A DNA stretch of 18,720 nucleotides. It comes from a virus. Taxonomy: Duplodnaviria; Heunggongvirae; Uroviricota; Caudoviricetes. The translations under genes were made by a program, and so were the position numbers. Where the stretch lies: positions 1 through 18,720 of the IMG/VR virus record IMGVR_UViG_2634166457_000003, one strand, 5' to 3'. Positions 1-18,720 of this stretch are shown piece after piece (positions within the stretch are counted from its first letter, which is position 1; the number at the start of each line of letters is the position of its first letter). The notes beneath the pieces are model-generated. The model did not search any database and was not told the DNA's origin. It saw only the letters and a program-made list of their open reading frames with translations.

Positions 1-87
1 GTGGTTTTTTTGTATCCGTGGGATTGTTCGGCTCGCTATACAACTTTGCGAAGCATAGCGGAATTAAAGCAGTTTATACGTAAGAAA

Positions 88-630
88 TCAAGCCATTTTC
101 TCAGCAAATGATTCACGCATGGGAATATATAGGACATACTCAGCAACAGCTAACCAATTAGCGATCCGTTTTTCGCATGTGCTAAAACACCACTCTGGGT
201 GTGCATCATTGAGCAATTCAGCCATTTTACGCTTAGTCATCCCCCGCCCTTCATAGCGTTGCCGGAGAATGCAAATCAATCCTGGATGCTCTGCCAGCAC
301 CTCACTTATGACTCGATCAATACATAACGCCTCTGCATCAGTACAATGCGCCAGCCAGCTCTTTTGCTTGCCGTTGATCATCTCTCTCAAAAACGCTTCC
401 AGCTCAGCTTTCTCTATTCCCGCTTTTTTCATTCTGCGCAGGGCTTCATTGATGGCTGTTTTTGTCATTTTTGGGGATGCCAGCAACTGGTTAAACATAT
501 TCCCTGACCTGCCGCCGCCAATATACGACCAGCGCCCCCACATACGTAGTTTTCCCTGAATCCAGACACTTTCCAGCGTGGTGAGACGAAGGTGTTCTCC
601 GCTTTTTCCTGTATTCGTTGGGTAAATCAT
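88..630 (-). CDS. Putative late-gene antiterminator (Q-like), 180 aa
   Basis: Last gene of the leftward early operon, after the nin-like genes. Start trimmed to ATG at 630 (MIYPT...) preceded by AGGAGG; ATGA overlap with the upstream gene. Family assignment is by position plus a weakly recalled WGRW-type motif. Confidence 0.4.
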   Translation of the reverse strand: MIYPTNTGKSGEHLRLTTLESVWIQGKLRMWGRWSYIGGGRSGNMFNQLLASPKMTKTAINEALRRMKKAGIEKAELEAFLREMINGKQKSWLAHCTDAEALCIDRVISEVLAEHPGLICILRQRYEGRGMTKRKMAELLNDAHPEWCFSTCEKRIANWLAVAEYVLYIPMRESFAEKMA

Positions 631-917
631 AAATATCCCTCCTTTCTCCAGATTTCTTGTGTGCGAAGAACACCTTCTGCATGCATCAGGCGTAATTCTT
701 CTTTGGTGTAATCGATGGTTTTTACCCGCCCGTCGATTAGATCGTGGCATGAGCTACAGGCAATCGCCGCCTGCATATCGTGTGGTTTTGTCGCTGTTCC
801 GCACGTTCCCGCCAGTCGGTAATGCGCCAGCACAGACGTTTCCGGATCGTGATTGCAGTAGCCAGGAATTCTGACGGTGCACACCTGCCCCCGCGCCGCT
901 TTACGTAAATCCACCAT
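627..917 (-). CDS. YbcO-like (DUF1364-type) zinc-binding protein, putative nuclease, 96 aa
   Basis: 96 aa with Cys/His-rich motifs (CTVRIPGYCNHD...ACSSCHD); same length as the recalled DLP12 YbcO; start overlaps the stop of the upstream gene by 1 nt. Confidence 0.5.
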   Translation of the reverse strand: MVDLRKAARGQVCTVRIPGYCNHDPETSVLAHYRLAGTCGTATKPHDMQAAIACSSCHDLIDGRVKTIDYTKEELRLMHAEGVLRTQEIWRKEGYL

Positions 918-1516
918 TACGCAAACTCCAGCAGCTGCGCGGCCACATTTTCGACTTGTTCCGGAGAGGAAAATTTACGGAACAGAATCCAGTTCCACAG
1001 CACATTCAGAACAGATTTATAAACCTGCTGAAACTCGGTTTCGTCCATATTCGCAAAAGCGATGGATTTCGCCCGACGCCCATGGCTACCGTCCGGATAA
1101 AAATGTTCGGTGTAAAATCCAGCCTGAATGGTTACCCACTCGCGAAAAGCCTCAAACGACTTTAGCAATGCCGTATCCCGGGTTCTGCGTGTCGCAACTG
1201 TATTCAGATATTGCTCTGCGGCATCACTCAGGGCTGGCGTGTGTTCCCGACCAACTGATTCGCACAGGTAATCAACGAAACCAGACAGCAGTTCTCGTTC
1301 GCGAGGCGTGATCGCCCCACCGACCGGAGTCCAGTAATCGAATCCCAGTTGCAGGAGTTTGAAAAAACGCTTGTGGAATGCGTAGTTACGCACACGCTTA
1401 AAGTCTGCGTGTATCCACTCACCTATTTTGATTTGATGCAGAAAATCGCAACTCTCCGGCGTCGCCGGGAGAAGTAAACCAGAAGAAGTTTGTTTGACCA
1501 GTTGTATATGCGCCAT
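917..1516 (-). CDS. nin-region phage protein of unknown function (possibly DUF1367-like), 199 aa
   Basis: Long ORF with ATG start, coupled to the downstream YbcO-like gene; the family name is not verifiable from sequence alone. Confidence 0.5.
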   Translation of the reverse strand: MAHIQLVKQTSSGLLLPATPESCDFLHQIKIGEWIHADFKRVRNYAFHKRFFKLLQLGFDYWTPVGGAITPRERELLSGFVDYLCESVGREHTPALSDAAEQYLNTVATRRTRDTALLKSFEAFREWVTIQAGFYTEHFYPDGSHGRRAKSIAFANMDETEFQQVYKSVLNVLWNWILFRKFSSPEQVENVAAQLLEFA

Positions 1517-1979
1517 TTCTCAATCTCTCGATGGCGCAGTGCAGCAGATGCCAGTTGTTCAGGCTGACGTATAAAGTATAAATAAACTGGTTCCAGTGTA
1601 AAGCCCCCACCTTAATGGAATAAAAACCAAACAACAGATTGCTGGGATACAAACAACGCTTATTATTAAAAGCGGTTAAACAAATTAAATTTTAATGTTA
1701 TGCAAATTTGTCAGATCACCATAATATCTCATTTGAAAACCGCTGAAATAACAACCCTATCAGGGTTAATCATATTAAGGTGAGTAAATATGGAAAACAA
1801 CAAATCTGCACATTACGTTCCTTTTTTATCCGTAATACTTTTTGTTTTATGCTGTGCGTGGGCATTATTTTTATAAAAATATTTACAGATGAAGTAAACC
1901 CGCCAATCAGGTTAACTGTGGCTGCGTTGAGGATGCATAATACATCAGAGGTTGCGGGGATTTCTCCCCGCTGGTCCTC

Positions 1980-2135
1980 TTACTCCCCAAGTTCGTAAGC
2001 TGTGAAGACAGCGACCTCCGTCTGGCCGGTTCGGATTCGTACCTCGCAGAGGTCTTTCCTCGTTACCAGTGCCGTCACTATGACGGTTAAACAGATGACG
2101 ATAAGGGCGATTAACATCGCCTTTTGCTGCTTCAT
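1980..2135 (-). CDS. Hok/Gef-family type I toxin, 51 aa (HokD/RelF-like)
   Basis: MKQQKAMLIALIVICLTVIVTALVTRKDLCEVRIRTGQTEVAVFTAYELGE: single transmembrane helix plus the conserved C-terminal CE.R.R....EVA..YE motif of the Hok family. AAGGAG sits 9 nt upstream of the ATG. The track ORF 1980..2192 is an in-frame upstream extension of it. Confidence 0.75.
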   Translation of the reverse strand: MKQQKAMLIALIVICLTVIVTALVTRKDLCEVRIRTGQTEVAVFTAYELGE

Positions 2136-2393
2136 AGCCTGCTTCTCCTTGCCTTTCGGCACGTAAGAGGCTAACCTACATTTGCTAGACATAGATTGGG
2201 CCTCAGATTAATGTTAAGCGTCTTGCAGGACGCGTAATGTTAACTGGGGCTTTTCTCTATCTGCCGTTGGTGGCATGCCCGAGGCAGATAGCCTCAAGCA
2301 CCCGCTGCAATTCTACTTAACTCTTCTTTTCCCGCAAACCGTTTTTATCCAGCACAGCAAATAGCCGCATTAAGCCAATGTTGTTCATTGTGT

Positions 2394-2573
2394 TTACCGC
2401 CAGTATTCAATACAAATGACCGCCATGAATACCCCTACAAAAAGCGCACTTATATGTCCAAATATTAATGTCAAGACATCAACTTCCTCCATCTCCTCCG
2501 CTGTTGCGATGATAGGTATACATGATGCAAACAACCAGATTGCAACAAATAAAAACTGCAATGTCTTTTTCAT
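2394..2573 (-). CDS. Small two-helix membrane protein, 59 aa, hypothetical
   Basis: Start trimmed to ATG (MKKTLQFLFVAIWLF...) preceded by GGGGGA; two hydrophobic helices separated by an acidic loop (TAEEMEEVD). Confidence 0.4.
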   Translation of the reverse strand: MKKTLQFLFVAIWLFASCIPIIATAEEMEEVDVLTLIFGHISALFVGVFMAVICIEYWR

Positions 2574-2688
2574 TATTCCCCCGACAATCAATGAGTAATA
2601 ACATTTAAACATAGATTGACATAATCAGACATAAAAATATCTGGCTGCACATTTTGCTTACATCGTGTTATAGGGAAGATTAAAAAAT

Positions 2689-3252
2689 TCACCGCAAAAC
2701 ATCCGCCGCGCTTACCAGTCCATTTCGCTTCAGGTAGTCCATCGCTTTATCCGGTAATTTGCAGTCCGACTTCACTTTCTTCAACTGGCTGACCAATTGC
2801 TTAACCAGCATGGTTAATTCATTAATCTGTTTGCCTGGTACTGGTGGATTGTCGGTTGCACCATGACTGGCAGTACAGTTAGCACTCCCTCCCTTCTCCT
2901 CCTGCAGCGGTTCAGGTAACGCTTCCAGTGATGTTTTTACAAACCACGCTGCCTGAACTATAACGCCATGAATCCAGCGCAAATCAGCATCGCGATCTTT
3001 CTTTTTCATCTTCTCGCCACTTAAAGCCTGGCTTATGTGACTGCGTACCAGGTCTTCATGTAACTCCTTCGCATCCTCAATGGTGAAACCACCAGGTAAA
3101 CGCCCCAGAGTTACCGGAGAGTTGCCAGCCTTGCGCATGGCAATTTCCACGATTTCAACCATATCTTCTGGTGGAATTTTACAATGCTGGCCAATATGCC
3201 TCTGCTGTCTGGCATACTCGAGGATGTGCTCCAGCTTGGTTCGATTAATCAT
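2689..3252 (-). CDS. Hypothetical phage protein, 187 aa
   Basis: ORF with ATG start overlapping the upstream stop (ATGA), consistent with translational coupling; no motif recognised. Confidence 0.6.
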   Translation of the reverse strand: MINRTKLEHILEYARQQRHIGQHCKIPPEDMVEIVEIAMRKAGNSPVTLGRLPGGFTIEDAKELHEDLVRSHISQALSGEKMKKKDRDADLRWIHGVIVQAAWFVKTSLEALPEPLQEEKGGSANCTASHGATDNPPVPGKQINELTMLVKQLVSQLKKVKSDCKLPDKAMDYLKRNGLVSAADVLR

Positions 3253-3728
3253 GATTTATCTCCCTTAAGCATGGCGGCGCGGCAGGCGTTAAGCGCGTTT
3301 TGCACGCGTTTAGCGTTCTGTACTTCGTATTTAGGTGCGGCTGCCAATGCCCATAGCCAACCAATTTCATAGCTATCAGCTTTTGATAGAGCACATTCCA
3401 TTTCCAGTGTTATTTTCTTAGGTACGAGTTGCCAATCATCTGGCACTACTGGCGCTGGTGCCCCAGACAGCAAAGCATCAGCCATACACATAGCTTCCAG
3501 TCCCGTAGCCTCCGCGATACCGTCACGAATAAGCTCAAGCCCCTCTTTTGTTAATAGTTTCATTCCTTTATACATGACGGGCACTAGCGGTTCTGTTTCC
3601 AGCGATGCCAGTGCAATTTTGAATAACTCACCCTCTACTCGTGCCACGCCTGAATTGGGATGGCATTTCGCAATCGCTATTTTTAATTTAGCTTCTTCAA
3701 TTAATTGTTCTTTTGTTAATTCAGCCAT
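3249..3728 (-). CDS. Hypothetical phage protein, 159 aa
   Basis: ORF in the operon frame series; Shine-Dalgarno weak; no motif recognised. Confidence 0.55.
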   Translation of the reverse strand: MAELTKEQLIEEAKLKIAIAKCHPNSGVARVEGELFKIALASLETEPLVPVMYKGMKLLTKEGLELIRDGIAEATGLEAMCMADALLSGAPAPVVPDDWQLVPKKITLEMECALSKADSYEIGWLWALAAAPKYEVQNAKRVQNALNACRAAMLKGDKS

Positions 3729-3821
3729 TTTTCACTACCGCCCTTTCAGGCGCTCCTGATGTTCTGAGGGTGCAGAAATCCCTCCGGTTAAGGATTAAAT
3801 TTTTAACAGTGCTAAATTTAA

Positions 3822-4178
3822 TTATTCAGTTCTGGATTTTGTCGCTCTGCGTATCCCCGCTTTTGCGTTACGCTCAATCTGAATTAACTTTTCTATATTT
3901 TTCCGCCTTTCCTGTTCCTCCTGGCGCAATAGCCTTACATCCTCTGCCAGTCTGGTTTCTCTTTTCGCCACAGAGAGCATCCAGCCAAACGGCTCCACAA
4001 CTGCACTGCAGATTTTACAGCGGACCTGACGCTCTTTTTCATCAACCCGGACAGAAGCGTGATGGCAATATGGTCTTTCCGATGGCTCATAAAGAAAATT
4101 AACCTGATTACGTGGGTCATCTTCTTTTACCGGAAATAAAACAATATTACTTAACTCATCTTCTGGTTTTATTTCCAC
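3822..4178 (-). CDS. Hypothetical Cys/His-rich (zinc-ribbon-like) protein, about 118 aa
   Basis: GTG start at 4178 preceded by AAGGAG with 6-nt spacing; alternative ATG start at 4211 would overlap the upstream gene. Motif PYCHH...CKIC. Confidence 0.5.
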   Translation of the reverse strand: MEIKPEDELSNIVLFPVKEDDPRNQVNFLYEPSERPYCHHASVRVDEKERQVRCKICSAVVEPFGWMLSVAKRETRLAEDVRLLRQEEQERRKNIEKLIQIERNAKAGIRRATKSRTE

Positions 4179-4179
4179 G

Positions 4180-4491
4180 TCACTCTCCTTTGATGCGAAT
4201 GCCAGCAACACGTAGTGCGCGCTCTAAATCAGCCAGATAAATCCAGCTGCCATTTTCCTTAGGTATCATGACATGGCGCTCATCAGCATTTATCGGGTGT
4301 CCATATCGAAGTTCATAGCCAGCCGGTAGCTGGACTTCCCTTGCCTCCAGTTCTGCAATGCGCTTGTCTTTGGCTTCCAGTTCATCAAGAACCTTTTTTA
4401 TGGCTGGTGAATGTGTCGCATAACTCGCAGCCGGACCGGCAAGCATTATCCTGAGCTGCGTTTTCGCTTTTTCCGTGTTCATTTGGTTCAT
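4180..4491 (-). CDS. Hypothetical phage protein, 103 aa
   Basis: ATG-initiated ORF in the operon; coiled-coil-like middle region (ELEAKDKRIAELEARE). Confidence 0.55.
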   Translation of the reverse strand: MNQMNTEKAKTQLRIMLAGPAASYATHSPAIKKVLDELEAKDKRIAELEAREVQLPAGYELRYGHPINADERHVMIPKENGSWIYLADLERALRVAGIRIKGE

Positions 4492-4506
4492 TACCTTATT
4501 TAGTGG

Positions 4507-4914
4507 CTATATTCCCCAATAGAACGTTAGTATACGCTGCATAACTTCGCTTTCCCGGCACTCGCTACAGATTATGTTCTGACGCCTGTCATAACGACGT
4601 ATTTCTCCGTCTGGTAATGACCAGATAAGGTCCGGATCAACCACAGATGTTTTTTTCTTCAGCTTTGCCCTTGAGAGTTTTTTGCGGGCATTTTGCCAGT
4701 CCTTACGAGCCTGTTCTGACGGGAATAACCCGTAGCCAGAGCTGTATACATCACCACTGACAACCAGCTCTCTTGCAAGAACGCTCATCAGATATCTTGT
4801 CGCACCTGTTTTAGCTTCCAGTTGCCGTAACGTCTCACGACCGCTCTGGCGCACGAGTTCCACCACCTGCCTTTTAATTTTTTCCCGCTCTTCTTGTGTA
4901 AATACTTTTGCCAT
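4507..4914 (-). CDS. Hypothetical phage protein, 135 aa
   Basis: Start trimmed to ATG (MAKVFTQ...) 8 nt downstream of GGAGG; basic C-terminal segment. Confidence 0.55.
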   Translation of the reverse strand: MAKVFTQEEREKIKRQVVELVRQSGRETLRQLEAKTGATRYLMSVLARELVVSGDVYSSGYGLFPSEQARKDWQNARKKLSRAKLKKKTSVVDPDLIWSLPDGEIRRYDRRQNIICSECRESEVMQRILTFYWGI

Positions 4915-4929
4915 AAGCGCCTCCGGCAA

Positions 4930-5691
4930 TCACTTTTCCGACACAATACGACTGGAGGAATCGACAATCTGTCGAACAATATCCCGGTGCTTGTTCAGCT
5001 CCCGTAGCGCGGCGCAGACTCGCTCCCACTTCTGGACATGACTTTTCGCCCGGCGCAGTTCGCGGTTTGCCATATGCAGCGATGGTAAAATCAGGTCATT
5101 GGCTCGCGTTTCAGTGAACGATGGTAGTGACTGCACAATGTCCCCCATAGTATCTGTTTTAATTTCTTCCTGTGTTGCCGCTTCCTGTGCTGGTAACGCA
5201 ACACCGGCTGGCTGAGGAAAGGCTTTACCATCAGTTTCCGCTACCGATGCAGCTTTCGGCTCTGCTGGTAAATTATCGCCCGGCATGCAGTAACGAAATT
5301 TACCGTTCTGATTAACGCGAATCAGACGACCTTTACTGATTGCCATTGCCAGCGTTGAAGCCACTTTGCGTGATGTGATGCCGAAAAACGTAGCCAGTTC
5401 ATCCGCCGTTTGTGGGCCACGTTGTTCAATCGTCGCAGTTAAATCGCACTCCGAAATTTTTGCGACTGTTGCCGTGGTGGTTTCTTCCGGCAGTTCTGCC
5501 TGCTCTGGCTGTTCCTGCTGAACGTTGTTATCAGCCACACGCCAGGTGTATACGCTTTTATCAACGAAACCAGCCTTTTTCAGTTCCCACAGCTCGTTCA
5601 GTACCTCTTCACGACTGATATCAAGTCGCGCAGCCAGTTCTACCGACGTGGCTTTTCCCATTGCTTTCAGTGCGTCAAAAACAGTCTCCAT
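4930..5691 (-). CDS. YdaW-like putative DNA-binding protein, 253 aa
   Basis: Start trimmed to ATG (METVFDALK...) preceded by GGGAGG; two winged-helix-like segments. Lies immediately downstream of ydaV, where K-12 Rac carries the ydaW remnant. Confidence 0.55.
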
Positions 5692-5713
5692 TAAAATTTC
5701 CTCCCGGTAAAAA

Positions 5714-6460
5714 TCACTTCGCAATTCCTGGCTGGACGACATTCGGACGCCAGCTCTCCCAGTTAAAATTCACCCAGCGTCCGCCGTTCATGGTCATGCG
5801 ATCCATAATCCGCTCGCCGAGCAATGTTTTCATCGCCTCATAGTTCAGGTTTGTCAGCATCCCCACGCTGCGCATCGACGCTGTCCGGCGATCAACAATC
5901 TGGTGCAGCACCACCTGCTCGTTTTTTGTCTCGCGCTGAATGCCAATTTCATCAAGAACCAGCAGATCCACTTGGCACAGTTCCCGCAAAAATTTTTCGC
6001 CTGATTGCCCGTCGTCATAGCTGGCGTGTAGAGCACTCATGACATCAGCCACGGTAACCACAATCACTGTCTGGCCATCTTTCAGCAGGCGATTCCCGAT
6101 AGCCGCCGCCAGATGGTTTTTTCCGGTACCAGGTTTTCCGCTGAACGCAAAATTTGTACACCCGGTCATCAGTTCATCAGCGATAGATTTCGCCTGGTTC
6201 AACGCGTATCGCTGACCGTCGTTCTGCACCTGGTAATTCGCAAACGAGCATTTGCGGTGCAATGGCTGGATGCCAGAGCGATTCAGAATTTTTTCCACCC
6301 GCAACTGACGATTCTGACGGTTGATCTCCTCACAACGTTTCTGGCCTTCGGAAAGTTGCCACTCGCGCCACTCCGCTACCGTTTTGAATGGGGCGGTTAC
6401 ATGTGGCGGGGCCAGTCTGCGGATACGTTCAAGAATGCCGCCTGCCGCAATATTTTTCAT
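5714..6460 (-). CDS. ydaV: DnaC/IstB-like AAA+ replication helicase-loader (YdaV), 248 aa
   Basis: Walker A motif [16 protein letters not shown]; length and sequence match the recalled K-12 YdaV; follows the O-like gene. Confidence 0.85.
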
Positions 6461-6466
6461 GGTCAG

Positions 6467-7324
6467 TTACCCCCTGAAGCCTGGCGGGATCGCACTATCC
6501 GGTAACGAGACGGTGTTAACCTGTCGGAGTAACGTCTCAGGTCGAACACCTTTTGGCGCGAACAAGCCCTGGTATTCATTGGCGATGCTGTGTCGAATCA
6601 CCTGCTCAGGTGAAAAACCCTGCTGGCGGAATTTTTCCAGCTCCCGTATCGCCCCGTTAGCGCCCTGCTCCGTTCGAATCGGTTTACGCAATGCCTGGCG
6701 AAATTCAACCCACTCACGCCAAAGCGAGACAGAAATCCAGTTCGGCAAAGCAATATCCAGAGGGTCAAACTTTTTGACACCTCGATTACCCCGGGGGGGA
6801 TTTAGGGGGGGATCTGTTTTTAGATCTTTATCTGTATCTTTATTAGTTGCCTTTGTGTTGACATCATGTTCAAACACCACTTCAACATCTGTTTGAACAC
6901 CTGTTAAATTTCTCTCTTGTTTTGTTTGAACATCTGCTTCCTTTCTGCTTCTTCTGGCCTGAACCGATGCTTTTCCTGCGGCTGATTTTTTGGTTAATTT
7001 TTCCCTGACTGATGCCAGATCTTCCTCAATCCGAAGATGCACCCATTCCTCGCCGTTATCGCAAAAAAACTCCCGCAAGGATGGTTCAACATCAGCCCAT
7101 CGCTCGTTAGTCAGGCGGGCAATTTTTGCCAGCCTGTTTTTAGGTATTGGCTTTCCTGTTTGCCAGTAATTGAACATCAGCAACAAATACGCACCATGCT
7201 CCTCTGCTGACAAATGCATGGTGTCAGCCAGGTAATCAGCTATGTACAGTTGCATGTATGGTAATGCGGCCATAATTGCCCCGTATGATGCTGCCCGGTG
7301 GCTTAGAATAAGCACAAACAGCAT
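6467..7324 (-). CDS. ydaU: Phage replication initiation protein (YdaU, O-like), 285 aa
   Basis: 285 aa ORF with ATG start; position between the cII-like and DnaC-like genes; matches recalled K-12 YdaU length. Confidence 0.8.
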   Translation of the reverse strand: MLFVLILSHRAASYGAIMAALPYMQLYIADYLADTMHLSAEEHGAYLLLMFNYWQTGKPIPKNRLAKIARLTNERWADVEPSLREFFCDNGEEWVHLRIEEDLASVREKLTKKSAAGKASVQARRSRKEADVQTKQERNLTGVQTDVEVVFEHDVNTKATNKDTDKDLKTDPPLNPPRGNRGVKKFDPLDIALPNWISVSLWREWVEFRQALRKPIRTEQGANGAIRELEKFRQQGFSPEQVIRHSIANEYQGLFAPKGVRPETLLRQVNTVSLPDSAIPPGFRG

Positions 7325-7336
7325 GGAAACTTTTGC

Positions 7337-7759
7337 TTAATGAACAATGACAGAATCGTCGGAAGACCCGCCGCCGCTGAAATGCGCTTTCCGGTAAACG
7401 GCTTGGACTGCATCATCATGCGCATCAATTGCCGTACTTAACGCTTCCTGCGCCGCCAGTAATGCACGGCGTTCCAAGGTATCGAAGATGTAGAGTCGGT
7501 GACGCAGATCGCGCGGAAGGATTGCCAGAATTGCTGGGATCAGCTTCTGAATTTTTTCTCTTTGCGTTTTTGTTTCACCTTTCAACCAACGGTGATAGAT
7601 ATTCTGCTGATTGTTCCAGTCCTTGCCTGGAACCAGGGGCAATTCGCAGTCCCCCTGGCGCAGATATTCTTCAGTAATTGCATTGGCTACCCATGCCTGC
7701 CCTTTTTCGGCTGCCAGGGCAAACAACACTGATTCGATGTGCTCATGCTTGATTTTCAT
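7337..7759 (-). CDS. ydaT: YdaT (cII-like early regulator/toxin), 140 aa
   Basis: 140 aa, immediately downstream of the cro-like ydaS; matches recalled K-12 Rac YdaT. Confidence 0.8.
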   Translation of the reverse strand: MKIKHEHIESVLFALAAEKGQAWVANAITEEYLRQGDCELPLVPGKDWNNQQNIYHRWLKGETKTQREKIQKLIPAILAILPRDLRHRLYIFDTLERRALLAAQEALSTAIDAHDDAVQAVYRKAHFSGGGSSDDSVIVH

Positions 7760-7781
7760 GAATCATTTGCCTCTTGATGTT

Positions 7782-8078
7782 TCAGGTATGATCAAATGAG
7801 GATTTGTTACTGTCTTTTAGTTGCTTCACTGACATATTCTGCGAACAACATGCCGAACGTCGTAAATATGACCAGTCAATATCAGGACGAAGTTCTTCGC
7901 ACAGAACCTCACCTCTTGTTGCACGTTCAATTGCTGGACATCTCTCGGCAGGCAATTGACGTACCCCTTTGATCCATTGATTTACGCTTGGAGGTGATAC
8001 ACCTAAAAGCCTAGCCATTGCTGATTGCCCACCGACAACAGCACAAGCTTGCTTGAATGAATAGTTCTCTTTTTTCAT
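7782..8078 (-). CDS. ydaS: YdaS (Cro-like HTH regulator/toxin), 98 aa
   Basis: Helix-turn-helix segment (QACAVVGGQSAMARLLGVSPPSVNQWIKG); divergent from racR; GGAG 9 nt upstream of the ATG. Confidence 0.8.
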   Translation of the reverse strand: MKKENYSFKQACAVVGGQSAMARLLGVSPPSVNQWIKGVRQLPAERCPAIERATRGEVLCEELRPDIDWSYLRRSACCSQNMSVKQLKDSNKSSFDHT

Positions 8079-8104
8079 CGAATGAACTCCAAAAACACAC
8101 AGGA

Positions 8105-8134
8105 ATATTAGGCGACGCCTAACGCAAATGTCAA
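8105..8134 (-). promoter_or_regulatory. pR-like sigma70 promoter for ydaS (TTGACA-18-TAATAT on minus strand)
   Basis: On the minus strand, -35 TTGACA (8129-8134) and -10 TAATAT (8105-8110), about 25 nt upstream of the ydaS start; overlapped by TTAGGC-type operator half-sites. Confidence 0.55.
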
Positions 8135-8190
8135 TAGGCTATGCCTAATGCGATAAAGGTAGGGATTGCCTAATGTAATGCGCATAGGAG
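8107..8190. promoter_or_regulatory. Operator cluster (OR-like) between ydaS and racR
   Basis: Repeated dyads built from TTAGGC / GCCTAA half-sites: TTAGGCGACGCCTAA (8108-8122), ATAGGCTATGCCTAAT (8134-8149), and a weaker GCCTAAT-containing site near 8166-8186. Confidence 0.6.
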
Positions 8191-8201
8191 AATATTAAGC
8201 A

Positions 8202-8678
8202 ATGCTTAGTGGTAAAGACTTAGGCCGAGCGATAGAGCAGGCCATTAACAAAAAAATCGCATCGGGATCCGTCAAATCAAAGGCGGAGGTCGCACGCCAC
8301 TTCAAAGTCCAACCACCATCAATTTATGACTGGATTAAGAAAGGCTCTATAAGTAAAGATAAACTTCCAGAATTATGGCGTTTCTTTTCTGATGTTGTTG
8401 GTCCAGAGCATTGGGGGCTTAACGAATACCCCATACCAACCCCCACCAATTCAGATACAAAAAGTGAACTTTTAGATATAAACAACCTTTATCAAGCAGC
8501 CTCTGATGAAATAAGAGCGATTGTAGCTTTCCTGTTATCTGGAAATGCTACAGAACCAGATTGGGTTGACCACGATGTTCGCGCCTACATAGCAGCGATG
8601 GAAATGAAAGTGGGTAAGTATCTGAAAGCTCTAGAATCTGAACGGAAAAGCCAGAACATCACAAAAACTGGAACTTAA
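8202..8678 (+). CDS. racR: Prophage repressor RacR (CI-like), 158 aa
   Basis: 158 aa; divergent from the cro-like ydaS; flanked on both sides by operator dyads; AGGAG upstream of the ATG; matches recalled K-12 RacR. Confidence 0.85.
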   Translation: MLSGKDLGRAIEQAINKKIASGSVKSKAEVARHFKVQPPSIYDWIKKGSISKDKLPELWRFFSDVVGPEHWGLNEYPIPTPTNSDTKSELLDINNLYQAASDEIRAIVAFLLSGNATEPDWVDHDVRAYIAAMEMKVGKYLKALESERKSQNITKTGT

Positions 8679-8749
8679 ACTTATATGGTCTGACGGAAAA
8701 CTCCTGGATTCCGTTATTTAACCCCCCCATCACTTTCTGCTGTCGCCAT

Positions 8750-8817
8750 CACCTATTAGGTTACGCTCAAAACATTAGGCATAGCCTATTGACAATCAAT
8801 TAGGCATTACCTATAGT
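8750..8817. promoter_or_regulatory. Operator cluster (OL-like) downstream of racR
   Basis: ATTAGGCATAGCCTAT (8774-8789) is the exact reverse complement of the OR-side site at 8134-8149; additional TTAGGCATTACCTAT (8799-8813) and CCTATTAGG (8752-8760). Confidence 0.6.
8789..8817 (+). promoter_or_regulatory. pL-like sigma70 promoter for the ydaG-to-intR operon (TTGACA-17-TATAGT)
   Basis: Consensus -35 TTGACA (8789-8794), 17-nt spacer, -10 TATAGT (8812-8817); operator half-sites overlap the -35 and the spacer. Confidence 0.6.
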
Positions 8818-8986
8818 TCCAGCATACCACCCACCCCGCCCCACAGAACGCCGGGCAATACTTCGAGTTACCAGGCAGTGGTAAGGGGTTAAGTAGCCAG
8901 CCCGAGGCGTATGAACATGACGGCGGGATTCAAATTTTGCAGTGCAGCAGTTAGTTCCGCCACCCGGCGTTAAGGGGAGAGATAAG

Positions 8987-9121
8987 ATGGTGCATTACGA
9001 AGTAGTTCAGTATTTGATGGATTGTTGCGATATCACTTACAGCCAGGCTGTACAGGCTCTACGCAGCAACGACTGGGACCTCTGGCAGGCAGAAGCCTCT
9101 ATCCGCAACAACAAAATGTGA
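8987..9121 (+). CDS. ydaG: YdaG, 44 aa small protein
   Basis: Not in the six-frame track (under 60 aa). ATG at 8987 follows AAGGGGAGAG; translation MVHYEVVQYLMDCCDITYSQAVQALRSNDWDLWQAEASIRNNKM; matches recalled K-12 YdaG length. Confidence 0.7.
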   Translation: MVHYEVVQYLMDCCDITYSQAVQALRSNDWDLWQAEASIRNNKM

Positions 9122-9131
9122 GGTGCGAAAA

Positions 9132-9287
9132 ATGCAAAAAATCGACCTCGGCAATAACGAATCCCTGGTGTGCGGCGTATTCCCCAACCAGGACGGTACG
9201 TTCACCGCGATGACGTATACCAAAAGCAAAACATTTAAAACCGAAACTGGTGCGCGCCGATGGTTGGAGAAGCACACAGTAAGCTAA
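9132..9287 (+). CDS. ydaF: YdaF, 51 aa small protein
   Basis: Not in the track. ATG at 9132 follows AGGTG; translation MQKIDLGNNESLVCGVFPNQDGTFTAMTYTKSKTFKTETGARRWLEKHTVS; matches recalled K-12 YdaF length. Confidence 0.7.
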   Translation: MQKIDLGNNESLVCGVFPNQDGTFTAMTYTKSKTFKTETGARRWLEKHTVS

Positions 9288-9772
9288 CGATTAAAACGCC
9301 TACTCCTGCTGTTCCAGAATAACTTCATAAAGTGGGAGTATTTTTCGGTGACTAGATAATAAGAACAGTTTGCGCTATCACTCTGATGTTGAATGATGCC
9401 CTTCCGTTCTAATTTTTTCATAACCGGGTTACGGCAAGGAGAAGTGATAATAAGATTTCCTGTTTTAAGGAAATCTTTAAATACAGCGATTTCTTTCTCA
9501 GATAAACGAAGCAATACTCGTTGCTCTGGCAGCAATGAATAATGCTTTTGAATATGTGCTCGCAATCTTGAGAAGGAAATGGCGACCACGAAAGAAAAGG
9601 CAAAAACGATAATCTGAAATAGCCAGGATATTTCAGTATAAGAATTGAATGCGACAGCGAACTCTTTCGGTATCAACCAGAGAGTGAGACCAAAAATGAT
9701 AATCGTGTACATAAGTCTTTCGAGTGGCTCGTTAGCAAAAAGTTTCAACAATGGAGTAAATACATCCAACAT
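9284..9772 (-). CDS. sieB: Superinfection exclusion protein SieB, 162 aa
   Basis: Start trimmed to the internal ATG (MLDVFTPLLKLF...) to give the 162-aa length recalled for K-12 SieB; hydrophobic N-terminal helices. Coordinates follow the track frame. Confidence 0.75.
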   Translation of the reverse strand: MLDVFTPLLKLFANEPLERLMYTIIIFGLTLWLIPKEFAVAFNSYTEISWLFQIIVFAFSFVVAISFSRLRAHIQKHYSLLPEQRVLLRLSEKEIAVFKDFLKTGNLIITSPCRNPVMKKLERKGIIQHQSDSANCSYYLVTEKYSHFMKLFWNSRSRRFNR

Positions 9773-9990
9773 ATCAATAACTCTCGACTGTAAGGGTATT
9801 GAAATGTTAACACAAGCTCTCGCTGTAGGGGTATAGCAGAGACCACCGAAGCCCGGAGGTGGTGAAATAAAACCGGGCACAACACGAAGGCGCATTTCCG
9901 ATATCCATAAAGAGTCGGTCTTGTCTGTTAAATTTAAATGGTGGGAGTGCGCCTCCGGTTGTGGATAACAACACTGCTGTGTGTAGTCTT

Positions 9991-10037
9991 GGCGGCATCA
10001 GTTTTTTCTTGAAGTTCGACTGATGTCCGCCCTTTTT
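9991..10037 (+). terminator. Candidate intrinsic terminator upstream of kilR
   Basis: Imperfect inverted repeat GGCGGCATCAGT ... ACTGATGTCCGCC followed by CTTTTT. Confidence 0.35.
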
Positions 10038-10212
10038 AAAGTGAATTTTGTGATGCGGTGAATGCGGCTAAGCGCACGCGGCACAGTTAAAAGTCATGTT
10101 AGTCCTTATTGGTTTGGGTGGGAAAGCCGACTGTAATTGTTAACTGGTTGCAGTCACCTGGAGGCACCAGGCACCGCATCAACAAAGTTCATTTGTAAAA
10201 ATGGAGATAATT

Positions 10213-10434
10213 ATGATTGCACATCACTTCGGAACTGATGAAATACCACGTCAGTGTGTGACTCCTGGTGACTATGTTCTTCATGAAGGCCGGACATATA
10301 TTGCATCGGCAAACAATATTAAAAAGCGAAAACTTTATATTCGTAACCTGACCACAAAAACATGCATTACTGACTGCATGATTAAAGTCTTCCTCGGTCG
10401 TGATGGTTTACCTGTAAAGGCGGAGTCATGGTGA
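10213..10434 (+). CDS. kilR: Cell-division inhibitor KilR, 73 aa
   Basis: Start trimmed to the second ATG ([14 protein letters not shown]...); matches the recalled K-12 KilR sequence and length. Confidence 0.85.
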
Positions 10435-10604
10435 TGACTAAGAAAATAAAATGTGCTTATCACCTTTGCAATAAAGGAATTGAAGAAAGCAAAAGCATTA
10501 AAAGACCACTTCATTTCATGCGTGGAGTTATCCCAACGACGGAAATGAAAAAATATTGTAGTGAAATTTGTGCCGAAAAAGACCAGATGGCACACGAACT
10601 TTAA
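10434..10604 (+). CDS. ydaE: YdaE, 56 aa Cys-rich small protein
   Basis: Not in the track. [15 protein letters not shown]...CSEICAEKDQMAHEL; start overlaps the kilR stop; alternative start at 10428. Confidence 0.7.
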   Translation: MTKKIKCAYHLCNKGIEESKSIKRPLHFMRGVIPTTEMKKYCSEICAEKDQMAHEL

Positions 10605-10677
10605 TTAACTAACTATGCGAAACTGAATTTATGCCAGCAATGGCAGGGATTCGCTCAACCTTAATTAAGGAGAAAAA

Positions 10678-10953
10678 ATGATTACCAATTATGAAGTCAC
10701 TGTTGTAACTACCGATGACATTGTTCACGAGATTAATCTGGAAGGAAAGCGTATTGGCTACGTGATTAAAACAGAAAATAAAGAAACCCCATTCACTGTG
10801 GTTGATATTGACGGCCCATCAGGCAACGTAAAAACACTTGATGAAGGTGTCACAAAAATGAGTCTGGTTCACATCGGAAAGAATCTGCCCGCAGAAAAAA
10901 AAGCCGGATTTCTGGCAACTCTGATTGCAATGAAATTAAAAGGTGAAATCTGA
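10678..10953 (+). CDS. racC: RacC, 91 aa
   Basis: 91 aa; GGAG upstream of the ATG; matches recalled K-12 RacC; immediately upstream of recE. Confidence 0.8.
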   Translation: MITNYEVTVVTTDDIVHEINLEGKRIGYVIKTENKETPFTVVDIDGPSGNVKTLDEGVTKMSLVHIGKNLPAEKKAGFLATLIAMKLKGEI

Positions 10954-11051
10954 AAAAAGAAAGCCTGCACAACGTGCAGGCCTGAGTGAAGAACCTGGGA
11001 CATTTATTCATCACTCGCAGTAATTTTAATCTGAGTTGAGGTTAAAAAACA

Positions 11052-14000
11052 ATGAGCACAAAACCACTCTTCCTTTTACGGAAAGCGAAAAAATCATCCG
11101 GTGAGCCTGACGTCGTCCTGTGGGCAAGCGACGATTTTGAATCAACCTGTGCCACTCTGGACTACCTGATCGTTAAGTCAGGTAAAAAACTGAGCAACTA
11201 TTTTAAAGCTGTTGCCACGAGTTTTCCTGTCGTTAATGACCTGCCCCCTGAAGGTGAGATCGATTTTACCTGGAGTGAACGCTATCAACTCAGCAAAGAC
11301 TCCATGACCTGGGAACTAAAACCGGGAGCAGCGCCAGACGACGTTCACCACCAGGATAATGCTCAGGAAACCAAAGAACTGGCGGGAGGCCAGGAAGAAA
11401 ACGCGCAGGCAGACGCCCACGGGGATTGCCAGGATTGCGAAGTCTCTGTAGCCACTTTGCGGTTCACACAGCGTCTTCTTCACATTTTTACGTATGCGGC
11501 CGGGGATCGGAAATACCTGCATCATGCTACCCGTGAACAACGCGAACACATTACTGCTCTTGAGATGGACCAGGAAAACAGCTATGTCCAGAATCTGCTG
11601 TTGGCCATACGCGGCATGGCAGAACCGACAACTCTGGATAATGCCGCCCTGCTCCGCCTGACTGATGCAATTAAGGCAGTTTTCTCTATCACGAAAAAAC
11701 ATCAGCCCTATGAATTTAAGAATTTCATTTCAGCCTGGCTGGATACCGAACACATTGATCGTGGTCTTCTGACAAAAGAATGGAGGAAAGGGAATCGTGT
11801 TTCACGCATCACTCGCACGGCTTCCGGTGCTAATGCTGGCGGCGGGAACCTCACCGATCGCGGCGAAGATTTCGTCCACGATCTGACGTCACTGGCACGC
11901 GATGTAGCCACTGGCGTACTGGCCCGTTCAATGGACGTGGACATCTATAACCTTCATCCGGCACACGCTAAACGCATTGAGGAAATTATCGCTGAAAATA
12001 AACCGCCCTTTTCTGTTTTCCGCGACAAATTCATCACCATGCCTGGCGGGCTGGATTATTCCCGCGCCATCGTGGTTGCGTCCGTAAAAGAAGCACCAAT
12101 TGGGATCGAGGTCATCCCCGCGCACGTCACTGAATATCTGAACAAAGTACTGACTGAAACCGATCATGCAAACCCTGATCCGGAAATCGTGGATATTGCC
12201 TGCGGTCGCTCCTCTGCCCCGATGCCGCAGCGAGTAACAGAAGAAGGAAAACAGGATGATGAAGAAAAACCGCAACCATCTTGCGCAATGGCAAATGAAC
12301 AGGCAACGGCTGAAACAATGGAACCGGACGCAACTGAACATCATCAGGACACGCAGCCGCTGGATGCTCAGTCACAGGTAAATTCTGCTGATGCGAAATA
12401 TCAGGAACTGCGGGCAGAACTCCATGAAGCCCGGAAAAACATTCCATCAAAAAATCCTGTCGATGCCGACAAATTGCTGGCTGCCTCGCGTGGTGAGTTC
12501 GTTGAAGGGATTAGCGACCCGAACGATCCGAAATGGGTAAAGGGGATCCAGACTCGCGACTCTGTGTACCAGAACCAGCCAGAAACGAAACAAAACACGC
12601 CAGAAACTGTAAAAACCAGCCCGGATGTGAAACAACCTGAGCCAGTAGTGCAACAGAAACCGGAAATAGTCTGCAATGCCTGCGGTCAGACTGGCGGGGA
12701 TAACTGCCCTGACTGTGGTGCGGTGATGGGCGACGCAACATACCAGGAAACATTCGATGAAGAGAATCAGGTTGAAGCTAAGGAAAATGATCCGGAGGAA
12801 ATGGAAGGCGCTGAACATCCGCACAAGGAGAACGCTGGCAACCATCCGCATCACGATTGCAGTGATGAAACTGGTGAAGCGTCAGCTCATGTAGCAACTG
12901 AAATCATGTGGCCGTCATATTTCGAGCCTGGCCGCTATGAAAACCTCCCGAACGAGGTTTATCACTCCGCCAACGGAATAAGCAGCACAATGCTGAAGGA
13001 TGCCCGCATCAGTCTGATGTATTACCACGGGCGGCACATTGCCGGAACTATTCCGAACGAGGAAAGTGATGCATTGCTGCGTGGGCGGATCATTCACAGC
13101 TATGTTCTGGAAACGGATAAATTCGCTGATGAATATGCCATTCCGGTACCGGTTCCTGAATATGTGGTTACTACTTCTAACGAGCTGATCACCATCATTA
13201 AAAAACACAATGCCAGTCTGCCATCACTGATGACACCAGAGCAGATGAAAGAGTGGATCGAAAGCTACAACAGCACTCTTATACAGCCACTGTCGGTAAG
13301 CGCTGGGGCCGAAGAAACAGGCATCCTTTACGGTTCGCTTCCGGAGGAATTTCGGCGTATTCCTGAGGGGGAAAAACACACAGCATCAGCAATGAAAGCC
13401 TGTATTAAAGAATACAACGCAAGCCTCCCTCCTCTGCTGAAAACCAGTGGAACACGGGAGCAGCTTCTGGAGCAAATTGAAACTGTAGATCCAGAACTGG
13501 CAAAAAAAGAACGTGCTAAATCGTTGCCTTACAACATCAGTGGCACAAAAGAGCAATTAACCGAAATCGCCCGGAAAATTCGCCCGGAACTGGTAACACT
13601 GGAGGACTGGCAAAAACGCCAGCAAGAAGAAAATGCAGGAAAAACGTTTATCAGTCCAGATATGTATGAACAGGCAAAAAATATTCACGTGGCACTGCAA
13701 AACAATACTGACGCGGCAAGACTACTCAACCACCCGGATCGCAAATCTGAAATCAGCTATTTCGGGTTTGATGAAGAAACCGGGCTGGAAATCAGGGTCC
13801 GCCCTGATATCGAAATCCGACTGCCATACGAAAGCATCTGCGCCGACGTGAAATCAGTAAGCCTCGGTTATGTGCGGCAAGAACGACTAAAAGATCGCTT
13901 ACACCGTGAAATTATTGAACGTGATTATCACCTGAGCGCCGCAATGTACTGCGATGTGGCAAACTTGGACAAATTTTTCTGGATCTTCGTCAACAAAGAT

Positions 14001-14063
14001 GCTGGCTATCACTGGGTGGCTGTCGTGGAAGCCTCGCAGGAACTCCTGGAACTTGGTCGATAG
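11052..14063 (+). CDS. recE: RecE-like exodeoxyribonuclease VIII, 1003 aa as read; ends at an in-frame amber codon with the frame open to 14195
   Basis: N-terminal roughly 600 aa match the recalled K-12 RecE ([26 protein letters not shown]...); the C-terminal domain carries PD-(D/E)xK-like motifs ([13 protein letters not shown]). TAG at 14061-14063 is followed by 43 sense codons in the same frame up to TGA 14193-14195. Confidence 0.8.
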
Positions 14064-14206
14064 GAATATCGCCGGACGCTACGACAGATAAACGAAGCGC
14101 TGGAGACAAACAACTGGCCAGCACCGATTACCGAAAGTTATACCGACGAATTAAACGACTTTGATCTTCGTCGTCTTGAAGCACTGAGCATCTGAGGAAG
14201 GACACA

Positions 14207-15259
14207 ATGAACGAATTAACTCAACAAGAAAATATTAACTCTAATGTTGCAGTTTTCAGCCCTCAGTCTCTGGCTGCAATTCAGACGTTTTCTCAGGTAA
14301 TGGCTTCCGGCATGGCTACTGTACCGGAACACCTCCGAGGAAATCCATCAGACTGCATGGCCATCACCATGCAGGCGATGCAGTGGCAAATGAACCCTTA
14401 CGCAGTAGCTCAGAAAACTTTCGTTGTGAATGGTGTGCTCGGATATGAAGCGCAACTGGTTAATGCCGTAATCAGTACTCGTGGGCCGCTAACCGGGCGT
14501 ATTGAATATGACTGGTTCGGGCCGTGGGAAAAAATTATCGGGAAATTTGAAATCAGGAAGAACGACAAAGGGAAAGAATATCGTGTACCTGGCTGGAAGC
14601 TGGCCGATGAAAACGGGATCGGAGTTCGCGTCCAGGCAACACTACGCGGAGAGAGCAAACCACGCGTACTGGAGTTACTTCTGGCGCAGGCCAGAACACG
14701 TAACTCAACGTTATGGGCCGATGATCCTCGTCAGCAGCTTGCCTATCTGGCACTGAAACGCTGGGCGCGCCTTTATTGCCCTGAAGTGATTCTTGGAGTG
14801 TACACCCGGGACGAACTGGACGAACCACAGGAAAAAATCATTAATCCGGTTCAGGAACATAAAAACACATCCGCCTGCCGTGCGGAACGTGAAACAACAA
14901 TTATTGAGCAGGATGCAGGGGAAAACTGGATCAGTGCTTTCCGTGAACGTATTGAGCAGGCACAAAGCACCGGAGAAACAACAGCACTTCGGCAGGAAGT
15001 GGAAGAGCATAAAAATACACTTGGCGCTCTCTATACGGAACTTAAAGGAAAAGTGGTTCAGCGTCATCACCGTCTCAATGCTATTGCCCGTATTGAGAAG
15101 ATGATAAATGACCTGCCTTCATCAGGTGATCCGGAAGCAGAACAAAAATTTACTGCTCTGGAAAATGCGTTGAATGCTGCACGACCACATCTGGGAGAAT
15201 TATATGAGGCGTATAAAACGACACTGACAGATATGAAACCAGAATATATCGGCTCCTGA
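14207..15259 (+). CDS. Single-strand annealing protein of the Red-beta/RecT superfamily, 350 aa (not K-12 RecT)
   Basis: Sits in the recT position after recE; GAGGAAGG upstream of the ATG. Segments MNPYAVAQKTFVVNGVLGYEAQLVNAVI and WADDPRQQLAYLALKRWARLY resemble the Red-beta core, while the overall sequence differs from the recalled K-12 RecT. Confidence 0.7.
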   Translation: MNELTQQENINSNVAVFSPQSLAAIQTFSQVMASGMATVPEHLRGNPSDCMAITMQAMQWQMNPYAVAQKTFVVNGVLGYEAQLVNAVISTRGPLTGRIEYDWFGPWEKIIGKFEIRKNDKGKEYRVPGWKLADENGIGVRVQATLRGESKPRVLELLLAQARTRNSTLWADDPRQQLAYLALKRWARLYCPEVILGVYTRDELDEPQEKIINPVQEHKNTSACRAERETTIIEQDAGENWISAFRERIEQAQSTGETTALRQEVEEHKNTLGALYTELKGKVVQRHHRLNAIARIEKMINDLPSSGDPEAEQKFTALENALNAARPHLGELYEAYKTTLTDMKPEYIGS

Positions 15260-15322
15260 TATTTACTATGGCGGCGTAGCCTCACCGCCATAACAAAACT
15301 TTATTTTATGAGAGAAAATACA

Positions 15323-15517
15323 ATGCGGTATGAAAAAGTCAAACCATGTCCATTTTGTGGTTGTTCATCAGTAACGGTGAAAGCCATTTCAGGATATTAC
15401 CGAGCGAAGTGTAACGGATGCGAATCCCGAACCGGCTATGGTGGAAGTGAAAAAGAAGCACTCGAACGATGGAATAAACGAACCTCTGGAAATAATAATG
15501 GAGGTGTTCATATATAA
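15323..15517 (+). CDS. ralR: RalR (Lar), 64 aa; type I toxin with DNase activity and restriction-alleviation role
   Basis: Start trimmed to MRYEKVKPCPFCG...; Cys-rich motif CPFCGC...CNGC; matches the recalled K-12 RalR sequence and length. Confidence 0.85.
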   Translation: MRYEKVKPCPFCGCSSVTVKAISGYYRAKCNGCESRTGYGGSEKEALERWNKRTSGNNNGGVHI

Positions 15518-15698
15518 AATTACCGCCACTATTGAAAAGGAAGGAGGCACTCCTACTAACTGGACAAGATATTCAAAATCTAAACTAACGAAATCAGAAT
15601 GCGAAAAAATGCTCTCAGGTAAAAAAGAAGCAGGCGTTTCCAGAGAGCAGAAAGTAAAACTGATAAATTTTAATTGCGAGAAACTTCAGTCCTCATGA
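15498..15698 (+). CDS. ydaC: YdaC-like small protein, about 66 aa
   Basis: ORF overlapping the ralR 3' end in another frame; start uncertain (ATG at 15498 or 15438, neither with a clear Shine-Dalgarno); position matches ydaC of K-12 Rac. Confidence 0.5.
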   Translation: MEVFIYKITATIEKEGGTPTNWTRYSKSKLTKSECEKMLSGKKEAGVSREQKVKLINFNCEKLQSS

Positions 15699-15797
15699 AT
15701 TGCATTGTATTCAAATTAAAACTTCATAGCTGATTATTAATAATCAACATCGGGCGTCAATTTCAGTCTAACATTGGCGCCTGCCAGAGGTGATGCG

Positions 15798-16013
15798 ATG
15801 GCACAAGTAATCTTTAATGAAGAGTGGATGGTTGAATACGGCCTGATGCTTCGCACTGGTCTGGGTGCCAGACAAATTGAAGCATACCGCCAGAACTGTT
15901 GGGTGGAAGGCTTCCACTTCAAACGAGTATCTCCTTTAGGGAAGCCAGACAGTAAGCGAGGGATTATCTGGTACAACTATCCGAAGATAAATCAGTTTAT
16001 CAAAGACTCATGA
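15798..16013 (+). CDS. xisR: Excisionase XisR (YdaQ), 71 aa
   Basis: Start trimmed to ATG at 15798 ([12 protein letters not shown]...), since the track ORF begins on TTG; ends 1 nt before the integrase start; matches recalled K-12 YdaQ. Confidence 0.85.
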
Positions 16014-16014
16014 T

Positions 16015-17250
16015 ATGTCTAAATTACCAACAGGTGTCGAGATTCGAGGTAAATACATTCGCATCTGGTTCATGTTTCGAGGAAAACGATGTCGGGAAAC
16101 ATTGAAAGGCTGGGAGATTACTAACAGTAACATTAAAAAGGCCGGGAATTTAAGAGCGTTGATAGTTCATGAAATCAGTTCCGGTGAATTTGAGTATTTA
16201 AGACGTTTTCCCCAGTCCAGCACTGGGGCAAAAATGGTGACAACGAGGGTCATAAAAACATTCGGGGAGCTTTGTGATATCTGGACAAAAATTAAAGAGA
16301 CAGAGTTAACAACAAACACAATGAAGAAAACGAAATCACAATTAAAAACACTCAGGATAATAATTTGTGAGAGTACCCCGATATCGCATATTCGTTATAG
16401 CGATATCTTAAACTACCGGAATGAACTGCTGCATGGAGAAACGCTTTACCTGGATAATCCAAGATCCAACAAAAAAGGAAGAACCGTGCGCACAGTTGAT
16501 AACTATATCGCCCTGCTCTGTTCGCTGTTACGTTTTGCGTATCAGTCGGGATTTATATCAACCAAACCATTTGAAGGAGTAAAAAAATTACAGCGAAACA
16601 GAATAAAGCCTGATCCGTTATCTAAAACAGAATTCAATGCATTAATGGAAAGTGAAAAAGGACAGAGCCAGAACTTGTGGAAATTTGCCGTTTACTCAGG
16701 ACTTCGTCACGGGGAACTGGCAGCTCTGGCGTGGGAGGATGTGGATCTCGAAAAGGGAATAGTGAATGTCAGAAGGAACCTGACGATACTTGATATGTTC
16801 GGTCCCCCAAAAACAAATGCCGGGATCCGGACAGTAACACTACTGCAGCCTGCTCTTGAAGCACTGAAGGAGCAATACAAACTGACCGGACATCATCGCA
16901 AAAGCGAAATCACCTTTTATCATCGGGAGTACGGCAGAACCGAAAAGCAAAAACTGCATTTTGTTTTCATGCCCAGGGTGTGTAACGGAAAACAAAAACC
17001 TTATTACTCGGTAAGCAGTTTGGGGGCAAGGTGGAATGCAGCAGTAAAACGTGCTGGTATTCGCCGCCGTAATCCGTACCATACGCGGCATACTTTTGCC
17101 TGCTGGCTGTTGACGGCAGGAGCGAACCCGGCATTTATAGCCAGCCAAATGGGGCATGAAACTGCGCAGATGGTGTATGAAATTTACGGTATGTGGATTG
17201 ATGACATGAACGACGAACAGATAGCCATGTTGAATGCGCGGTTATCGTAG
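16015..17250 (+). CDS. intR: Tyrosine-recombinase integrase IntR, 411 aa
   Basis: 411 aa; C-terminal catalytic region with an HTRHTFA motif (HxxR); adjacent to xis and to the host ttcA. Confidence 0.9.
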   Translation: MSKLPTGVEIRGKYIRIWFMFRGKRCRETLKGWEITNSNIKKAGNLRALIVHEISSGEFEYLRRFPQSSTGAKMVTTRVIKTFGELCDIWTKIKETELTTNTMKKTKSQLKTLRIIICESTPISHIRYSDILNYRNELLHGETLYLDNPRSNKKGRTVRTVDNYIALLCSLLRFAYQSGFISTKPFEGVKKLQRNRIKPDPLSKTEFNALMESEKGQSQNLWKFAVYSGLRHGELAALAWEDVDLEKGIVNVRRNLTILDMFGPPKTNAGIRTVTLLQPALEALKEQYKLTGHHRKSEITFYHREYGRTEKQKLHFVFMPRVCNGKQKPYYSVSSLGARWNAAVKRAGIRRRNPYHTRHTFACWLLTAGANPAFIASQMGHETAQMVYEIYGMWIDDMNDEQIAMLNARLS

Positions 17251-17301
17251 TTGCAAAGTTTGCCCCCAATTTGCCCCATTTAGTACCAGAGAACTTAAAT
17301 A

Positions 17302-18237
17302 ATGCAAGAAAATCAACAAATTACAAAGAAAGAACAATACAACCTGAACAAATTACAAAAACGTCTGCGTCGTAACGTGGGCGAAGCCATTGCTGACTTC
17401 AATATGATTGAAGAAGGCGATCGCATCATGGTTTGCCTCTCCGGGGGTAAAGACAGCTATACCATGCTGGAAATTCTGCGCAATTTGCAGCAAAGCGCGC
17501 CAATCAATTTTTCGCTGGTGGCTGTTAACCTCGATCAAAAGCAACCGGGCTTCCCGGAACACGTTCTGCCCGAGTATCTTGAAAAGCTGGGCGTTGAGTA
17601 CAAGATTGTTGAAGAGAACACTTACGGTATCGTGAAAGAGAAGATTCCAGAGGGCAAAACCACTTGCTCACTGTGTTCTCGGCTACGTCGCGGTATCCTT
17701 TATCGCACCGCAACGGAACTGGGGGCGACGAAGATCGCGCTGGGTCACCATCGTGACGATATCCTGCAAACGCTGTTCTTAAATATGTTCTACGGCGGCA
17801 AGATGAAAGGTATGCCTCCGAAACTGATGAGCGATGATGGCAAACATATCGTTATTCGTCCGCTGGCCTACTGCCGCGAGAAAGATATTCAGCGCTTTGC
17901 CGATGCAAAAGCGTTCCCGATTATTCCGTGCAACCTGTGCGGTTCACAGCCTAACCTGCAACGTCAGGTGATTGCTGACATGTTGCGTGACTGGGATAAA
18001 CGTTATCCGGGGCGTATCGAGACGATGTTCAGCGCGATGCAGAATGTGGTGCCGTCACATCTGTGCGATACCAACCTGTTCGATTTTAAAGGCATTACTC
18101 ACGGTTCTGAAGTGGTTAACGGGGGTGATCTGGCGTTTGATCGCGAAGAGATCCCACTACAACCGGCGGGCTGGCAGCCAGAAGAAGATGAAAATCAGTT
18201 GGATGAGTTACGGCTGAATGTGGTTGAAGTGAAATAA
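17302..18237 (+). CDS. ttcA: tRNA 2-thiocytidine(32) synthetase TtcA, 311 aa
   Basis: PP-loop ATPase motif SGGKDS; Cys motifs [10 protein letters not shown] and CNLCGSQ; matches the recalled E. coli TtcA sequence. Confidence 0.95.
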
Positions 18238-18247
18238 CCAGGATAGC

Positions 18248-18300
18248 GCCCGATGCGCAAGCTTATCGGGCTACTCTTATGGAGGCCGGATAAGACGCGG
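18248..18300. repeat. REP-like extragenic palindromic units downstream of ttcA
   Basis: GCCCGATGCGCAAGCTTATCGGGCTAC and GGCCGGATAAGACGCGGCC resemble the E. coli REP consensus (GCC.GATGCG...TTATC.GGCCTAC). Confidence 0.45.
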
Positions 18301-18302
18301 CC

Positions 18303-18720
18303 TGAACTGCACCCCAAATGTTGGACATAATCTGACATCTGAAGGTGCAGTTTATGAAACATTCATTTGAAGTAAAACTTGCCGCTGTAAATCATTACCT
18401 GGCTGGTCATGCAGGCATCATTTCTACGGCAAAACTCTTTCAACTTTCTCACACCAGCCTCTCACACTGGATTAATCTTTTTCTTCTTCACGGTCCTCGG
18501 GCACTGGATTGCAGACACAAGCGTAGCTATTCTCCTGAAGATAAACTTTGCGTGGTTCTTTATGCTCTCGGGCATTCTGAGTCTCCTACCCCGGGTAGCT
18601 GCCCGGTTTAACATTCCCAGCCACAACACGGTTAAAAACTGGATAAAAGGCTACCGCAAATCTGGTAATGAGGCCTTTATCAGGCGCAGGAAGGAGAAAA
18701 GCATGACCGTTCTGATGATA
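18303..18720 (+). mobile_element. IS3-family (IS150-group-like) element, left part; continues beyond the window
   Basis: Begins with TG (TGAACTGCACCCCAAATGTTGGACA), an IS3-family-style terminus, followed by an orfA-like reading frame. The left boundary is approximate. Confidence 0.45.
18345..18611 (+). pseudogene. IS3-family transposase OrfA-like gene, apparently frameshifted
   Basis: N-terminus (FEVKLAAVNHYLAG...) aligns with recalled IS150 OrfA; the similarity continues in the +1 frame after about 18590 (VAARFNIPSHNTVKNWIKGYRKSGNEAF), with the frame change at a CCCCGGG run. Confidence 0.5.

What the first reader, a model, noticed from the sequence alone, without database searches (positions are those of the whole stretch)
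1950..2393. Hok-family type I toxin locus embedded in the nin-like region, with predicted RNA regulatory structures
A 51-aa Hok/Gef-family toxin with a strong Shine-Dalgarno lies between the cargo genes and the nin/Q genes, as hokD does in the Qin prophage, but without an upstream relBE. Hok loci normally carry a cis-antisense Sok-type RNA over the leader and 5'/3' fold-back elements. Candidate structures here are a GCGGGGA-TTTC-TCCCCGC hairpin at 1954-1971 (9 nt past the hok stop), a 9-bp inverted repeat CTATCTGCC…GGCAGATAG at 2268-2300, and a GCGTC…GACGC hairpin at 2218-2233 flanked by duplicated AATGTTAA. The in-frame upstream extension (to 2192) may correspond to a mok-like coupling frame.
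Basis: partly seen in the sequence, partly recalled or inferred. Interest (0 to 1): 0.6.

Follow-up and report, generated by a model that had tools for sequence, protein, structure and literature searches.

The report
Prophage hok/mok/sok toxin–antitoxin locus
This is an ordinary, complete copy of the well-known hok/mok/sok module (a small membrane-killing peptide held in check by an antisense RNA), about 92-93% identical in DNA to the experimentally studied hokW-sokW locus of Shiga-toxin phages, and it sits in a Rac-type prophage.

Summary
The minus strand from about 2338 to 1892 carries a full hok/mok/sok type I toxin-antitoxin locus. Hok is 51 aa (Pfam HOK_GEF 3e-23; PHROG 'MokW-like host killing' 8e-32). 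An in-frame 70-aa Mok frame starts at 2192. The leader matches Rfam RF01794 at 117.6 bits (threshold 59). A 71-nt Sok-like antisense RNA lies on the + strand at about 2184-2254, and its promoter hexamers and spacer are identical to those of sokW. The locus is about 92-93% identical to mokW/hokW/sokW of phage 933W/Sp5, which has been shown experimentally to be a working type I TA system (PMC8621323). Similar DNA occurs in 4724 of 5426 complete E. coli genomes. Across 40 loci from several genera, the 5' 'tac' element pairs alternately with a 3' 'fbi' element, an upstream box and a metastable partner, and the pairings covary. They are the tac stem (true coordinates 2257-2265/2283-2291), the tip of the Sok/Sok-target stem, and the 3' protective hairpin. 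The one peculiarity is an fbi/terminator allele that weakens the fold-back, but it is identical in at least 112 E. coli genomes. Already known; low interest.

The parts
2310..2338 (-). Putative hok promoter: -35 TTTGCG (2338-2333), 17-nt spacer, -10 TAGAAT (2315-2310). The inferred +1 is G2303.
   Evidence: Read. The hexamers are identical in 933W hokW. +1 is placed at the first position of the Rfam model. Not mapped experimentally, and below the threshold of the consensus scan.
2292..2303 (-). tac (translational activator) element, GGGUGCUUGAGG, at the 5' end of hok mRNA.
   Evidence: Pairs alternately with fbi, ucb and a metastable partner. U4/C4 covaries with A/G in fbi (UA 29, CG 7) and in the metastable partner (UA 31, CG 8) across 40 loci.
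2272..2285 (-). Metastable partner of tac (a 13-bp hairpin in the nascent transcript).
   Evidence: MFE fold. 88.6% of cells paired, against 29-52% when the partner columns are slid; 3 pairs change on both sides.
2257..2291 (-).
   Evidence: First hairpin of the Rfam model. 97.2% paired with compensatory changes.
2244..2252 (-). ucb (upstream complementary box / anti-SD), AAGCCCCAG. It pairs with tac (open form) or with the mok SD region (closed form).
   Evidence: tac/ucb is 99.3% paired over 40 loci but shows no variation. Complementarity to CUGAGGC (2205-2199) is 6 bp plus one C.A mismatch, read from the sequence.
2208..2243 (-). Sok-target stem-loop of hok mRNA. Its tip is the GCGTC...GACGC hairpin (2233-2218), a 16-18-nt extension absent from the Rfam consensus and from hokC-type loci.
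   Evidence: Insertion relative to the model. Present in 16 of 40 loci, with compensatory changes.
2201..2204 (-). mok Shine-Dalgarno, GAGG.
   Evidence: Invariant in 40 loci. Pairs with dcb GCCUC (2171-2167), 100% paired.
1980..2192 (-). mok-like reading frame (70 aa), in frame with hok.
   Evidence: 62/70 residues identical to the annotated MokW. The same 19-codon in-frame extension is present in 27 of the 39 loci scored in alignment A2.
1980..2135 (-). hok toxin gene (51 aa, MKQQKAMLIALIVICLTVIVTALVTRKDLCEVRIRTGQTEVAVFTAYELGE). SD AAGGAG at 2150-2145.
   Evidence: Pfam HOK_GEF 3e-23. PHROG 251 'MokW-like host killing' 7.9e-32. 46/51 identical to HokW and 49/51 to K-12 HokD.
1954..1971 (-). 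3' stem-loop (7 bp, GAAA loop) directly after the stop codon. Predicted 3' end and protector of the processed, translatable hok mRNA.
   Evidence: 95-98% paired with compensatory changes over 40 loci. Role taken from the R1 system (PMC9841398).
1920..1932 (-). fbi (fold-back inhibitory element), CCUCAACGCAGCC, complementary to tac. This allele has G where 37 of 40 loci have C.
   Evidence: The tac/fbi duplex is -17.2 kcal/mol here and -25.6 in the nearest relatives. Enforcing tac/fbi costs only 0.7 kcal/mol relative to the MFE.
1897..1913 (-). Weak terminator-like hairpin (AACCUG-AUUGG-CGGGUU) followed by an interrupted U tract. Predicted 3' end of full-length hok mRNA at about 1892.
   Evidence: Not called by the terminator scan. 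Relatives carry a better hairpin, AACCCGC-UUCG-GCGGGUU, plus a U run.
2149..2177 (+). Sok promoter: -35 TTGCCT (2149-2154), 17-nt spacer, -10 TAACCT (2172-2177).
   Evidence: Identical to 933W/Sp5 sokW. The promoter-less sokW mutant of Takada et al. replaces exactly this -10 (primers YO-421/422).
2184..2254 (+). Sok-like antisense RNA (about 71 nt): a 14-nt single-stranded 5' tail, a long imperfect hairpin, and GGGGCUUUU at the 3' end.
   Evidence: Ends transferred from the sokW annotation. Fold of the 79-nt stretch 2184-2262 is -32.5 kcal/mol, z = -5.42; the 71-nt RNA folds at -29.5 kcal/mol. 64/71 identical to SokW, with 6 of the 7 differences in the 5' tail. The same architecture appears in all 40 loci.

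Best explanation
The region is a complete hok/mok/sok type I toxin-antitoxin module of the prophage hokW/hokD subgroup, and it most likely works like the R1 hok/sok and Sp5 hokW-sokW systems.

Proposed mechanism:
1. A weak promoter (2338-2310, minus strand) makes a stable hok mRNA of about 410 nt.
2. While the transcript is nascent, its 5' tac element is held in a metastable hairpin.
3. In the full-length RNA, tac pairs with the 3' fbi element (1932-1920), which keeps the mok ribosome site closed.
4. Slow 3' trimming back to the hairpin at 1971-1954 frees tac to pair with ucb. This opens the mok Shine-Dalgarno and the Sok target.
5. As long as the unstable 71-nt Sok RNA (+ strand, about 2184-2254) is being made, it binds the leader across the mok start, blocks mok translation (and so the coupled hok translation), and marks the duplex for RNase III.
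6. When Sok synthesis stops, Hok (51 aa) is made and depolarises the inner membrane.

Shown here: sequence homology, the presence and covariation of every RNA element, intact reading frames, and identity of the Sok promoter with a functional one.

Inferred: transcript ends, toxicity, processing, and the biological role. By analogy with hokW-sokW, the role is probably Hok production on prophage induction. The module is co-directional with the Rac-type early-right operon, so read-through could silence the Sok promoter.
For: - Family hits: Rfam RF01794 at 117.6 bits (gathering score 59), E = 1.2e-26, full length, on the hok-sense strand. Pfam HOK_GEF 81.6 bits. PHROG 251 'MokW-like host killing' 7.9e-32.
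- Homology: about 92-93% DNA identity to 933W, where mokW, hokW and sokW are annotated.
- Components against 933W: the Sok promoter -35, spacer and -10 are identical, Sok is 64/71 identical, Hok 46/51 and Mok 62/70.
- Experiment on the homologue: hokW-sokW has a toxic HokW, a neutralising sokW, partial dependence on RNase III and Hfq, and loss of sokW with HokW production on induction (PMC8621323).
- Covariation on 40 loci from Escherichia, Shigella, Kluyvera, Citrobacter, Pseudocitrobacter, Photorhabdus, Erwinia and Kalamiella: tac/fbi, tac/ucb, the tac/metastable partner, the tac stem, mok SD/dcb and the 3' hairpin are 83-100% paired, against 29-52% for slid controls. Position 4 of tac covaries with two different partners.
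- Sok architecture is conserved in all 40 loci.
- Folding: z = -5.4 for both RNAs. Enforcing tac/fbi costs 0.7 kcal/mol.
- Element definitions are taken from PMC9841398.
Against: - No expression or toxicity data exist for this allele.
- The fbi carries a G where the 37 other intact loci have C. This gives the weakest tac/fbi duplex among the 38 loci with an intact fbi (-17.2 against -18.5 to -27.6 kcal/mol).
- The terminator hairpin and its U tract are degraded relative to close relatives.
- The unconstrained MFE fold did not itself choose tac/fbi.
- Neither promoter passes the simple sigma-70 consensus scan.
- The NCBIfam Hok models score below their cut-offs (48.8 against 73).
- Chromosomal hok loci tested earlier did not mediate post-segregational killing (cited in bioRxiv 10.1101/2025.08.07.668861).
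Confidence: 0.88

Rival explanations
1. The locus is a decaying, non-functional relic, like most chromosomal hok loci of E. coli K-12. The ORF survives, but regulation (and perhaps expression) is broken by the mutated fbi and terminator.
For: There is a unique G.G mismatch at an otherwise invariant tac/fbi pair, shared only with the visibly disrupted loci L014 and L044. The terminator is weakened. The same 3' allele occurs attached to a truncated hok pseudogene in FDAARGOS_497. K-12 hokA, hokC, hokD and hokE are reported to be inactivated (PMC12214031).
Against: Both reading frames, both promoters, tac, ucb, the mok SD, dcb, the Sok hairpin and the 3' hairpin are intact and match the functional hokW-sokW locus. 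The tac/fbi duplex (-17.2) is only 1.3 kcal/mol weaker than in the intact hokC-type group (-18.5). The exact 3' UTR allele is at least 99% identical in 112 complete E. coli genomes, including ones with an intact hok. That pattern argues for a tolerated, circulating allele rather than recent damage.
Confidence: 0.12
2. The module is active, but its role is prophage stabilisation by post-segregational killing of cells that lose the Rac-type prophage, not help with lysis on induction.
For: This is the classic role of hok/sok on plasmid R1, and the 933W record carries the curator's note 'prophage maintenance'. The architecture of a stable mRNA and an unstable antisense RNA is fully conserved.
Against: Chromosomal hokA, hokB and hokC loci did not mediate post-segregational killing. 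For hokW-sokW, the only phenotypes measured were faster growth arrest and a two-fold higher phage yield after induction. Nothing in the sequence distinguishes between the possible roles.
Confidence: 0.25
3. The module acts as an abortive-infection defence of the lysogen against other phages. Host transcription shut-off by an infecting phage would deplete Sok.
For: R1 hok/sok reduces T4 plating efficiency (cited in PMC8621323). Prophage regions next to the nin and Q genes often carry defence cargo, and in FDAARGOS_497 a P-loop ATPase of the Sll1717 family occupies the position next to the hok remnant.
Against: hok genes are not enriched near defence systems (section heading; discussion). There is no direct test for the hokW/hokD group.
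Confidence: 0.15

Closest known systems
mokW/hokW/sokW of Stx2 phage 933W / Sakai prophage Sp5 (AF125520; Takada et al. 2021, PMC8621323)
   Same: About 92-93% DNA identity over the transcript. Same gene layout with an in-frame 70-aa Mok. Identical Sok promoter. The same extended Sok hairpin with the GCGTC tip, and the same tac, ucb, mok SD, dcb and 3' hairpin.
   Different: - The Hok C-terminus differs (…FTAYELGE against …FVDYESEK).
- Six substitutions lie in the 5' recognition tail of Sok and the start of mok, so cross-neutralisation is uncertain.
- fbi reads GCAGCC instead of GCACCC.
- The 3' flank and terminator are different.
- The position in the phage genome differs: here the locus lies just upstream of the ninB-like / YbcO / Q-like genes of a Rac-type prophage, whereas in 933W it lies near attR.
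Full-length 'hokD' loci of Qin-like and Rac-like E. coli prophages (for example HKUOPY1, E203449, MEI003)
   Same: HKUOPY1 is nearly identical from the -10 of the hok promoter to beyond the terminator, including the fbi allele, and has the same downstream DUF1367-DUF1364-DUF1133 genes. E203449 and MEI003 are 89-91% identical over the locus.
   Different: The variable block at the mok start / Sok 5' tail differs between alleles. RefSeq annotates only the Hok CDS in these genomes, not mok or sok.
hokD (relF) of E. coli K-12, downstream of relBE in Qin
   Same: The Hok protein is 49/51 identical, and the 3' UTR is homologous.
   Different: K-12 hokD homology starts only at window position 2149, 14 nt before the hok ATG. 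It therefore has no hok promoter, tac, ucb, Sok target, mok start or Sok -10. The window locus has all of these.
hok/mok/sok of plasmid R1 (the paradigm; Rfam RF01794; PMC9841398)
   Same: The same set of elements and alternative pairings: tac/fbi, tac/ucb, a metastable hairpin, mok SD/dcb, a 3' stem-loop, and a Sok RNA with a 5' tail plus a terminator hairpin.
   Different: DNA similarity to IncF-type plasmid loci is limited to about 75 nt around the mok start and hok SD, at 78.7%. HokW is only 44% identical to R1 Hok (PMC8621323). From my own recollection of the R1 sequence, R1 mok is out of frame with hok, whereas here it is in frame. The Sok hairpin here is about 18 nt longer.
hokC (gef)/mokC/sokC-type chromosomal loci
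   Same: About 75% DNA identity over the whole transcript, an in-frame 19-codon Mok, and the same tac and fbi.
   Different: They lack the GC-rich extension of the Sok-target hairpin, so Sok is about 52 nt rather than 71 nt. Hok is 50 aa.

Membership tests
[quoted passage not shown] | Small (about 50 aa) Hok/Gef-family membrane toxin. | tested here: met
   Pfam PF01848 at 81.6 bits against a cut-off of 22. PHROG 251 at 7.9e-32. The NCBIfam Hok subfamily model scores only 48.8 against a cut-off of 73.
[quoted passage not shown] | Structured hok mRNA leader matching the curated covariance model. | tested here: met
   RF01794 positions 1-157 of 157, 117.6 bits against 59, on the hok-sense strand. 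The model consensus ends at the hok AUG.
[quoted passage not shown] | Overlapping mok frame with its own SD upstream of hok. | tested here: met
   ATG at 2192 with GAGG 8 nt upstream. The 70-aa frame is 62/70 identical to the annotated MokW. The position is conserved in 40 loci, and the frame relationship varies.
[quoted passage not shown] | cis-encoded antisense Sok RNA whose promoter lies inside the 5' part of mok and which is complementary to the leader. | tested here: inconclusive
   At the sequence level this is met. The promoter is identical to that of the functional sokW, and the RNA has a 5' tail, a hairpin and a U tract with z = -5.42, conserved in 40 loci. Transcription itself cannot be shown with these tools.
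[quoted passage not shown] | Long-range 5'-3' fold-back (tac/fbi). | tested here: met
   In the window, 11 of 12 positions pair, with one bulge. There is covariation across 40 loci (UA 29, CG 7, UG 2 at tac position 4). In the window the pairing is weakened by one G.G mismatch.
[quoted passage not shown] | Alternative pairings of tac (ucb in the open form, a metastable hairpin in the nascent RNA) and a mok SD/dcb stem. | tested here: met
   99.3%, 88.6% and 100% of cells paired. Slid controls give 29-52%.
[quoted passage not shown] | 3' processing to a truncated, translatable mRNA that ends at a protective stem-loop. | not testable with these tools
   The stem-loop is present and covaries. Processing itself needs Northern blots or RACE.
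[quoted passage not shown] | Toxicity of Hok and its neutralisation by Sok. | not testable with these tools
   Shown for the homologue hokW-sokW (PMC8621323), not for this allele.
relBE-hokD (K-12 Qin) arrangement | hok placed directly downstream of relE without its own leader. | tested here: not met
   The window has the full leader, and no relBE lies upstream. K-12-type loci share homology only from position 2149.

The most novel reading that the evidence does not exclude
Hok production in this prophage may be wired directly to induction by transcriptional interference. hok is co-directional with the Rac-type early-right operon, and no intrinsic terminator was detected upstream of it. Derepressed early transcription would therefore run head-on into the Sok promoter and shut it off. 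In 933W the equivalent read-through would come from PL across attP after excision. This would explain the unexplained RecA-dependent loss of SokW. The widespread fbi/terminator-weakened allele seen here could then be a tuned variant whose hok mRNA opens faster, rather than a decaying one.
Probability: 0.2. Interest if true: 0.45.

Novelty: already known. Interest (0 to 1): 0.1.

Why it matters
It matters little beyond correct annotation. The window carries a textbook type I toxin-antitoxin module, and its close homologue has already been characterised. The practical points are these:
- RefSeq-style annotation of such loci records only the Hok CDS, so mok, Sok and the RNA elements mapped here would otherwise go unannotated.
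- The Rfam family named 'sok' actually matches the hok-sense leader, which can mislead strand assignment.
- Alleles differ mainly in the Sok 5' tail / mok start and, in this case, in fbi. These are the positions that should decide cross-talk between the several hok copies in one genome and the kinetics of activation.

Tried and rejected
- Unconstrained MFE folding of the 419-nt transcript did not return the tac/fbi fold-back. I therefore relied on comparative pair counts and on a constrained fold, which lies 0.7 kcal/mol above the MFE.
- The simple promoter/terminator scan found neither the hok promoter, the Sok promoter nor the hok terminator. The promoters were placed by homology with sokW and hokW and by the published promoter-less sokW mutant.
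- The NCBIfam Hok and HokA models are below their cut-offs, so they were not used for membership.
- I considered that the 1954-1971 hairpin might be the transcription terminator or the fbi, and rejected both. No U tract follows it, and the tac complement lies 22 nt further downstream.
- I considered that the weakened fbi might be a private mutation or a sequencing error, and rejected that. The 116-nt 3' UTR is at least 99% identical in 112 complete genomes, and all 12 hits listed are 100% identical.
- I considered that the Rfam hit on the minus strand means Sok is encoded there, and rejected that. The model consensus contains the hok SD and ends at the hok AUG.
- The plasmid search gave only a 75-nt match to IncF-type hok/sok loci, so I made no direct nucleotide alignment with R1.
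- I did not run the large protein-database, structure-prediction or metagenome searches. They were not needed.

Full report
**What is there.** The minus strand has an ORF at 2192..1980 (70 aa). Its last 51 codons, from ATG 2135, read MKQQKAMLIALIVICLTVIVTALVTRKDLCEVRIRTGQTEVAVFTAYELGE. The protein matches Pfam HOK_GEF (81.6 bits, cut-off 22) and PHROG 251 'MokW-like host killing' (7.9e-32). The NCBIfam Hok models stay below their cut-offs. A scan of the whole window against Rfam gave two hits. One is RalA at 15516-15694. The other is RF01794 'sok' at 2303..2130 on the minus strand, covering the full model length at 117.6 bits against a gathering score of 59. That model's consensus contains the hok Shine-Dalgarno and ends at the hok AUG. 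The hit is therefore the hok mRNA leader in the sense orientation, not Sok itself.

- The hairpin at 1954-1971 is exact: 7 bp with a GAAA loop, -15.2 kcal/mol, z = -5.05.
- The 9-bp inverted repeat exists but lies at 2257-2265/2283-2291, not 2268-2300. Chance expectation is 0.10 matches in the window. It is the core of a 20-nt imperfect inverted repeat.
- The in-frame extension to 2192 is correct.

**Relatives.**
- The locus is about 92-93% identical to phage 933W and the other Stx phages. In 933W the same stretch is annotated mokW (213 nt, in frame with hokW), hokW, and sokW, a 71-nt antisense RNA.
- Similar DNA occurs in 4724 of 5426 complete E. coli genomes, with a median of 2 places per genome. 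It is usually annotated only as 'hokD' or 'Hok/Gef family protein'.
- The window as a whole is a Rac-type prophage next to ttcA. It carries intR, xisR, ralR, recT, recE, kilR, sieB, racR and ydaS-V, about 95% identical to E. coli strains.
- hok lies just upstream of the ninB-like DUF1367 gene, the YbcO/DUF1364 gene and the Q-like DUF1133 gene, and has the same orientation as the early-right operon.
- K-12 relB-relE-hokD shares homology only from window position 2149 downstream. It therefore lacks the whole leader. The window locus is the full-length form.

**Anatomy by homology and folding.**
- hok promoter: -35 TTTGCG (2338-2333), 17-nt spacer, -10 TAGAAT (2315-2310), with +1 at about G2303. 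The hexamers are identical in 933W.
- Sok promoter on the + strand: TTGCCT (2149-2154), 17-nt spacer, TAACCT (2172-2177). It is identical to that of sokW. The published promoter-less sokW mutant replaces exactly this -10 (primers).
- Sok RNA: transferring the sokW ends gives an RNA at 2184-2254. It has a 14-nt open 5' tail, a long imperfect hairpin and GGGGCUUUU at the 3' end. The 79-nt stretch 2184-2262 folds at -32.5 kcal/mol with z = -5.42, and the 71-nt RNA folds at -29.5 kcal/mol. The 'duplicated AATGTTAA' copies pair with each other in Sok through UUAA and two G.U pairs.
- Comparison with SokW: 64 of 71 positions are identical, and 6 of the 7 differences fall in the 5' recognition tail.

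**Comparative test.** A scan of GTDB species representatives with the Hok peptide returned 53 loci. Thirty-six of them, plus three loci taken from GenBank/RefSeq records (933W, E203449, MEI003), had the whole transcript and were aligned with the window (alignment A2). The 40 loci come from Escherichia, Shigella, Kluyvera, Citrobacter, Pseudocitrobacter, Photorhabdus, Erwinia and Kalamiella. Pair counts support every element of the R1 model as defined in PMC9841398:

| Element | Cells paired | Note |
|---|---|---|
| tac/fbi | 83% | The core six pairs are 93-100% paired (three are invariant G-C/C-G). Position 4 of tac gives UA 29, CG 7, UG 2 |
| tac/ucb | 99.3% | No variation |
| tac / metastable partner | 88.6% | Position 4 gives UA 31, CG 8 |
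| mok SD/dcb | 100% | |
| 3' hairpin | 95-98% | Compensatory changes |

Sliding the partner columns drops pairing to 29-52% in every case. One tac position covarying with two different partners is the signature of the hok refolding switch. All 40 loci also encode a Sok-like RNA with a variable 5' tail, a hairpin and GGGGCUUU(U/C). The GC-rich extension of that hairpin is present in 16 of them, including the window and 933W. The 19-codon in-frame Mok is present in 27 of the 39 loci scored. In the others the mok ATG is out of frame. This fits a role for mok in translational coupling rather than through its peptide.

The true fold-back element (fbi) is CCUCAACGCAGCC at 1932-1920. The 1954-1971 hairpin corresponds to the stem-loop that ends and protects the processed, active mRNA in R1 (PMC9841398).

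**What is peculiar here.**
- The window's fbi reads GCAGCC, whereas 37 of 40 loci have GCACCC or GCGCCC. The only other exceptions are two visibly disrupted loci.
- The tac/fbi duplex is -17.2 kcal/mol. That is the weakest among the 38 loci with an intact fbi (range -18.5 to -27.6) and 8.4 kcal/mol weaker than in its closest relatives.
- The terminator hairpin (1913-1897) has a G.U pair and an interrupted U tract, and the terminator scan does not call it.
- The fold-back is still within 0.7 kcal/mol of the MFE.
- The exact 116-nt 3' UTR is at least 99% identical in 112 complete E. coli genomes, and all 12 hits listed are 100% identical. In HKUOPY1 it sits behind an intact hok with an intact leader. 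In FDAARGOS_497 it sits behind a truncated hok pseudogene.
- It is therefore a circulating allele, not fresh damage. Whether it changes the kinetics of activation is unknown.

**Mechanism and role.** By homology the module should work as in R1 and Sp5. A stable, self-locked hok mRNA is slowly trimmed at its 3' end and refolds. Sok then blocks mok translation, and with it the coupled hok translation, and triggers RNase III cleavage. Hok is made when Sok synthesis stops. For hokW-sokW, toxicity, neutralisation by sokW, partial dependence on RNase III and Hfq, RecA-dependent loss of sokW on induction, and a two-fold higher phage yield were shown experimentally (PMC8621323). hok genes are known to be enriched in prophages (bioRxiv 10.1101/2025.08.07.668861). 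I infer, without a test, that sense read-through from the derepressed early operon could silence the Sok promoter. Two observations are behind this. In the window, hok is co-directional with the early-right operon and no intrinsic terminator was detected upstream. In 933W, hokW is co-directional with PL across attP.

**Verdict.** The locus is a member of a described and experimentally characterised group, so it is already known and of low interest. The remaining uncertainty concerns whether this allele is active and what its biological role is. What the locus is, is not in doubt.

Noticed in passing
window 1790-1876 (+): An unannotated 28-codon ORF (MENNKSAHYVPFLSVILFVLCCAWALFL) with an SD (TAAGGTG), convergent with hok. 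It ends about 20 nt from the hok terminator hairpin. It stays open at exactly 28 codons with 71-100% aa identity in E. coli MEI003 and E203449, and in induced phages vB_EcoS-683R6 and 666R9, where hok is not adjacent. There is no Pfam, NCBIfam or PHROG hit. It is probably a real small membrane protein.
   Followed up: partly
window 15516-15694 (-), overlapping the + strand ORF 15438-15698: RalA sRNA (Rfam RF02694, 219.4 bits against a gathering score of 170), antisense to ralR. This is a second type I toxin-antitoxin system in the same Rac-type prophage.
   Followed up: no
window 1992-1998 (-), Hok codon 47: UUACGAA around the Tyr47 codon. TACGAA is invariant in all 40 aligned hok loci. This is the TadA A-to-I editing site (Tyr to Cys at position 46) reported for hokC, hokD and hokE mRNAs (PMC12214031), so this Hok is probably recoded in part to a two-cysteine form.
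   Followed up: partly
window 2394-2612 (-): A 72-aa hydrophobic ORF directly upstream of the hok promoter. It has 75-76% aa identity in two other hok-bearing prophages (L002, L006), is degraded in a third (L004), is unannotated and has no family hit.
   Followed up: partly
A2 columns about 110-135 (window about 2197-2175): The only hypervariable block inside the otherwise highly conserved leader is the mok start / Sok 5' tail, which is the Sok recognition region. This fits diversification to limit cross-talk between the several hok copies found in one genome (median 2, up to 9 places per genome).
   Followed up: partly
L057 (E. coli FDAARGOS_497) 212-2506: At the same prophage position, the 5' half of hok and its whole leader are replaced by a P-loop ATPase gene of the Sll1717 family. 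A hok pseudogene remains, carrying the same 3' UTR allele as the window. This looks like cargo exchange at this spot.
   Followed up: no
window 1752-1768 (-): The only terminator-like site the scan called on the hok strand lies about 130 nt beyond the weak hok terminator. Read-through hok transcripts would then be antisense to the 28-codon ORF.
   Followed up: no

Follow-up and report, generated by a model that had tools for sequence, protein, structure and literature searches.

A short mobile cassette beside hok in a Rac-type prophage very probably encodes an unannotated 28-residue membrane peptide

Results

An AT-rich spacer between hok and the ninB-like gene

The DNA analyzed here, referred to as the window, is an 18,720-nucleotide stretch of a Rac-type lambdoid prophage that adjoins ttcA and contains intR, recET, and the RalR/RalA system. 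Its early-right operon occupies the minus strand and proceeds from the replication genes through several unknown ORFs to hok/sok, followed by a 463-nt gap, a ninB-like DUF1367 gene, a YbcO-like nuclease gene, and a Q-like DUF1133 antiterminator gene. An earlier note on this DNA described an AT-rich spacer between hok and the nin-region genes that carries, on the strand opposite to the operon, a 28-codon hydrophobic ORF together with a dyad. Direct reading and the ORF list bear out both the spacer, whose GC content is 0.27–0.32 across 1600–1900 versus 0.47 for the whole window, and the ORF. The ORF and the dyad both fall within the gap between hok and the ninB-like gene. The features of the region are as follows, in window coordinates:

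88–630, minus strand: Q-like DUF1133 antiterminator gene
627–917, minus strand: YbcO-like nuclease gene
917–1516, minus strand: ninB-like DUF1367 gene
1575–1602, minus strand: promoter-like TTTACA-N16-TATACT (10/12 matches), facing the ninB-like gene
1659–1705, plus strand: AT-rich block forming the 5′ boundary of the cassette; its sequence, CTTATTATTAAAA-N18-TTTTAATGTTATG, is an imperfect inverted repeat
1700–1727, plus strand: candidate sigma-70 promoter, with −35 ATGCAA (1700–1705), a 16-nt spacer, and −10 TAATAT (1722–1727)
1728–1776, plus strand: leader, poorly conserved, with a length of about 55 nt for a transcript start near 1734
1753–1767, no strand assigned: dyad inside the leader, with 6-bp arms AACCCT/AGGGTT and a non-symmetric 3-nt loop ATC
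1777–1784, plus strand: Shine-Dalgarno sequence AAGGTGAG, by direct reading 5 nt (TAAAT) before the ATG
1790–1876, plus strand: 28-codon ORF with the product MENNKSAHYVPFLSVILFVLCCAWALFL
1877–1881, plus strand: 3′ edge of the cassette, where homology to other contexts ends 1–5 nt past the stop codon
1896–1979, minus strand: 3′ untranslated part of the hok mRNA, structured, convergent with the mini-gene and part of the neighboring module
1980–2135, minus strand: hok coding sequence (Pfam HOK_GEF)
2130–2303: sok/hok-leader RNA model (Rfam)

The 3′ end of hok folds better than shuffled sequences (z = −3.98). Its terminator hairpin at 1896–1912 is degraded in the window, and relatives have an intact hairpin, AACCCGCCGAAGCGGGTT, at this place. 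On the other side of the gap, the promoter-like TTTACA-N16-TATACT element (1602→1575, minus strand) is the best position-weight-matrix match on either strand in every representative of clades A and B (defined below) that was examined. Both hexamers are invariant, with a spacer that differs between these two clades, and clade C lacks the element. We assign it to the phage backbone, ahead of the ninB-like to Q block and outside the cassette.

Limits, contexts, and distribution of the cassette

Most of the interval 1517–1900 is found in 1161 of 5426 complete Escherichia coli genomes, about a fifth, in which the cassette resides in Rac/Qin-like prophages, and among the matches listed for these genomes no annotated feature underlies the homologous stretch. 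The relatives form two groups, clade A (90–100% identical) and clade B (about 75%), and a metagenome scan anchored on the upstream AT-rich block added a third, clade C, which consists of three metagenome contigs. In the Qin prophage of K-12, rem occupies the homologous place, and similarity to the window, here to hokD, starts only at 1896 with the hok 3′ end. O157 strains have only the first 49 nt of 1517–1900 in common with it.

The neighbors of the cassette differ from one context to another. On the left there is usually the DUF1367 gene; one lineage instead has a hypothetical gene plus DUF968, with the junction at 1541. On the right we find hok/sok with or without relBE, the iteS/iteA pair (anti-phage), a NACHT NTPase, or DUF1971 with KilA-N; this flank of the mini-gene is a site at which toxin-antitoxin and anti-phage cargo is swapped. 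Where hok is not the neighbor, homology ends 1–2 nt past the stop codon of the ORF; the limit is at 1877–1878 in clade B and the iteS contexts, whereas clade C matches as far as 1881. In every context the stop codon is followed by hairpins, which belong to the neighboring modules and look like terminators of convergent minus-strand units.

The site of clade C is not in a prophage and lies at the edge of an island of ~8 kb with NleF-like and HopF-like effector genes and a trkG-like gene. The host of the island is an enterobacterium; pphA and sdsR/ryeA-yebY border the insertion, and the flanking core genes are 84–85% identical to their K-12 counterparts. Here, homology to the window is confined to 1659–1881, which defines the transferable unit as a cassette of ~220 bp that comprises the block, the leader, the Shine-Dalgarno sequence, and the ORF. 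[quoted passage not shown]

Selection on the 28-codon frame

We counted intact copies among loci retrieved by anchors lying outside the ORF, so that the sample carries no bias towards intact copies. An intact frame was present in all 115 viral-contig loci and in all 74 metagenome loci (189/189). Two further loci have IS2 inserted upstream of the ORF. The anchors also matched 21 metagenome and 7 viral sequences outside the family, which were discarded as chance matches in AT-rich organisms. A six-frame check identified the 28-codon frame as the sole one open in every haplotype. Between clades A and B, the ORF diverges by 0.197 with no gap columns, versus 0.450 with 10 gap columns in 1606–1656 and 0.478 with 6 gap columns in the leader, which is the most variable segment of the cassette and contains indels.

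Substitutions within the frame are concentrated at synonymous sites. We compared the observed changes with simulations that moved each substitution to a randomly chosen position carrying the same base and kept the mutation type. Across the three clades, 28 of 56 substitution events are synonymous versus 15.4 expected, a number reached in none of 5000 simulations; with two clades, the count is 17 of 38 versus 10 expected (P about 0.01). An antisense frame likewise shows a synonymous excess (25 versus 15.7 expected) because it shares wobble positions with the ORF, and every clade A sequence carries a stop within this frame. The Nei-Gojobori (NG86) dN/dS between the three clade consensus sequences is 0.04–0.30, and codons 3–14 differ between clades C and A by six synonymous changes and zero replacements. 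The last three codons and the stop codon are invariant at the nucleotide level, and part of the conservation may therefore act on DNA or RNA. From the substitution pattern we conclude that the frame is under purifying selection as a protein, and we consider its protein-coding status, taken by itself, highly probable. Conservation, synonymous excess, and cassette boundaries together argue well for a possibility that the earlier note had offered as an alternative, namely that the ORF is an unannotated micro-protein gene.

The presumed control region of the mini-gene

The AT-rich block at 1659–1705 is near-invariant in the three clades. Its divergence between clades A and B is 0.126, with no gap columns, versus 0.45–0.48 in its flanks, and we presume that it is a promoter-upstream or regulatory region of the mini-gene. 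The sequence upstream of the candidate −35 resembles an UP element.

The candidate promoter at 1700–1727 is suggested mainly by its −10 element. This hexamer reads TAnnAT in all three clades (TAATAT, TAACAT, and TAGCAT) and lies exactly 19 nt past a conserved TTATG, with unalignable sequence in between; such a fixed spacing across unalignable sequence looks like a −10 element with a conserved spacer length. The candidate −35 is weak (ATGCAA or ATGAAA), and the position-weight-matrix score is modest. A plain consensus scan found no good sigma-70 promoter on the plus strand and did not report the candidate at 1700–1727. We infer from the conserved hexamer and spacing that the mini-gene is probably transcribed from this site.

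The Shine-Dalgarno sequence that the earlier note had placed ahead of the ORF is present, 5 nt from the ATG. Its core TAAGGT is retained in clades A1, B, and C, and is weakened to TAAAGT (AAAGTGAG) in the common clade A2. A 6-bp stem within the ORF (ATTACG/CGTAAT) was also considered and was set aside, being broken in clade B.

Features of the predicted peptide

The predicted product begins with a polar nonapeptide, MENNKSAHY (residues 1–9), which is followed by a hydrophobic stretch of 19 residues. From Pro11 onward, 18–19 consecutive apolar residues continue uninterrupted to the C-terminus. The GRAVY value of residues 10–28 is 2.6 for the window peptide and 2.3–2.6 over the clade A and B variants computed. 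In size and hydropathy, the peptide falls among bacterial small membrane proteins, which have at most 50 residues and a membrane-spanning or anchoring stretch. Hydrophobicity taken by itself counts for little, however, as any ORF in T-rich DNA tends to specify a hydrophobic product. Across 214 loci with 20 peptide variants, Met1, Asn3, Asn4, His8, Pro11, Phe12, Leu13, Ser14, Ile16, Leu17, Phe18, Cys21, Trp24, Ala25, Phe27, and Leu28 are invariant or nearly so. The variable positions of the hydrophobic stretch (15, 19, 20, 22, 23, and 26) cluster on one face of an α-helix (R = 0.63; 2.9% of position subsets cluster as well). The 19 residues probably form one helix, and a single variable face fits a membrane helix with a lipid-facing strip and a conserved contact surface.

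Database searches place the peptide in no described family. A Pfam profile search with the peptide variants retrieved no family at E ≤ 10, the sole NCBIfam match was unrelated (E 0.21), and searches of PHROGs, PADLOC, and the PDB returned no match. An exact look-up of 16 peptide variants among ~15 billion predicted proteins found none of them, nor does the peptide string occur in the literature searched. The portion available to us of a 2026 preprint on small ORFs of strain CFT073 describes novel small membrane proteins, none of which can be equated with the 28-residue peptide. Two other roles for the ORF were considered and discarded. A lipoprotein or signal peptide was rejected for the lack of a lipobox with Gly, Ala, or Ser at −1 in clades A and C and of a mature part, and a leader peptide or uORF by the lack of a plus-strand downstream gene common to all contexts. 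All in all, we regard it as very probable that the 28-codon ORF is a genuine gene, so far missing from annotation, whose product is a tiny membrane peptide.

Alternative explanations of the spacer

The earlier note likened the ORF product to small membrane toxins of type I systems, and the peptide could in principle be a membrane-depolarizing toxin, with an antisense RNA encoded in this spacer, in cis or in trans, repressing its mRNA. ShoB, Ibs, TisB, and DinQ are small toxins with a hydrophobic part, which the peptide resembles in size and in its hydrophobic C-terminal portion; with 28 residues and a GRAVY of 2.6 over residues 10–28, it falls within the range of such toxins (fewer than 60 residues, hydrophobic). 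The cassette also keeps company with toxin-antitoxin and defense cargo (hok/sok, relBE, iteAS, and NACHT), its strongly conserved upstream block could serve as a regulatory site, and the start codon is overlapped by a minus-strand promoter-like sequence, TTTCCA-16-TATGAT (1796→1769, 9/12). Across the region, however, promoter-like sites are about as numerous as in shuffled sequence (3 versus 2.0), and the minus-strand candidates are not conserved in clade C, where the hexamer in common reads as TAnnAT on the plus strand only; neither a promoter nor a terminator on the minus strand is conserved across clades. Searches for a toxin family in Pfam and NCBIfam (E ≤ 10) and in PADLOC gave no match, and Rfam returned no RNA at the gathering score and only noise at E ≤ 10. 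Candidate RNAs fold at shuffle level, both on the minus strand at 1640–1765 (z = −0.96) and for the leader plus ORF (z = +0.29), no direct repeat points to a divergent trans-acting sRNA, and the leader is neither conserved nor structured, as a toxin mRNA leader would be. Long-range sequestration of the Shine-Dalgarno sequence by the sole complementary octamer, CACCTTAA (1606–1613), was likewise dismissed, as the octamer mutates in relatives with no compensating change. Purifying selection on the polar N-terminal tail fits a specific interaction better than generic membrane damage. Tests of protein families, Rfam, minus-strand promoters and terminators, RNA folds, and leader conservation thus all fail to support the toxin interpretation. 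Given that neither an antisense RNA, nor a structured leader, nor toxin homology finds support, we regard it as speculation and as unlikely; the peptide may be toxic on over-expression.

An explanation that dispenses with the peptide sees the AT-rich stretch as a non-coding spacer equivalent to the tR2/nin terminator region of lambda, as an H-NS-bound insulator accompanied by the backbone promoter, or as both, and the ORF as an accident of T-rich DNA, conserved through overlapping DNA or RNA signals. By computed gene order, the spacer lies directly upstream of the ninB-like gene, a place equivalent to that of tR2 on the lambda map. It contains the strongly conserved minus-strand promoter-like element at 1602→1575 and terminator-like minus-strand sites at 1768→1752 and 1674→1657; moreover, non-coding blocks of the same spacer are as conserved as the ORF, and the nucleotide-level invariance of the ORF 3′ end would accord with such signals. 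Constraint at the DNA level, however, would not be expected to yield codon-position-specific substitutions and the low dN/dS values. The frame is intact at 189 of 189 loci and free of indels, the terminator-like hairpins are not conserved, the backbone promoter block lies outside the unit in common with clade C, and clade C has the 220-bp unit at a site with no phage operon, for which a tR2-like role would be meaningless. We therefore consider this explanation very unlikely. Least probable of all is a function for the dyad, be it as an operator, a host-factor site, or a minus-strand intrinsic terminator. The earlier note took AACCCTATCAGGGTT (1753–1767) for a perfect 15-bp palindrome and a possible operator or host-factor site, but its reverse complement is AACCCTGATAGGGTT, and the dyad is hence imperfect. 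In first-order Markov simulations of 1560–1900 that scored perfect stems of at least 6 bp with loops of 3–8 nt, the mean was 1.4 such stems versus 2 observed (P = 0.36; P = 0.08 for stems with at least three G:C pairs). A scan did score the dyad as a weak minus-strand terminator-like hairpin with the tail TTATTTCAGC, and sub-clade A1 contains one variant pair, AATCCT/AGGATT, that amounts to a double, compensatory change whose single-change intermediate would be a G:U pair on the minus strand. The U-tract after the dyad is weak, though, and constraint is lower in the surrounding leader than anywhere else in the cassette. Conservation in relatives, which the earlier note had raised for the ORF and the dyad alike, holds for the ORF and fails for the dyad: of the 50 distinct haplotypes compared over the homologous region, just 7, representing 12 of 115 loci, retain all six pairs, and clades A2, B, and C have two or three pairs or lack a counterpart. 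We attribute the dyad to chance, as an incidental hairpin.

Discussion

A proposed mobile mini-gene for a membrane micro-protein

We propose that 1659–1879 is a self-contained, horizontally mobile mini-gene of ~220 bp. From 5′ to 3′, it would comprise the AT-rich block, a probable promoter with a weak core (−10 TAATAT), an unconstrained leader that includes the dyad, the Shine-Dalgarno sequence, and the ORF. The ORF would be translated into a 28-residue peptide whose polar nonapeptide, proline, and hydrophobic helix running to the C-terminus suggest a tail-anchored, single-helix micro-protein; with this architecture, the peptide should sit in the inner membrane. In the Rac-like prophage, the cassette would represent a moron-type insert, flanked by the hok/sok cargo and by the ninB-like to Q block. 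It appears to be transcribed against the early-right operon, an orientation that makes expression likely while the operon is repressed, and hence presumably in the lysogen. The conserved N-terminal tail and conserved helix faces suggest that the peptide would act by specific contact, with a host membrane protein or through self-association, rather than in a detergent-like manner. Our best guess at the kind of protein is a moron-type small membrane protein. For this reading as a whole, from mobile cassette and promoter to translated peptide, inner-membrane micro-protein, and moron-type insert, we estimate a probability of roughly 0.7.

The location and distribution of the mini-gene bear on its possible significance. 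A strongly selected gene carried by a fifth of sequenced E. coli is contained in no annotation pipeline or protein database, which illustrates the extent to which prophage cargo shorter than the 30-codon cut-off goes unseen. As a small, sharply bounded cassette in three unrelated contexts, the mini-gene is also an unusually clean candidate for experiments. It forms the conserved edge of a slot in which lambdoid prophages swap toxin-antitoxin and anti-phage systems, and its function may, given this place, bear on lysogen physiology or phage defense. Should the peptide turn out to act as a toxin, or to regulate a host transporter, the class concerned would gain a new family. A bolder proposal, which we put forward as a long shot, is that the peptide is the first of a new family of mobile membrane-active effectors, either toxins or modulators of host membrane proteins, that move as a 220-bp cassette between lambdoid prophages and type III effector islands. 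Such effectors might be silenced by the conserved AT-rich control block; at the cargo hotspot that precedes the Q operon, they might contribute to abortive infection, to phage exclusion, or to the fitness of the lysogen.

Comparison with known systems

Searches for small ORFs and ribosome profiling have identified small single-helix inner-membrane proteins in E. coli, among them MgtS, AcrZ, KdpF, and PmrR. Like the genes for these proteins, the mini-gene would specify fewer than 50 residues with one hydrophobic helix, was missed by gene callers, and stands alone with its own Shine-Dalgarno sequence. It differs in that the predicted helix extends to the very C-terminus with no flanking charged residues, and in being a mobile 220-bp cassette instead of residing at a fixed chromosomal locus. 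A further small protein of this kind is YnfS of the Qin prophage (PF23697), which is likewise prophage-borne, has 29 residues, an N-terminal MNN, and an LCC motif, and adjoins a Q-like gene. The two are not homologous by profile, as the model that finds YnfS at 4.7e-23 (80.9 bits) detects nothing at E ≤ 10 in three peptide variants.

With type I toxins (Hok, Ldr, Ibs, TisB, ShoB, DinQ, and ZorO), the peptide shares its size, its hydrophobic helix, and a location in acquired DNA beside hok/sok. Unlike these systems, the cassette yielded no family match, antitoxin RNA, structured leader, or tandem duplication, and its leader is unconstrained. The spacer resembles that of lambda tR2/nin in being AT-rich, with the look of non-coding DNA, and in its place, which has replication-side or cargo genes on one side and the ninB-like to Q block on the other; it differs in that the operon strand yielded no conserved intrinsic terminator and that the conserved element is a coding frame on the opposite strand.

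Morons of lambdoid phages such as HK97 and HK022 are extra, independently transcribed genes that lie between backbone genes. Like them, the mini-gene occupies its backbone position in only some relatives, being missing or replaced in the rest, deviates in GC content, is oriented against the operon, and adjoins a variable cargo slot. Unlike them, it is far smaller, its promoter is a sequence-based prediction, its terminator would come from the neighboring module, and the unit also occurs outside prophages. The interest of the mini-gene lies in its being a widespread, cleanly delimited, strongly selected, and unannotated micro-gene rather than in a new principle. The peptide is outside every described sequence family, and the kinds nearest to it are small membrane proteins, type I toxins, and morons.

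Cargo and possible read-through on the hok side

Directly right of the mini-gene (right of window position 1878), related prophages carry a variable cargo slot, whose contents were read from four homologous loci outside the window (L002, L003, L005 and L007, at about 2900-5400):

hok/sok, plus relBE in L002
iteS/iteA anti-phage genes
NACHT NTPase
DUF1971 and KilA-N

In the relatives, the hok-side terminator hairpin is AACCCGCCGAAGCGGGTT, with a T-run after it when read along the - strand. The corresponding hairpin in the window (1896-1912) has decayed to AACCCGCCAATCAGGTT, so that transcripts of either strand may read through this position. Two further window features were identified:

2394-2612, - strand: ORF of 72 codons (59 if begun at MKKTLQF), just upstream of hok/sok
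15516-15694, - strand: full-length match (219 bits) to RalA, the antitoxin RNA in the type I system RalR/RalA

The product of the 72-codon ORF displays two hydrophobic stretches and has no match in Pfam or PHROG; it may represent another unannotated small membrane protein. The full-length RalA match confirms the prophage as Rac-type.

A promoter-like element and the upstream boundary

Two features lie between the ninB-like gene and the 28-codon ORF:

1575-1602, - strand: TTTACA-N16-TATACT, a promoter-like element that precedes the ninB-like gene by some 60 nt
1659-1705: conserved AT-rich block in which 1658-1671 and 1690-1703 are the two arms of an imperfect inverted repeat

Comparison of clades A and B, the prophage relatives, reveals that the hexamers and spacing of the promoter-like element are invariant while the spacer sequence is divergent. 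The ninB-like gene downstream of this element leads on to a Q-like antiterminator gene, and a constitutive promoter ahead of the Q operon would be unexpected for a lysogen. In two viral-contig loci (L131 and L154), an IS2 end (TGGATTTGCCCCTATATTTCCAGACA...) at the position equivalent to window ~1640 separates the backbone promoter-like block from the mini-gene.

The clade C copies, found outside phage on three metagenome contigs, each lie on the border of a ~8 kb island (L231 2484-10809, and likewise in L279 and L282). Inserted between pphA and sdsR/ryeA, the island contains NleF-like and AvrPphF/HopF-like effector genes, a trkG-like gene and a gene encoding a hypothetical protein of 593 aa. 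The host is an enterobacterium in which the genes flanking the island are 84-85% identical to those of K-12.

Within the AT-rich block, most relatives contain TAGATAAATT, a sequence similar to the nucleation motif of H-NS (TCGATAAATT). This likeness suggests a possible site of xenogeneic silencing or regulator binding at 1659-1705.

Follow-up and report, generated by a model that had tools for sequence, protein, structure and literature searches.

Six genes in an early-right operon

The DNA analysed here (the window, a stretch of 18,720 nucleotides) contains six minus-strand open reading frames, g1 to g6, between a DUF1627 gene and a hok/sok locus. All six are present with the lengths given in the initial annotation, and the region is composed as follows:

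4930..5742, minus strand: gene for a DUF1627 (YdaW-type) double winged-helix protein (Pfam PF07789, 5.7e-97)
4914..4507, minus strand: g1, 135 aa, ATG start, GGAG upstream
4491..4180, minus strand: g2, 103 aa
4178..3822, minus strand: g3, 118 aa, GTG start, AAAGGAGAG upstream
3729..3821, minus strand: g3-g4 intergenic linker of about 95 nt, with AGGAG, a GC hairpin with GAAA loop and the start codon
3728..3249, minus strand: g4, 159 aa
3252..2689, minus strand: g5, 187 aa
2573..2394, minus strand: g6, 59 aa, GGGGG upstream
1980..2303, minus strand: hok/sok type I toxin-antitoxin locus, a neighbour outside the six genes

The tight junctions reported earlier were recovered as well: the end of g4 and the start of g5 overlap in an ATGA at 3252-3249, and the GTG start of g3 at 4178 lies one base past the g2 stop at 4180. 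Gene calls were compared with those of four further assemblies containing this DNA (L013, L014, L015 and L016, of which L015 is TA280). For L013, L014 and L016 the callers gave proteins of 135, 100, 118, 159, 187 and 59 aa plus a mok/hok product of 70 aa, the value of 100 aa for g2 resulting from a call at its second ATG. The calls for TA280 include only a 36-aa fragment of g2 and a g6 of 72 aa, and leave mok/hok uncalled.

The region belongs to the early-right operon of an intact Rac-like lambdoid prophage at ttcA, where it comes after the replication genes. The prophage lies next to ttcA, carries intR, xisR, recE, recT, kilR, sieB, racR and ydaS-V, and shows around 95% identity to the Rac-like prophages of E. 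coli. The DUF1627 gene, a backbone gene upstream of the six that is constant in sister prophages, is full length in the window and truncated in K-12. The earlier comparison with K-12, where the ydaW remnant is followed by rzpR/rzoR and then by trkG, proved right.

Family assignments of g1 to g5

Profile searches, which had been proposed for each protein, yielded a library match for g1 to g5 and left g6 alone without any. The genes had been described as unassigned, which holds for the function of g3, g4 and g5, whose PHROG families are all of unknown function, but not for their family, all being members of PHROG families. NCBIfam gave no match for any of g1 to g6. In Pfam, DUF977 in g1 was the sole match; nothing exceeded the threshold for g2 to g6, and no enzymatic domain was recovered. 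Searches of the PDB sequences with g1 to g5 returned chance-level matches only (E >= 0.1).

By its profile matches, g1 classifies as a DUF977/LygF protein of the Ren family, and as conserved backbone rather than cargo. The match to DUF977 was 3.2e-27 with 95.7 bits (gathering cut-off 22.1), and the match to PHROG 142 ('Ren-like') was 1.5e-42, where lambda Ren itself scored 1.6e-41. A direct BLASTP comparison with lambda Ren gave a weak but colinear alignment (8e-6, 29% identity over 59 aa) that spans the C-terminal ECRxSxxMxRxLxxY motif. In addition, g1 occupies the position of ren, the order being O-P-ren in lambda and ydaU-ydaV-DUF1627-g1 in the window. Given the PHROG and BLASTP matches, the lack of any recognisable lambda relative that was stated earlier is incorrect in the case of g1.

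The second gene is classified as encoding a short Ea22-like protein, which combines a predicted short coiled coil with a C-terminal domain whose last residues are AGIRIKGE. Around 20 residues of the coiled coil are left (KVLDELEAKDKRIAELEAREV), next to a 50-aa C-terminal part. The match of g2 to PHROG 250 (1.1e-17) is confined to profile positions 172-240; for lambda Ea22 this is the best profile, matched with 3.9e-63 over positions 72-240. Two colinear short HSPs connect g2 and lambda Ea22, one of them with the identical C-terminal octapeptide. The score against Pfam Ead_Ea22 (PF13935) was 15.9 bits, which is under the 27-bit cut-off. The Ea22 analogy for g2 is a weak and partial match. Proteins of the Ea22-like type have a three-part architecture, consisting of a modular N-terminus, a coiled coil that makes up more than half of the protein and a variable C-terminal domain, and are subject to mosaic exchange (PMC10834534). 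Both Ea22 and the DUF551 proteins have been described as mosaic, coiled-coil, tetrameric and prolysogenic (PMC10834534, PMC7093339).

The product of g3 is a conserved protein (phrog_1621) with a predicted zinc ribbon and a long C-terminal helix. It matches PHROG 1621 with 6.9e-53 and its gene is usually found directly after an Ea22-like gene. The 124 homologue clusters stem from Escherichia, Shigella, Klebsiella, Kluyvera, Erwinia, Pluralibacter, Salmonella and Morganella. The Cys/His-rich character noted initially is borne out by a conserved set of residues, of which C54 and C57 never vary and C38 and H40 reach at least 90% conservation; the C-terminal helix NIEKLIQIERNAKARIRRA is nearly invariant as well. 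In the AF2 model (pLDDT 72; strands 43-46 and 51-54, helix 63-117) the four conserved putative metal ligands are placed on two beta-hairpin knuckles, as in a zinc ribbon. A Foldseek search with this model against PDB and BFVD gave nothing at E <= 0.001; the best, non-significant fold matches were TFIIB-type zinc ribbons with an overlap of around 27 residues.

In the large majority of around 100 loci the linker between g3 and g4 shows 81-100% identity, regardless of the downstream gene; it is also a mosaic junction. Its hairpin is present in the MFE fold as well as in the centroid fold. We considered the hairpin as a terminator or boxB-like site and rejected this on account of the lack of a U-run, a whole-region z-score of -0.57 and stem changes that are one-sided only. 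Rfam gave no match at E <= 1 over 2300-5000.

Both g4 and g5 appear as composites. The former is a predicted helical chimera whose N-module (aa 1-47) is common and whose central and C-terminal part is rare. It matches PHROG 5117 with 1.9e-17, and PHROG 660 with its N part only. A tblastn search against phage records gave five matching records, and the segment 3290-3584 within g4 had no nucleotide match in any comparison locus. The latter is a predicted three-module helical protein, built on the scaffold common to DUF551/Eaa proteins and devoid of the DUF551 domain (PF04448), for which g5 gave no Pfam match and the segment is missing in the alignment with the homologues. Three PHROGs match g5, namely 924 (aa 1-125), 24004 (aa 1-48) and 660 (aa 138-187), and the phage tblastn search similarly gave separate matches for residues 1-48, 44-110 and 141-187. 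The 1335 homologue clusters of g5 have a nearly invariant core (49-112), combined with varied N and C parts that often include DUF551.

Considering this composition, g2, g4 and g5 might be decaying recombination scars, chimeric frames that are open by chance and specify no useful protein. PGAP labels a 92% homologue of g2 as N-terminally incomplete ('missing N-terminus') and annotates a 90% homologue of g5 as two separate, incomplete pseudogene pieces. Furthermore, in g4 and g5 unrelated segments are joined to parts of PHROG 660 (N and C), the exact cassette is rare (the exact g4 protein was found on 7 contigs), g2-g3 fusions occur (for instance P0001), and the all-helical AF2 model of g5 has a low confidence (pLDDT 47.7), which made it unsuitable for searching folds. 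On the other hand, every frame is intact, plausible ribosome-binding sites are present and the stop/start coupling is preserved. Positions 1900-5100 are 99.9-100% identical in three independent assemblies (L013, L014 and L016), and the aligned parts of TA280 and of one Logan contig show 99.8-99.9% identity to the region. Full-length 187-aa homologues of g5 were found down to 80% identity, with the near-invariant core spread over more than 1300 clusters, and for genes of the Ea22/DUF551 type the shuffling of domains has been documented as the normal condition (PMC10834534). We consider the decay of these three genes quite unlikely. Nevertheless, they could be non-functional chimeras, a point that counts against the explanation we prefer (see below), as PGAP calls homologues of g2 and g5 incomplete.

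g6 and the neighbouring hok/sok locus

A small two-helix membrane protein beside Hok had been noted initially, and g6 indeed shows two hydrophobic segments in its hydropathy profile. We classify its product as a small membrane protein with a putative lipobox and a predicted C-terminal hydrophobic helix. No match was found in Pfam, PHROGs, NCBIfam or PADLOC. The protein fits the PROSITE-type lipobox pattern with the Cys at residue 18 (LFASC in the window, VISC in a 47% allele of E. coli 83972), and the motif follows a basic N-terminus and a hydrophobic segment, as expected of a candidate lipoprotein. The three alleles (100%, around 77% and 47% identity) are all 59 aa long and share the invariant residues S17, C18, P20, I21, I22 and T24. 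The gene is intact in 80 out of 80 IMG/VR contigs. A g6-like sequence is located upstream of hokD in 1567 of the 5426 complete E. coli genomes (around 29%), with a DNA match of 84-86%, and is without annotation in all 30 complete E. coli records among the matches listed. A scan of GTDB species representatives recovered two Shigella flexneri genomes only and gave no cross-genus comparison.

An antisense ORF (2416..2598, plus strand) was considered in place of g6. It has no ribosome-binding site, a low-complexity product and radical replacements, and the g6 frame keeps its exact length and motif at 47% identity; the antisense ORF was therefore set aside. Comparison of g6 with the common allele gave a dN/dS of 0.34, where the antisense ORF shares the wobble positions. 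Given these shared positions and the open antisense frame, the two are inseparable by substitution counts. In some phage records it is the strand of this ORF that is annotated.

The gene lies 262-263 nt upstream of hok. The mok/hok ORF (2192..1980) matches Pfam HOK_GEF with 3e-23, and the sok region (2303..2130) matches Rfam sok RF01794 with 117.6 bits (gathering score 59). Homology to hok loci that lack g6 stops at around position 2350, and g6 moves as a block with the last g5 module and usually with hok/sok. It is improbable, in our judgement, that g6 is a genuine, largely unannotated lipoprotein-like membrane protein acting as a functional unit with the hokD-type hok/sok, and that g2-g3 are a two-protein host-targeting module in addition. 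In such a unit g6 might, for example, exclude superinfecting phages, or modulate Hok or confer immunity to it.

Slot variability, the question of defence and relations to known systems

The position of the six genes had been described as a variable accessory slot, and the comparison agrees: the content between DUF977 and DUF1367 differs in the window, MEI003, PF9285, LR-21-1 and K-12, and no complete E. coli genome holds at least 80% of the region from 5000 to 2300. DUF1627 and DUF977 were constant in the Rac-like prophages at ttcA that we examined. A single six-gene cassette was not recovered. Instead three units can be discerned, the backbone gene g1, the patchwork g2-g5, and a block of g6 with the C-module of g5. 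The junctions of recombination in g2-g5 map to gene boundaries and also to positions within genes. Other lambdoid prophages and 80 IMG/VR contigs repeat the order DUF1627 > DUF977 > Ea22-like C-terminus > g3 > g4 N-module > g5 C-module > g6 > hok, although individual modules may be missing. The Stx phage ArgO145 has, in its early-left region, an Ea22-like gene followed by g3, and later an HNH gene followed by a gene with the g5 C-module.

The hypervariability of the slot in Rac-like prophages is genuine, which supports the term 'accessory' and not the term 'defence'. PADLOC-DB 2.0 gave no match for g1 to g6 at E <= 0.1, and the proteins encoded in the slot of three sister prophages likewise had no PADLOC match. 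In a scan of 1800-5200 no sigma-70-like promoter was found on the coding strand, and no convincing terminator, with one weak terminator-like site (2710-2693) at the end of g5; the scan recovered fewer sites than were found in shuffles. The genes are packed, partly translationally coupled and part of an operon repressed by RacR, and look like early lytic genes rather than morons expressed in the lysogen.

The suggestion that the genes are candidate defence cargo is, in the absence of matches to PADLOC, NCBIfam or enzymatic domains and of a separate promoter, not supported. As a rival explanation, this view would have all genes, or a subset of them (for example g3 with g2, or g6), represent phage-exclusion, anti-defence or anti-host cargo in a hypervariable hotspot. 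Hypervariable slots are also typical of defence and counter-defence hotspots, and the slot content was different in each Rac-like prophage examined, with the whole region in no complete genome. Some of the neighbours have been linked with exclusion, hok/sok with that of T4 and Ren with the escape from Rex exclusion, and g6, as a small predicted envelope protein, resembles many superinfection-exclusion proteins. The strong conservation of g3 across genera fits as well and implies a selected function. Finally, small early phage proteins are a typical place for anti-defence or host-takeover functions, which makes an anti-host function compatible with the negative library searches. Against this stand the negative PADLOC results, the lack of a nuclease, NTPase, TIR, Sir2, protease or methylase domain in Pfam, and the failure to find an own promoter or terminator. 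Moreover, the genes lie on the same strand as, and are tightly coupled with, the early operon that RacR represses in the lysogen, and the same modules occur in the exo-xis/ea region of Stx phages, the setting of Ea22 (PMC7093339). We regard a role as such cargo as unlikely.

Based on the above, we favor, with a probability of roughly two in three (0.68), that the region consists of three units of separate history, the Ren-family gene g1, the 'ea'-type genes g2-g5 and the lipobox-bearing g6, and that it is not a defence system. According to this reading g1 and DUF1627 would be part of the conserved replication-module backbone, and g2-g5 would be 'ea'-type early accessory genes without a recognisable enzymatic domain, joined by recombination at short conserved junctions, for instance where the upstream gene ends with the codons for AGIRIKGE, or in the g3-g4 linker. 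The genes would be silent under RacR in the lysogen and, judging from the gene order, be co-transcribed with ydaS/T/U/V upon induction; g2-g3 and g4-g5, in which a stop overlaps or adjoins the next start, would be translationally coupled. Judged from Ea22, the one characterised relative, which acts on the phage's own lysis-lysogeny decision (PMC7093339), the products may be oligomeric helical adaptors that bind host or phage proteins. Such adaptors would tune the lysis-lysogeny decision or the host physiology, and would not provide defence on behalf of the host.

For annotation this reading means that the region should not count as a candidate defence island. It represents the combinatorial 'dark matter' that is usual in the early operons of lambdoid phages, and its first gene already has a name (Ren/DUF977). 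The comparison also shows that Stx phages, in their early-left region, and Rac/Qin-like prophages, in the region after the replication genes, draw on one pool of ea/Ea22-type modules, and it pins down recurrent junction sequences. The widespread g6-like gene beside hokD, for a conserved predicted small envelope protein, is mildly new.

Several known systems can be compared with the region. Like the lambda nin region (ninB-ninI), it comprises dispensable small genes between the replication genes and Q; unlike that region, and as judged by PHROG annotation only, none of g2 to g6 belongs to a family annotated NinB-NinI. Nin-type functional analogues, DUF1367 (PHROG 'NinB/Orf') and the YbcO nuclease, are found further downstream in the window. 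Like lambda Ren, g1 lies downstream of the replication genes in a pR-type operon, but it is longer (135 versus 96 aa), it is separated from the DnaC-like gene by the DUF1627 gene in Rac-like phages, unlike in lambda, and it matches Pfam DUF977, whereas lambda Ren does not. With lambda Ea22, g2 shares the coiled-coil end and the C-terminal AGIRIKGE; the Ead/Ea22-like proteins, however, are 182-344 aa long, compared to 103 aa and a very short coiled coil in g2, and Ea22 is encoded early-left, between exo and xis, whereas g2 follows the replication genes in the early-right operon. The N-terminal 110 residues of g5 show 88-95% identity to many DUF551 proteins of around 195 aa, and its C-terminal module is common to other DUF551/Eaa modular proteins, but a short linker takes the place of the DUF551 domain. 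Finally, g6 differs from Cor, Llp, Rz1 and SieB in that no sequence similarity was found between it and any described family, and is like them in being a very small predicted envelope protein with a conserved lipobox-type Cys.

Setting and extent of the six genes

An intact Rac-like lambdoid prophage adjoining ttcA makes up the window. In the closest complete E. coli genomes, which match ~84% of the window at about 95% identity, the gene order is intR, xisR, ralR, recT, recE, kilR, sieB, racR, ydaS, ydaT, ydaU, ydaV, DUF1627, DUF977 and, further along, DUF1367, DUF1364/YbcO and a Q-like DUF1133 protein. Over window positions 1900-5100 a contig of GCA_902842135.1 is 100% identical, and three further assemblies, including E. 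coli TA280, are 99.8-99.9% identical. As the initial annotation stated, all that lay between the ydaW remnant and rzpR has been lost from K-12 Rac. The RalA antitoxin sRNA lies next to ralR (window 15516-15694, minus strand; Rfam RF02694, 219 bits), so that in the window Rac's type I toxin-antitoxin pair RalR/RalA is intact.

The six minus-strand ORFs between the replication genes and hok are present with the lengths and start/stop details first described, and gene callers made identical calls on three other assemblies; TA280 differs for g2, g6 and mok/hok.

Small minus-strand genes of the window
4914..4507, minus: g1, 135 aa; ATG start, GGAG upstream
4491..4180, minus: g2, 103 aa; ATG start
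4178..3822, minus: g3, 118 aa; GTG start 1 base past the g2 stop, AAAGGAGAG upstream
3728..3249, minus: g4, 159 aa; ATG start
3252..2689, minus: g5, 187 aa; start in an ATGA overlap with g4
2573..2394, minus: g6, 59 aa; ATG start, GGGGG upstream

The description of these genes was largely correct, except that 'unassigned' is too strong. Recognisable similarity, which had been denied, exists for g1 (DUF977/Ren profile) and for g2, which falls in PHROG 250 together with Ea22. For g1, Pfam DUF977 matches at 3.2e-27 and PHROG 142 ('Ren-like exclusion protein') at 1.5e-42, the latter profile also matching lambda Ren (1.6e-41); direct alignment of g1 with lambda Ren gives 8e-6, via a C-terminal ECRxSxxMxRxLxxY motif. 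In phage records the gene is named LygF. In lambda ren directly follows O and P, whereas g1 follows the genes for YdaU, YdaV and DUF1627. Given that DUF1627 and DUF977 are kept in every Rac-like prophage examined while the downstream content changes, and considering its position after the replication genes, g1 belongs to the conserved replication-proximal backbone.

Composition of g2-g5

The match of g2 to PHROG 250 (1.1e-17) connects it to lambda Ea22, for which this is also the best profile (3.9e-63); the two have the last part of the coiled coil in common, and both finish in AGIRIKGE. The g2 protein is short and stays under the cut-off of Pfam Ead_Ea22, and a 92% homologue is annotated by PGAP as N-terminally incomplete. 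The last 10 codons of g2 (…RVAGIRIKGE; window 4180-4210, minus strand) travel with g3 as part of the g3 module: compared with loci that have another upstream gene, homology starts at about 4206-4213, and in LZHX12 the DUF977 gene itself continues into the AGIRIKGE tail, overlapping g3 by 23 nt.

The best-defined protein among the six is g3, which is matched by PHROG 1621 (6.9e-53) and has homologues in 124 clusters from at least 8 enterobacterial genera. The homologue alignment shows C38, H40, C54 and C57 conserved and hardly any variation in the C-terminal helix; in the AF2 model (pLDDT 72) a small ribbon leads into a helix of 55 residues, with no significant fold neighbours. As a rule the gene comes directly after an Ea22-like gene, which it overlaps slightly, both behind the replication genes (E. 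coli strain 7/2) and in Stx phage ArgO145 (early-left region). The same adjacency is seen in database proteins in which Ea22, DUF977 or DUF1627 is fused or misjoined to g3. One such entry, P0001 of Escherichia marmotae (202 aa, 96% identity, annotated 'ead/Ea22-like family protein'), is a g2-g3 fusion that may stem from a one-base change at the g2 stop/g3 start junction or from a sequencing error.

Judged by their sequence matches, g4 and g5 are both chimeras. PHROG 660 is split between them, its N part matching g4 residues 1-98 and its C part g5 residues 138-187. Segments 1-48, 44-110 and 141-187 of g5 each match different phage genes, and in the homologue alignment a nearly invariant core (49-112) is combined with a wide variety of N and C parts. 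The homologues often carry a DUF551 domain, which g5 lacks; PGAP annotates a 90% homologue as two incomplete pieces. The centre of g4 (window 3290-3584) has no match in any comparison locus. Nucleotide junctions lie approximately at 2350, 2689, 2822-2873, 2924, 3126, 3290, 3584-3589, 3730, 4206-4213, 4365, 4501-4519 and 4924, partly at gene ends and partly inside genes. The picture for g2-g5 is that of a mosaic of ea-type modules.

The g3-g4 spacer (window 3729-3821, minus strand; about 93-95 nt) is 81-100% conserved in the great majority of ~100 fetched lambdoid loci, independent of which gene comes next. It contains AGGAG and a GC hairpin with a GAAA loop, with the start codon 9-12 nt on; no U-run or Rfam match was found and the folding energy of the whole region is not significant (z-score -0.57). 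The spacer may be mere module-junction sequence, or its hairpin could bring a distant Shine-Dalgarno within reach of the start codon.

The g6 gene and hok/sok

No match to g6 was found in Pfam, PHROGs, NCBIfam or PADLOC. After a basic N-terminus, a hydrophobic segment runs to LFASC, in keeping with the lipobox pattern, and is followed by an acidic loop and another hydrophobic helix. Its exact sequence is RefSeq WP_024211701.1, whose five-member cluster was the only match in a word-indexed search of 5.8 billion proteins; a full HMMER scan added two allele groups, at ~76% and 47% (E. coli 83972), the latter also 59 aa long. S17, C18, P20, I21, I22 and T24 are invariant across alleles. Compared with the common allele, g6 has no indels, several occurring in the flanks, and its dN/dS of 0.34 is not decisive by itself because an antisense ORF (window 2416-2598, plus strand, 60 aa) shares its wobble positions and stays open in all alleles. 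The g6 frame is favoured as the putative coding one, because its length and motif persist in the 47% allele, a ribosome-binding site precedes it and replacements within the hydrophobic segments are conservative. The antisense ORF, annotated instead of g6 in some phage records as 'hornerin' or hypothetical, is a likely source of mis-annotation.

Of 5426 complete E. coli genomes, 1567 have a g6-like 59-aa ORF upstream of hokD, with 84-86% nucleotide identity; it is unannotated in the 30 records listed among these 1567. In 80 IMG/VR contigs g6 is always intact (80/80) and preceded by a gene with the g5 C-module end, with hok 262-263 nt downstream in 60 of the 80. Loci with hok and no g6 also exist, their homology to the window ending at ~2350; the sok region lies at 2130-2303 (Rfam). 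As a small annotation gap, g6 deserves mention.

The variable slot and the defence question

That this is a variable slot was confirmed, and it is hypervariable: the content between DUF977 and DUF1367 differs between the window and the sister prophages of LR-21-1 and of E. coli MEI003 and PF9285.

Content of the slot in four Rac-like prophages
Window: g2-g6 and hok/sok
MEI003: two small minus-strand genes, two plus-strand hypothetical genes, hok
PF9285: beta-flower protein, 471-aa hypothetical, DUF1971 gene
LR-21-1: 269-aa plus-strand gene, DUF1971

In MEI003 (locus L001, 3046-4529, plus strand) two overlapping genes of 310 and 184 aa run opposite to the operon; neither has a Pfam or PADLOC match, and the layout of the pair is more suggestive of morons than that of any gene in the window. 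In PF9285 (locus L009, 3233-5065, minus strand) a 4-fold beta-flower protein (PF21784, 4.4e-24) lies beside the 471-aa protein, which has no family match; hok is absent there and a DUF1971/TehB-like gene present.

The reading of the six genes as a single cassette and as defence cargo is not supported, as g1 is backbone, g2-g5 are mosaic, and PADLOC gave no match for g1-g6, nor for the slot proteins of the three sister prophages. Within g2-g6 we found no recognisable enzymatic domain, no promoter-like site on their own strand and no convincing terminator; the genes are packed and partly coupled inside the RacR-repressed operon. Stx phages have the same modules in their exo-xis/ea region, where Ea22, the sole studied relative, influences the developmental choice of the phage itself (PMC7093339). 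Based on the above, we take g2-g5 to be ordinary early accessory genes, probably encoding oligomeric adaptors, and infer that they do not form a host-protective system; an anti-defence or host-takeover role may exist. What is new here is a combination of phage families already known, with function unassigned, and novelty is low. Ea22 and its DUF551-bearing variants have been described as mosaic, coiled-coil, oligomeric, early-expressed and prolysogenic (PMC10834534, PMC7093339), a description that the mosaic of g2-g5 fits.

Follow-up and report, generated by a model that had tools for sequence, protein, structure and literature searches.

A likely PL/OL equivalent on the ydaG side of racR in the immunity region of a Rac-type prophage

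No cryptic prophage of E. coli K-12 has been studied better than Rac, and racR is among the few essential transcription factor genes of K-12. The binding of RacR to the racR-ydaS intergenic region has been documented by EMSA and ChIP (PMC5700373), and DNase I footprinting has defined operators of the form T/ATAGGC-n3-GCCTAT/A, one of them at the racR start codon (PMC9638921), alongside the promoter PydaST (TTGACA-18-TAATAT), which was experimentally mapped and mutated in K-12 (PMC9638921, PMC11879457). These K-12 operator papers cover the racR-ydaS intergenic region only, and the term "ydaG" is absent from the text of both. The RacR octamer was observed by size-exclusion chromatography, with a peak at 151 kDa, in a study that places it on the four intergenic sites and whose text does not contain the word "loop" (PMC11014345). 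The functional analogy of YdaS and YdaT to Cro and CII is already in print (PMC8630535, PMC11879457, PMC5917428), and racR is reportedly not repressed by YdaS (PMC9638921). A "210-nt untranslated region preceding racR" was described by Shashni 2014, a length at odds with the intergenic region of 123 bp.

Among the closest described systems is the immunity region of CP-933P of E. coli O157:H7 (paaR2-paaA2-parE2 / ydaS-ydaT; promoters PR933P and PRM933P), where PL933P was experimentally found to be repressed and carries OL1-3 (PMC8630535). CP-933P resembles Rac in gene order, in the YdaS and YdaT families and in having an octameric repressor (PMC8630535), and the CP-933P-type phage Evi carries, after its PL, the same conserved leader as Rac. 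It differs in its repressor family and operators (GTTTAGT-type repeats), and in the interval between repressor and PL, which holds a toxin-antitoxin pair in CP-933P as compared to ~100 bp between the racR stop codon and the right-hand operators in Rac. Phage HK022 is a further relevant system, since both Rac and HK022 lack a gene for an N protein after PL; in some prophages, HK022-like PL operators (AAAGTAC repeats) are immediately followed by a Rac-type leader at the putL position.

The locus that we analyzed lies in a window (the whole 18,720-nt stretch) that is a Rac-type prophage with 98.5% identity to K-12. As in lambda, the repressor gene is found between two outward early promoters, each overlapped by copies of one operator. 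One flank opens with a Cro-like gene followed by a CII-like one, and the other holds the genes for kil, recombination, xis and int. Adjacent operators are 23-24 bp apart, centre to centre, in lambda and 25-26 bp apart in Rac. The two further differ in that Rac has four PR-side and two conserved PL-side sites (vs 3 and 3 in lambda), modules ~0.65 kb apart (vs 2.3 kb), and, past the PL-like promoter, neither an N gene nor a nut site that could be recognised. The likeness of RacR to lambda CI holds only in part: the N-terminal DNA-binding domain adopts a five-helix fold like that of CI, and RacR assembles into octamers, but the C-terminal domain has an entirely different fold, unrelated to that of CI, and there is no S24 self-cleavage domain (PMC11014345). 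Indeed, our Pfam search retrieved for RacR a weak HTH_17 match only, and Peptidase_S24 was not found; RecA-type induction is therefore not expected.

The gene names racR, ydaS and ydaG given in the initial annotation are correct, as judged from ORFs, Pfam and the K-12 annotation (Table 1). YdaS is Cro-like and is encoded by the first gene of the PR-like operon, YdaT matches Pfam YdaT_toxin, and the ydaF product belongs to DUF1391. On the other side, the K-12 annotation reads ydaG, ydaF, kilR, ydaE, racC, recE, recT, ralR, rcbA, xisR and intR, and the window carries the same ORFs as this series, that is, the kil, recombination, excision and integration content of a PL operon. Directly past the racR stop codon there is a hairpin that failed the terminator scan (fold -11 kcal/mol, z = -1.4); in the O157 variant its stem has paired changes in both arms (ACGGGAA/TTCCCGT), and it may serve as a weak terminator or stabilise the RNA.

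Table 1. Positions of genes, operator dyads, promoters and RNA features around racR (window coordinates)
Feature	Position	Strand	Basis or remark
ydaS	7782-8078	-	ORF; Pfam YdaS_toxin 2.6e-31, P22_Cro 3.3e-9; K-12 annotation
PydaST (PR-like)	-35 TTGACA 8134-8129; 18-nt spacer; -10 TAATAT 8110-8105	-	scan 10/12
Operator dyad TTAGGCGACGCCTAA, perfect match	8108-8122	.	overlaps PydaST -10 and spacer; footprinted RacR operator (PMC9638921)
Operator dyad ATAGGCTATGCCTAA	8134-8148	.	fused to PydaST -35; core of left repeat arm; published operator region (PMC9638921)
Operator dyad GTAGGGATTGCCTAA	8159-8173	.	over racR promoters; in all relatives, ~-42 from ATG
Operator dyad TTAAGCAATGCTTAG, 3 mismatches	8195-8209	.	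racR ATG forms the spacer; found at -7 in all relatives; published as start-codon operator (PMC9638921)
racR, prophage repressor, 158 aa	8202-8678	+	ORF and K-12 annotation; helix-turn-helix at N terminus, oligomerisation domain at C terminus
Hairpin ACGGAA...TTCCGT, then TATTTAA	8691-8716	+	directly past racR stop codon
Weak third right-hand site TTAGGTTACGCTCAA, doubtful	8756-8770	.	3 mismatches
Right-hand dyad 1 TTAGGCATAGCCTAT	8775-8789	.	fused to -35; core of right repeat arm (8773-8794); kept in 8 loci
PL-like promoter TTGACA-17-TATAGT, toward ydaG	8789-8817	+	scan 11/12; -35 and -10 kept in 8/8 loci
Right-hand dyad 2 TTAGGCATTACCTAT	8800-8814	.	covers spacer and -10 of PL-like promoter
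5' leader of PL-like transcript	8824-8986	+	sequence conservation
Leader hairpin closing CAAUACUUCGAGUUA loop	within 8824-8986	+	predicted
ydaG, 44 aa, first gene of PL-like operon	8987-9121	+	K-12 annotation; weak UBA-like match

The two sides of racR are linked by an inverted repeat with arms at 8129-8150 and 8773-8794, which are 22 nt long, 100% complementary and 622 nt apart. The exact mirrored segment noticed initially as 21 nt is thus real and one base longer; such a 22-nt pair would be expected by chance ~1e-5 times in 18.7 kb. A search of the whole window for TTAGGC-N3-GCCTAA with up to 2 mismatches, the enumeration that the initial annotation had proposed, retrieved five matches (8108, 8134, 8159, 8775 and 8800), all of them confined to the two racR-flanking blocks, three on the ydaS side and two on the ydaG side; the mean in shuffled sequences was 0.56, and none of 200 shuffles reached five. 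Allowing 3 mismatches gave 10 matches as compared to a shuffle mean of 6.65, which is not significant overall, with three of the five extra dyads in or beside the blocks (at 8195, on the racR ATG; 8220, inside racR; and 8756). The operator count is four on the ydaS side, where at least three had been noted, and two strong sites plus one weak site on the ydaG side, where two to three had been noted. At the weak site (8756-8770) the O157 variant retains the left half TTAGGT only, and no counterpart was seen at that position in the other genera compared. Each early promoter is overlapped by multiple copies of one operator.

Scanning positions 7700-9300 for sigma-70 promoters retrieved two strong matches only, both pointing away from racR, and these are exactly the two outward promoters that had been proposed toward ydaG and ydaS. 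On each side one dyad abuts the TTGACA -35 (8134-8148 and 8775-8789), in line with the initial description of an operator fused to the -35, and the dyads of both blocks are placed identically with respect to the -35 and -10. The next + strand promoter match of at least 9/12 beyond the PL-like promoter occurs only at 15716, and no + strand intrinsic terminator was found before 17652.

The left (ydaS-side) block is not a new finding: it is identical to the published K-12 RacR operators O1-O3 (later described as four) with PydaST. The assignment of the dyads as RacR operators is borne out by their match to the published RacR operator consensus (PMC9638921). The promoter and operators between racR and ydaG, on the other hand, are undescribed in the accessible Rac literature; Conter et al. 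1996 and Cardinale et al. 2008 lie outside this scope, so that an earlier description is possible, and the accessible part of Barshishat 2018 carries no mention of racR.

The right-hand block forms a module that points away from the repressor gene and is composed of a dyad, TTGAC(A/T), a 17-nt spacer and TAATAT, TATAGT or TACTAT overlapping the second dyad. We found this module 3' of the repressor in K-12-like and O157-type Rac, Mixta, Morganella, Proteus, Klebsiella phage KpF5, Achromobacter and Pigmentiphaga, with the 25-bp centre-to-centre spacing between dyads 1 and 2 kept in all 8 loci, even though the flanking sequence is unalignable in the diverged loci. The cargo between repressor and module reaches ~1.4 kb in KpF5; it is apparently larger in the betaproteobacterial loci of Achromobacter and Pigmentiphaga. 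Among the E. coli variants, three differences fall within the two strong right-hand dyads, two in the N3 spacer and one at an adjoining base, a position already off consensus. Across module-bearing loci, identity in the N-terminal domain of RacR lies at 71-96%, and residues 39-59 are nearly invariant, which fits the unchanged operator half-site. The homologue in Klebsiella sp. R390 has no right-hand dyad pair within 2.5 kb, and its left -35 is also degenerate, suggesting a decayed prophage. The lambda-like immunity architecture initially proposed is thus upheld on the left by the mapped PydaST, and on the right by a unit kept at seven other diverged loci.

Published expression data bear on the right-hand side as well. 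In the presence of C protein, racR mRNA falls while ydaG, ydaF, ydaE and racC rise ~40-fold and kilR more than 70-fold (PMC6765115); at low RacR, xisR and intR are up ~100-fold (PMC11014345); and racR CRISPRi, which lowers racR mRNA 11- to 20-fold, raises ydaG, ydaF, kilR, recET, xisR and intR (bioRxiv 10.64898/2026.09.06.749655). Since ydaG lies directly 3' of racR on the same strand, its rise while racR falls calls for a separate RacR-repressed promoter between the two genes. From conservation and published RNA-seq we infer that RacR represses the right-hand promoter in addition to the left one, although YdaS or YdaT could conceivably mediate the induction of the early-left (ydaG-side) genes that follows the loss of RacR. 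Taken together, we consider it likely, with good confidence, that the right block (8775-8817) is the equivalent of lambda PL/OL within a Rac-type lambdoid immunity region, and that expression of kil, recET, xis and int is very probably driven from it.

A different account of these expression changes is that the right-hand dyads are auxiliary RacR sites, serving in looping or as a roadblock, that the -35 and -10 are incidental, and that the early-left genes are reached by read-through from the racR promoter when Rho termination fails. A Rho- and NusG-dependent terminator (trac) has been placed in racR and credited with kil silencing (PMC4150792; accessible part of PMC5793797), and kil expression has been attributed to racR-promoter read-through past this Rho-dependent terminator inside racR (PMC4150792), so that part of the early-left induction could be indirect. 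As a full explanation we find it very unlikely, since TTGACA and a TA...T -10 at 17-nt spacing in 8/8 diverged loci are not expected of incidental matches, and since read-through cannot yield a rise of ydaG and ydaF at a time when racR mRNA falls, be it with C protein (PMC6765115) or under racR CRISPRi.

Palindromes such as these might also be RNA hairpin terminators rather than operators, either for racR (+ strand) or for transcripts in the sieB direction (- strand), and the scan does contain one terminator-like match on the - strand (8788-8776; 5 pairs, 3-nt loop, tail ATGTTTTGAG). We rejected this reading and regard it as extremely improbable: the stem has just 5 bp, a single match is at shuffle level (mean 1.6), and the dyads have no + strand U-tract. 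Moreover, RacR has been footprinted on the ydaS-side copies of these dyads (PMC9638921), the half-site bases are conserved whereas those of the spacer (loop) are free to change, and hairpins would leave the paired promoter elements unexplained. Hardly any weight, in our view, attaches to the possibility that the 22-nt repeat was left behind by recent recombination or gene conversion between the two sides, or delimits a mobile immunity cassette, and has no part in regulation on the right side. In its favor, the exact identity in this strain extends to spacer bases that are free to vary; this identity, however, is strain-specific, falling to 21/22 in the K-12-like sequence and 20/22 in the O157 variant while the functional positions stay fixed, and in other genera the two sides share operator and promoter positions only. 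No transposase or recombinase was found associated with the repeat.

Under the PL/OL reading, RacR dimers would bind 15-bp dyads (consensus TTAGGC-N3-GCCTAA) in two mirror-image modules, in each of which one dyad abuts the TTGACA -35 and a second, 25-26 bp off, covers the spacer and -10, so that bound RacR would block RNA polymerase. The left module is PydaST, the equivalent of lambda PR, leading to ydaS (Cro-like), ydaT (CII-like) and replication genes; in K-12, experiments including reporter assays have demonstrated that RacR binds and represses it (PMC5700373, PMC9638921). Two further left dyads, over the racR promoters and start codon, provide for racR autoregulation. The right module would act as a strong RacR-repressed promoter with a start near 8824, from which a long early-left operon would be transcribed (ydaG, ydaF, kilR, ydaE, racC, recE, recT, ralR, xisR and intR). 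With both modules repressed by RacR, its loss would turn on both arms at once. Given the octameric state of RacR in solution, tetramers bound to the mirrored modules may join in the way that lambda CI links OL to OR; such an OL-OR loop, a purely conjectural one, would enclose racR, with 641-692 bp between the two-site modules. The helical phase between modules is not conserved across loci (641, 614, 591, 629, 1211 and 2155 bp).

The leader downstream of the PL-like promoter is conserved and probably structured, as judged from an alignment (A3) that was used for conservation, structure and covariation. Of its first 30 nt, 17 are C and 4 are G. The leader was found 3' of at least 10 unrelated operator/promoter types, and its conservation across unrelated immunity types starts at the predicted +1, within a few bases. 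Searching Rfam at gathering thresholds over the whole window retrieved RalA and sok only, both located elsewhere, and no leader family, and a permissive search of positions 8680-9000 gave one meaningless miRNA match (E = 3.3). A small ORF within the leader (8917-8973) was judged non-coding because a 1-nt indel shifts the frame at its end among three leader variants; its middle stays in frame in the three, and the variable stretch is the predicted hairpin tip. Inspection by eye showed neither an arginine-rich stretch in ydaG nor a boxA-like sequence in the leader that would point to an N-like gene or boxA after the PL-like promoter. We also located nun, cI and PL of HK022 and compared its PL leader with that of Rac by eye, which revealed a short, chance-level resemblance only, and the Rac leader was rejected as a putL relative. 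The Rac-type leader is ~160 nt long as compared to ~70 nt for putL, and a profile search found a single copy in the window with no putR-like second. A combined reading, in which the right block is a true OL/PL, the RacR octamer bridges the modules rather than occupying four intergenic sites, and the leader is a portable cis-acting RNA that would control early-left elongation in lambdoid prophages without N, as a put-like antiterminator or a Rho-loading switch, is in our view speculative and rather doubtful.

The gain from these results is incremental, because the architecture is that of textbook lambda and has been shown in CP-933P. Among 5426 complete E. coli genomes the block occurs, unannotated, in at least 593, and current models of racR essentiality, Rac excision and KilR induction invoke only the racR-ydaS intergenic region and Rho-dependent termination. 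A RacR-repressed PL-like promoter ~100 bp 3' of racR would provide a direct route from RacR loss to kilR, recET, xisR and intR. It would also alter the interpretation of the RacR octamer, and it predicts an OL-OR loop. A bridging octamer, if true, would mean that lambda-style long-range cooperativity has evolved with an unrelated oligomerisation domain.

Identity across the segment 7780-9130 is 98.5% with E. coli K-12 MG1655 and 99.1% with strain SCU-104, and the RefSeq annotation over this match lists ydaS and racR together with a small phage protein (ydaG). The K-12 gene order at the match is that of the classical Rac prophage: one strand carries ydaU, ydaT and ydaS; racR, ydaG and ydaF come next, followed by sieB (opposite strand), kilR, ydaE, racC, recE, recT, ralR, rcbA, xisR, intR and ttcA. 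The sok match implies that the late region holds a hok/sok-type module. The recE frame (11052-14063, plus strand) contains 1003 open codons when counted from the first possible start, as compared to the 866 aa annotated for K-12 recE.

Features of the Rac-type prophage with their coordinates and basis
Feature	Position	Strand	Basis
sok antitoxin RNA	2130-2303	-	Rfam, gathering score, 117.6 bits
ydaT	7337-7759	-	ORF in window
ydaS	7782-8078	-	Pfam YdaS_toxin and P22_Cro
PydaST, TTGACA-18-TAATAT	8134-8105	-	consensus scan, 10/12
racR	8202-8678	+	weak helix-turn-helix match; without S24 peptidase domain (Pfam)
Hairpin directly 3' of racR stop codon	8691-8716	+	pairing kept in O157:H7 Rac variant
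PL-like promoter, TTGACA-17-TATAGT	8789-8817	+	consensus scan, 11/12
ydaG	8987-9121	+	ORF in window
ydaF	9123-9287	+	ORF in window
sieB	9284-9895	-	ORF in window
RalA antitoxin sRNA, adjoins ralR	15516-15694	-	Rfam, gathering score, 219.4 bits

The initial annotation had described a 21-nt repeat in mirror orientation on the two sides of racR. This repeat is real, and spans 22 nt (8129-8150 and 8773-8794, 100% complementary); by chance, a window this large would be expected to contain about 1e-5 such pairs. Enumeration of the RacR operator dyad, TTAGGC-N3-GCCTAA, over the 18.7 kb retrieved 5 sites with up to 2 mismatches (8108, 8134, 8159, 8775 and 8800), as compared to a mean of 0.56 in shuffled sequences, of which 0/200 reached five. 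At 3 mismatches the dyad total in the window is not significant; three of the five extra dyads are within the blocks or adjacent to them (8195, at the racR ATG; 8220, within racR; and 8756). Each side thus carries multiple sites, as had been proposed, but not in a three-plus-three arrangement: the left (ydaS-side) block has four and the right (ydaG-side) block two that are conserved, the third (8756) being weak and not conserved, and in this the layout departs from that of lambda. The two promoters named at the outset were the only promoter-like sites in a consensus scan of 7700-9300.

The left block is already published. In vitro as well as in vivo, the 123-bp racR-ydaS intergenic region is bound by RacR, which represses ydaS (PMC5700373). 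DNase I footprinting defined the RacR operators as inverted repeats T/ATAGGC-n3-GCCTAT/A, one at the ydaST promoter and one across the racR ATG, and the racR promoters and a single PydaST promoter were mapped (PMC9638921); PydaST was later given as −35 TTGACA, 18 bp, −10 TAATAT, with four operators in the region (PMC11879457). The likeness to the lambda cI-cro switch has also been stated (PMC5700373, PMC9638921, PMC11014345, PMC5917428). In none of these five papers are sites or a promoter mentioned downstream of racR; PMC9638921 and PMC11879457 do not contain the term "ydaG", and further literature searches, with incomplete coverage of the older Rac literature, retrieved no right-block promoter or operators. 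The lambda-like reading of the region is supported, with its left half in the literature and its right half a well-supported prediction. The paper defining the Rho-dependent terminator "trac" (PMC4150792) gives a 210-nt untranslated region before racR, which does not match the 123-bp intergenic region.

Scanning one genome per species with RacR retrieved diverged homologues, and a phage search added Klebsiella phage KpF5. Identity to RacR was 62% in Mixta, 57% in Morganella, 62% in Klebsiella and 60% in Proteus, and about 75% over only the N-terminal 77 residues in the betaproteobacteria Achromobacter and Pigmentiphaga. A RacR 100% identical to that of the window was also found on a 5.2-kb contig binned as "Candidatus Nanosynbacter" (JARKOR010000130.1); the contig is almost certainly an E. 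coli contaminant in that metagenome bin. All homologue loci except the Klebsiella sp. R390 chromosome carry a dyad pair exactly 25 bp apart 3' of the repressor gene. Eight of eight right-hand modules are in register, reading dyad 1 (…GCCTAT), TGAC(A/T), ten bases, dyad 2 and TAT/AGT. Their −35 (TTGACA/TTGACT) is fused to dyad 1 and reads away from the repressor gene, and their −10 (TAATAT/TATAGT/TACTAT), seventeen bases past the −35, overlaps dyad 2. The sequence flanking the module is unrelated between genera, its distance from the repressor stop codon ranges from 64 bp to 1.4 kb, and in all loci its inverted copy forms the ydaS-side promoter.

The O157:H7 Rac variant is about 13% different from the window (87% identity across the aligning part). 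Its two strong right-hand dyads have three differences, two inside the N3 spacer and one at an adjoining base already off consensus, and heavy divergence is seen in the 30-40 bp that separate the racR hairpin from these operators. In the hairpin itself both arms changed, from ACGGAA/TTCCGT to ACGGGAA/TTCCCGT; it may end the racR message as a weak terminator, or stabilise the racR mRNA. The 22-nt repeat is exact (22/22) in the window strain and E. ruysiae, 21/22 in the K-12-like sequence and 20/22 in the O157 variant; the resemblance between the blocks is explained by functional constraint rather than by ongoing gene conversion. The N-terminal DNA-binding domain of RacR, with 71-96% identity across loci and residues 39-59 almost invariant, fits the unchanged operator half-site.

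On the ydaS side, every homologue locus has three dyads 5' of the repressor gene, which relative to the ATG lie at about −67, −42 and −7 (compared in L008, L009, L011, L012, L013 and L137 at about 2430-2510), versus four in E. coli Rac (8100-8210; −94, −68, −43 and −7). PydaST of Rac lies one 26-bp operator unit farther from racR than in these relatives, and the −43 dyad has lost the TTGAC next to it; the arrangement looks like a one-unit duplication.

Published expression data point to the same place. When racR is silenced by the C protein of a restriction-modification system it is the only Rac gene going down, whereas ydaF, ydaG, ydaE and racC increase about 40-fold and ydaC, kilR and ralA by more than 70-fold (PMC6765115). 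Low RacR raises xisR and intR about 100-fold (PMC11014345), and racR CRISPRi induces ydaG, kilR, ydaE, racC, recE, recT, ralR, xisR and intR (bioRxiv 10.64898/2026.09.06.749655). The classical finding that rac recombination genes undergo zygotic induction, as cited in PMC5917428, goes in the same direction. Since racR is followed directly by ydaG on the same strand, and ydaG goes up while racR mRNA goes down, the racR promoters cannot be the source, and a separate RacR-repressed promoter is needed between racR and ydaG, exactly where the conserved right-hand module is found. Between 8817 and 15716 there is no further plus-strand promoter match of at least 9/12, and no intrinsic terminator of the plus strand was predicted ahead of 17652, past intR; these scans make one long early-left operon from the PL-like promoter plausible. 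The right block is a well-supported prediction of the PL/OL equivalent in Rac.

With a start near 8824, dyad 2 (8800-8814) would lie at about −24 to −10 and dyad 1 (8775-8789) at about −49 to −35, so that, on the pattern of PydaST, a pair of RacR dimers would sit over the spacer and −10 and adjoin the −35; we infer this occupancy from the symmetry between this module and the footprinted left one. In published work RacR elutes at 151 kDa, as an octamer, and the authors placed it on the four intergenic dyads (PMC11014345). Because a second two-site module lies 641-692 bp from the left one, a lambda-like alternative arises in which tetramers on the two mirrored modules would join and loop out racR; across loci, the helical phase of the inter-module distance is not conserved.

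Known systems offer further parallels to this PL/OL-like block. In the sibling prophage CP-933P, a promoter with OL1-3, PL933P, was identified downstream of the repressor operon, and both PaaR2 and YdaS were shown to repress it (PMC8630535). KpF5 (L137 3043-4439) and both betaproteobacterial loci carry cargo genes, in KpF5 including a DUF450 gene, between the RacR-like repressor gene and the downstream operator/promoter pair, the slot of rexAB in lambda and paaA2-parE2 in CP-933P. Unlike the lambda repressor, RacR has no S24 self-cleavage domain, and unlike lambda, Rac contains neither an N gene nor a recognisable nut site; in another difference from lambda, YdaS is reported not to repress racR (PMC9638921).

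The predicted start is followed by a leader of about 160 nt (8824-8986, plus strand). Of 5,426 complete E. coli genomes, more than 3,700 contain matches to it, often several per genome and usually without annotation; a 20-mer of it matched at least 119 viral contigs. Directly 5' of it, in prophages and viral contigs, are at least 10 unrelated promoter/operator types, including Rac, CP-933P and HK022-like types, most with a TTGAC-type −35 that has a copy of the type's own repeat on either side, and the predicted start site is where conservation begins (alignment of loci L018-L136). The leader therefore appears to be a portable module heading early-left operons, in the position that putL has in HK022 or nutL in lambda. 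No Rfam family was found for it, nor a second copy in the window, and on visual comparison its only resemblance to the HK022 leader is a short stretch at chance level. RNAalifold predicted two domains with 37 pairs, seven of them changed on both sides (1.5 in column shuffles, 1-3 in slid controls), mostly through one divergent member, plus one AU/GC switch in 12 sequences; covariation support for this modelled structure is suggestive, not strong. Of the first 30 nt, 17 are C and 4 are G, and this C-rich 5' end looks like a Rho-loading site. The predicted right block leaves two extensions, the possible loop across racR and the leader.

Follow-up and report, generated by a model that had tools for sequence, protein, structure and literature searches.

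Module shuffling is well documented in lambdoid recombination regions: a previous survey of 314 phages counted 34 sequence-type combinations and left open whether the shuffling acts on partner-interaction domains (PMC12315714). The closest described systems for the locus studied here are the RecE (exonuclease VIII, PDB 3H4R)/RecT pair of the K-12 Rac prophage, the pairs of Salmonella Gifsy-1 and Gifsy-2 and of phages mEp237 (gp31/gp30) and HK225, and lambda Red (Gam, Beta, Exo). The Gifsy-1 and Gifsy-2 recET orthologues, once activated, suppress recombination defects (PMC3121763). In lambda, the C-terminal domain of Beta binds Exo (PMC11611040).

We analyzed an 18,720-nt stretch of viral DNA (IMG/VR record IMGVR_UViG_2634166457_000003), referred to below as the window. 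The neighboring genes intR, xisR, ralR, racR, kilR and ttcA form the same surroundings as in K-12 Rac, and the region very probably belongs to a lambdoid prophage of the Rac family, inserted at ttcA, whose early-left recombination operon it forms. The recE plus annealase module is a mosaic. Two open reading frames claimed in an earlier sequence-only reading, 11052-14063 (1003 aa) and 14207-15259 (350 aa), are both present. A promoter and terminator scan of 10500-15600 gave nothing exceeding the shuffled expectation. The features of the region are as follows.

11052-11348, + strand: recE codons 1-99, K-12-like (94% amino acid identity to K-12 RecE; inside the 96.2% blastn block)
11349-11756, + strand: recE codons 100-235, second mosaic patch with a non-K-12 allele (no blastn match; 21% amino acid identity)
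11757-12879, + strand: recE codons 236-609, conserved K-12-like scaffold (93.6% DNA and 92% amino acid identity to K-12)
12672-12719, + strand: CxxC-x10-CxxC motif near the scaffold end
12864-12878, + strand: DETGE (codons 605-609), end of the recE scaffold
12880-14195, + strand: Gifsy/mEp237-type RecE nuclease domain, ancestral codons 610-1047, amber-interrupted
13149-13631, + strand: helical insertion of ~160 aa (codons ~700-860) within the nuclease domain
14061-14063, + strand: amber codon TAG, recE codon 1004, in place of CAG (Gln)
14064-14195, + strand: untranslated recE 3' remnant of 44 codons, ancestral stop at 14193-14195
14207-15259, + strand: annealase, 350 aa, RecT/Red-beta superfamily, PHROG 561 (Pfam and PHROG matches)
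15270-15303, + strand: right junction upstream of ralR, made up of a GC-rich hairpin (15270-15289) and a spacer; K-12 similarity resumes at 15304

In blastn comparison with the K-12 reference (MC4100, locus L002), DNA identity was 96.2% over 7057-11348 and 93.6% over 11757-12879; no match was obtained for 12880-15303, and K-12 identity was back at 98.0% over 15304-17618. The unmatched 2.4-kb block corresponds exactly to the nuclease domain of recE and the annealase gene that follows it. Since the match ends at 12879 and none is found in 12880-15303, the breakpoint that had been predicted near 12900 is real; it lies at 12879/12880, directly 3' of codons 605-609 (DETGE). Downstream of it the C-terminal domain is divergent, as had been claimed (~25-30% protein identity to K-12 RecE). 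The first ~600 residues had been read as a conserved, K-12-like scaffold, which holds for residues 1-99 (94%) and 236-609 (92%) but fails for residues 100-235 (21%), a swapped patch that makes the scaffold itself mosaic. The mosaic structure and its junctions are thus directly visible in the alignments. Even mutational divergence of an ordinary K-12 recET orthologue, without any recombination breakpoint, has practically no chance of accounting for them: uniform divergence is excluded by the sharp breakpoint in the K-12 comparison, where, over a few codons at 12879/12880, identity drops from 92-94% to ~25%, recovering to 98% at 15304, and both alleles circulate within E. coli on near-identical scaffolds. 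Just to the right of codon 609, similarity between the K-12 type and the window type falls off steeply but not at a razor-sharp edge; such a gradient would fit a crossover between already diverged homologues, without proving a single event.

We examined the two proteins of the unmatched block and the recE scaffold against family models. Pfam Exonuc_VIII (PF06630) matched aa 2-182 of the window ORF (E 1e-66). The NCBIfam model NF007259 (exodeoxyribonuclease VIII; cut-off 1269) gave 1363 bits for the intact, full-length relative from E. coli A30 (98.2-98.8% identical), and this score belongs to that relative, not to the truncated window protein. The C-terminus holds a RecE-fold nuclease domain of the PD-(D/E)XK type, which also matched Pfam DUF3799; the active-site residues His, PD and DxK are conserved in it, within the motifs IHSYVLE, VRPD and ADVKSV, which line up with their K-12 counterparts and are invariant among 13 homologues. 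The domain is 52% identical to mEp237 gp31, which adjoins gp30, and 51% identical to the 'Gifsy-1 prophage RecE'. The ~160-aa insertion is kept in all 13 of the 13 homologues and faces a gap in K-12 RecE in the alignment (about residues 669-690). It is all-helical in the AF2 prediction (pLDDT about 85-95) and is internally duplicated (residues 702-745 vs. 771-816; SW score 63, z 8.5, 0/500 shuffles). A SAP/HeH DNA-binding domain was considered for the insertion and rejected, Pfam giving sub-threshold matches only (Ish1, E 0.07; SAP_new25, E 0.08). By residue count the segment is slightly acidic, and DNA binding is not asserted for it.

The 350-aa protein had been described as a Red-beta-like, non-RecT annealase. 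At the family level it is a RecT protein: Pfam RecT (PF03837) matched aa 30-209 at 148 bits (E 3.4e-43, cut-off 24), the same family that matches K-12 RecT (189 bits) and lambda Beta (116 bits). The distinction survives one level down, as a separate subfamily: the protein matched phrog_561 (E 2e-144; PHROG 561, "RecT family recombinase/enterohemolysin") instead of PHROG 148, the K-12-type RecT subfamily, and comparison with K-12 RecT gave E 0.14 by hhalign and no significant similarity by BLASTP (E 0.36). No NCBIfam model matched the annealase. Likeness to lambda Beta, which belongs to PHROG 252, was marginal by BLASTP (E 0.021); hhalign gave E 0.0047, but with a probability of just 7.5%, and phrog_10056, a strong match for Beta, matched the annealase weakly. 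The AF2 model is of moderate confidence (pLDDT 69) and its best Foldseek hit, 7UJL, is not significant (E 0.15), so the fold cannot separate a Red-beta-like from a RecT-like protein. Searches of solved structures with the single sequence and with a 23-sequence profile gave nothing significant for the annealase. Its core spans about aa 1-215 (to 14851) and a variable helical C-terminal domain about aa 235-350 (from 14909); AF2 predicts a beta-rich core, a helical C-terminal domain and a low-confidence linker at 195-237. The protein is 99.1% identical to that of A30 and 48% identical to mEp237 gp30, and more than 6300 related clusters are named RecT family recombinase or enterohemolysin.

The 1003-aa frame exists, but it is a truncation of a 1047-aa gene that has lost its last 44 residues to an amber codon. 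Codon 1004 is TAG in the window and CAG in E. coli A30, as would result from a C-to-T change in this strain that turned Gln1004 into a stop. No other stop interrupts the frame before its end at 14195, and the ancestral stop lies 12 nt before the annealase gene. A 57-mer around the amber codon had an exact match in 0 of 180 matching complete E. coli genomes; the eight matches listed are 98.2% identical, which equals one mismatch. A sequencing or assembly error, with an intact 1047-aa recE in the strain, is improbable in our estimate. An error at one base of a draft assembly (GCA_001186315.2) would suffice, and 3' of the amber codon the frame and conservation are kept, the next 44 codons differing from those of A30 by only one synonymous change; but a product of exactly 1003 aa is recorded for the contig (listed for 2 samples), and decay of the operon occurs elsewhere, as in strain 2013C-3342, which has an internal stop in the annealase. 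With a genuine amber codon, the lost segment takes in positions that do not vary among 13 homologues (E, Y, R, I, WPAP, L, L) and, in the AF2 model, most of the long C-terminal helix. The complete nuclease domain with this helix and the conserved QEY...WPAP segment is found intact in relatives and is missing from the window. Because the last 44 residues are absent, the RecE product encoded here probably lacks activity. The annealase gene itself remains intact, and the pair is probably non-functional as it stands because of the recE amber stop. Recombineering use of the pair would need amber repair or an intact allele, e.g., that of strain A30, and the annealase by itself is still a candidate for oligonucleotide recombineering.

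Linkage between the parts was followed in a population survey of 80 viral contigs sharing the recE scaffold. Nuclease type and annealase type were concordant in 50 of 50 and 21 of 21 cases (71/71 overall) with no cross-combination, and both alleles of the patch at residues 100-235 assort freely with both cassette types (32, 15, 11 and 9 contigs). Three viral contigs carry a third cassette in the slot, a near-lambda gam-bet-exo behind the RecE scaffold. The sequence-only reading had assumed that exonuclease and annealase co-vary as cognate pairs. On the scaffold they do, but across genera the annealase core adjoins three kinds of nuclease (K-12-type RecE domains and lambda-Exo-like nucleases among them) or none. 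Complete linkage is expected because the blocks share no internal DNA homology, and homologous recombination cannot split them, whatever their function. Whether the linkage also reflects functional co-adaptation through a specific protein-protein interface, beyond physical adjacency, is in our judgment evenly balanced. The 71 concordant pairs are consistent with it, as is locus L028, where a 63%-identical annealase accompanies the same nuclease domain and has a swapped core with the last ~70 residues almost unchanged. The window-type annealase C-terminal domain was detected solely beside window-type nuclease domains (24/24 such loci), and Exo is bound by the corresponding end of Beta in lambda (PMC11611040). 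Set against this are the lack of homology between the blocks, the variety of nucleases beside the annealase core, two loci (L112 and L113) in which the annealase beside a K-12-type nuclease ends in a window-like C-terminal motif, and at least four unrelated C-terminal tails accompanying K-12-type nuclease domains. The idea that nuclease type strictly predicts the C-terminal domain of the annealase was rejected because of the L112/L113 exceptions and the four or more different tails. We concluded that the annealase core is promiscuous and its C-terminal domain hypervariable.

By homology to K-12 RecE/RecT and Gifsy recET, we infer that the operon would encode a two-part single-strand-annealing system. 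RecE, with its long N-terminal region and C-terminal PD-(D/E)XK nuclease domain, would act as a processive 5'-3' dsDNA exonuclease, and the annealase would load onto the 3' ssDNA product and anneal it to its complement. The scaffold is of K-12 Rac type with one swapped patch, and the nuclease domain plus annealase are of Gifsy-1/mEp237/HK225 type. This mosaic most likely arose when lambdoid prophages recombined homologously and crossed over in conserved flanking sequence, presumably in the recE scaffold to the left (up to codon 609) and in the ralR leader to the right, the block moving as a unit. The proposal that nuclease and annealase had been replaced within a conserved scaffold is right as to the exact unit and the K-12-like sequence on both sides, but its direction does not follow: because the pair in the window is of the widespread Gifsy/mEp237 type, the recombinant could just as well be K-12. 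We put somewhat less than an even chance on the window arrangement being the older one, with K-12 Rac having gained a short RecE-nuclease plus RecT block. The long N-terminus with window-type nuclease and annealase is found in Salmonella, Enterobacter, Citrobacter, Serratia, Atlantibacter and phages mEp237 and HK225, and K-12-type nuclease domains elsewhere (47-55% identical) are short stand-alone genes without the N-terminal region. The K-12 block is nevertheless commoner on the scaffold (54 vs. 21 by nuclease-domain type in the 80 viral contigs), although frequency is a poor guide to ancestry.

Three blocks were seen behind the scaffold. Two join a nuclease domain to an annealase, namely the K-12 RecE nuclease with RecT and the Gifsy-type nuclease with the PHROG-561 annealase; the third is lambda gam-bet-exo, which follows a scaffold protein of 677 aa fused to no nuclease (L065 type). 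As a tentative and rather doubtful extension, the RecE N-terminal region (~609 aa) may be an autonomous module that ends at the DETGE joint and accepts interchangeable end-processing blocks. If true, it would work without covalent linkage to a nuclease, whichever annealase is present, and these loci would form a natural chimera set for finding its role.

The arrangement itself is already known; it is ordinary lambdoid module shuffling and a common annotated variant. Of 5426 complete E. coli genomes, about 190 carry the block (at least 80% query coverage in 159; at least 90% identical in about 193), annotated as recE plus RecT family recombinase. With RefSeq annotation of the allele in over 150 of the complete genomes, the significance beyond bookkeeping is small. 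The survey adds a small, concrete data set to the question of partner-interaction domains raised in PMC12315714, namely full nuclease/annealase linkage on one scaffold and three alternative blocks at one joint.

Compared with the described systems, the window shares prophage family, integration site and operon position with K-12 Rac, 92-94% identity to K-12 RecE at codons 1-99 and 236-609, and an annealase of the same Pfam family (PF03837) as RecT. It differs from K-12 at RecE residues 100-235, in the amber truncation, and in the nuclease domain (~24-29% identical), where the duplicated ~160-aa helical insertion stands in place of the 665-698 loops of K-12 RecE. K-12 RecT has 269 aa and belongs to PHROG 148, whereas the window annealase has 350 aa, belongs to PHROG 561 and carries a long helical C-terminal domain. 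Gifsy-1/Gifsy-2, mEp237 gp31/gp30 and HK225 have the same Exonuc_VIII-type N-terminus, a DUF3799 domain with the insertion, and, as in the window, a RecT-family annealase (350-370 aa) within 12 nt after the nuclease gene; over full length the nuclease domains are 51-52% and the annealases 48% identical. Their N-terminal region is ~35% identical, whereas the window has the K-12 Rac scaffold, and they reside in another prophage backbone at another integration site. Lambda Red shares the logic of a 5'-3' PD-(D/E)XK exonuclease plus a Rad52-like annealase. Its Exo is a separate 226-aa protein encoded after the annealase, whereas the window nuclease is fused in RecE; Beta (261 aa) has marginal similarity to the window annealase, and lambda Red includes Gam, a gene that the window block lacks.

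The window covers the left arm of a lambdoid prophage of the Rac family, adjoining ttcA, with the gene order racR, ydaF, sieB, kilR, ydaE, racC-like, recE, annealase, ralR, DUF1187, xisR, intR, and ttcA. The same order is found in K-12 Rac and in many other E. coli strains. None of the complete RefSeq E. coli genomes matched the whole window above ~95-96%, and the exact 1003-aa RecE product is recorded only for NCBI assembly GCA_001186315.2 (contig KQ241480.1). On the 3' side of ttcA, the usual ttcA-dbpA spacer is replaced at 18303-18720 by the end of the IS3-family element IS1397 (99.3% identical to many copies). The prophage carries two type I toxin-antitoxin loci, RalA/ralR and sok; in the related locus of E. 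coli strain A30, hokD is annotated at the place corresponding to the sok RNA.

Antitoxin RNAs in the window (Rfam)
15516-15694, minus strand, RalA antitoxin sRNA, 219 bits; adjoins ralR (~15323-15517)
2130-2303, minus strand, sok antitoxin RNA, 118 bits

The K-12 (MC4100) locus was compared with the window by blastn.

Matches of the window to the K-12 locus (blastn)
7057-11348, 96.2% identity
11349-11756, no match
11757-12879, 93.6% identity
12880-15303, no match
15304-17618, 98.0% identity

Both ORFs described in the sequence-only reading, recE (11052-14063) and a 350-aa annealase gene (14207-15259), are present, and the breakpoint that it had put near 12900 is real: the K-12 comparison places it at 12879/12880, immediately 3' of the codons for DETGE (residues 605-609). 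On its right side, the foreign block ends shortly after the stop codon of the annealase gene, where a GC-rich hairpin lies 5' of ralR; the replaced block thus corresponds precisely to the nuclease domain and the annealase. RecE protein identity to K-12 is 94% over residues 1-99, 21% over 100-235, and 92% over 236-609, and beyond residue 609 it drops to ~25-30%, with a large insertion. The near-identity claimed for the first ~600 residues thus holds on either side of residues 100-235 (11349-11756), a second, independent mosaic patch which had been overlooked and which has no K-12 DNA match. A zinc-ribbon-like CxxC-x10-CxxC motif is encoded in the conserved scaffold at 12672-12719, ~50 residues before the joint.

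The nuclease domain matches Pfam DUF3799, a PDDEXK domain, and, by sequence, the RecE structure 3H4R (E 3e-7). It conserves the His, PD, and DxK motifs, and AlphaFold modelled a 98%-identical homologue at a mean pLDDT of 71 (core and insertion mostly 85-95). Together, these results identify it as a true, though distant, nuclease domain of the RecE type. Close relatives are found in "Gifsy-1 prophage RecE" (51% identical) and coliphage mEp237 gp31 (52% over 428 residues). The insertion of ~160 residues (roughly 700-860) lies opposite K-12 RecE residues ~669-690, inside loops 665-698, which are disordered and presumably capture the dsDNA end (reviewed in PMC11611040). It is present in all 13 homologues examined, is confidently predicted by AlphaFold to be helical, and contains an internal duplication (z 8.5; 0 of 500 shuffles). 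Likeness to SAP/HeH was limited to sub-threshold matches and we therefore assign no role to the insertion. In Aeromonas spp. loci (L161-L167), nuclease genes adjoining the same annealase core encode a window-type first core segment plus the insertion (31-38% identical) and a second core segment closer to the K-12 type (34-37%); they may represent an intermediate or hybrid lineage.

The annealase had been called "non-RecT", which does not hold at the family level, as the protein matches Pfam RecT (PF03837) at 148 bits, compared to 189 bits for K-12 RecT and 116 bits for lambda Beta. It does hold in the sense of a subfamily distinct from K-12 RecT (PHROG 561 vs. 148; Beta is in PHROG 252). In pairwise and profile comparisons, the annealase showed no significant similarity to RecT and marginal similarity to Beta. 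No NCBIfam model was matched, and a fold search from a moderate-confidence model (pLDDT 69) gave no significant match. The subfamily is a large one, with >6300 clusters (90% identity) that bear the names "RecT family recombinase", "recombinase RecT" or "enterohemolysin".

Eighty viral contigs carrying the K-12-like scaffold (residues 236-609) were fetched and typed. A K-12-type nuclease domain was followed by K-12-type recT in 50/50 resolved loci, and a window-type nuclease domain by a window-type annealase in 21/21. Each allele of the 100-235 patch was seen with each of the two blocks (32, 15, 11, and 9 loci). A third arrangement is present in three contigs (L065, 5296-9065; L068; L070): here the scaffold ends as a 677-aa ORF lacking the nuclease domain, and the next genes are lambda-like, namely gam (80% identical, over residues 41-138 only), bet (95%), and exo (94%). 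All three arrangements leave the common sequence ≤~20 nt past DETGE. This linkage and the shared joint support the proposed replaceable unit within a conserved scaffold. The alternative blocks are internally without DNA homology to each other and can therefore be moved by homologous recombination only as a whole; the linkage by itself is thus no proof of co-adaptation. An annealase-profile scan of one genome per species found the core (56-97% identical) in five settings.

Settings of the annealase core
Window-type nuclease with long N-terminus, 24 Enterobacterales loci
Short stand-alone K-12-type RecE domain, 12 loci
Lambda-Exo-like gene, 10 loci, mostly Pseudomonas
Hybrid nuclease, Aeromonas
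Without recognisable nuclease

The annealase C-terminal domain is hypervariable, and in the same scan the window-type version was detected only beside window-type nucleases. An E. coli annealase variant (locus L028, 8421-9524; 63% identical overall) is paired with the same nuclease domain as the window's; its N-terminus and core (~90-180) are mEp237-like, and its last ~70 residues hardly differ from those of the window protein, which indicates mosaicism inside the annealase gene. A swapped core with a kept tail fits a partner-binding tail, by analogy to lambda Beta, whose tail binds its partner Exo (PMC11611040). At two further loci (L112 and L113), a window-like tail motif accompanies a K-12-type nuclease, so the rule that the C-terminal domain follows nuclease type is not clean.

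In A30, whose DNA is 98.8% identical to the window, recE encodes 1047 aa and stops 12 nt 5' of the annealase gene. Codon 1004 is TAG in the window vs. CAG in A30, and it is the sole internal stop of that frame. The 1003-aa ORF is a truncated recE, a point missed by the sequence-only reading. The exact 57-mer around the stop was absent from 180/180 matching complete E. coli genomes (the best 8 of the 180 matches were 98.2% identical, i.e., one mismatch), and the amber stop is therefore either private to this strain or a draft-assembly error. The 44 lost residues include positions invariant in 13 homologues (EY, R, I, WPAP, L, L) and, in the AlphaFold model of the homologue, the greater part of the fold's long C-terminal helix. 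The mutated Gln is within GRQEY, aligned with GQQEY of K-12 RecE, which we take to be the Q..Y motif of RecB-family nucleases; AQVQY of the L065 lambda-Exo-like protein resembles it by sequence pattern only. We infer that truncated RecE loses activity; the RecE of this strain is probably non-functional, and the annealase gene is intact. One-partner decay of the pair occurs elsewhere too: the reverse is seen in STEC E. coli 2013C-3342 (locus L003), in which the annotation lists the annealase gene (7328-8380) as a pseudogene containing an internal stop, and the 1049-aa nuclease gene is intact.

By homology, intact RecE would resect dsDNA ends 5' to 3', and the annealase would coat the 3' tail and anneal it to the complementary strand. 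The operon occupies the early-left region and would be subject to prophage repression, like its counterparts in the K-12 and Gifsy prophages. The recET orthologues of Gifsy prophages stay silent unless activated; once switched on, they suppress recombination defects (PMC3121763). The block was found at ≥80% query coverage in 159 complete E. coli genomes and at ≥90% identity in about 193/5426, where it is already annotated as recE plus RecT family recombinase. The recE and annealase genes in the record PP818812.1 ("Actinobacillus phage vB_Apl-pPE4") are 97-99% identical to E. coli Rac-type genes and have ydaT, dicA, and kil as neighbours; Actinobacillus as the host of this phage looks doubtful. 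Rec-module shuffling in lambdoid phages has already been catalogued, with mention of Rac and Gifsy-1 RecE and of "RecE-2" proteins without the nuclease domain; partner-interaction-domain shuffling was explicitly left unanalysed (PMC12315714). The mosaic, correctly recognised from the sequence, is not a new system but one of this known kind.

What the first reader, a model, noticed from the sequence alone, without database searches (positions are those of the whole stretch)
14061..14195. In-frame amber codon truncates the recE-like exonuclease 43 codons before its apparent natural stop
TAG at 14061-14063 is followed in the same frame by 43 sense codons (EYRRTLRQINEALETNNWPAPITESYTDELNDFDLRRLEALSI) ending at TGA 14193-14195, which sits just before the Shine-Dalgarno of the annealase gene. 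The recalled K-12 RecE has Gln at the aligned position (…GQQEYHRNLRTL…), so CAG to TAG is the simplest explanation. The exonuclease is therefore either inactivated or dependent on an amber suppressor (for example supE/glnV44).
Basis: partly seen in the sequence, partly recalled or inferred. Interest (0 to 1): 0.7.

Follow-up and report, generated by a model that had tools for sequence, protein, structure and literature searches.

The report
Private amber mutation truncating prophage recE
One E. coli strain (M114) has a single C-to-T change that puts a premature stop codon in the recE exonuclease gene of its Rac-type prophage, removing a conserved 44-residue end of the enzyme; this is ordinary decay of a prophage gene, or a base-call error, not a new biological mechanism.

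Summary
The recE-like ORF 11052..14063 ends at TAG 14061-14063. The frame then stays open for 43 codons to TGA 14193-14195, 11 nt before a RecT-family gene. The window comes from E. coli M114 (GCA_001186315.2, contig KQ241480.1; T14061 is contig position 37181).

Every relative has CAG (Gln) here. A 31-mer carrying the T matches 0 of 5,426 complete E. coli genomes, while the C version matches 190. All 12 related loci I read have C (14 were read in all; two are M114's own contig and carry T). One differs from the window only at this base over 5.5 kb. Another differs at two bases over 14.3 kb and shares the same IS insertion. A 1047-aa protein seen on 9 contigs is identical to the window's product apart from the stop.

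The stop falls inside the nuclease domain. It cuts a predicted 24-residue helix and removes an invariant WP-P loop and a terminal helix. The tail is at least as conserved as the rest of the domain, and pN/pS is 0.10-0.23.

Best reading: a very recent private CAG-to-TAG mutation that probably inactivates the exonuclease. An assembly error (about 13%) cannot be excluded without reads. Dependence on an amber suppressor has no support and could not be tested. Interest is low.

The parts
11052..14063 (+). Truncated recE (exodeoxyribonuclease VIII) ORF: 1003 codons plus the TAG. It has an N-terminal Exonuc_VIII domain and a C-terminal PD-(D/E)XK nuclease domain that is cut short.
   Evidence: ORF list. 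Pfam PF06630 covers residues 2-182, and PF12684 reaches only profile position 166 of 233 in the truncated product against 222 of 233 in the full-length allele. NCBIfam NF007259 equivalog scores 1312 bits, with the match ending at profile position 840 of 877. The exact protein is KNA39971.1 / WP_075329375.1 of E. coli M114.
14061..14063 (+). Premature amber codon. T14061 is a private C-to-T transition (CAG Gln to TAG).
   Evidence: The alignment shows C in A30, UMNF18 and 2013C-3342. All 12 related loci have CAG. The 31-mer with T gives 0 hits in 5,426 genomes and the 31-mer with C gives 190 genomes. A 37-mer with T is absent from the 185,579 species-representative genomes.
14064..14195 (+). 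Orphaned 3' end of recE: 43 sense codons plus the ancestral stop TGA 14193-14195. It contains no in-frame ATG, GTG or TTG.
   Evidence: Translation. The tail amino-acid sequence is identical in L001, L002, L003, L005, L009 and L010, with synonymous differences only. The tail is conserved across Enterobacterales homologues, including the EY, WPAP and L-DFD-RRLE-AL positions. It is modelled as the rest of helix 473-496, a loop and helix 513-523.
14194..14206 (+). Shine-Dalgarno-like GAGGAAGGA (14194-14202) and the spacer before the annealase start codon.
   Evidence: Read directly from the sequence.
14207..15259 (+). Intact RecT-family annealase gene (350 aa), the partner of recE. It now lies 143 nt downstream of the point where recE translation stops.
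   Evidence: ORF list. Pfam PF03837 RecT. The identical protein occurs on 15 contigs, and in every relative listed it sits next to a recE that reads on to the natural stop (1047 aa where the gene is complete in the locus).

Best explanation
A single, very recent C-to-T transition converted Gln codon 1004 (CAG) of the recE gene into an amber stop. The gene belongs to a Rac-type lambdoid prophage integrated next to ttcA in E. coli M114. Translation ends 44 residues early, inside the C-terminal PD-(D/E)XK nuclease domain. The catalytic Asp/Asp-x-Lys residues are kept (window residues about 919, 932 and 934). Lost are two thirds of the last long helix, the invariant W-P-x-P loop and the terminal helix. 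In K-12 RecE the equivalent segment is 831-866, which includes Arg858 at the narrow exit of the tetramer channel. The most likely result is a misfolded or non-assembling enzyme, hence an inactive 5'-3' dsDNA exonuclease. The recT partner keeps its own ribosome-binding site but loses close coupling to recE translation. This is ordinary pseudogenisation of a prophage gene that is normally repressed in a lysogen. Shown here: the base change, its uniqueness, its position in the domain, and conservation of the lost segment. Inferred: loss of activity and any polar effect on recT.
For: Base change and uniqueness. Recency: L014 (5,541 nt) differs from the window only at 14061. L012 (14,292 nt, with the same IS junction after ttcA) differs only at 7648 and 14061, and there are no indels. 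P0005 (1047 aa, seen on 9 contigs) equals the window product at all other 1046 positions. Position in the domain: the PF12684 match reaches profile position 222 of 233 in the full-length allele but only 166 in the truncated product. The NCBIfam equivalog match ends at 840 of 877. Fold: the AlphaFold model of the 97%-identical P0094 has helix 473-496 spanning the stop position (residue 481), then a loop and helix 513-523, with pLDDT 55-89. Its best PDB match is RecE 3H4R at E = 1.4e-9. Constraint: in the tail the commonest residue accounts for 0.78 of sequences per column on average, against 0.72 for the preceding 138 residues, over 65 homologues. W499, P500 and P502 are invariant, and L511, D513, R518, L519, E520 and L522 are nearly so. 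pN/pS is 0.10-0.23 for the nuclease domain among E. coli alleles, with no amino-acid change in the tail. Literature: RecE Arg858 is placed at the channel exit (PMC3239189), and the nuclease domain 564-866 is the functional unit (PMC11611040). Decay of this module recurs: a recT pseudogene in strain 2013C-3342 and frameshifted RecE C-termini in other genomes.
Against: Only one assembly carries the T, and no reads were available, so a consensus error is not excluded. No experiment shows that the 1003-aa protein is inactive. All catalytic motifs are retained. The Gln residue itself is not conserved (most distant homologues have Leu). pLDDT over part of the tail is only moderate, 55-77. The K-12 papers that tested RecE truncations (Muyrers 2000; Chang and Julin 2001) and the 3H4R structure paper were not readable here.
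Confidence: 0.78

Rival explanations
1. Sequencing or assembly artefact: the true M114 base is C and the gene is intact.
For: The T is a singleton. It is seen on one contig of one assembly and is the only difference from L014 over 5.5 kb. A lone substitution is exactly what a rare consensus error would look like.
Against: The surrounding 14.3 kb has no indels and only one other difference from its nearest relative, so the assembly is not error-prone here. Real SNPs between close relatives occur at about this density (2 in 14.3 kb). G:C-to-A:T transitions are the commonest spontaneous substitutions in E. coli (general knowledge). The gene is silent in lysogens, so a nonsense allele is not strongly purged.
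Confidence: 0.13
2. The amber codon is read through, either by a natural amber suppressor tRNA in M114 (supE-like) or by programmed readthrough, so full-length RecE is still made.
For: The downstream 43 codons are still intact and identical to functional alleles. That is what one would see under suppression, but also what one would see after a very recent mutation.
Against: There is no tRNA gene in the window. The stop is not conserved in any relative, 0 of 190 genomes and 0 of 12 loci, which excludes an evolved readthrough signal. The locus is not K-12-like (a 1047-aa RecE and a 350-aa RecT against 866 and 269 aa in K-12), so the laboratory supE44 background is not expected. Amber suppressors are uncommon in natural isolates (general knowledge).
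Confidence: 0.03
3. The mutation is real but functionally neutral or only mildly harmful: the truncated enzyme still folds, assembles and resects DNA.
For: The catalytic D, D-x-K and the YH..A.Y motif all lie upstream of the stop. The truncated protein still passes the NCBIfam equivalog cut-off, 1312 against 1269 bits. The K-12 tail differs in length and sequence after the WPA motif.
Against: The tail is as conserved as the catalytic core across Enterobacterales and shows only synonymous change within E. coli. The stop cuts through a helix rather than falling between structural elements. No natural homologue ends there.
Confidence: 0.1

Closest known systems
Full-length allele of the same gene (P0005: EGI41467.1 and others, 1047 aa) in Rac-type prophages of other E. 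coli, for example GCA_051592065.1 and Logan SRR28921530
   Same: It is identical at all 1046 other residues. The flanking DNA is identical or differs at one other base, and the same IS insertion lies after ttcA. The gene order is the same: kilR-ydaE-orf-recE-recT-ralR-DUF1187-xis-int-ttcA.
   Different: It has CAG (Gln1004) where the window has TAG, so its product is 1047 aa rather than 1003 aa.
E. coli K-12 Rac prophage RecE (exonuclease VIII, 866 aa; nuclease-domain structure PDB 3H4R)
   Same: It has the same N-terminal Exonuc_VIII domain family and the same C-terminal PD-(D/E)XK fold. The block GxQEYxRxLRxxxxxLxTxxWPA aligns, with Gln at the mutated position. It occupies the same chromosomal site next to ttcA, with intR and xisR.
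   Different: The nuclease domains match only weakly at sequence level (phmmer E = 3e-7; 21% identity in the structural alignment). The domain here is about 170 residues longer. The tail after WPA differs (ITESYTDELNDFDLRRLEALSI here, IKTLSLPRWAKEYAND in K-12). The partner annealase is 350 aa here against 269 aa in K-12. recE and recT overlap in K-12 but are 11 nt apart here. K-12 recE is intact.
recE-recT modules of sequenced phages: Actinobacillus phage vB_Apl-pPE4 (PP818812.1), Escherichia phage Rac-SA53 (KU052037.1) and Salmonella Gifsy-1 RecE
   Same: The 13400-14400 segment is 98.5% identical to vB_Apl-pPE4 and 95.3% identical to Rac-SA53. Gifsy-1 RecE is 51% identical over the nuclease domain and has the same conserved tail.
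   Different: Those copies are annotated as exodeoxyribonuclease VIII across the region, and the homologues read here run through to the natural stop. The window's copy is truncated.

Membership tests
RecE / exodeoxyribonuclease VIII (NCBIfam NF007259 equivalog) | Whole-protein score above the curated cut-off of 1269 bits | tested here: met
   The truncated product scores 1312.4 bits and the full-length allele 1366.8 bits.
RecE / exodeoxyribonuclease VIII | N-terminal Exonuc_VIII domain (PF06630) | tested here: met
   Residues 2-182, E = 1e-66.
RecE / exodeoxyribonuclease VIII | Complete C-terminal PD-(D/E)XK nuclease domain (PF12684; RecE 3H4R fold) | tested here: not met
   The truncated product matches the profile only to position 166 of 233, against 222 of 233 in the full-length allele. 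The stop lies inside modelled helix 473-496, and the last 44 residues are missing. The fold of the restored domain matches 3H4R at E = 1.4e-9.
RecE / exodeoxyribonuclease VIII | Catalytic Asp ... Asp-x-Lys residues present | tested here: met
   D396, D409 and K411 are invariant in alignment A2 (window residues 919, 932 and 934), upstream of the stop at 1004.
RecE / exodeoxyribonuclease VIII | Adjacent partner annealase gene of the RecT family | tested here: met
   The gene at 14207..15259 matches PF03837 and is intact.
RecE / exodeoxyribonuclease VIII | Toroidal tetramer with processive 5'-3' dsDNA exonuclease activity | not testable with these tools
   This needs purified protein. The tools returned only monomer confidence and secondary structure.
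Suppressor-dependent (conditional amber) gene | An amber suppressor tRNA (anticodon CUA) in the same genome | not testable with these tools
   There is no tRNA gene in the window. Other M114 contigs could not be fetched.
Programmed stop-codon readthrough or recoding | The in-frame stop is conserved among relatives | tested here: not met
   The T-allele 31-mer occurs in 0 of 5,426 genomes and the C-allele in 190. All 12 related loci have CAG.

The most novel reading that the evidence does not exclude
The stop is real and biologically tolerated in one of two ways. Either M114 is a natural isolate with an amber suppressor that restores Gln1004, or the 1003-aa RecE lacking its conserved C-terminal helix and WPAP loop has a changed activity. 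One example would be a poison subunit of RecE tetramers; another would be loss of an interaction made through the acidic DFDLRRLEAL tail.
Probability: 0.04. Interest if true: 0.35.

Novelty: already known. Interest (0 to 1): 0.1.

Why it matters
It matters little beyond annotation. RefSeq names the 1003-aa product (WP_075329375.1) "exodeoxyribonuclease VIII" without flagging it as truncated. It should be treated as a probable pseudogene, and anyone mining recET pairs for recombineering should not take the M114 allele. The one mildly useful point is that the lost 44 residues are strongly conserved, and in this RecE lineage they end in an acidic helix that K-12 RecE lacks. That marks a segment worth testing for tetramer assembly or for partner (RecT) interaction. 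The M114 allele would be a ready-made natural truncation for such a test.

Tried and rejected
- Species-representative genomes: a scan for the TAG-containing 37-mer found nothing. E. coli M114 is not a representative genome, so this says little.
I used the identical RecT protein instead.
- Two look-ups of the leftmost ORF (88..750) found no record. A look-up of the DUF1367 protein returned other strains' prophages, not M114's left flank. Whether the M114 prophage is complete was therefore not established.
- Literature: the 3H4R structure paper (Zhang et al. 2009) and Muyrers et al. 2000 are not held. My recollection that C-terminal deletions of K-12 RecE abolish recombination is unverified and is not used as evidence.
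- A search for 'coli M114' found no paper. A search for 'truncated RecE' was swamped by 'receptor'.
- The promoter and terminator scan of 13700-14500 found nothing. It gives no evidence for or against polarity on recT. The 143-nt untranslated gap is not C-rich (35 C, 34 G).
- A separately translated tail ORF was rejected: there is no in-frame ATG, GTG or TTG after the TAG.
- A Dcm deamination hotspot was rejected: the context GACAGG is not CCWGG (read from the sequence).

Full report
**1. Observation**

The ORF that starts at ATG 11052 runs for 1003 codons and ends at TAG 14061-14063. Translating on in the same frame gives EYRRTLRQINEALETNNWPAPITESYTDELNDFDLRRLEALSI, 43 sense codons, and then TGA at 14193-14195. 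The TGA overlaps a Shine-Dalgarno-like GAGGAAGGA (14194-14202), which precedes ATG 14207 of a 350-aa RecT-family gene.

From base composition alone, 43 open codons have a chance probability of about 0.10. The open frame by itself proves nothing; the case rests on homology.

**2. Source and context**

The exact 1003-aa protein is on record once. It is KNA39971.1 / WP_075329375.1, 'exodeoxyribonuclease VIII', from Escherichia coli M114, assembly GCA_001186315.2, contig KQ241480.1. Window position 14061 corresponds to contig position 37181, an offset of 23120.

The gene order is as follows:
- cro/YdaS-like and YdaT-like genes, then replication genes;
- on the other side of the repressor region: sieB, kilR, ydaE, an unnamed orf, recE, recT;
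- then ralR/Lar, a DUF1187 gene, xis, int and ttcA.

This is a Rac-type lambdoid prophage at the Rac attachment site next to ttcA, as in K-12. The left end of the window carries a Q-antiterminator-like gene. The same recE-recT DNA occurs in sequenced phages, at 98.5% identity in vB_Apl-pPE4 and 95.3% in Rac-SA53.

**3. Is the stop ancestral or derived?**

It is derived, and it is private to this assembly.
- The annotated recE of strains A30, UMNF18 and 2013C-3342 ends exactly at the position of TGA 14195. All three have CAG where the window has TAG.
- None of the 191 complete E. coli genomes carrying this 61-nt stretch matches it perfectly.
- A 31-mer centred on the T requires an exact 28-mer through that base in megablast. 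It hits 0 of 5,426 complete genomes. The control 31-mer with C hits 190 genomes, 184 of them perfectly.
- Fifteen contigs encode the identical RecT protein. In each related locus listed, the recE next to it reads on to the natural stop: 1047 aa in the seven loci that hold the whole gene, cut only by the contig end in two. The source contig alone has 1003 aa.
- Base-by-base comparison shows CAG in all 12 related loci; the other two loci read are M114's own contig.
- L014 (Logan SRR28921530, 5,541 nt) differs from the window only at 14061.
- L012 (GCA_051592065.1, 14,292 nt) has the same IS junction downstream of ttcA and differs only at 7648 and 14061, with no indels.
- In the 90%-identity protein cluster, P0005 (1047 aa, 9 contigs) equals the window's read-through product at all 1046 other positions.

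The event is therefore one C-to-T transition on an otherwise unchanged background. The 129 nt after the stop show no decay: the tail amino-acid sequence is identical to that of six diverged E. coli alleles. Both facts point either to a very recent mutation or to a consensus error.

**4. What the truncation removes**

Pfam places a PD-(D/E)XK domain (PF12684) at residues 860-1024 of the full-length allele, reaching profile position 222 of 233. In the 1003-aa product the match stops at profile position 166 and the score falls from 50.9 to 37.2 bits. The NCBIfam exodeoxyribonuclease VIII equivalog matches to position 874 of 877 in the full-length allele but only to 840 in the truncated product. 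The truncated product still clears the cut-off, which explains why it is named as a normal protein.

Against K-12 RecE the stop aligns with the second Gln of GQQEYHRNLRTL. That is chain index 230 of the 265-residue 3H4R chain, or about residue 831 of 866 by my offset. The K-12 equivalent of the loss is thus roughly residues 831-866. That segment contains Arg858, which the literature places at the narrow exit of the tetramer channel, where the undigested 3' strand leaves (PMC3239189). The nuclease domain 564-866 is the genetically sufficient unit (PMC11611040).

I built an AlphaFold2 model of P0094, the C-terminal 524 residues of a 97%-identical allele, from a 29-sequence alignment. It gives a confident nuclease domain (pLDDT mostly 80-95 from residue 150 onward). 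Helix 473-496 spans the stop position (residue 481). It is followed by a loop carrying the invariant W499-P500-x-P502 and by a terminal helix 513-523. pLDDT over the lost part is 55-77. The model's best PDB match is RecE 3H4R at E = 1.4e-9.

The catalytic D396, D409 and K411 (window residues 919, 932 and 934) and the YH..A.Y motif lie upstream of the stop and are retained.

**5. Is the lost segment under constraint?**

Yes.
- Over 65 homologues from Enterobacter, Salmonella, Klebsiella, Pectobacterium, Brenneria, Serratia, Arsenophonus and others, the commonest residue accounts on average for 0.78 of sequences per column in the 44-residue tail. The figure is 0.72 for the 138 residues before it.
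- No homologue ends at the stop position. The few that end early are contig-end partials or frameshifted copies.
- Within E. coli, pN/pS for the nuclease domain is 0.10-0.23, and all nucleotide differences in the tail are synonymous.
- The Gln residue itself is not conserved; it is Leu in most distant homologues. A missense change there might have been harmless. It is the truncation that matters.

**6. Most likely mechanism**

Shown: a private CAG-to-TAG change ends translation inside the last long helix of a conserved nuclease domain.

Inferred: the product lacks elements needed for folding, for ring assembly or for the ssDNA exit, and is therefore an inactive or strongly impaired exonuclease. 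recT is intact and has its own ribosome-binding site, but ribosomes now stop 143 nt upstream rather than 11 nt upstream, so its expression may drop. No terminator-like or promoter-like site lies in the gap, and the gap is not C-rich. I therefore make no strong claim about polarity.

In a lysogen this early-left operon is repressed; in K-12, recE is silent unless sbcA mutations activate it (established knowledge). The allele would thus be nearly neutral to the host and would matter only on induction. Decay of this module is recurrent: strain 2013C-3342 has recT annotated with an internal stop, and several database homologues have frameshifted C-termini.

**7. Rival explanations**

*Sequencing error.* The T is a singleton in one assembly, and reads could not be inspected. 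The neighbourhood is otherwise clean, with no indels and one other SNP in 14.3 kb. I give this about 0.13.

*Amber suppression or programmed readthrough.* There is no tRNA gene in the window. The stop is not conserved anywhere. The locus is unlike K-12's, so a laboratory supE44 background is not expected. The rest of the genome could not be examined. I give this about 0.03.

*Real but harmless.* The catalytic motifs are retained. However, the conservation of the tail, the cut through a helix and the absence of any natural homologue ending there all argue against it. I give this about 0.1.

**8. Comparison with the known, and novelty**

The gene is a member of the RecE / exodeoxyribonuclease VIII family by the NCBIfam equivalog, by the N-terminal Exonuc_VIII domain, by its fold and by its RecT neighbour. 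It fails only the test of a complete nuclease domain. It belongs to a RecE lineage (1047-1048 aa, partner RecT of 350 aa) whose nuclease domain is only distantly similar to that of K-12 RecE.

A nonsense allele of a known prophage gene is already a familiar kind of thing, and the truncated protein is already in RefSeq. No new mechanism is needed.

**9. Verdict**

- Inactivation is likely but inferred.
- The suppressor idea is unsupported and could not be tested.
- Interest is low (0.1).
- The most useful follow-up is a read pile-up at KQ241480.1:37181.

Noticed in passing
window 18302-18720 (ORF 18345..18611): Homology to other E. coli genomes stops just after ttcA. An IS3-family-like transposase orfA (HTH_28 / HTH_Tnp_1) begins there. 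In the source contig the insert between ttcA and dbpA is about 1.7 kb and holds only two short ORFs (85 and 106 aa), so it looks like a degenerate IS. The same junction is present in L012 and L014, which marks them as M114's closest relatives.
   Followed up: partly
L003 4808-5860 (E. coli 2013C-3342, NZ_CP027766.1): The RecT-family gene next to an intact recE is annotated as a pseudogene with an internal stop. Nonsense decay of the recET module therefore recurs in other strains.
   Followed up: no
window 14207-15259 compared with L015 (K-12): The annealase here is 350 aa, against 269 aa for K-12 RecT, and it is separated from recE by 11 nt. In K-12, recT and recE overlap by 8 nt. In this lineage the RecE tail ends in a conserved acidic helix (DELNDFDLRRLEAL) that K-12 RecE lacks. 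It might be a lineage-specific partner-contact element, but that is speculation.
   Followed up: no
homologues P0074, P0075, P0080, P0081, P0086: Several database RecE homologues from other Enterobacterales have C-termini that diverge abruptly into unrelated sequence, consistent with frameshifted, decaying copies.
   Followed up: no
window 7648 (ydaT-like gene 7337..7759, minus strand): This is the only other difference from the nearest relative L012 (A here, C there). L011 also has C while L006 and L007 have A, so it is a segregating SNP and not private to M114.
   Followed up: partly
window 1516-2689: A stretch of about 1.2 kb between the DUF1367 gene and the next ORF has no ORF of 80 aa or more on either strand. 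It may be a degraded or non-coding region of the prophage.
   Followed up: no
phage record PP818812.1: A phage deposited as 'Actinobacillus phage vB_Apl-pPE4', with host Actinobacillus pleuropneumoniae, carries a recE-recT segment 98.5% identical to this E. coli prophage. That is an unexpectedly close match for a Pasteurellaceae phage, and it may reflect an E. coli-derived phage or a host mis-assignment.
   Followed up: no

Follow-up and report, generated by a model that had tools for sequence, protein, structure and literature searches.

Paired TGCCCC repeats as probable arm-type integrase sites at the ttcA attachment site of a Rac-family prophage

The attL site of phage lambda consists of a core, the H' IHF site and the arm-type sites P'1-P'3. 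For the closest described system, the Rac prophage of Escherichia coli K-12, it was shown experimentally that excision changes four residues of TtcA (Liu et al. 2015, PMC4632033). The same study reported that TtcA N-termini fall into two groups across strains, described a carbenicillin fitness effect, and identified YdaQ/XisR as the Rac excisionase. The excision-linked change in TtcA was restated in later work and a review (PMC6379469), and GeF-seq detected IHF bound to the K-12 Rac attL, close to the start of ttcA (PMC8407004). The record of phage Rac-SA53 (KU052037) annotates 26 bp at ATG+24 to ATG+49 of ttcA; the core is its only annotation of the site, without arm-type or IHF sites.

Here we analyse the ttcA end of a prophage in an 18,720-nt stretch of viral DNA, referred to in its full length as the window, in which the annotated Rac-SA53 segment corresponds to positions 17326-17351. 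The locus shares with K-12 Rac attL (PMC4632033) the gene order, codons 1-8 of ttcA, the 26-bp core and the predicted four-residue change in TtcA. The spacers are identical at 50 of 51 positions, the window having T and K-12 G at 17297. The junction and its effect on TtcA are correct as given in a preliminary description of this DNA, yet both are already published and annotated: the four-residue change is found in Liu et al. 2015, and the central claim is therefore correct but known. What is added is a comparative case, built on sequence, for TGCCCC pairs as putative arm-type sites of this integrase family, and this is the sole increment.

Gene layout, junction and att core

The genes xisR, intR and ttcA all lie on the + strand (Table 1), with intR directly upstream of ttcA and co-oriented with it. 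In E. coli MEI003 and K-12, xisR is annotated at the corresponding place. IntR matches its E. coli and Shigella counterparts at 100% identity; its N-terminus is an Arm-DNA-bind_2 domain (Pfam PF12167, residues 5-69, E 3e-26) and its catalytic part a Phage_integrase domain (Pfam, residues 205-391). Positions 1-15700 cover the early and the recombination genes of a lambdoid, Rac-like prophage, with ydaS/T/U/V-like genes, racR, sieB, kilR and ralR, recE at 11052-14063 and a RecT-family gene (350 aa) at 14207-15259. Just past the ttcA stop codon, in REP/BIME-like palindromes, lies an IS3-family, IS1397-like element (18303-18720) with its orfA at 18345-18611 (HTH_28 domain). Its place is occupied by dbpA in E. 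coli genomes including K-12, and the matches of complete genomes to the whole window all stop at 18302. The best complete E. coli genome is only ~95% identical to the whole window, at 84% coverage.

Table 1. Positions of genes, repeats and attachment-site elements at the ttcA end of the window
Feature	Position	Strand	Basis or remark
xisR, excisionase gene, 71 aa	15798..16013	+	Pfam DUF1233 putative excisionase, E 6e-21
intR, tyrosine integrase gene, 411 aa	16015..17250	+	ORF and Pfam domains
intR-ttcA spacer, 51 nt	17251-17301		between the two ORFs
First proposed arm-type site, P' arm, TTTGCCCC	17259..17266	+	motif pair; hexamer TGCCCC at 17261-17266
Second proposed arm-type site, P' arm, TTTGCCCC	17270..17277	+	11 nt from first
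Putative Shine-Dalgarno-like GAGA, phage-supplied	17289..17292	+	9 nt before ATG; read from the sequence
ttcA, whole CDS, 311 aa	17302-18237	+	NCBIfam TtcA equivalog, 514 bits
Phage-borne substitute ttcA start, ATG and codons 2-8 (MQENQQIT)	17302..17325	+	17/24 vs empty site and vs K-12 ttcC
IHF consensus AATCAACAAATTA (WATCAANNNNTTR)	17311..17323	+	only exact match in the whole window
26-bp att core AAGAAAGAACAATACAACCTGAACAA	17326..17351	none	26/26 vs empty attB and both K-12 Rac ends
ttcA remainder, host-derived	17352..18237	+	48/49 vs Rac-free allele just past core; 14/49 vs phage arm at K-12 attR

Three references were used for the junction: Rac-free E. coli 7386Nal, in which uspF is followed directly by ttcA, the K-12 intR-ttcA end and the K-12 uspF-ttcC end. 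Against the empty attB of 7386Nal, the window is identical at 18/51 positions in the spacer (35%), 17/24 in codons 1-8 (71%), 26/26 in the core from 17326 on (100%) and 48/49 in the next 49 nt. Against the K-12 uspF-ttcC end (attR), the spacer, codons 1-8 and core give the same values (18/51, 17/24 and 26/26), and the next 49 nt match at 14/49. It follows from this pattern that everything before 17326 is phage DNA and everything after 17351 host DNA, the 26 bp between being common to both; phage-specific bases end at 17324-17325. In MG1655 the annotated 'cryptic prophage Rac' has its boundary at this place (1411899, 50 nt into ttcA), and the 26-bp attP/attB features annotated in Rac-SA53 (KU052037) coincide with the core as well. 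With high confidence we assign 17251-17351 to a Rac-family lambdoid prophage inserted in the 5' end of ttcA, as its attachment site on the integrase side (attL by K-12 convention); the repeats in this site are most likely arm-type sites of IntR.

The preliminary description had placed the prophage-host junction at the 5' end of ttcA, with the integrase ending 51 nt before the ATG. Both points agree with the present data: the intR stop codon ends at 17250 and ttcA starts at 17302, and identity to the empty site breaks within the first codons, identity with Rac-free ttcA not continuing through the spacer. Its candidate att core, the 29-mer ACAAAGAAAGAACAATACAACCTGAACAA, was right in 26 of 29 bases, which are the core, whereas the first three (ACA, on the left) are phage-specific; the 29-mer occurs once, at 17323-17351 and not at 17325-17353, a difference of 2 nt. 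A second copy of the 29-mer was absent from the window at up to three mismatches, and none appeared in 200 shuffles. The left end of the window still lies within the prophage, so a far-end copy of the core would fall outside it. In K-12 and Rac-SA53, the core recurs at the other prophage end together with the start displaced from ttcA (ttcC). No inverted core-type half-sites or dyad symmetry were detected, there being no inverted repeat in 17240-17380.

A perfect 13-nt direct repeat, AACAAATTACAAA, brackets the core at 17315-17327 and 17347-17359. Its left copy is phage-type DNA and its right copy host DNA, and at the empty site the left copy matches at 10/13 positions only. This direct repeat may be due to chance in A-rich coding sequence.

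Paired repeats on the integrase-proximal arm

Tandem repeats in the int-ttcA spacer had been placed at 17258-17278, with arm-type sites or promoter elements proposed as their role. The range is right, with copies of TTTGCCCC at 17259-17266 and 17270-17277, and the two proposed roles fare differently: comparison with related loci gives good support for arm-type sites and leaves promoter elements unsupported. The pattern TGCCCC-N4-5-TGCCCC occurs once in the 18.7 kb window, against 0.01 occurrences expected. Tandem Repeats Finder called nothing in 17000-17500, the repeats being too short. A pair starting 11-15 nt past the integrase stop codon is conserved in 36 of 38 related loci.

The comparison covered loci with downstream DNA and used a slightly looser pattern. 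The integrases were ~49-100% identical to that of the window and the targets were ttcA or rstB, 933W being examined separately; prophage contigs in IMG/VR are mostly trimmed at the integrase stop codon, and 13 of them gave downstream sequence. A pair was found within 60 nt of the integrase stop codon in 36/38 loci, or 21/23 distinct spacers. The exceptions were L157, which has no pair and is followed by unrelated DNA, and L028, which carries a 1-nt variant. When both strands of the fetched loci (~1 Mb) were searched for paired TGCC[C/A]C motifs, all of those found (36/36) lay either just past the stop codon of an IntR-family integrase or on the opposite att arm. Elements of Enterobacter, Erwinia, Hafnia and Citrobacter with integrases ~70% identical likewise have the pair past the integrase stop codon beside ttcA.

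The far arm of K-12 Rac contains three copies of TTTGCCCC and one of TTTGCCAC in the same orientation, forming two pairs with 11-nt spacing at offsets of +107/+118/+137/+148 from the core end, and the far arm of Rac-SA53 has three copies at the same offsets. PHB10, a free phage whose integrase is 69% identical at the protein level, presents the whole attP in one piece: the integrase stop codon is followed by a TTTGCCCCTA/TTATGCCCCTA pair, a short ORF that imitates the start of ttcA, and three more TTTGCCCCTA, with offsets from the core that agree with those of Rac within 1-2 nt. In 933W, which targets wrbA, one pair lies beside int and three pairs (six copies) on the other arm. A repeated motif distinct from the core is thus found on both attP arms, as the proximal pair in the window and as opposite-arm clusters in relatives only. 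The pair follows the relatedness of the integrases and not the target gene, of which there are three (ttcA, rstB and wrbA), and the arm-binding domain is kept across the integrase family, with 24 invariant residues within positions 5-68.

The TTTGCCCC repeats are probably arm-type integrase sites, and the N-terminal arm-binding domain of IntR would bind both copies. The literature searched contained no report describing these repeats or binding of IntR to them. The IHF consensus falls between the repeat pair and the core; by bending the DNA there, IHF at 17311-17323 would bring IntR on the arm sites to the core, in the manner of lambda attL. The paired TGCCCC signature marks att arms across the IntR/933W integrase family, including Shiga-toxin phages, and it could help to delimit prophage ends and guide attP engineering.

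Two further observations concern the related elements. Those of Enterobacter and Pantoea with integrases ~49-52% identical (L022-L027) lie directly upstream of the rstB start codon and carry paired TGCCCC, the identity of RstB being confirmed; their position means that this sister lineage again targets the 5' end of a host gene. A conserved TTTTTCAAT(N4)TTA(A/C)A block is present on the opposite arm, ~50-65 nt from the core, in the K-12 far end (L004), 933W (L083/L087) and Rac-SA53 (L084). It also occurs on the integrase-proximal arm of 933W and resembles an IHF site preceded by an A/T tract.

Two other roles for the repeats were considered. Excisionase sites of lambda are found only on the other, non-integrase-proximal arm, whereas the window pair sits on the integrase-proximal arm. 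Recognition of the repeats by XisR rather than by IntR is on this ground improbable; furthermore, the motif accompanies related integrases down to 43.5% identity, and an arm-binding domain is conserved throughout their family. In favor of XisR is that it shifts a fragment with the K-12 right attachment site, which bears the larger motif cluster (Liu et al., PMC4632033).

There is likewise little probability that the repeats are promoter or regulatory elements for ttcA, for instance a -35-like TTGCCC, instead of integrase sites. The gene does need a new promoter in the lysogen, and TTGCCC matches TTGACA at 4/6 positions, but no sigma-70-like promoter was found in a scan of 17000-17450, which included the spacer and the last 250 nt of intR, and the only properly spaced -10-like hexamers would start transcription inside coding sequence. 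Moreover, integrases with rstB or wrbA as their target are followed by the same pair, and further copies of the motif lie on the opposite arm, which has no ttcA.

The ttcA start and variation among strains

Insertion severs ttcA from its own start, and the phage carries a look-alike of that start, consisting of a putative ribosome-binding site, ATG and eight codons. With it, ttcA remains an intact gene of 311 codons with a product altered at residues 2, 3, 6 and 8. The original start would lie displaced at the other prophage end, as ttcC does in K-12, and be rejoined upon excision. As a way in which a phage preserves an interrupted gene by carrying a replacement start, this is a textbook-style example, already annotated and tested experimentally. 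The predicted TtcA differs from the Rac-free protein only at these four residues (MQENQQIT vs MSQNQEIS), in agreement with the earlier claim that excision alters the TtcA N-terminus, which is published for K-12. In the strain of the window, excision is predicted to restore the host-type N-terminus with changes at residues 2, 3, 6 and 8, and the predicted attB read after excision is ATGTCGCAAAATCAAGAAATTAG(C/T)AAGAAAG... The suggestion that promoter, ribosome-binding site and first codons are all prophage-derived stands for the ribosome-binding site, ATG and codons 2-8; with no promoter identified in the spacer, its promoter part is an assumption.

Most of the diverged spacers beside ttcA have a GAG-type ribosome-binding site, placed 9-13 nt before the ATG, a recurrence which suggests that phages have been selected to keep ttcA translatable. 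As for transcription, neither a convincing promoter for ttcA nor a terminator between intR and ttcA emerged when 17000-17450 and 15300-17320 were scanned. The RNA fold of 17240-17330 was no better than that of shuffled sequences (z = +0.57), a result that rules out the spacer as a structured RNA or attenuator. A spacer devoid of promoter-like site, terminator and stable RNA structure is the basis for the tentative reading, which we consider rather unlikely, that ttcA in lysogens lacks a promoter of its own and is transcribed only by read-through from the prophage xisR-intR unit. If true, it would tie tRNA C32 thiolation in about half of E. coli strains to the stationary-phase (RpoS)-responsive recombination module of the prophage. 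The intR-spacer-ttcA junction was present in 2908/5404 complete E. coli genomes matching that query (~54%), and the empty ttcA site in 2489/5411 complete genomes matching the corresponding query (~46%).

Strand exchange would take place within the shared 26 bp at 17326-17351. Variant attL alleles were used in an attempt to narrow the crossover further, and the hints conflict, so that we claim no position within the core: L014 and L114 keep phage-type ATATAC, pointing to the right of 17337, PHB10 vs L015 points to the left of 17349, and L134 is inconsistent with a single fixed phage allele.

Rare mosaic attL alleles combine phage-type codons 2-3 with host-type codons 6 and 8 (TtcA MQENQEIS). 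They were found in 5-8 of 2908 lysogens (<0.3%; L009, L010, E. coli H146-H153, L086) and one crossover within the 26-bp core does not account for them. One of these genomes, the K-12-like BHUCD01, has its other prophage end unchanged, so that the event there was non-reciprocal, which suggests an assembly artefact or gene conversion involving both ends, and not an alternative crossover. A true crossover nearer the start codon, in the shared AAAATCAA block (~17309-17316) and with the 26-bp identity as flanking homology only, would fit the switch to host type right after AATCAA in these 5-8 E. coli genomes and in Enterobacter L017, but it is very improbable, since residues 6 and 8 are among the four altered by excision in K-12 (Liu et al. 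2015, PMC4632033), so that the crossover lies to the right of codon 8, and since attR is unchanged in the K-12-like mosaic and mosaics make up so small a share of lysogens. Exchange within the 26-bp core is the reading we retain.

A few genomes have other elements at the same ttcA site. One is E. coli G6/7 (L003), whose element is decayed, with an integrase pseudogene, Sll1717-family P-loop ATPase genes and IS1; the TtcA N-terminus there is a third variant (MPENQQVT), and the repeat is degenerate, reading TTTGCCTC...ATGCCCC. In E. coli ECMA0423, S. flexneri SFBU1023 and an E. albertii contig (L020, L021, L031), an attP configuration is found within chromosomal sequence, with integrase, integrase-proximal arm, core and opposite arm contiguous; these could be tandem prophages or an assembled circular form. 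The locus SL112, with an integrase beside zntB, appeared att-like by megablast coordinates and was rejected, the alignment representing an unrelated deletion in A-rich sequence.

Comparison with lambda, e14 and 933W

The order of elements in the window is the same as in lambda attL: integrase gene, tandem arm repeats (as proposed here), IHF site and core. Common to both is also a heterobivalent integrase with a separate arm-binding domain. The proposed arm motif TGCCCC differs from that of lambda, and there are two putative integrase-proximal sites in the window, compared with three in lambda. Unlike the lambda core, that of the window is 26 bp long, lies inside coding sequence and has no detected dyad symmetry.

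Prophage e14 in icd likewise carries a near-copy of the displaced part of its target, leaving the gene intact with a few substitutions (PMC6379469). Whereas e14 replaces the 3' end of icd, here the 5' end of ttcA is replaced, and for this reason the signals for translation, and presumably those for transcription, must also come from the phage. The Shiga-toxin phage 933W, with an integrase 43.5% identical to that of the window, has the same paired TGCCCC motif. It differs in its 7-bp core and in its target, wrbA, and its integrase-proximal pair lies in a C-terminal extension of the integrase coding sequence.
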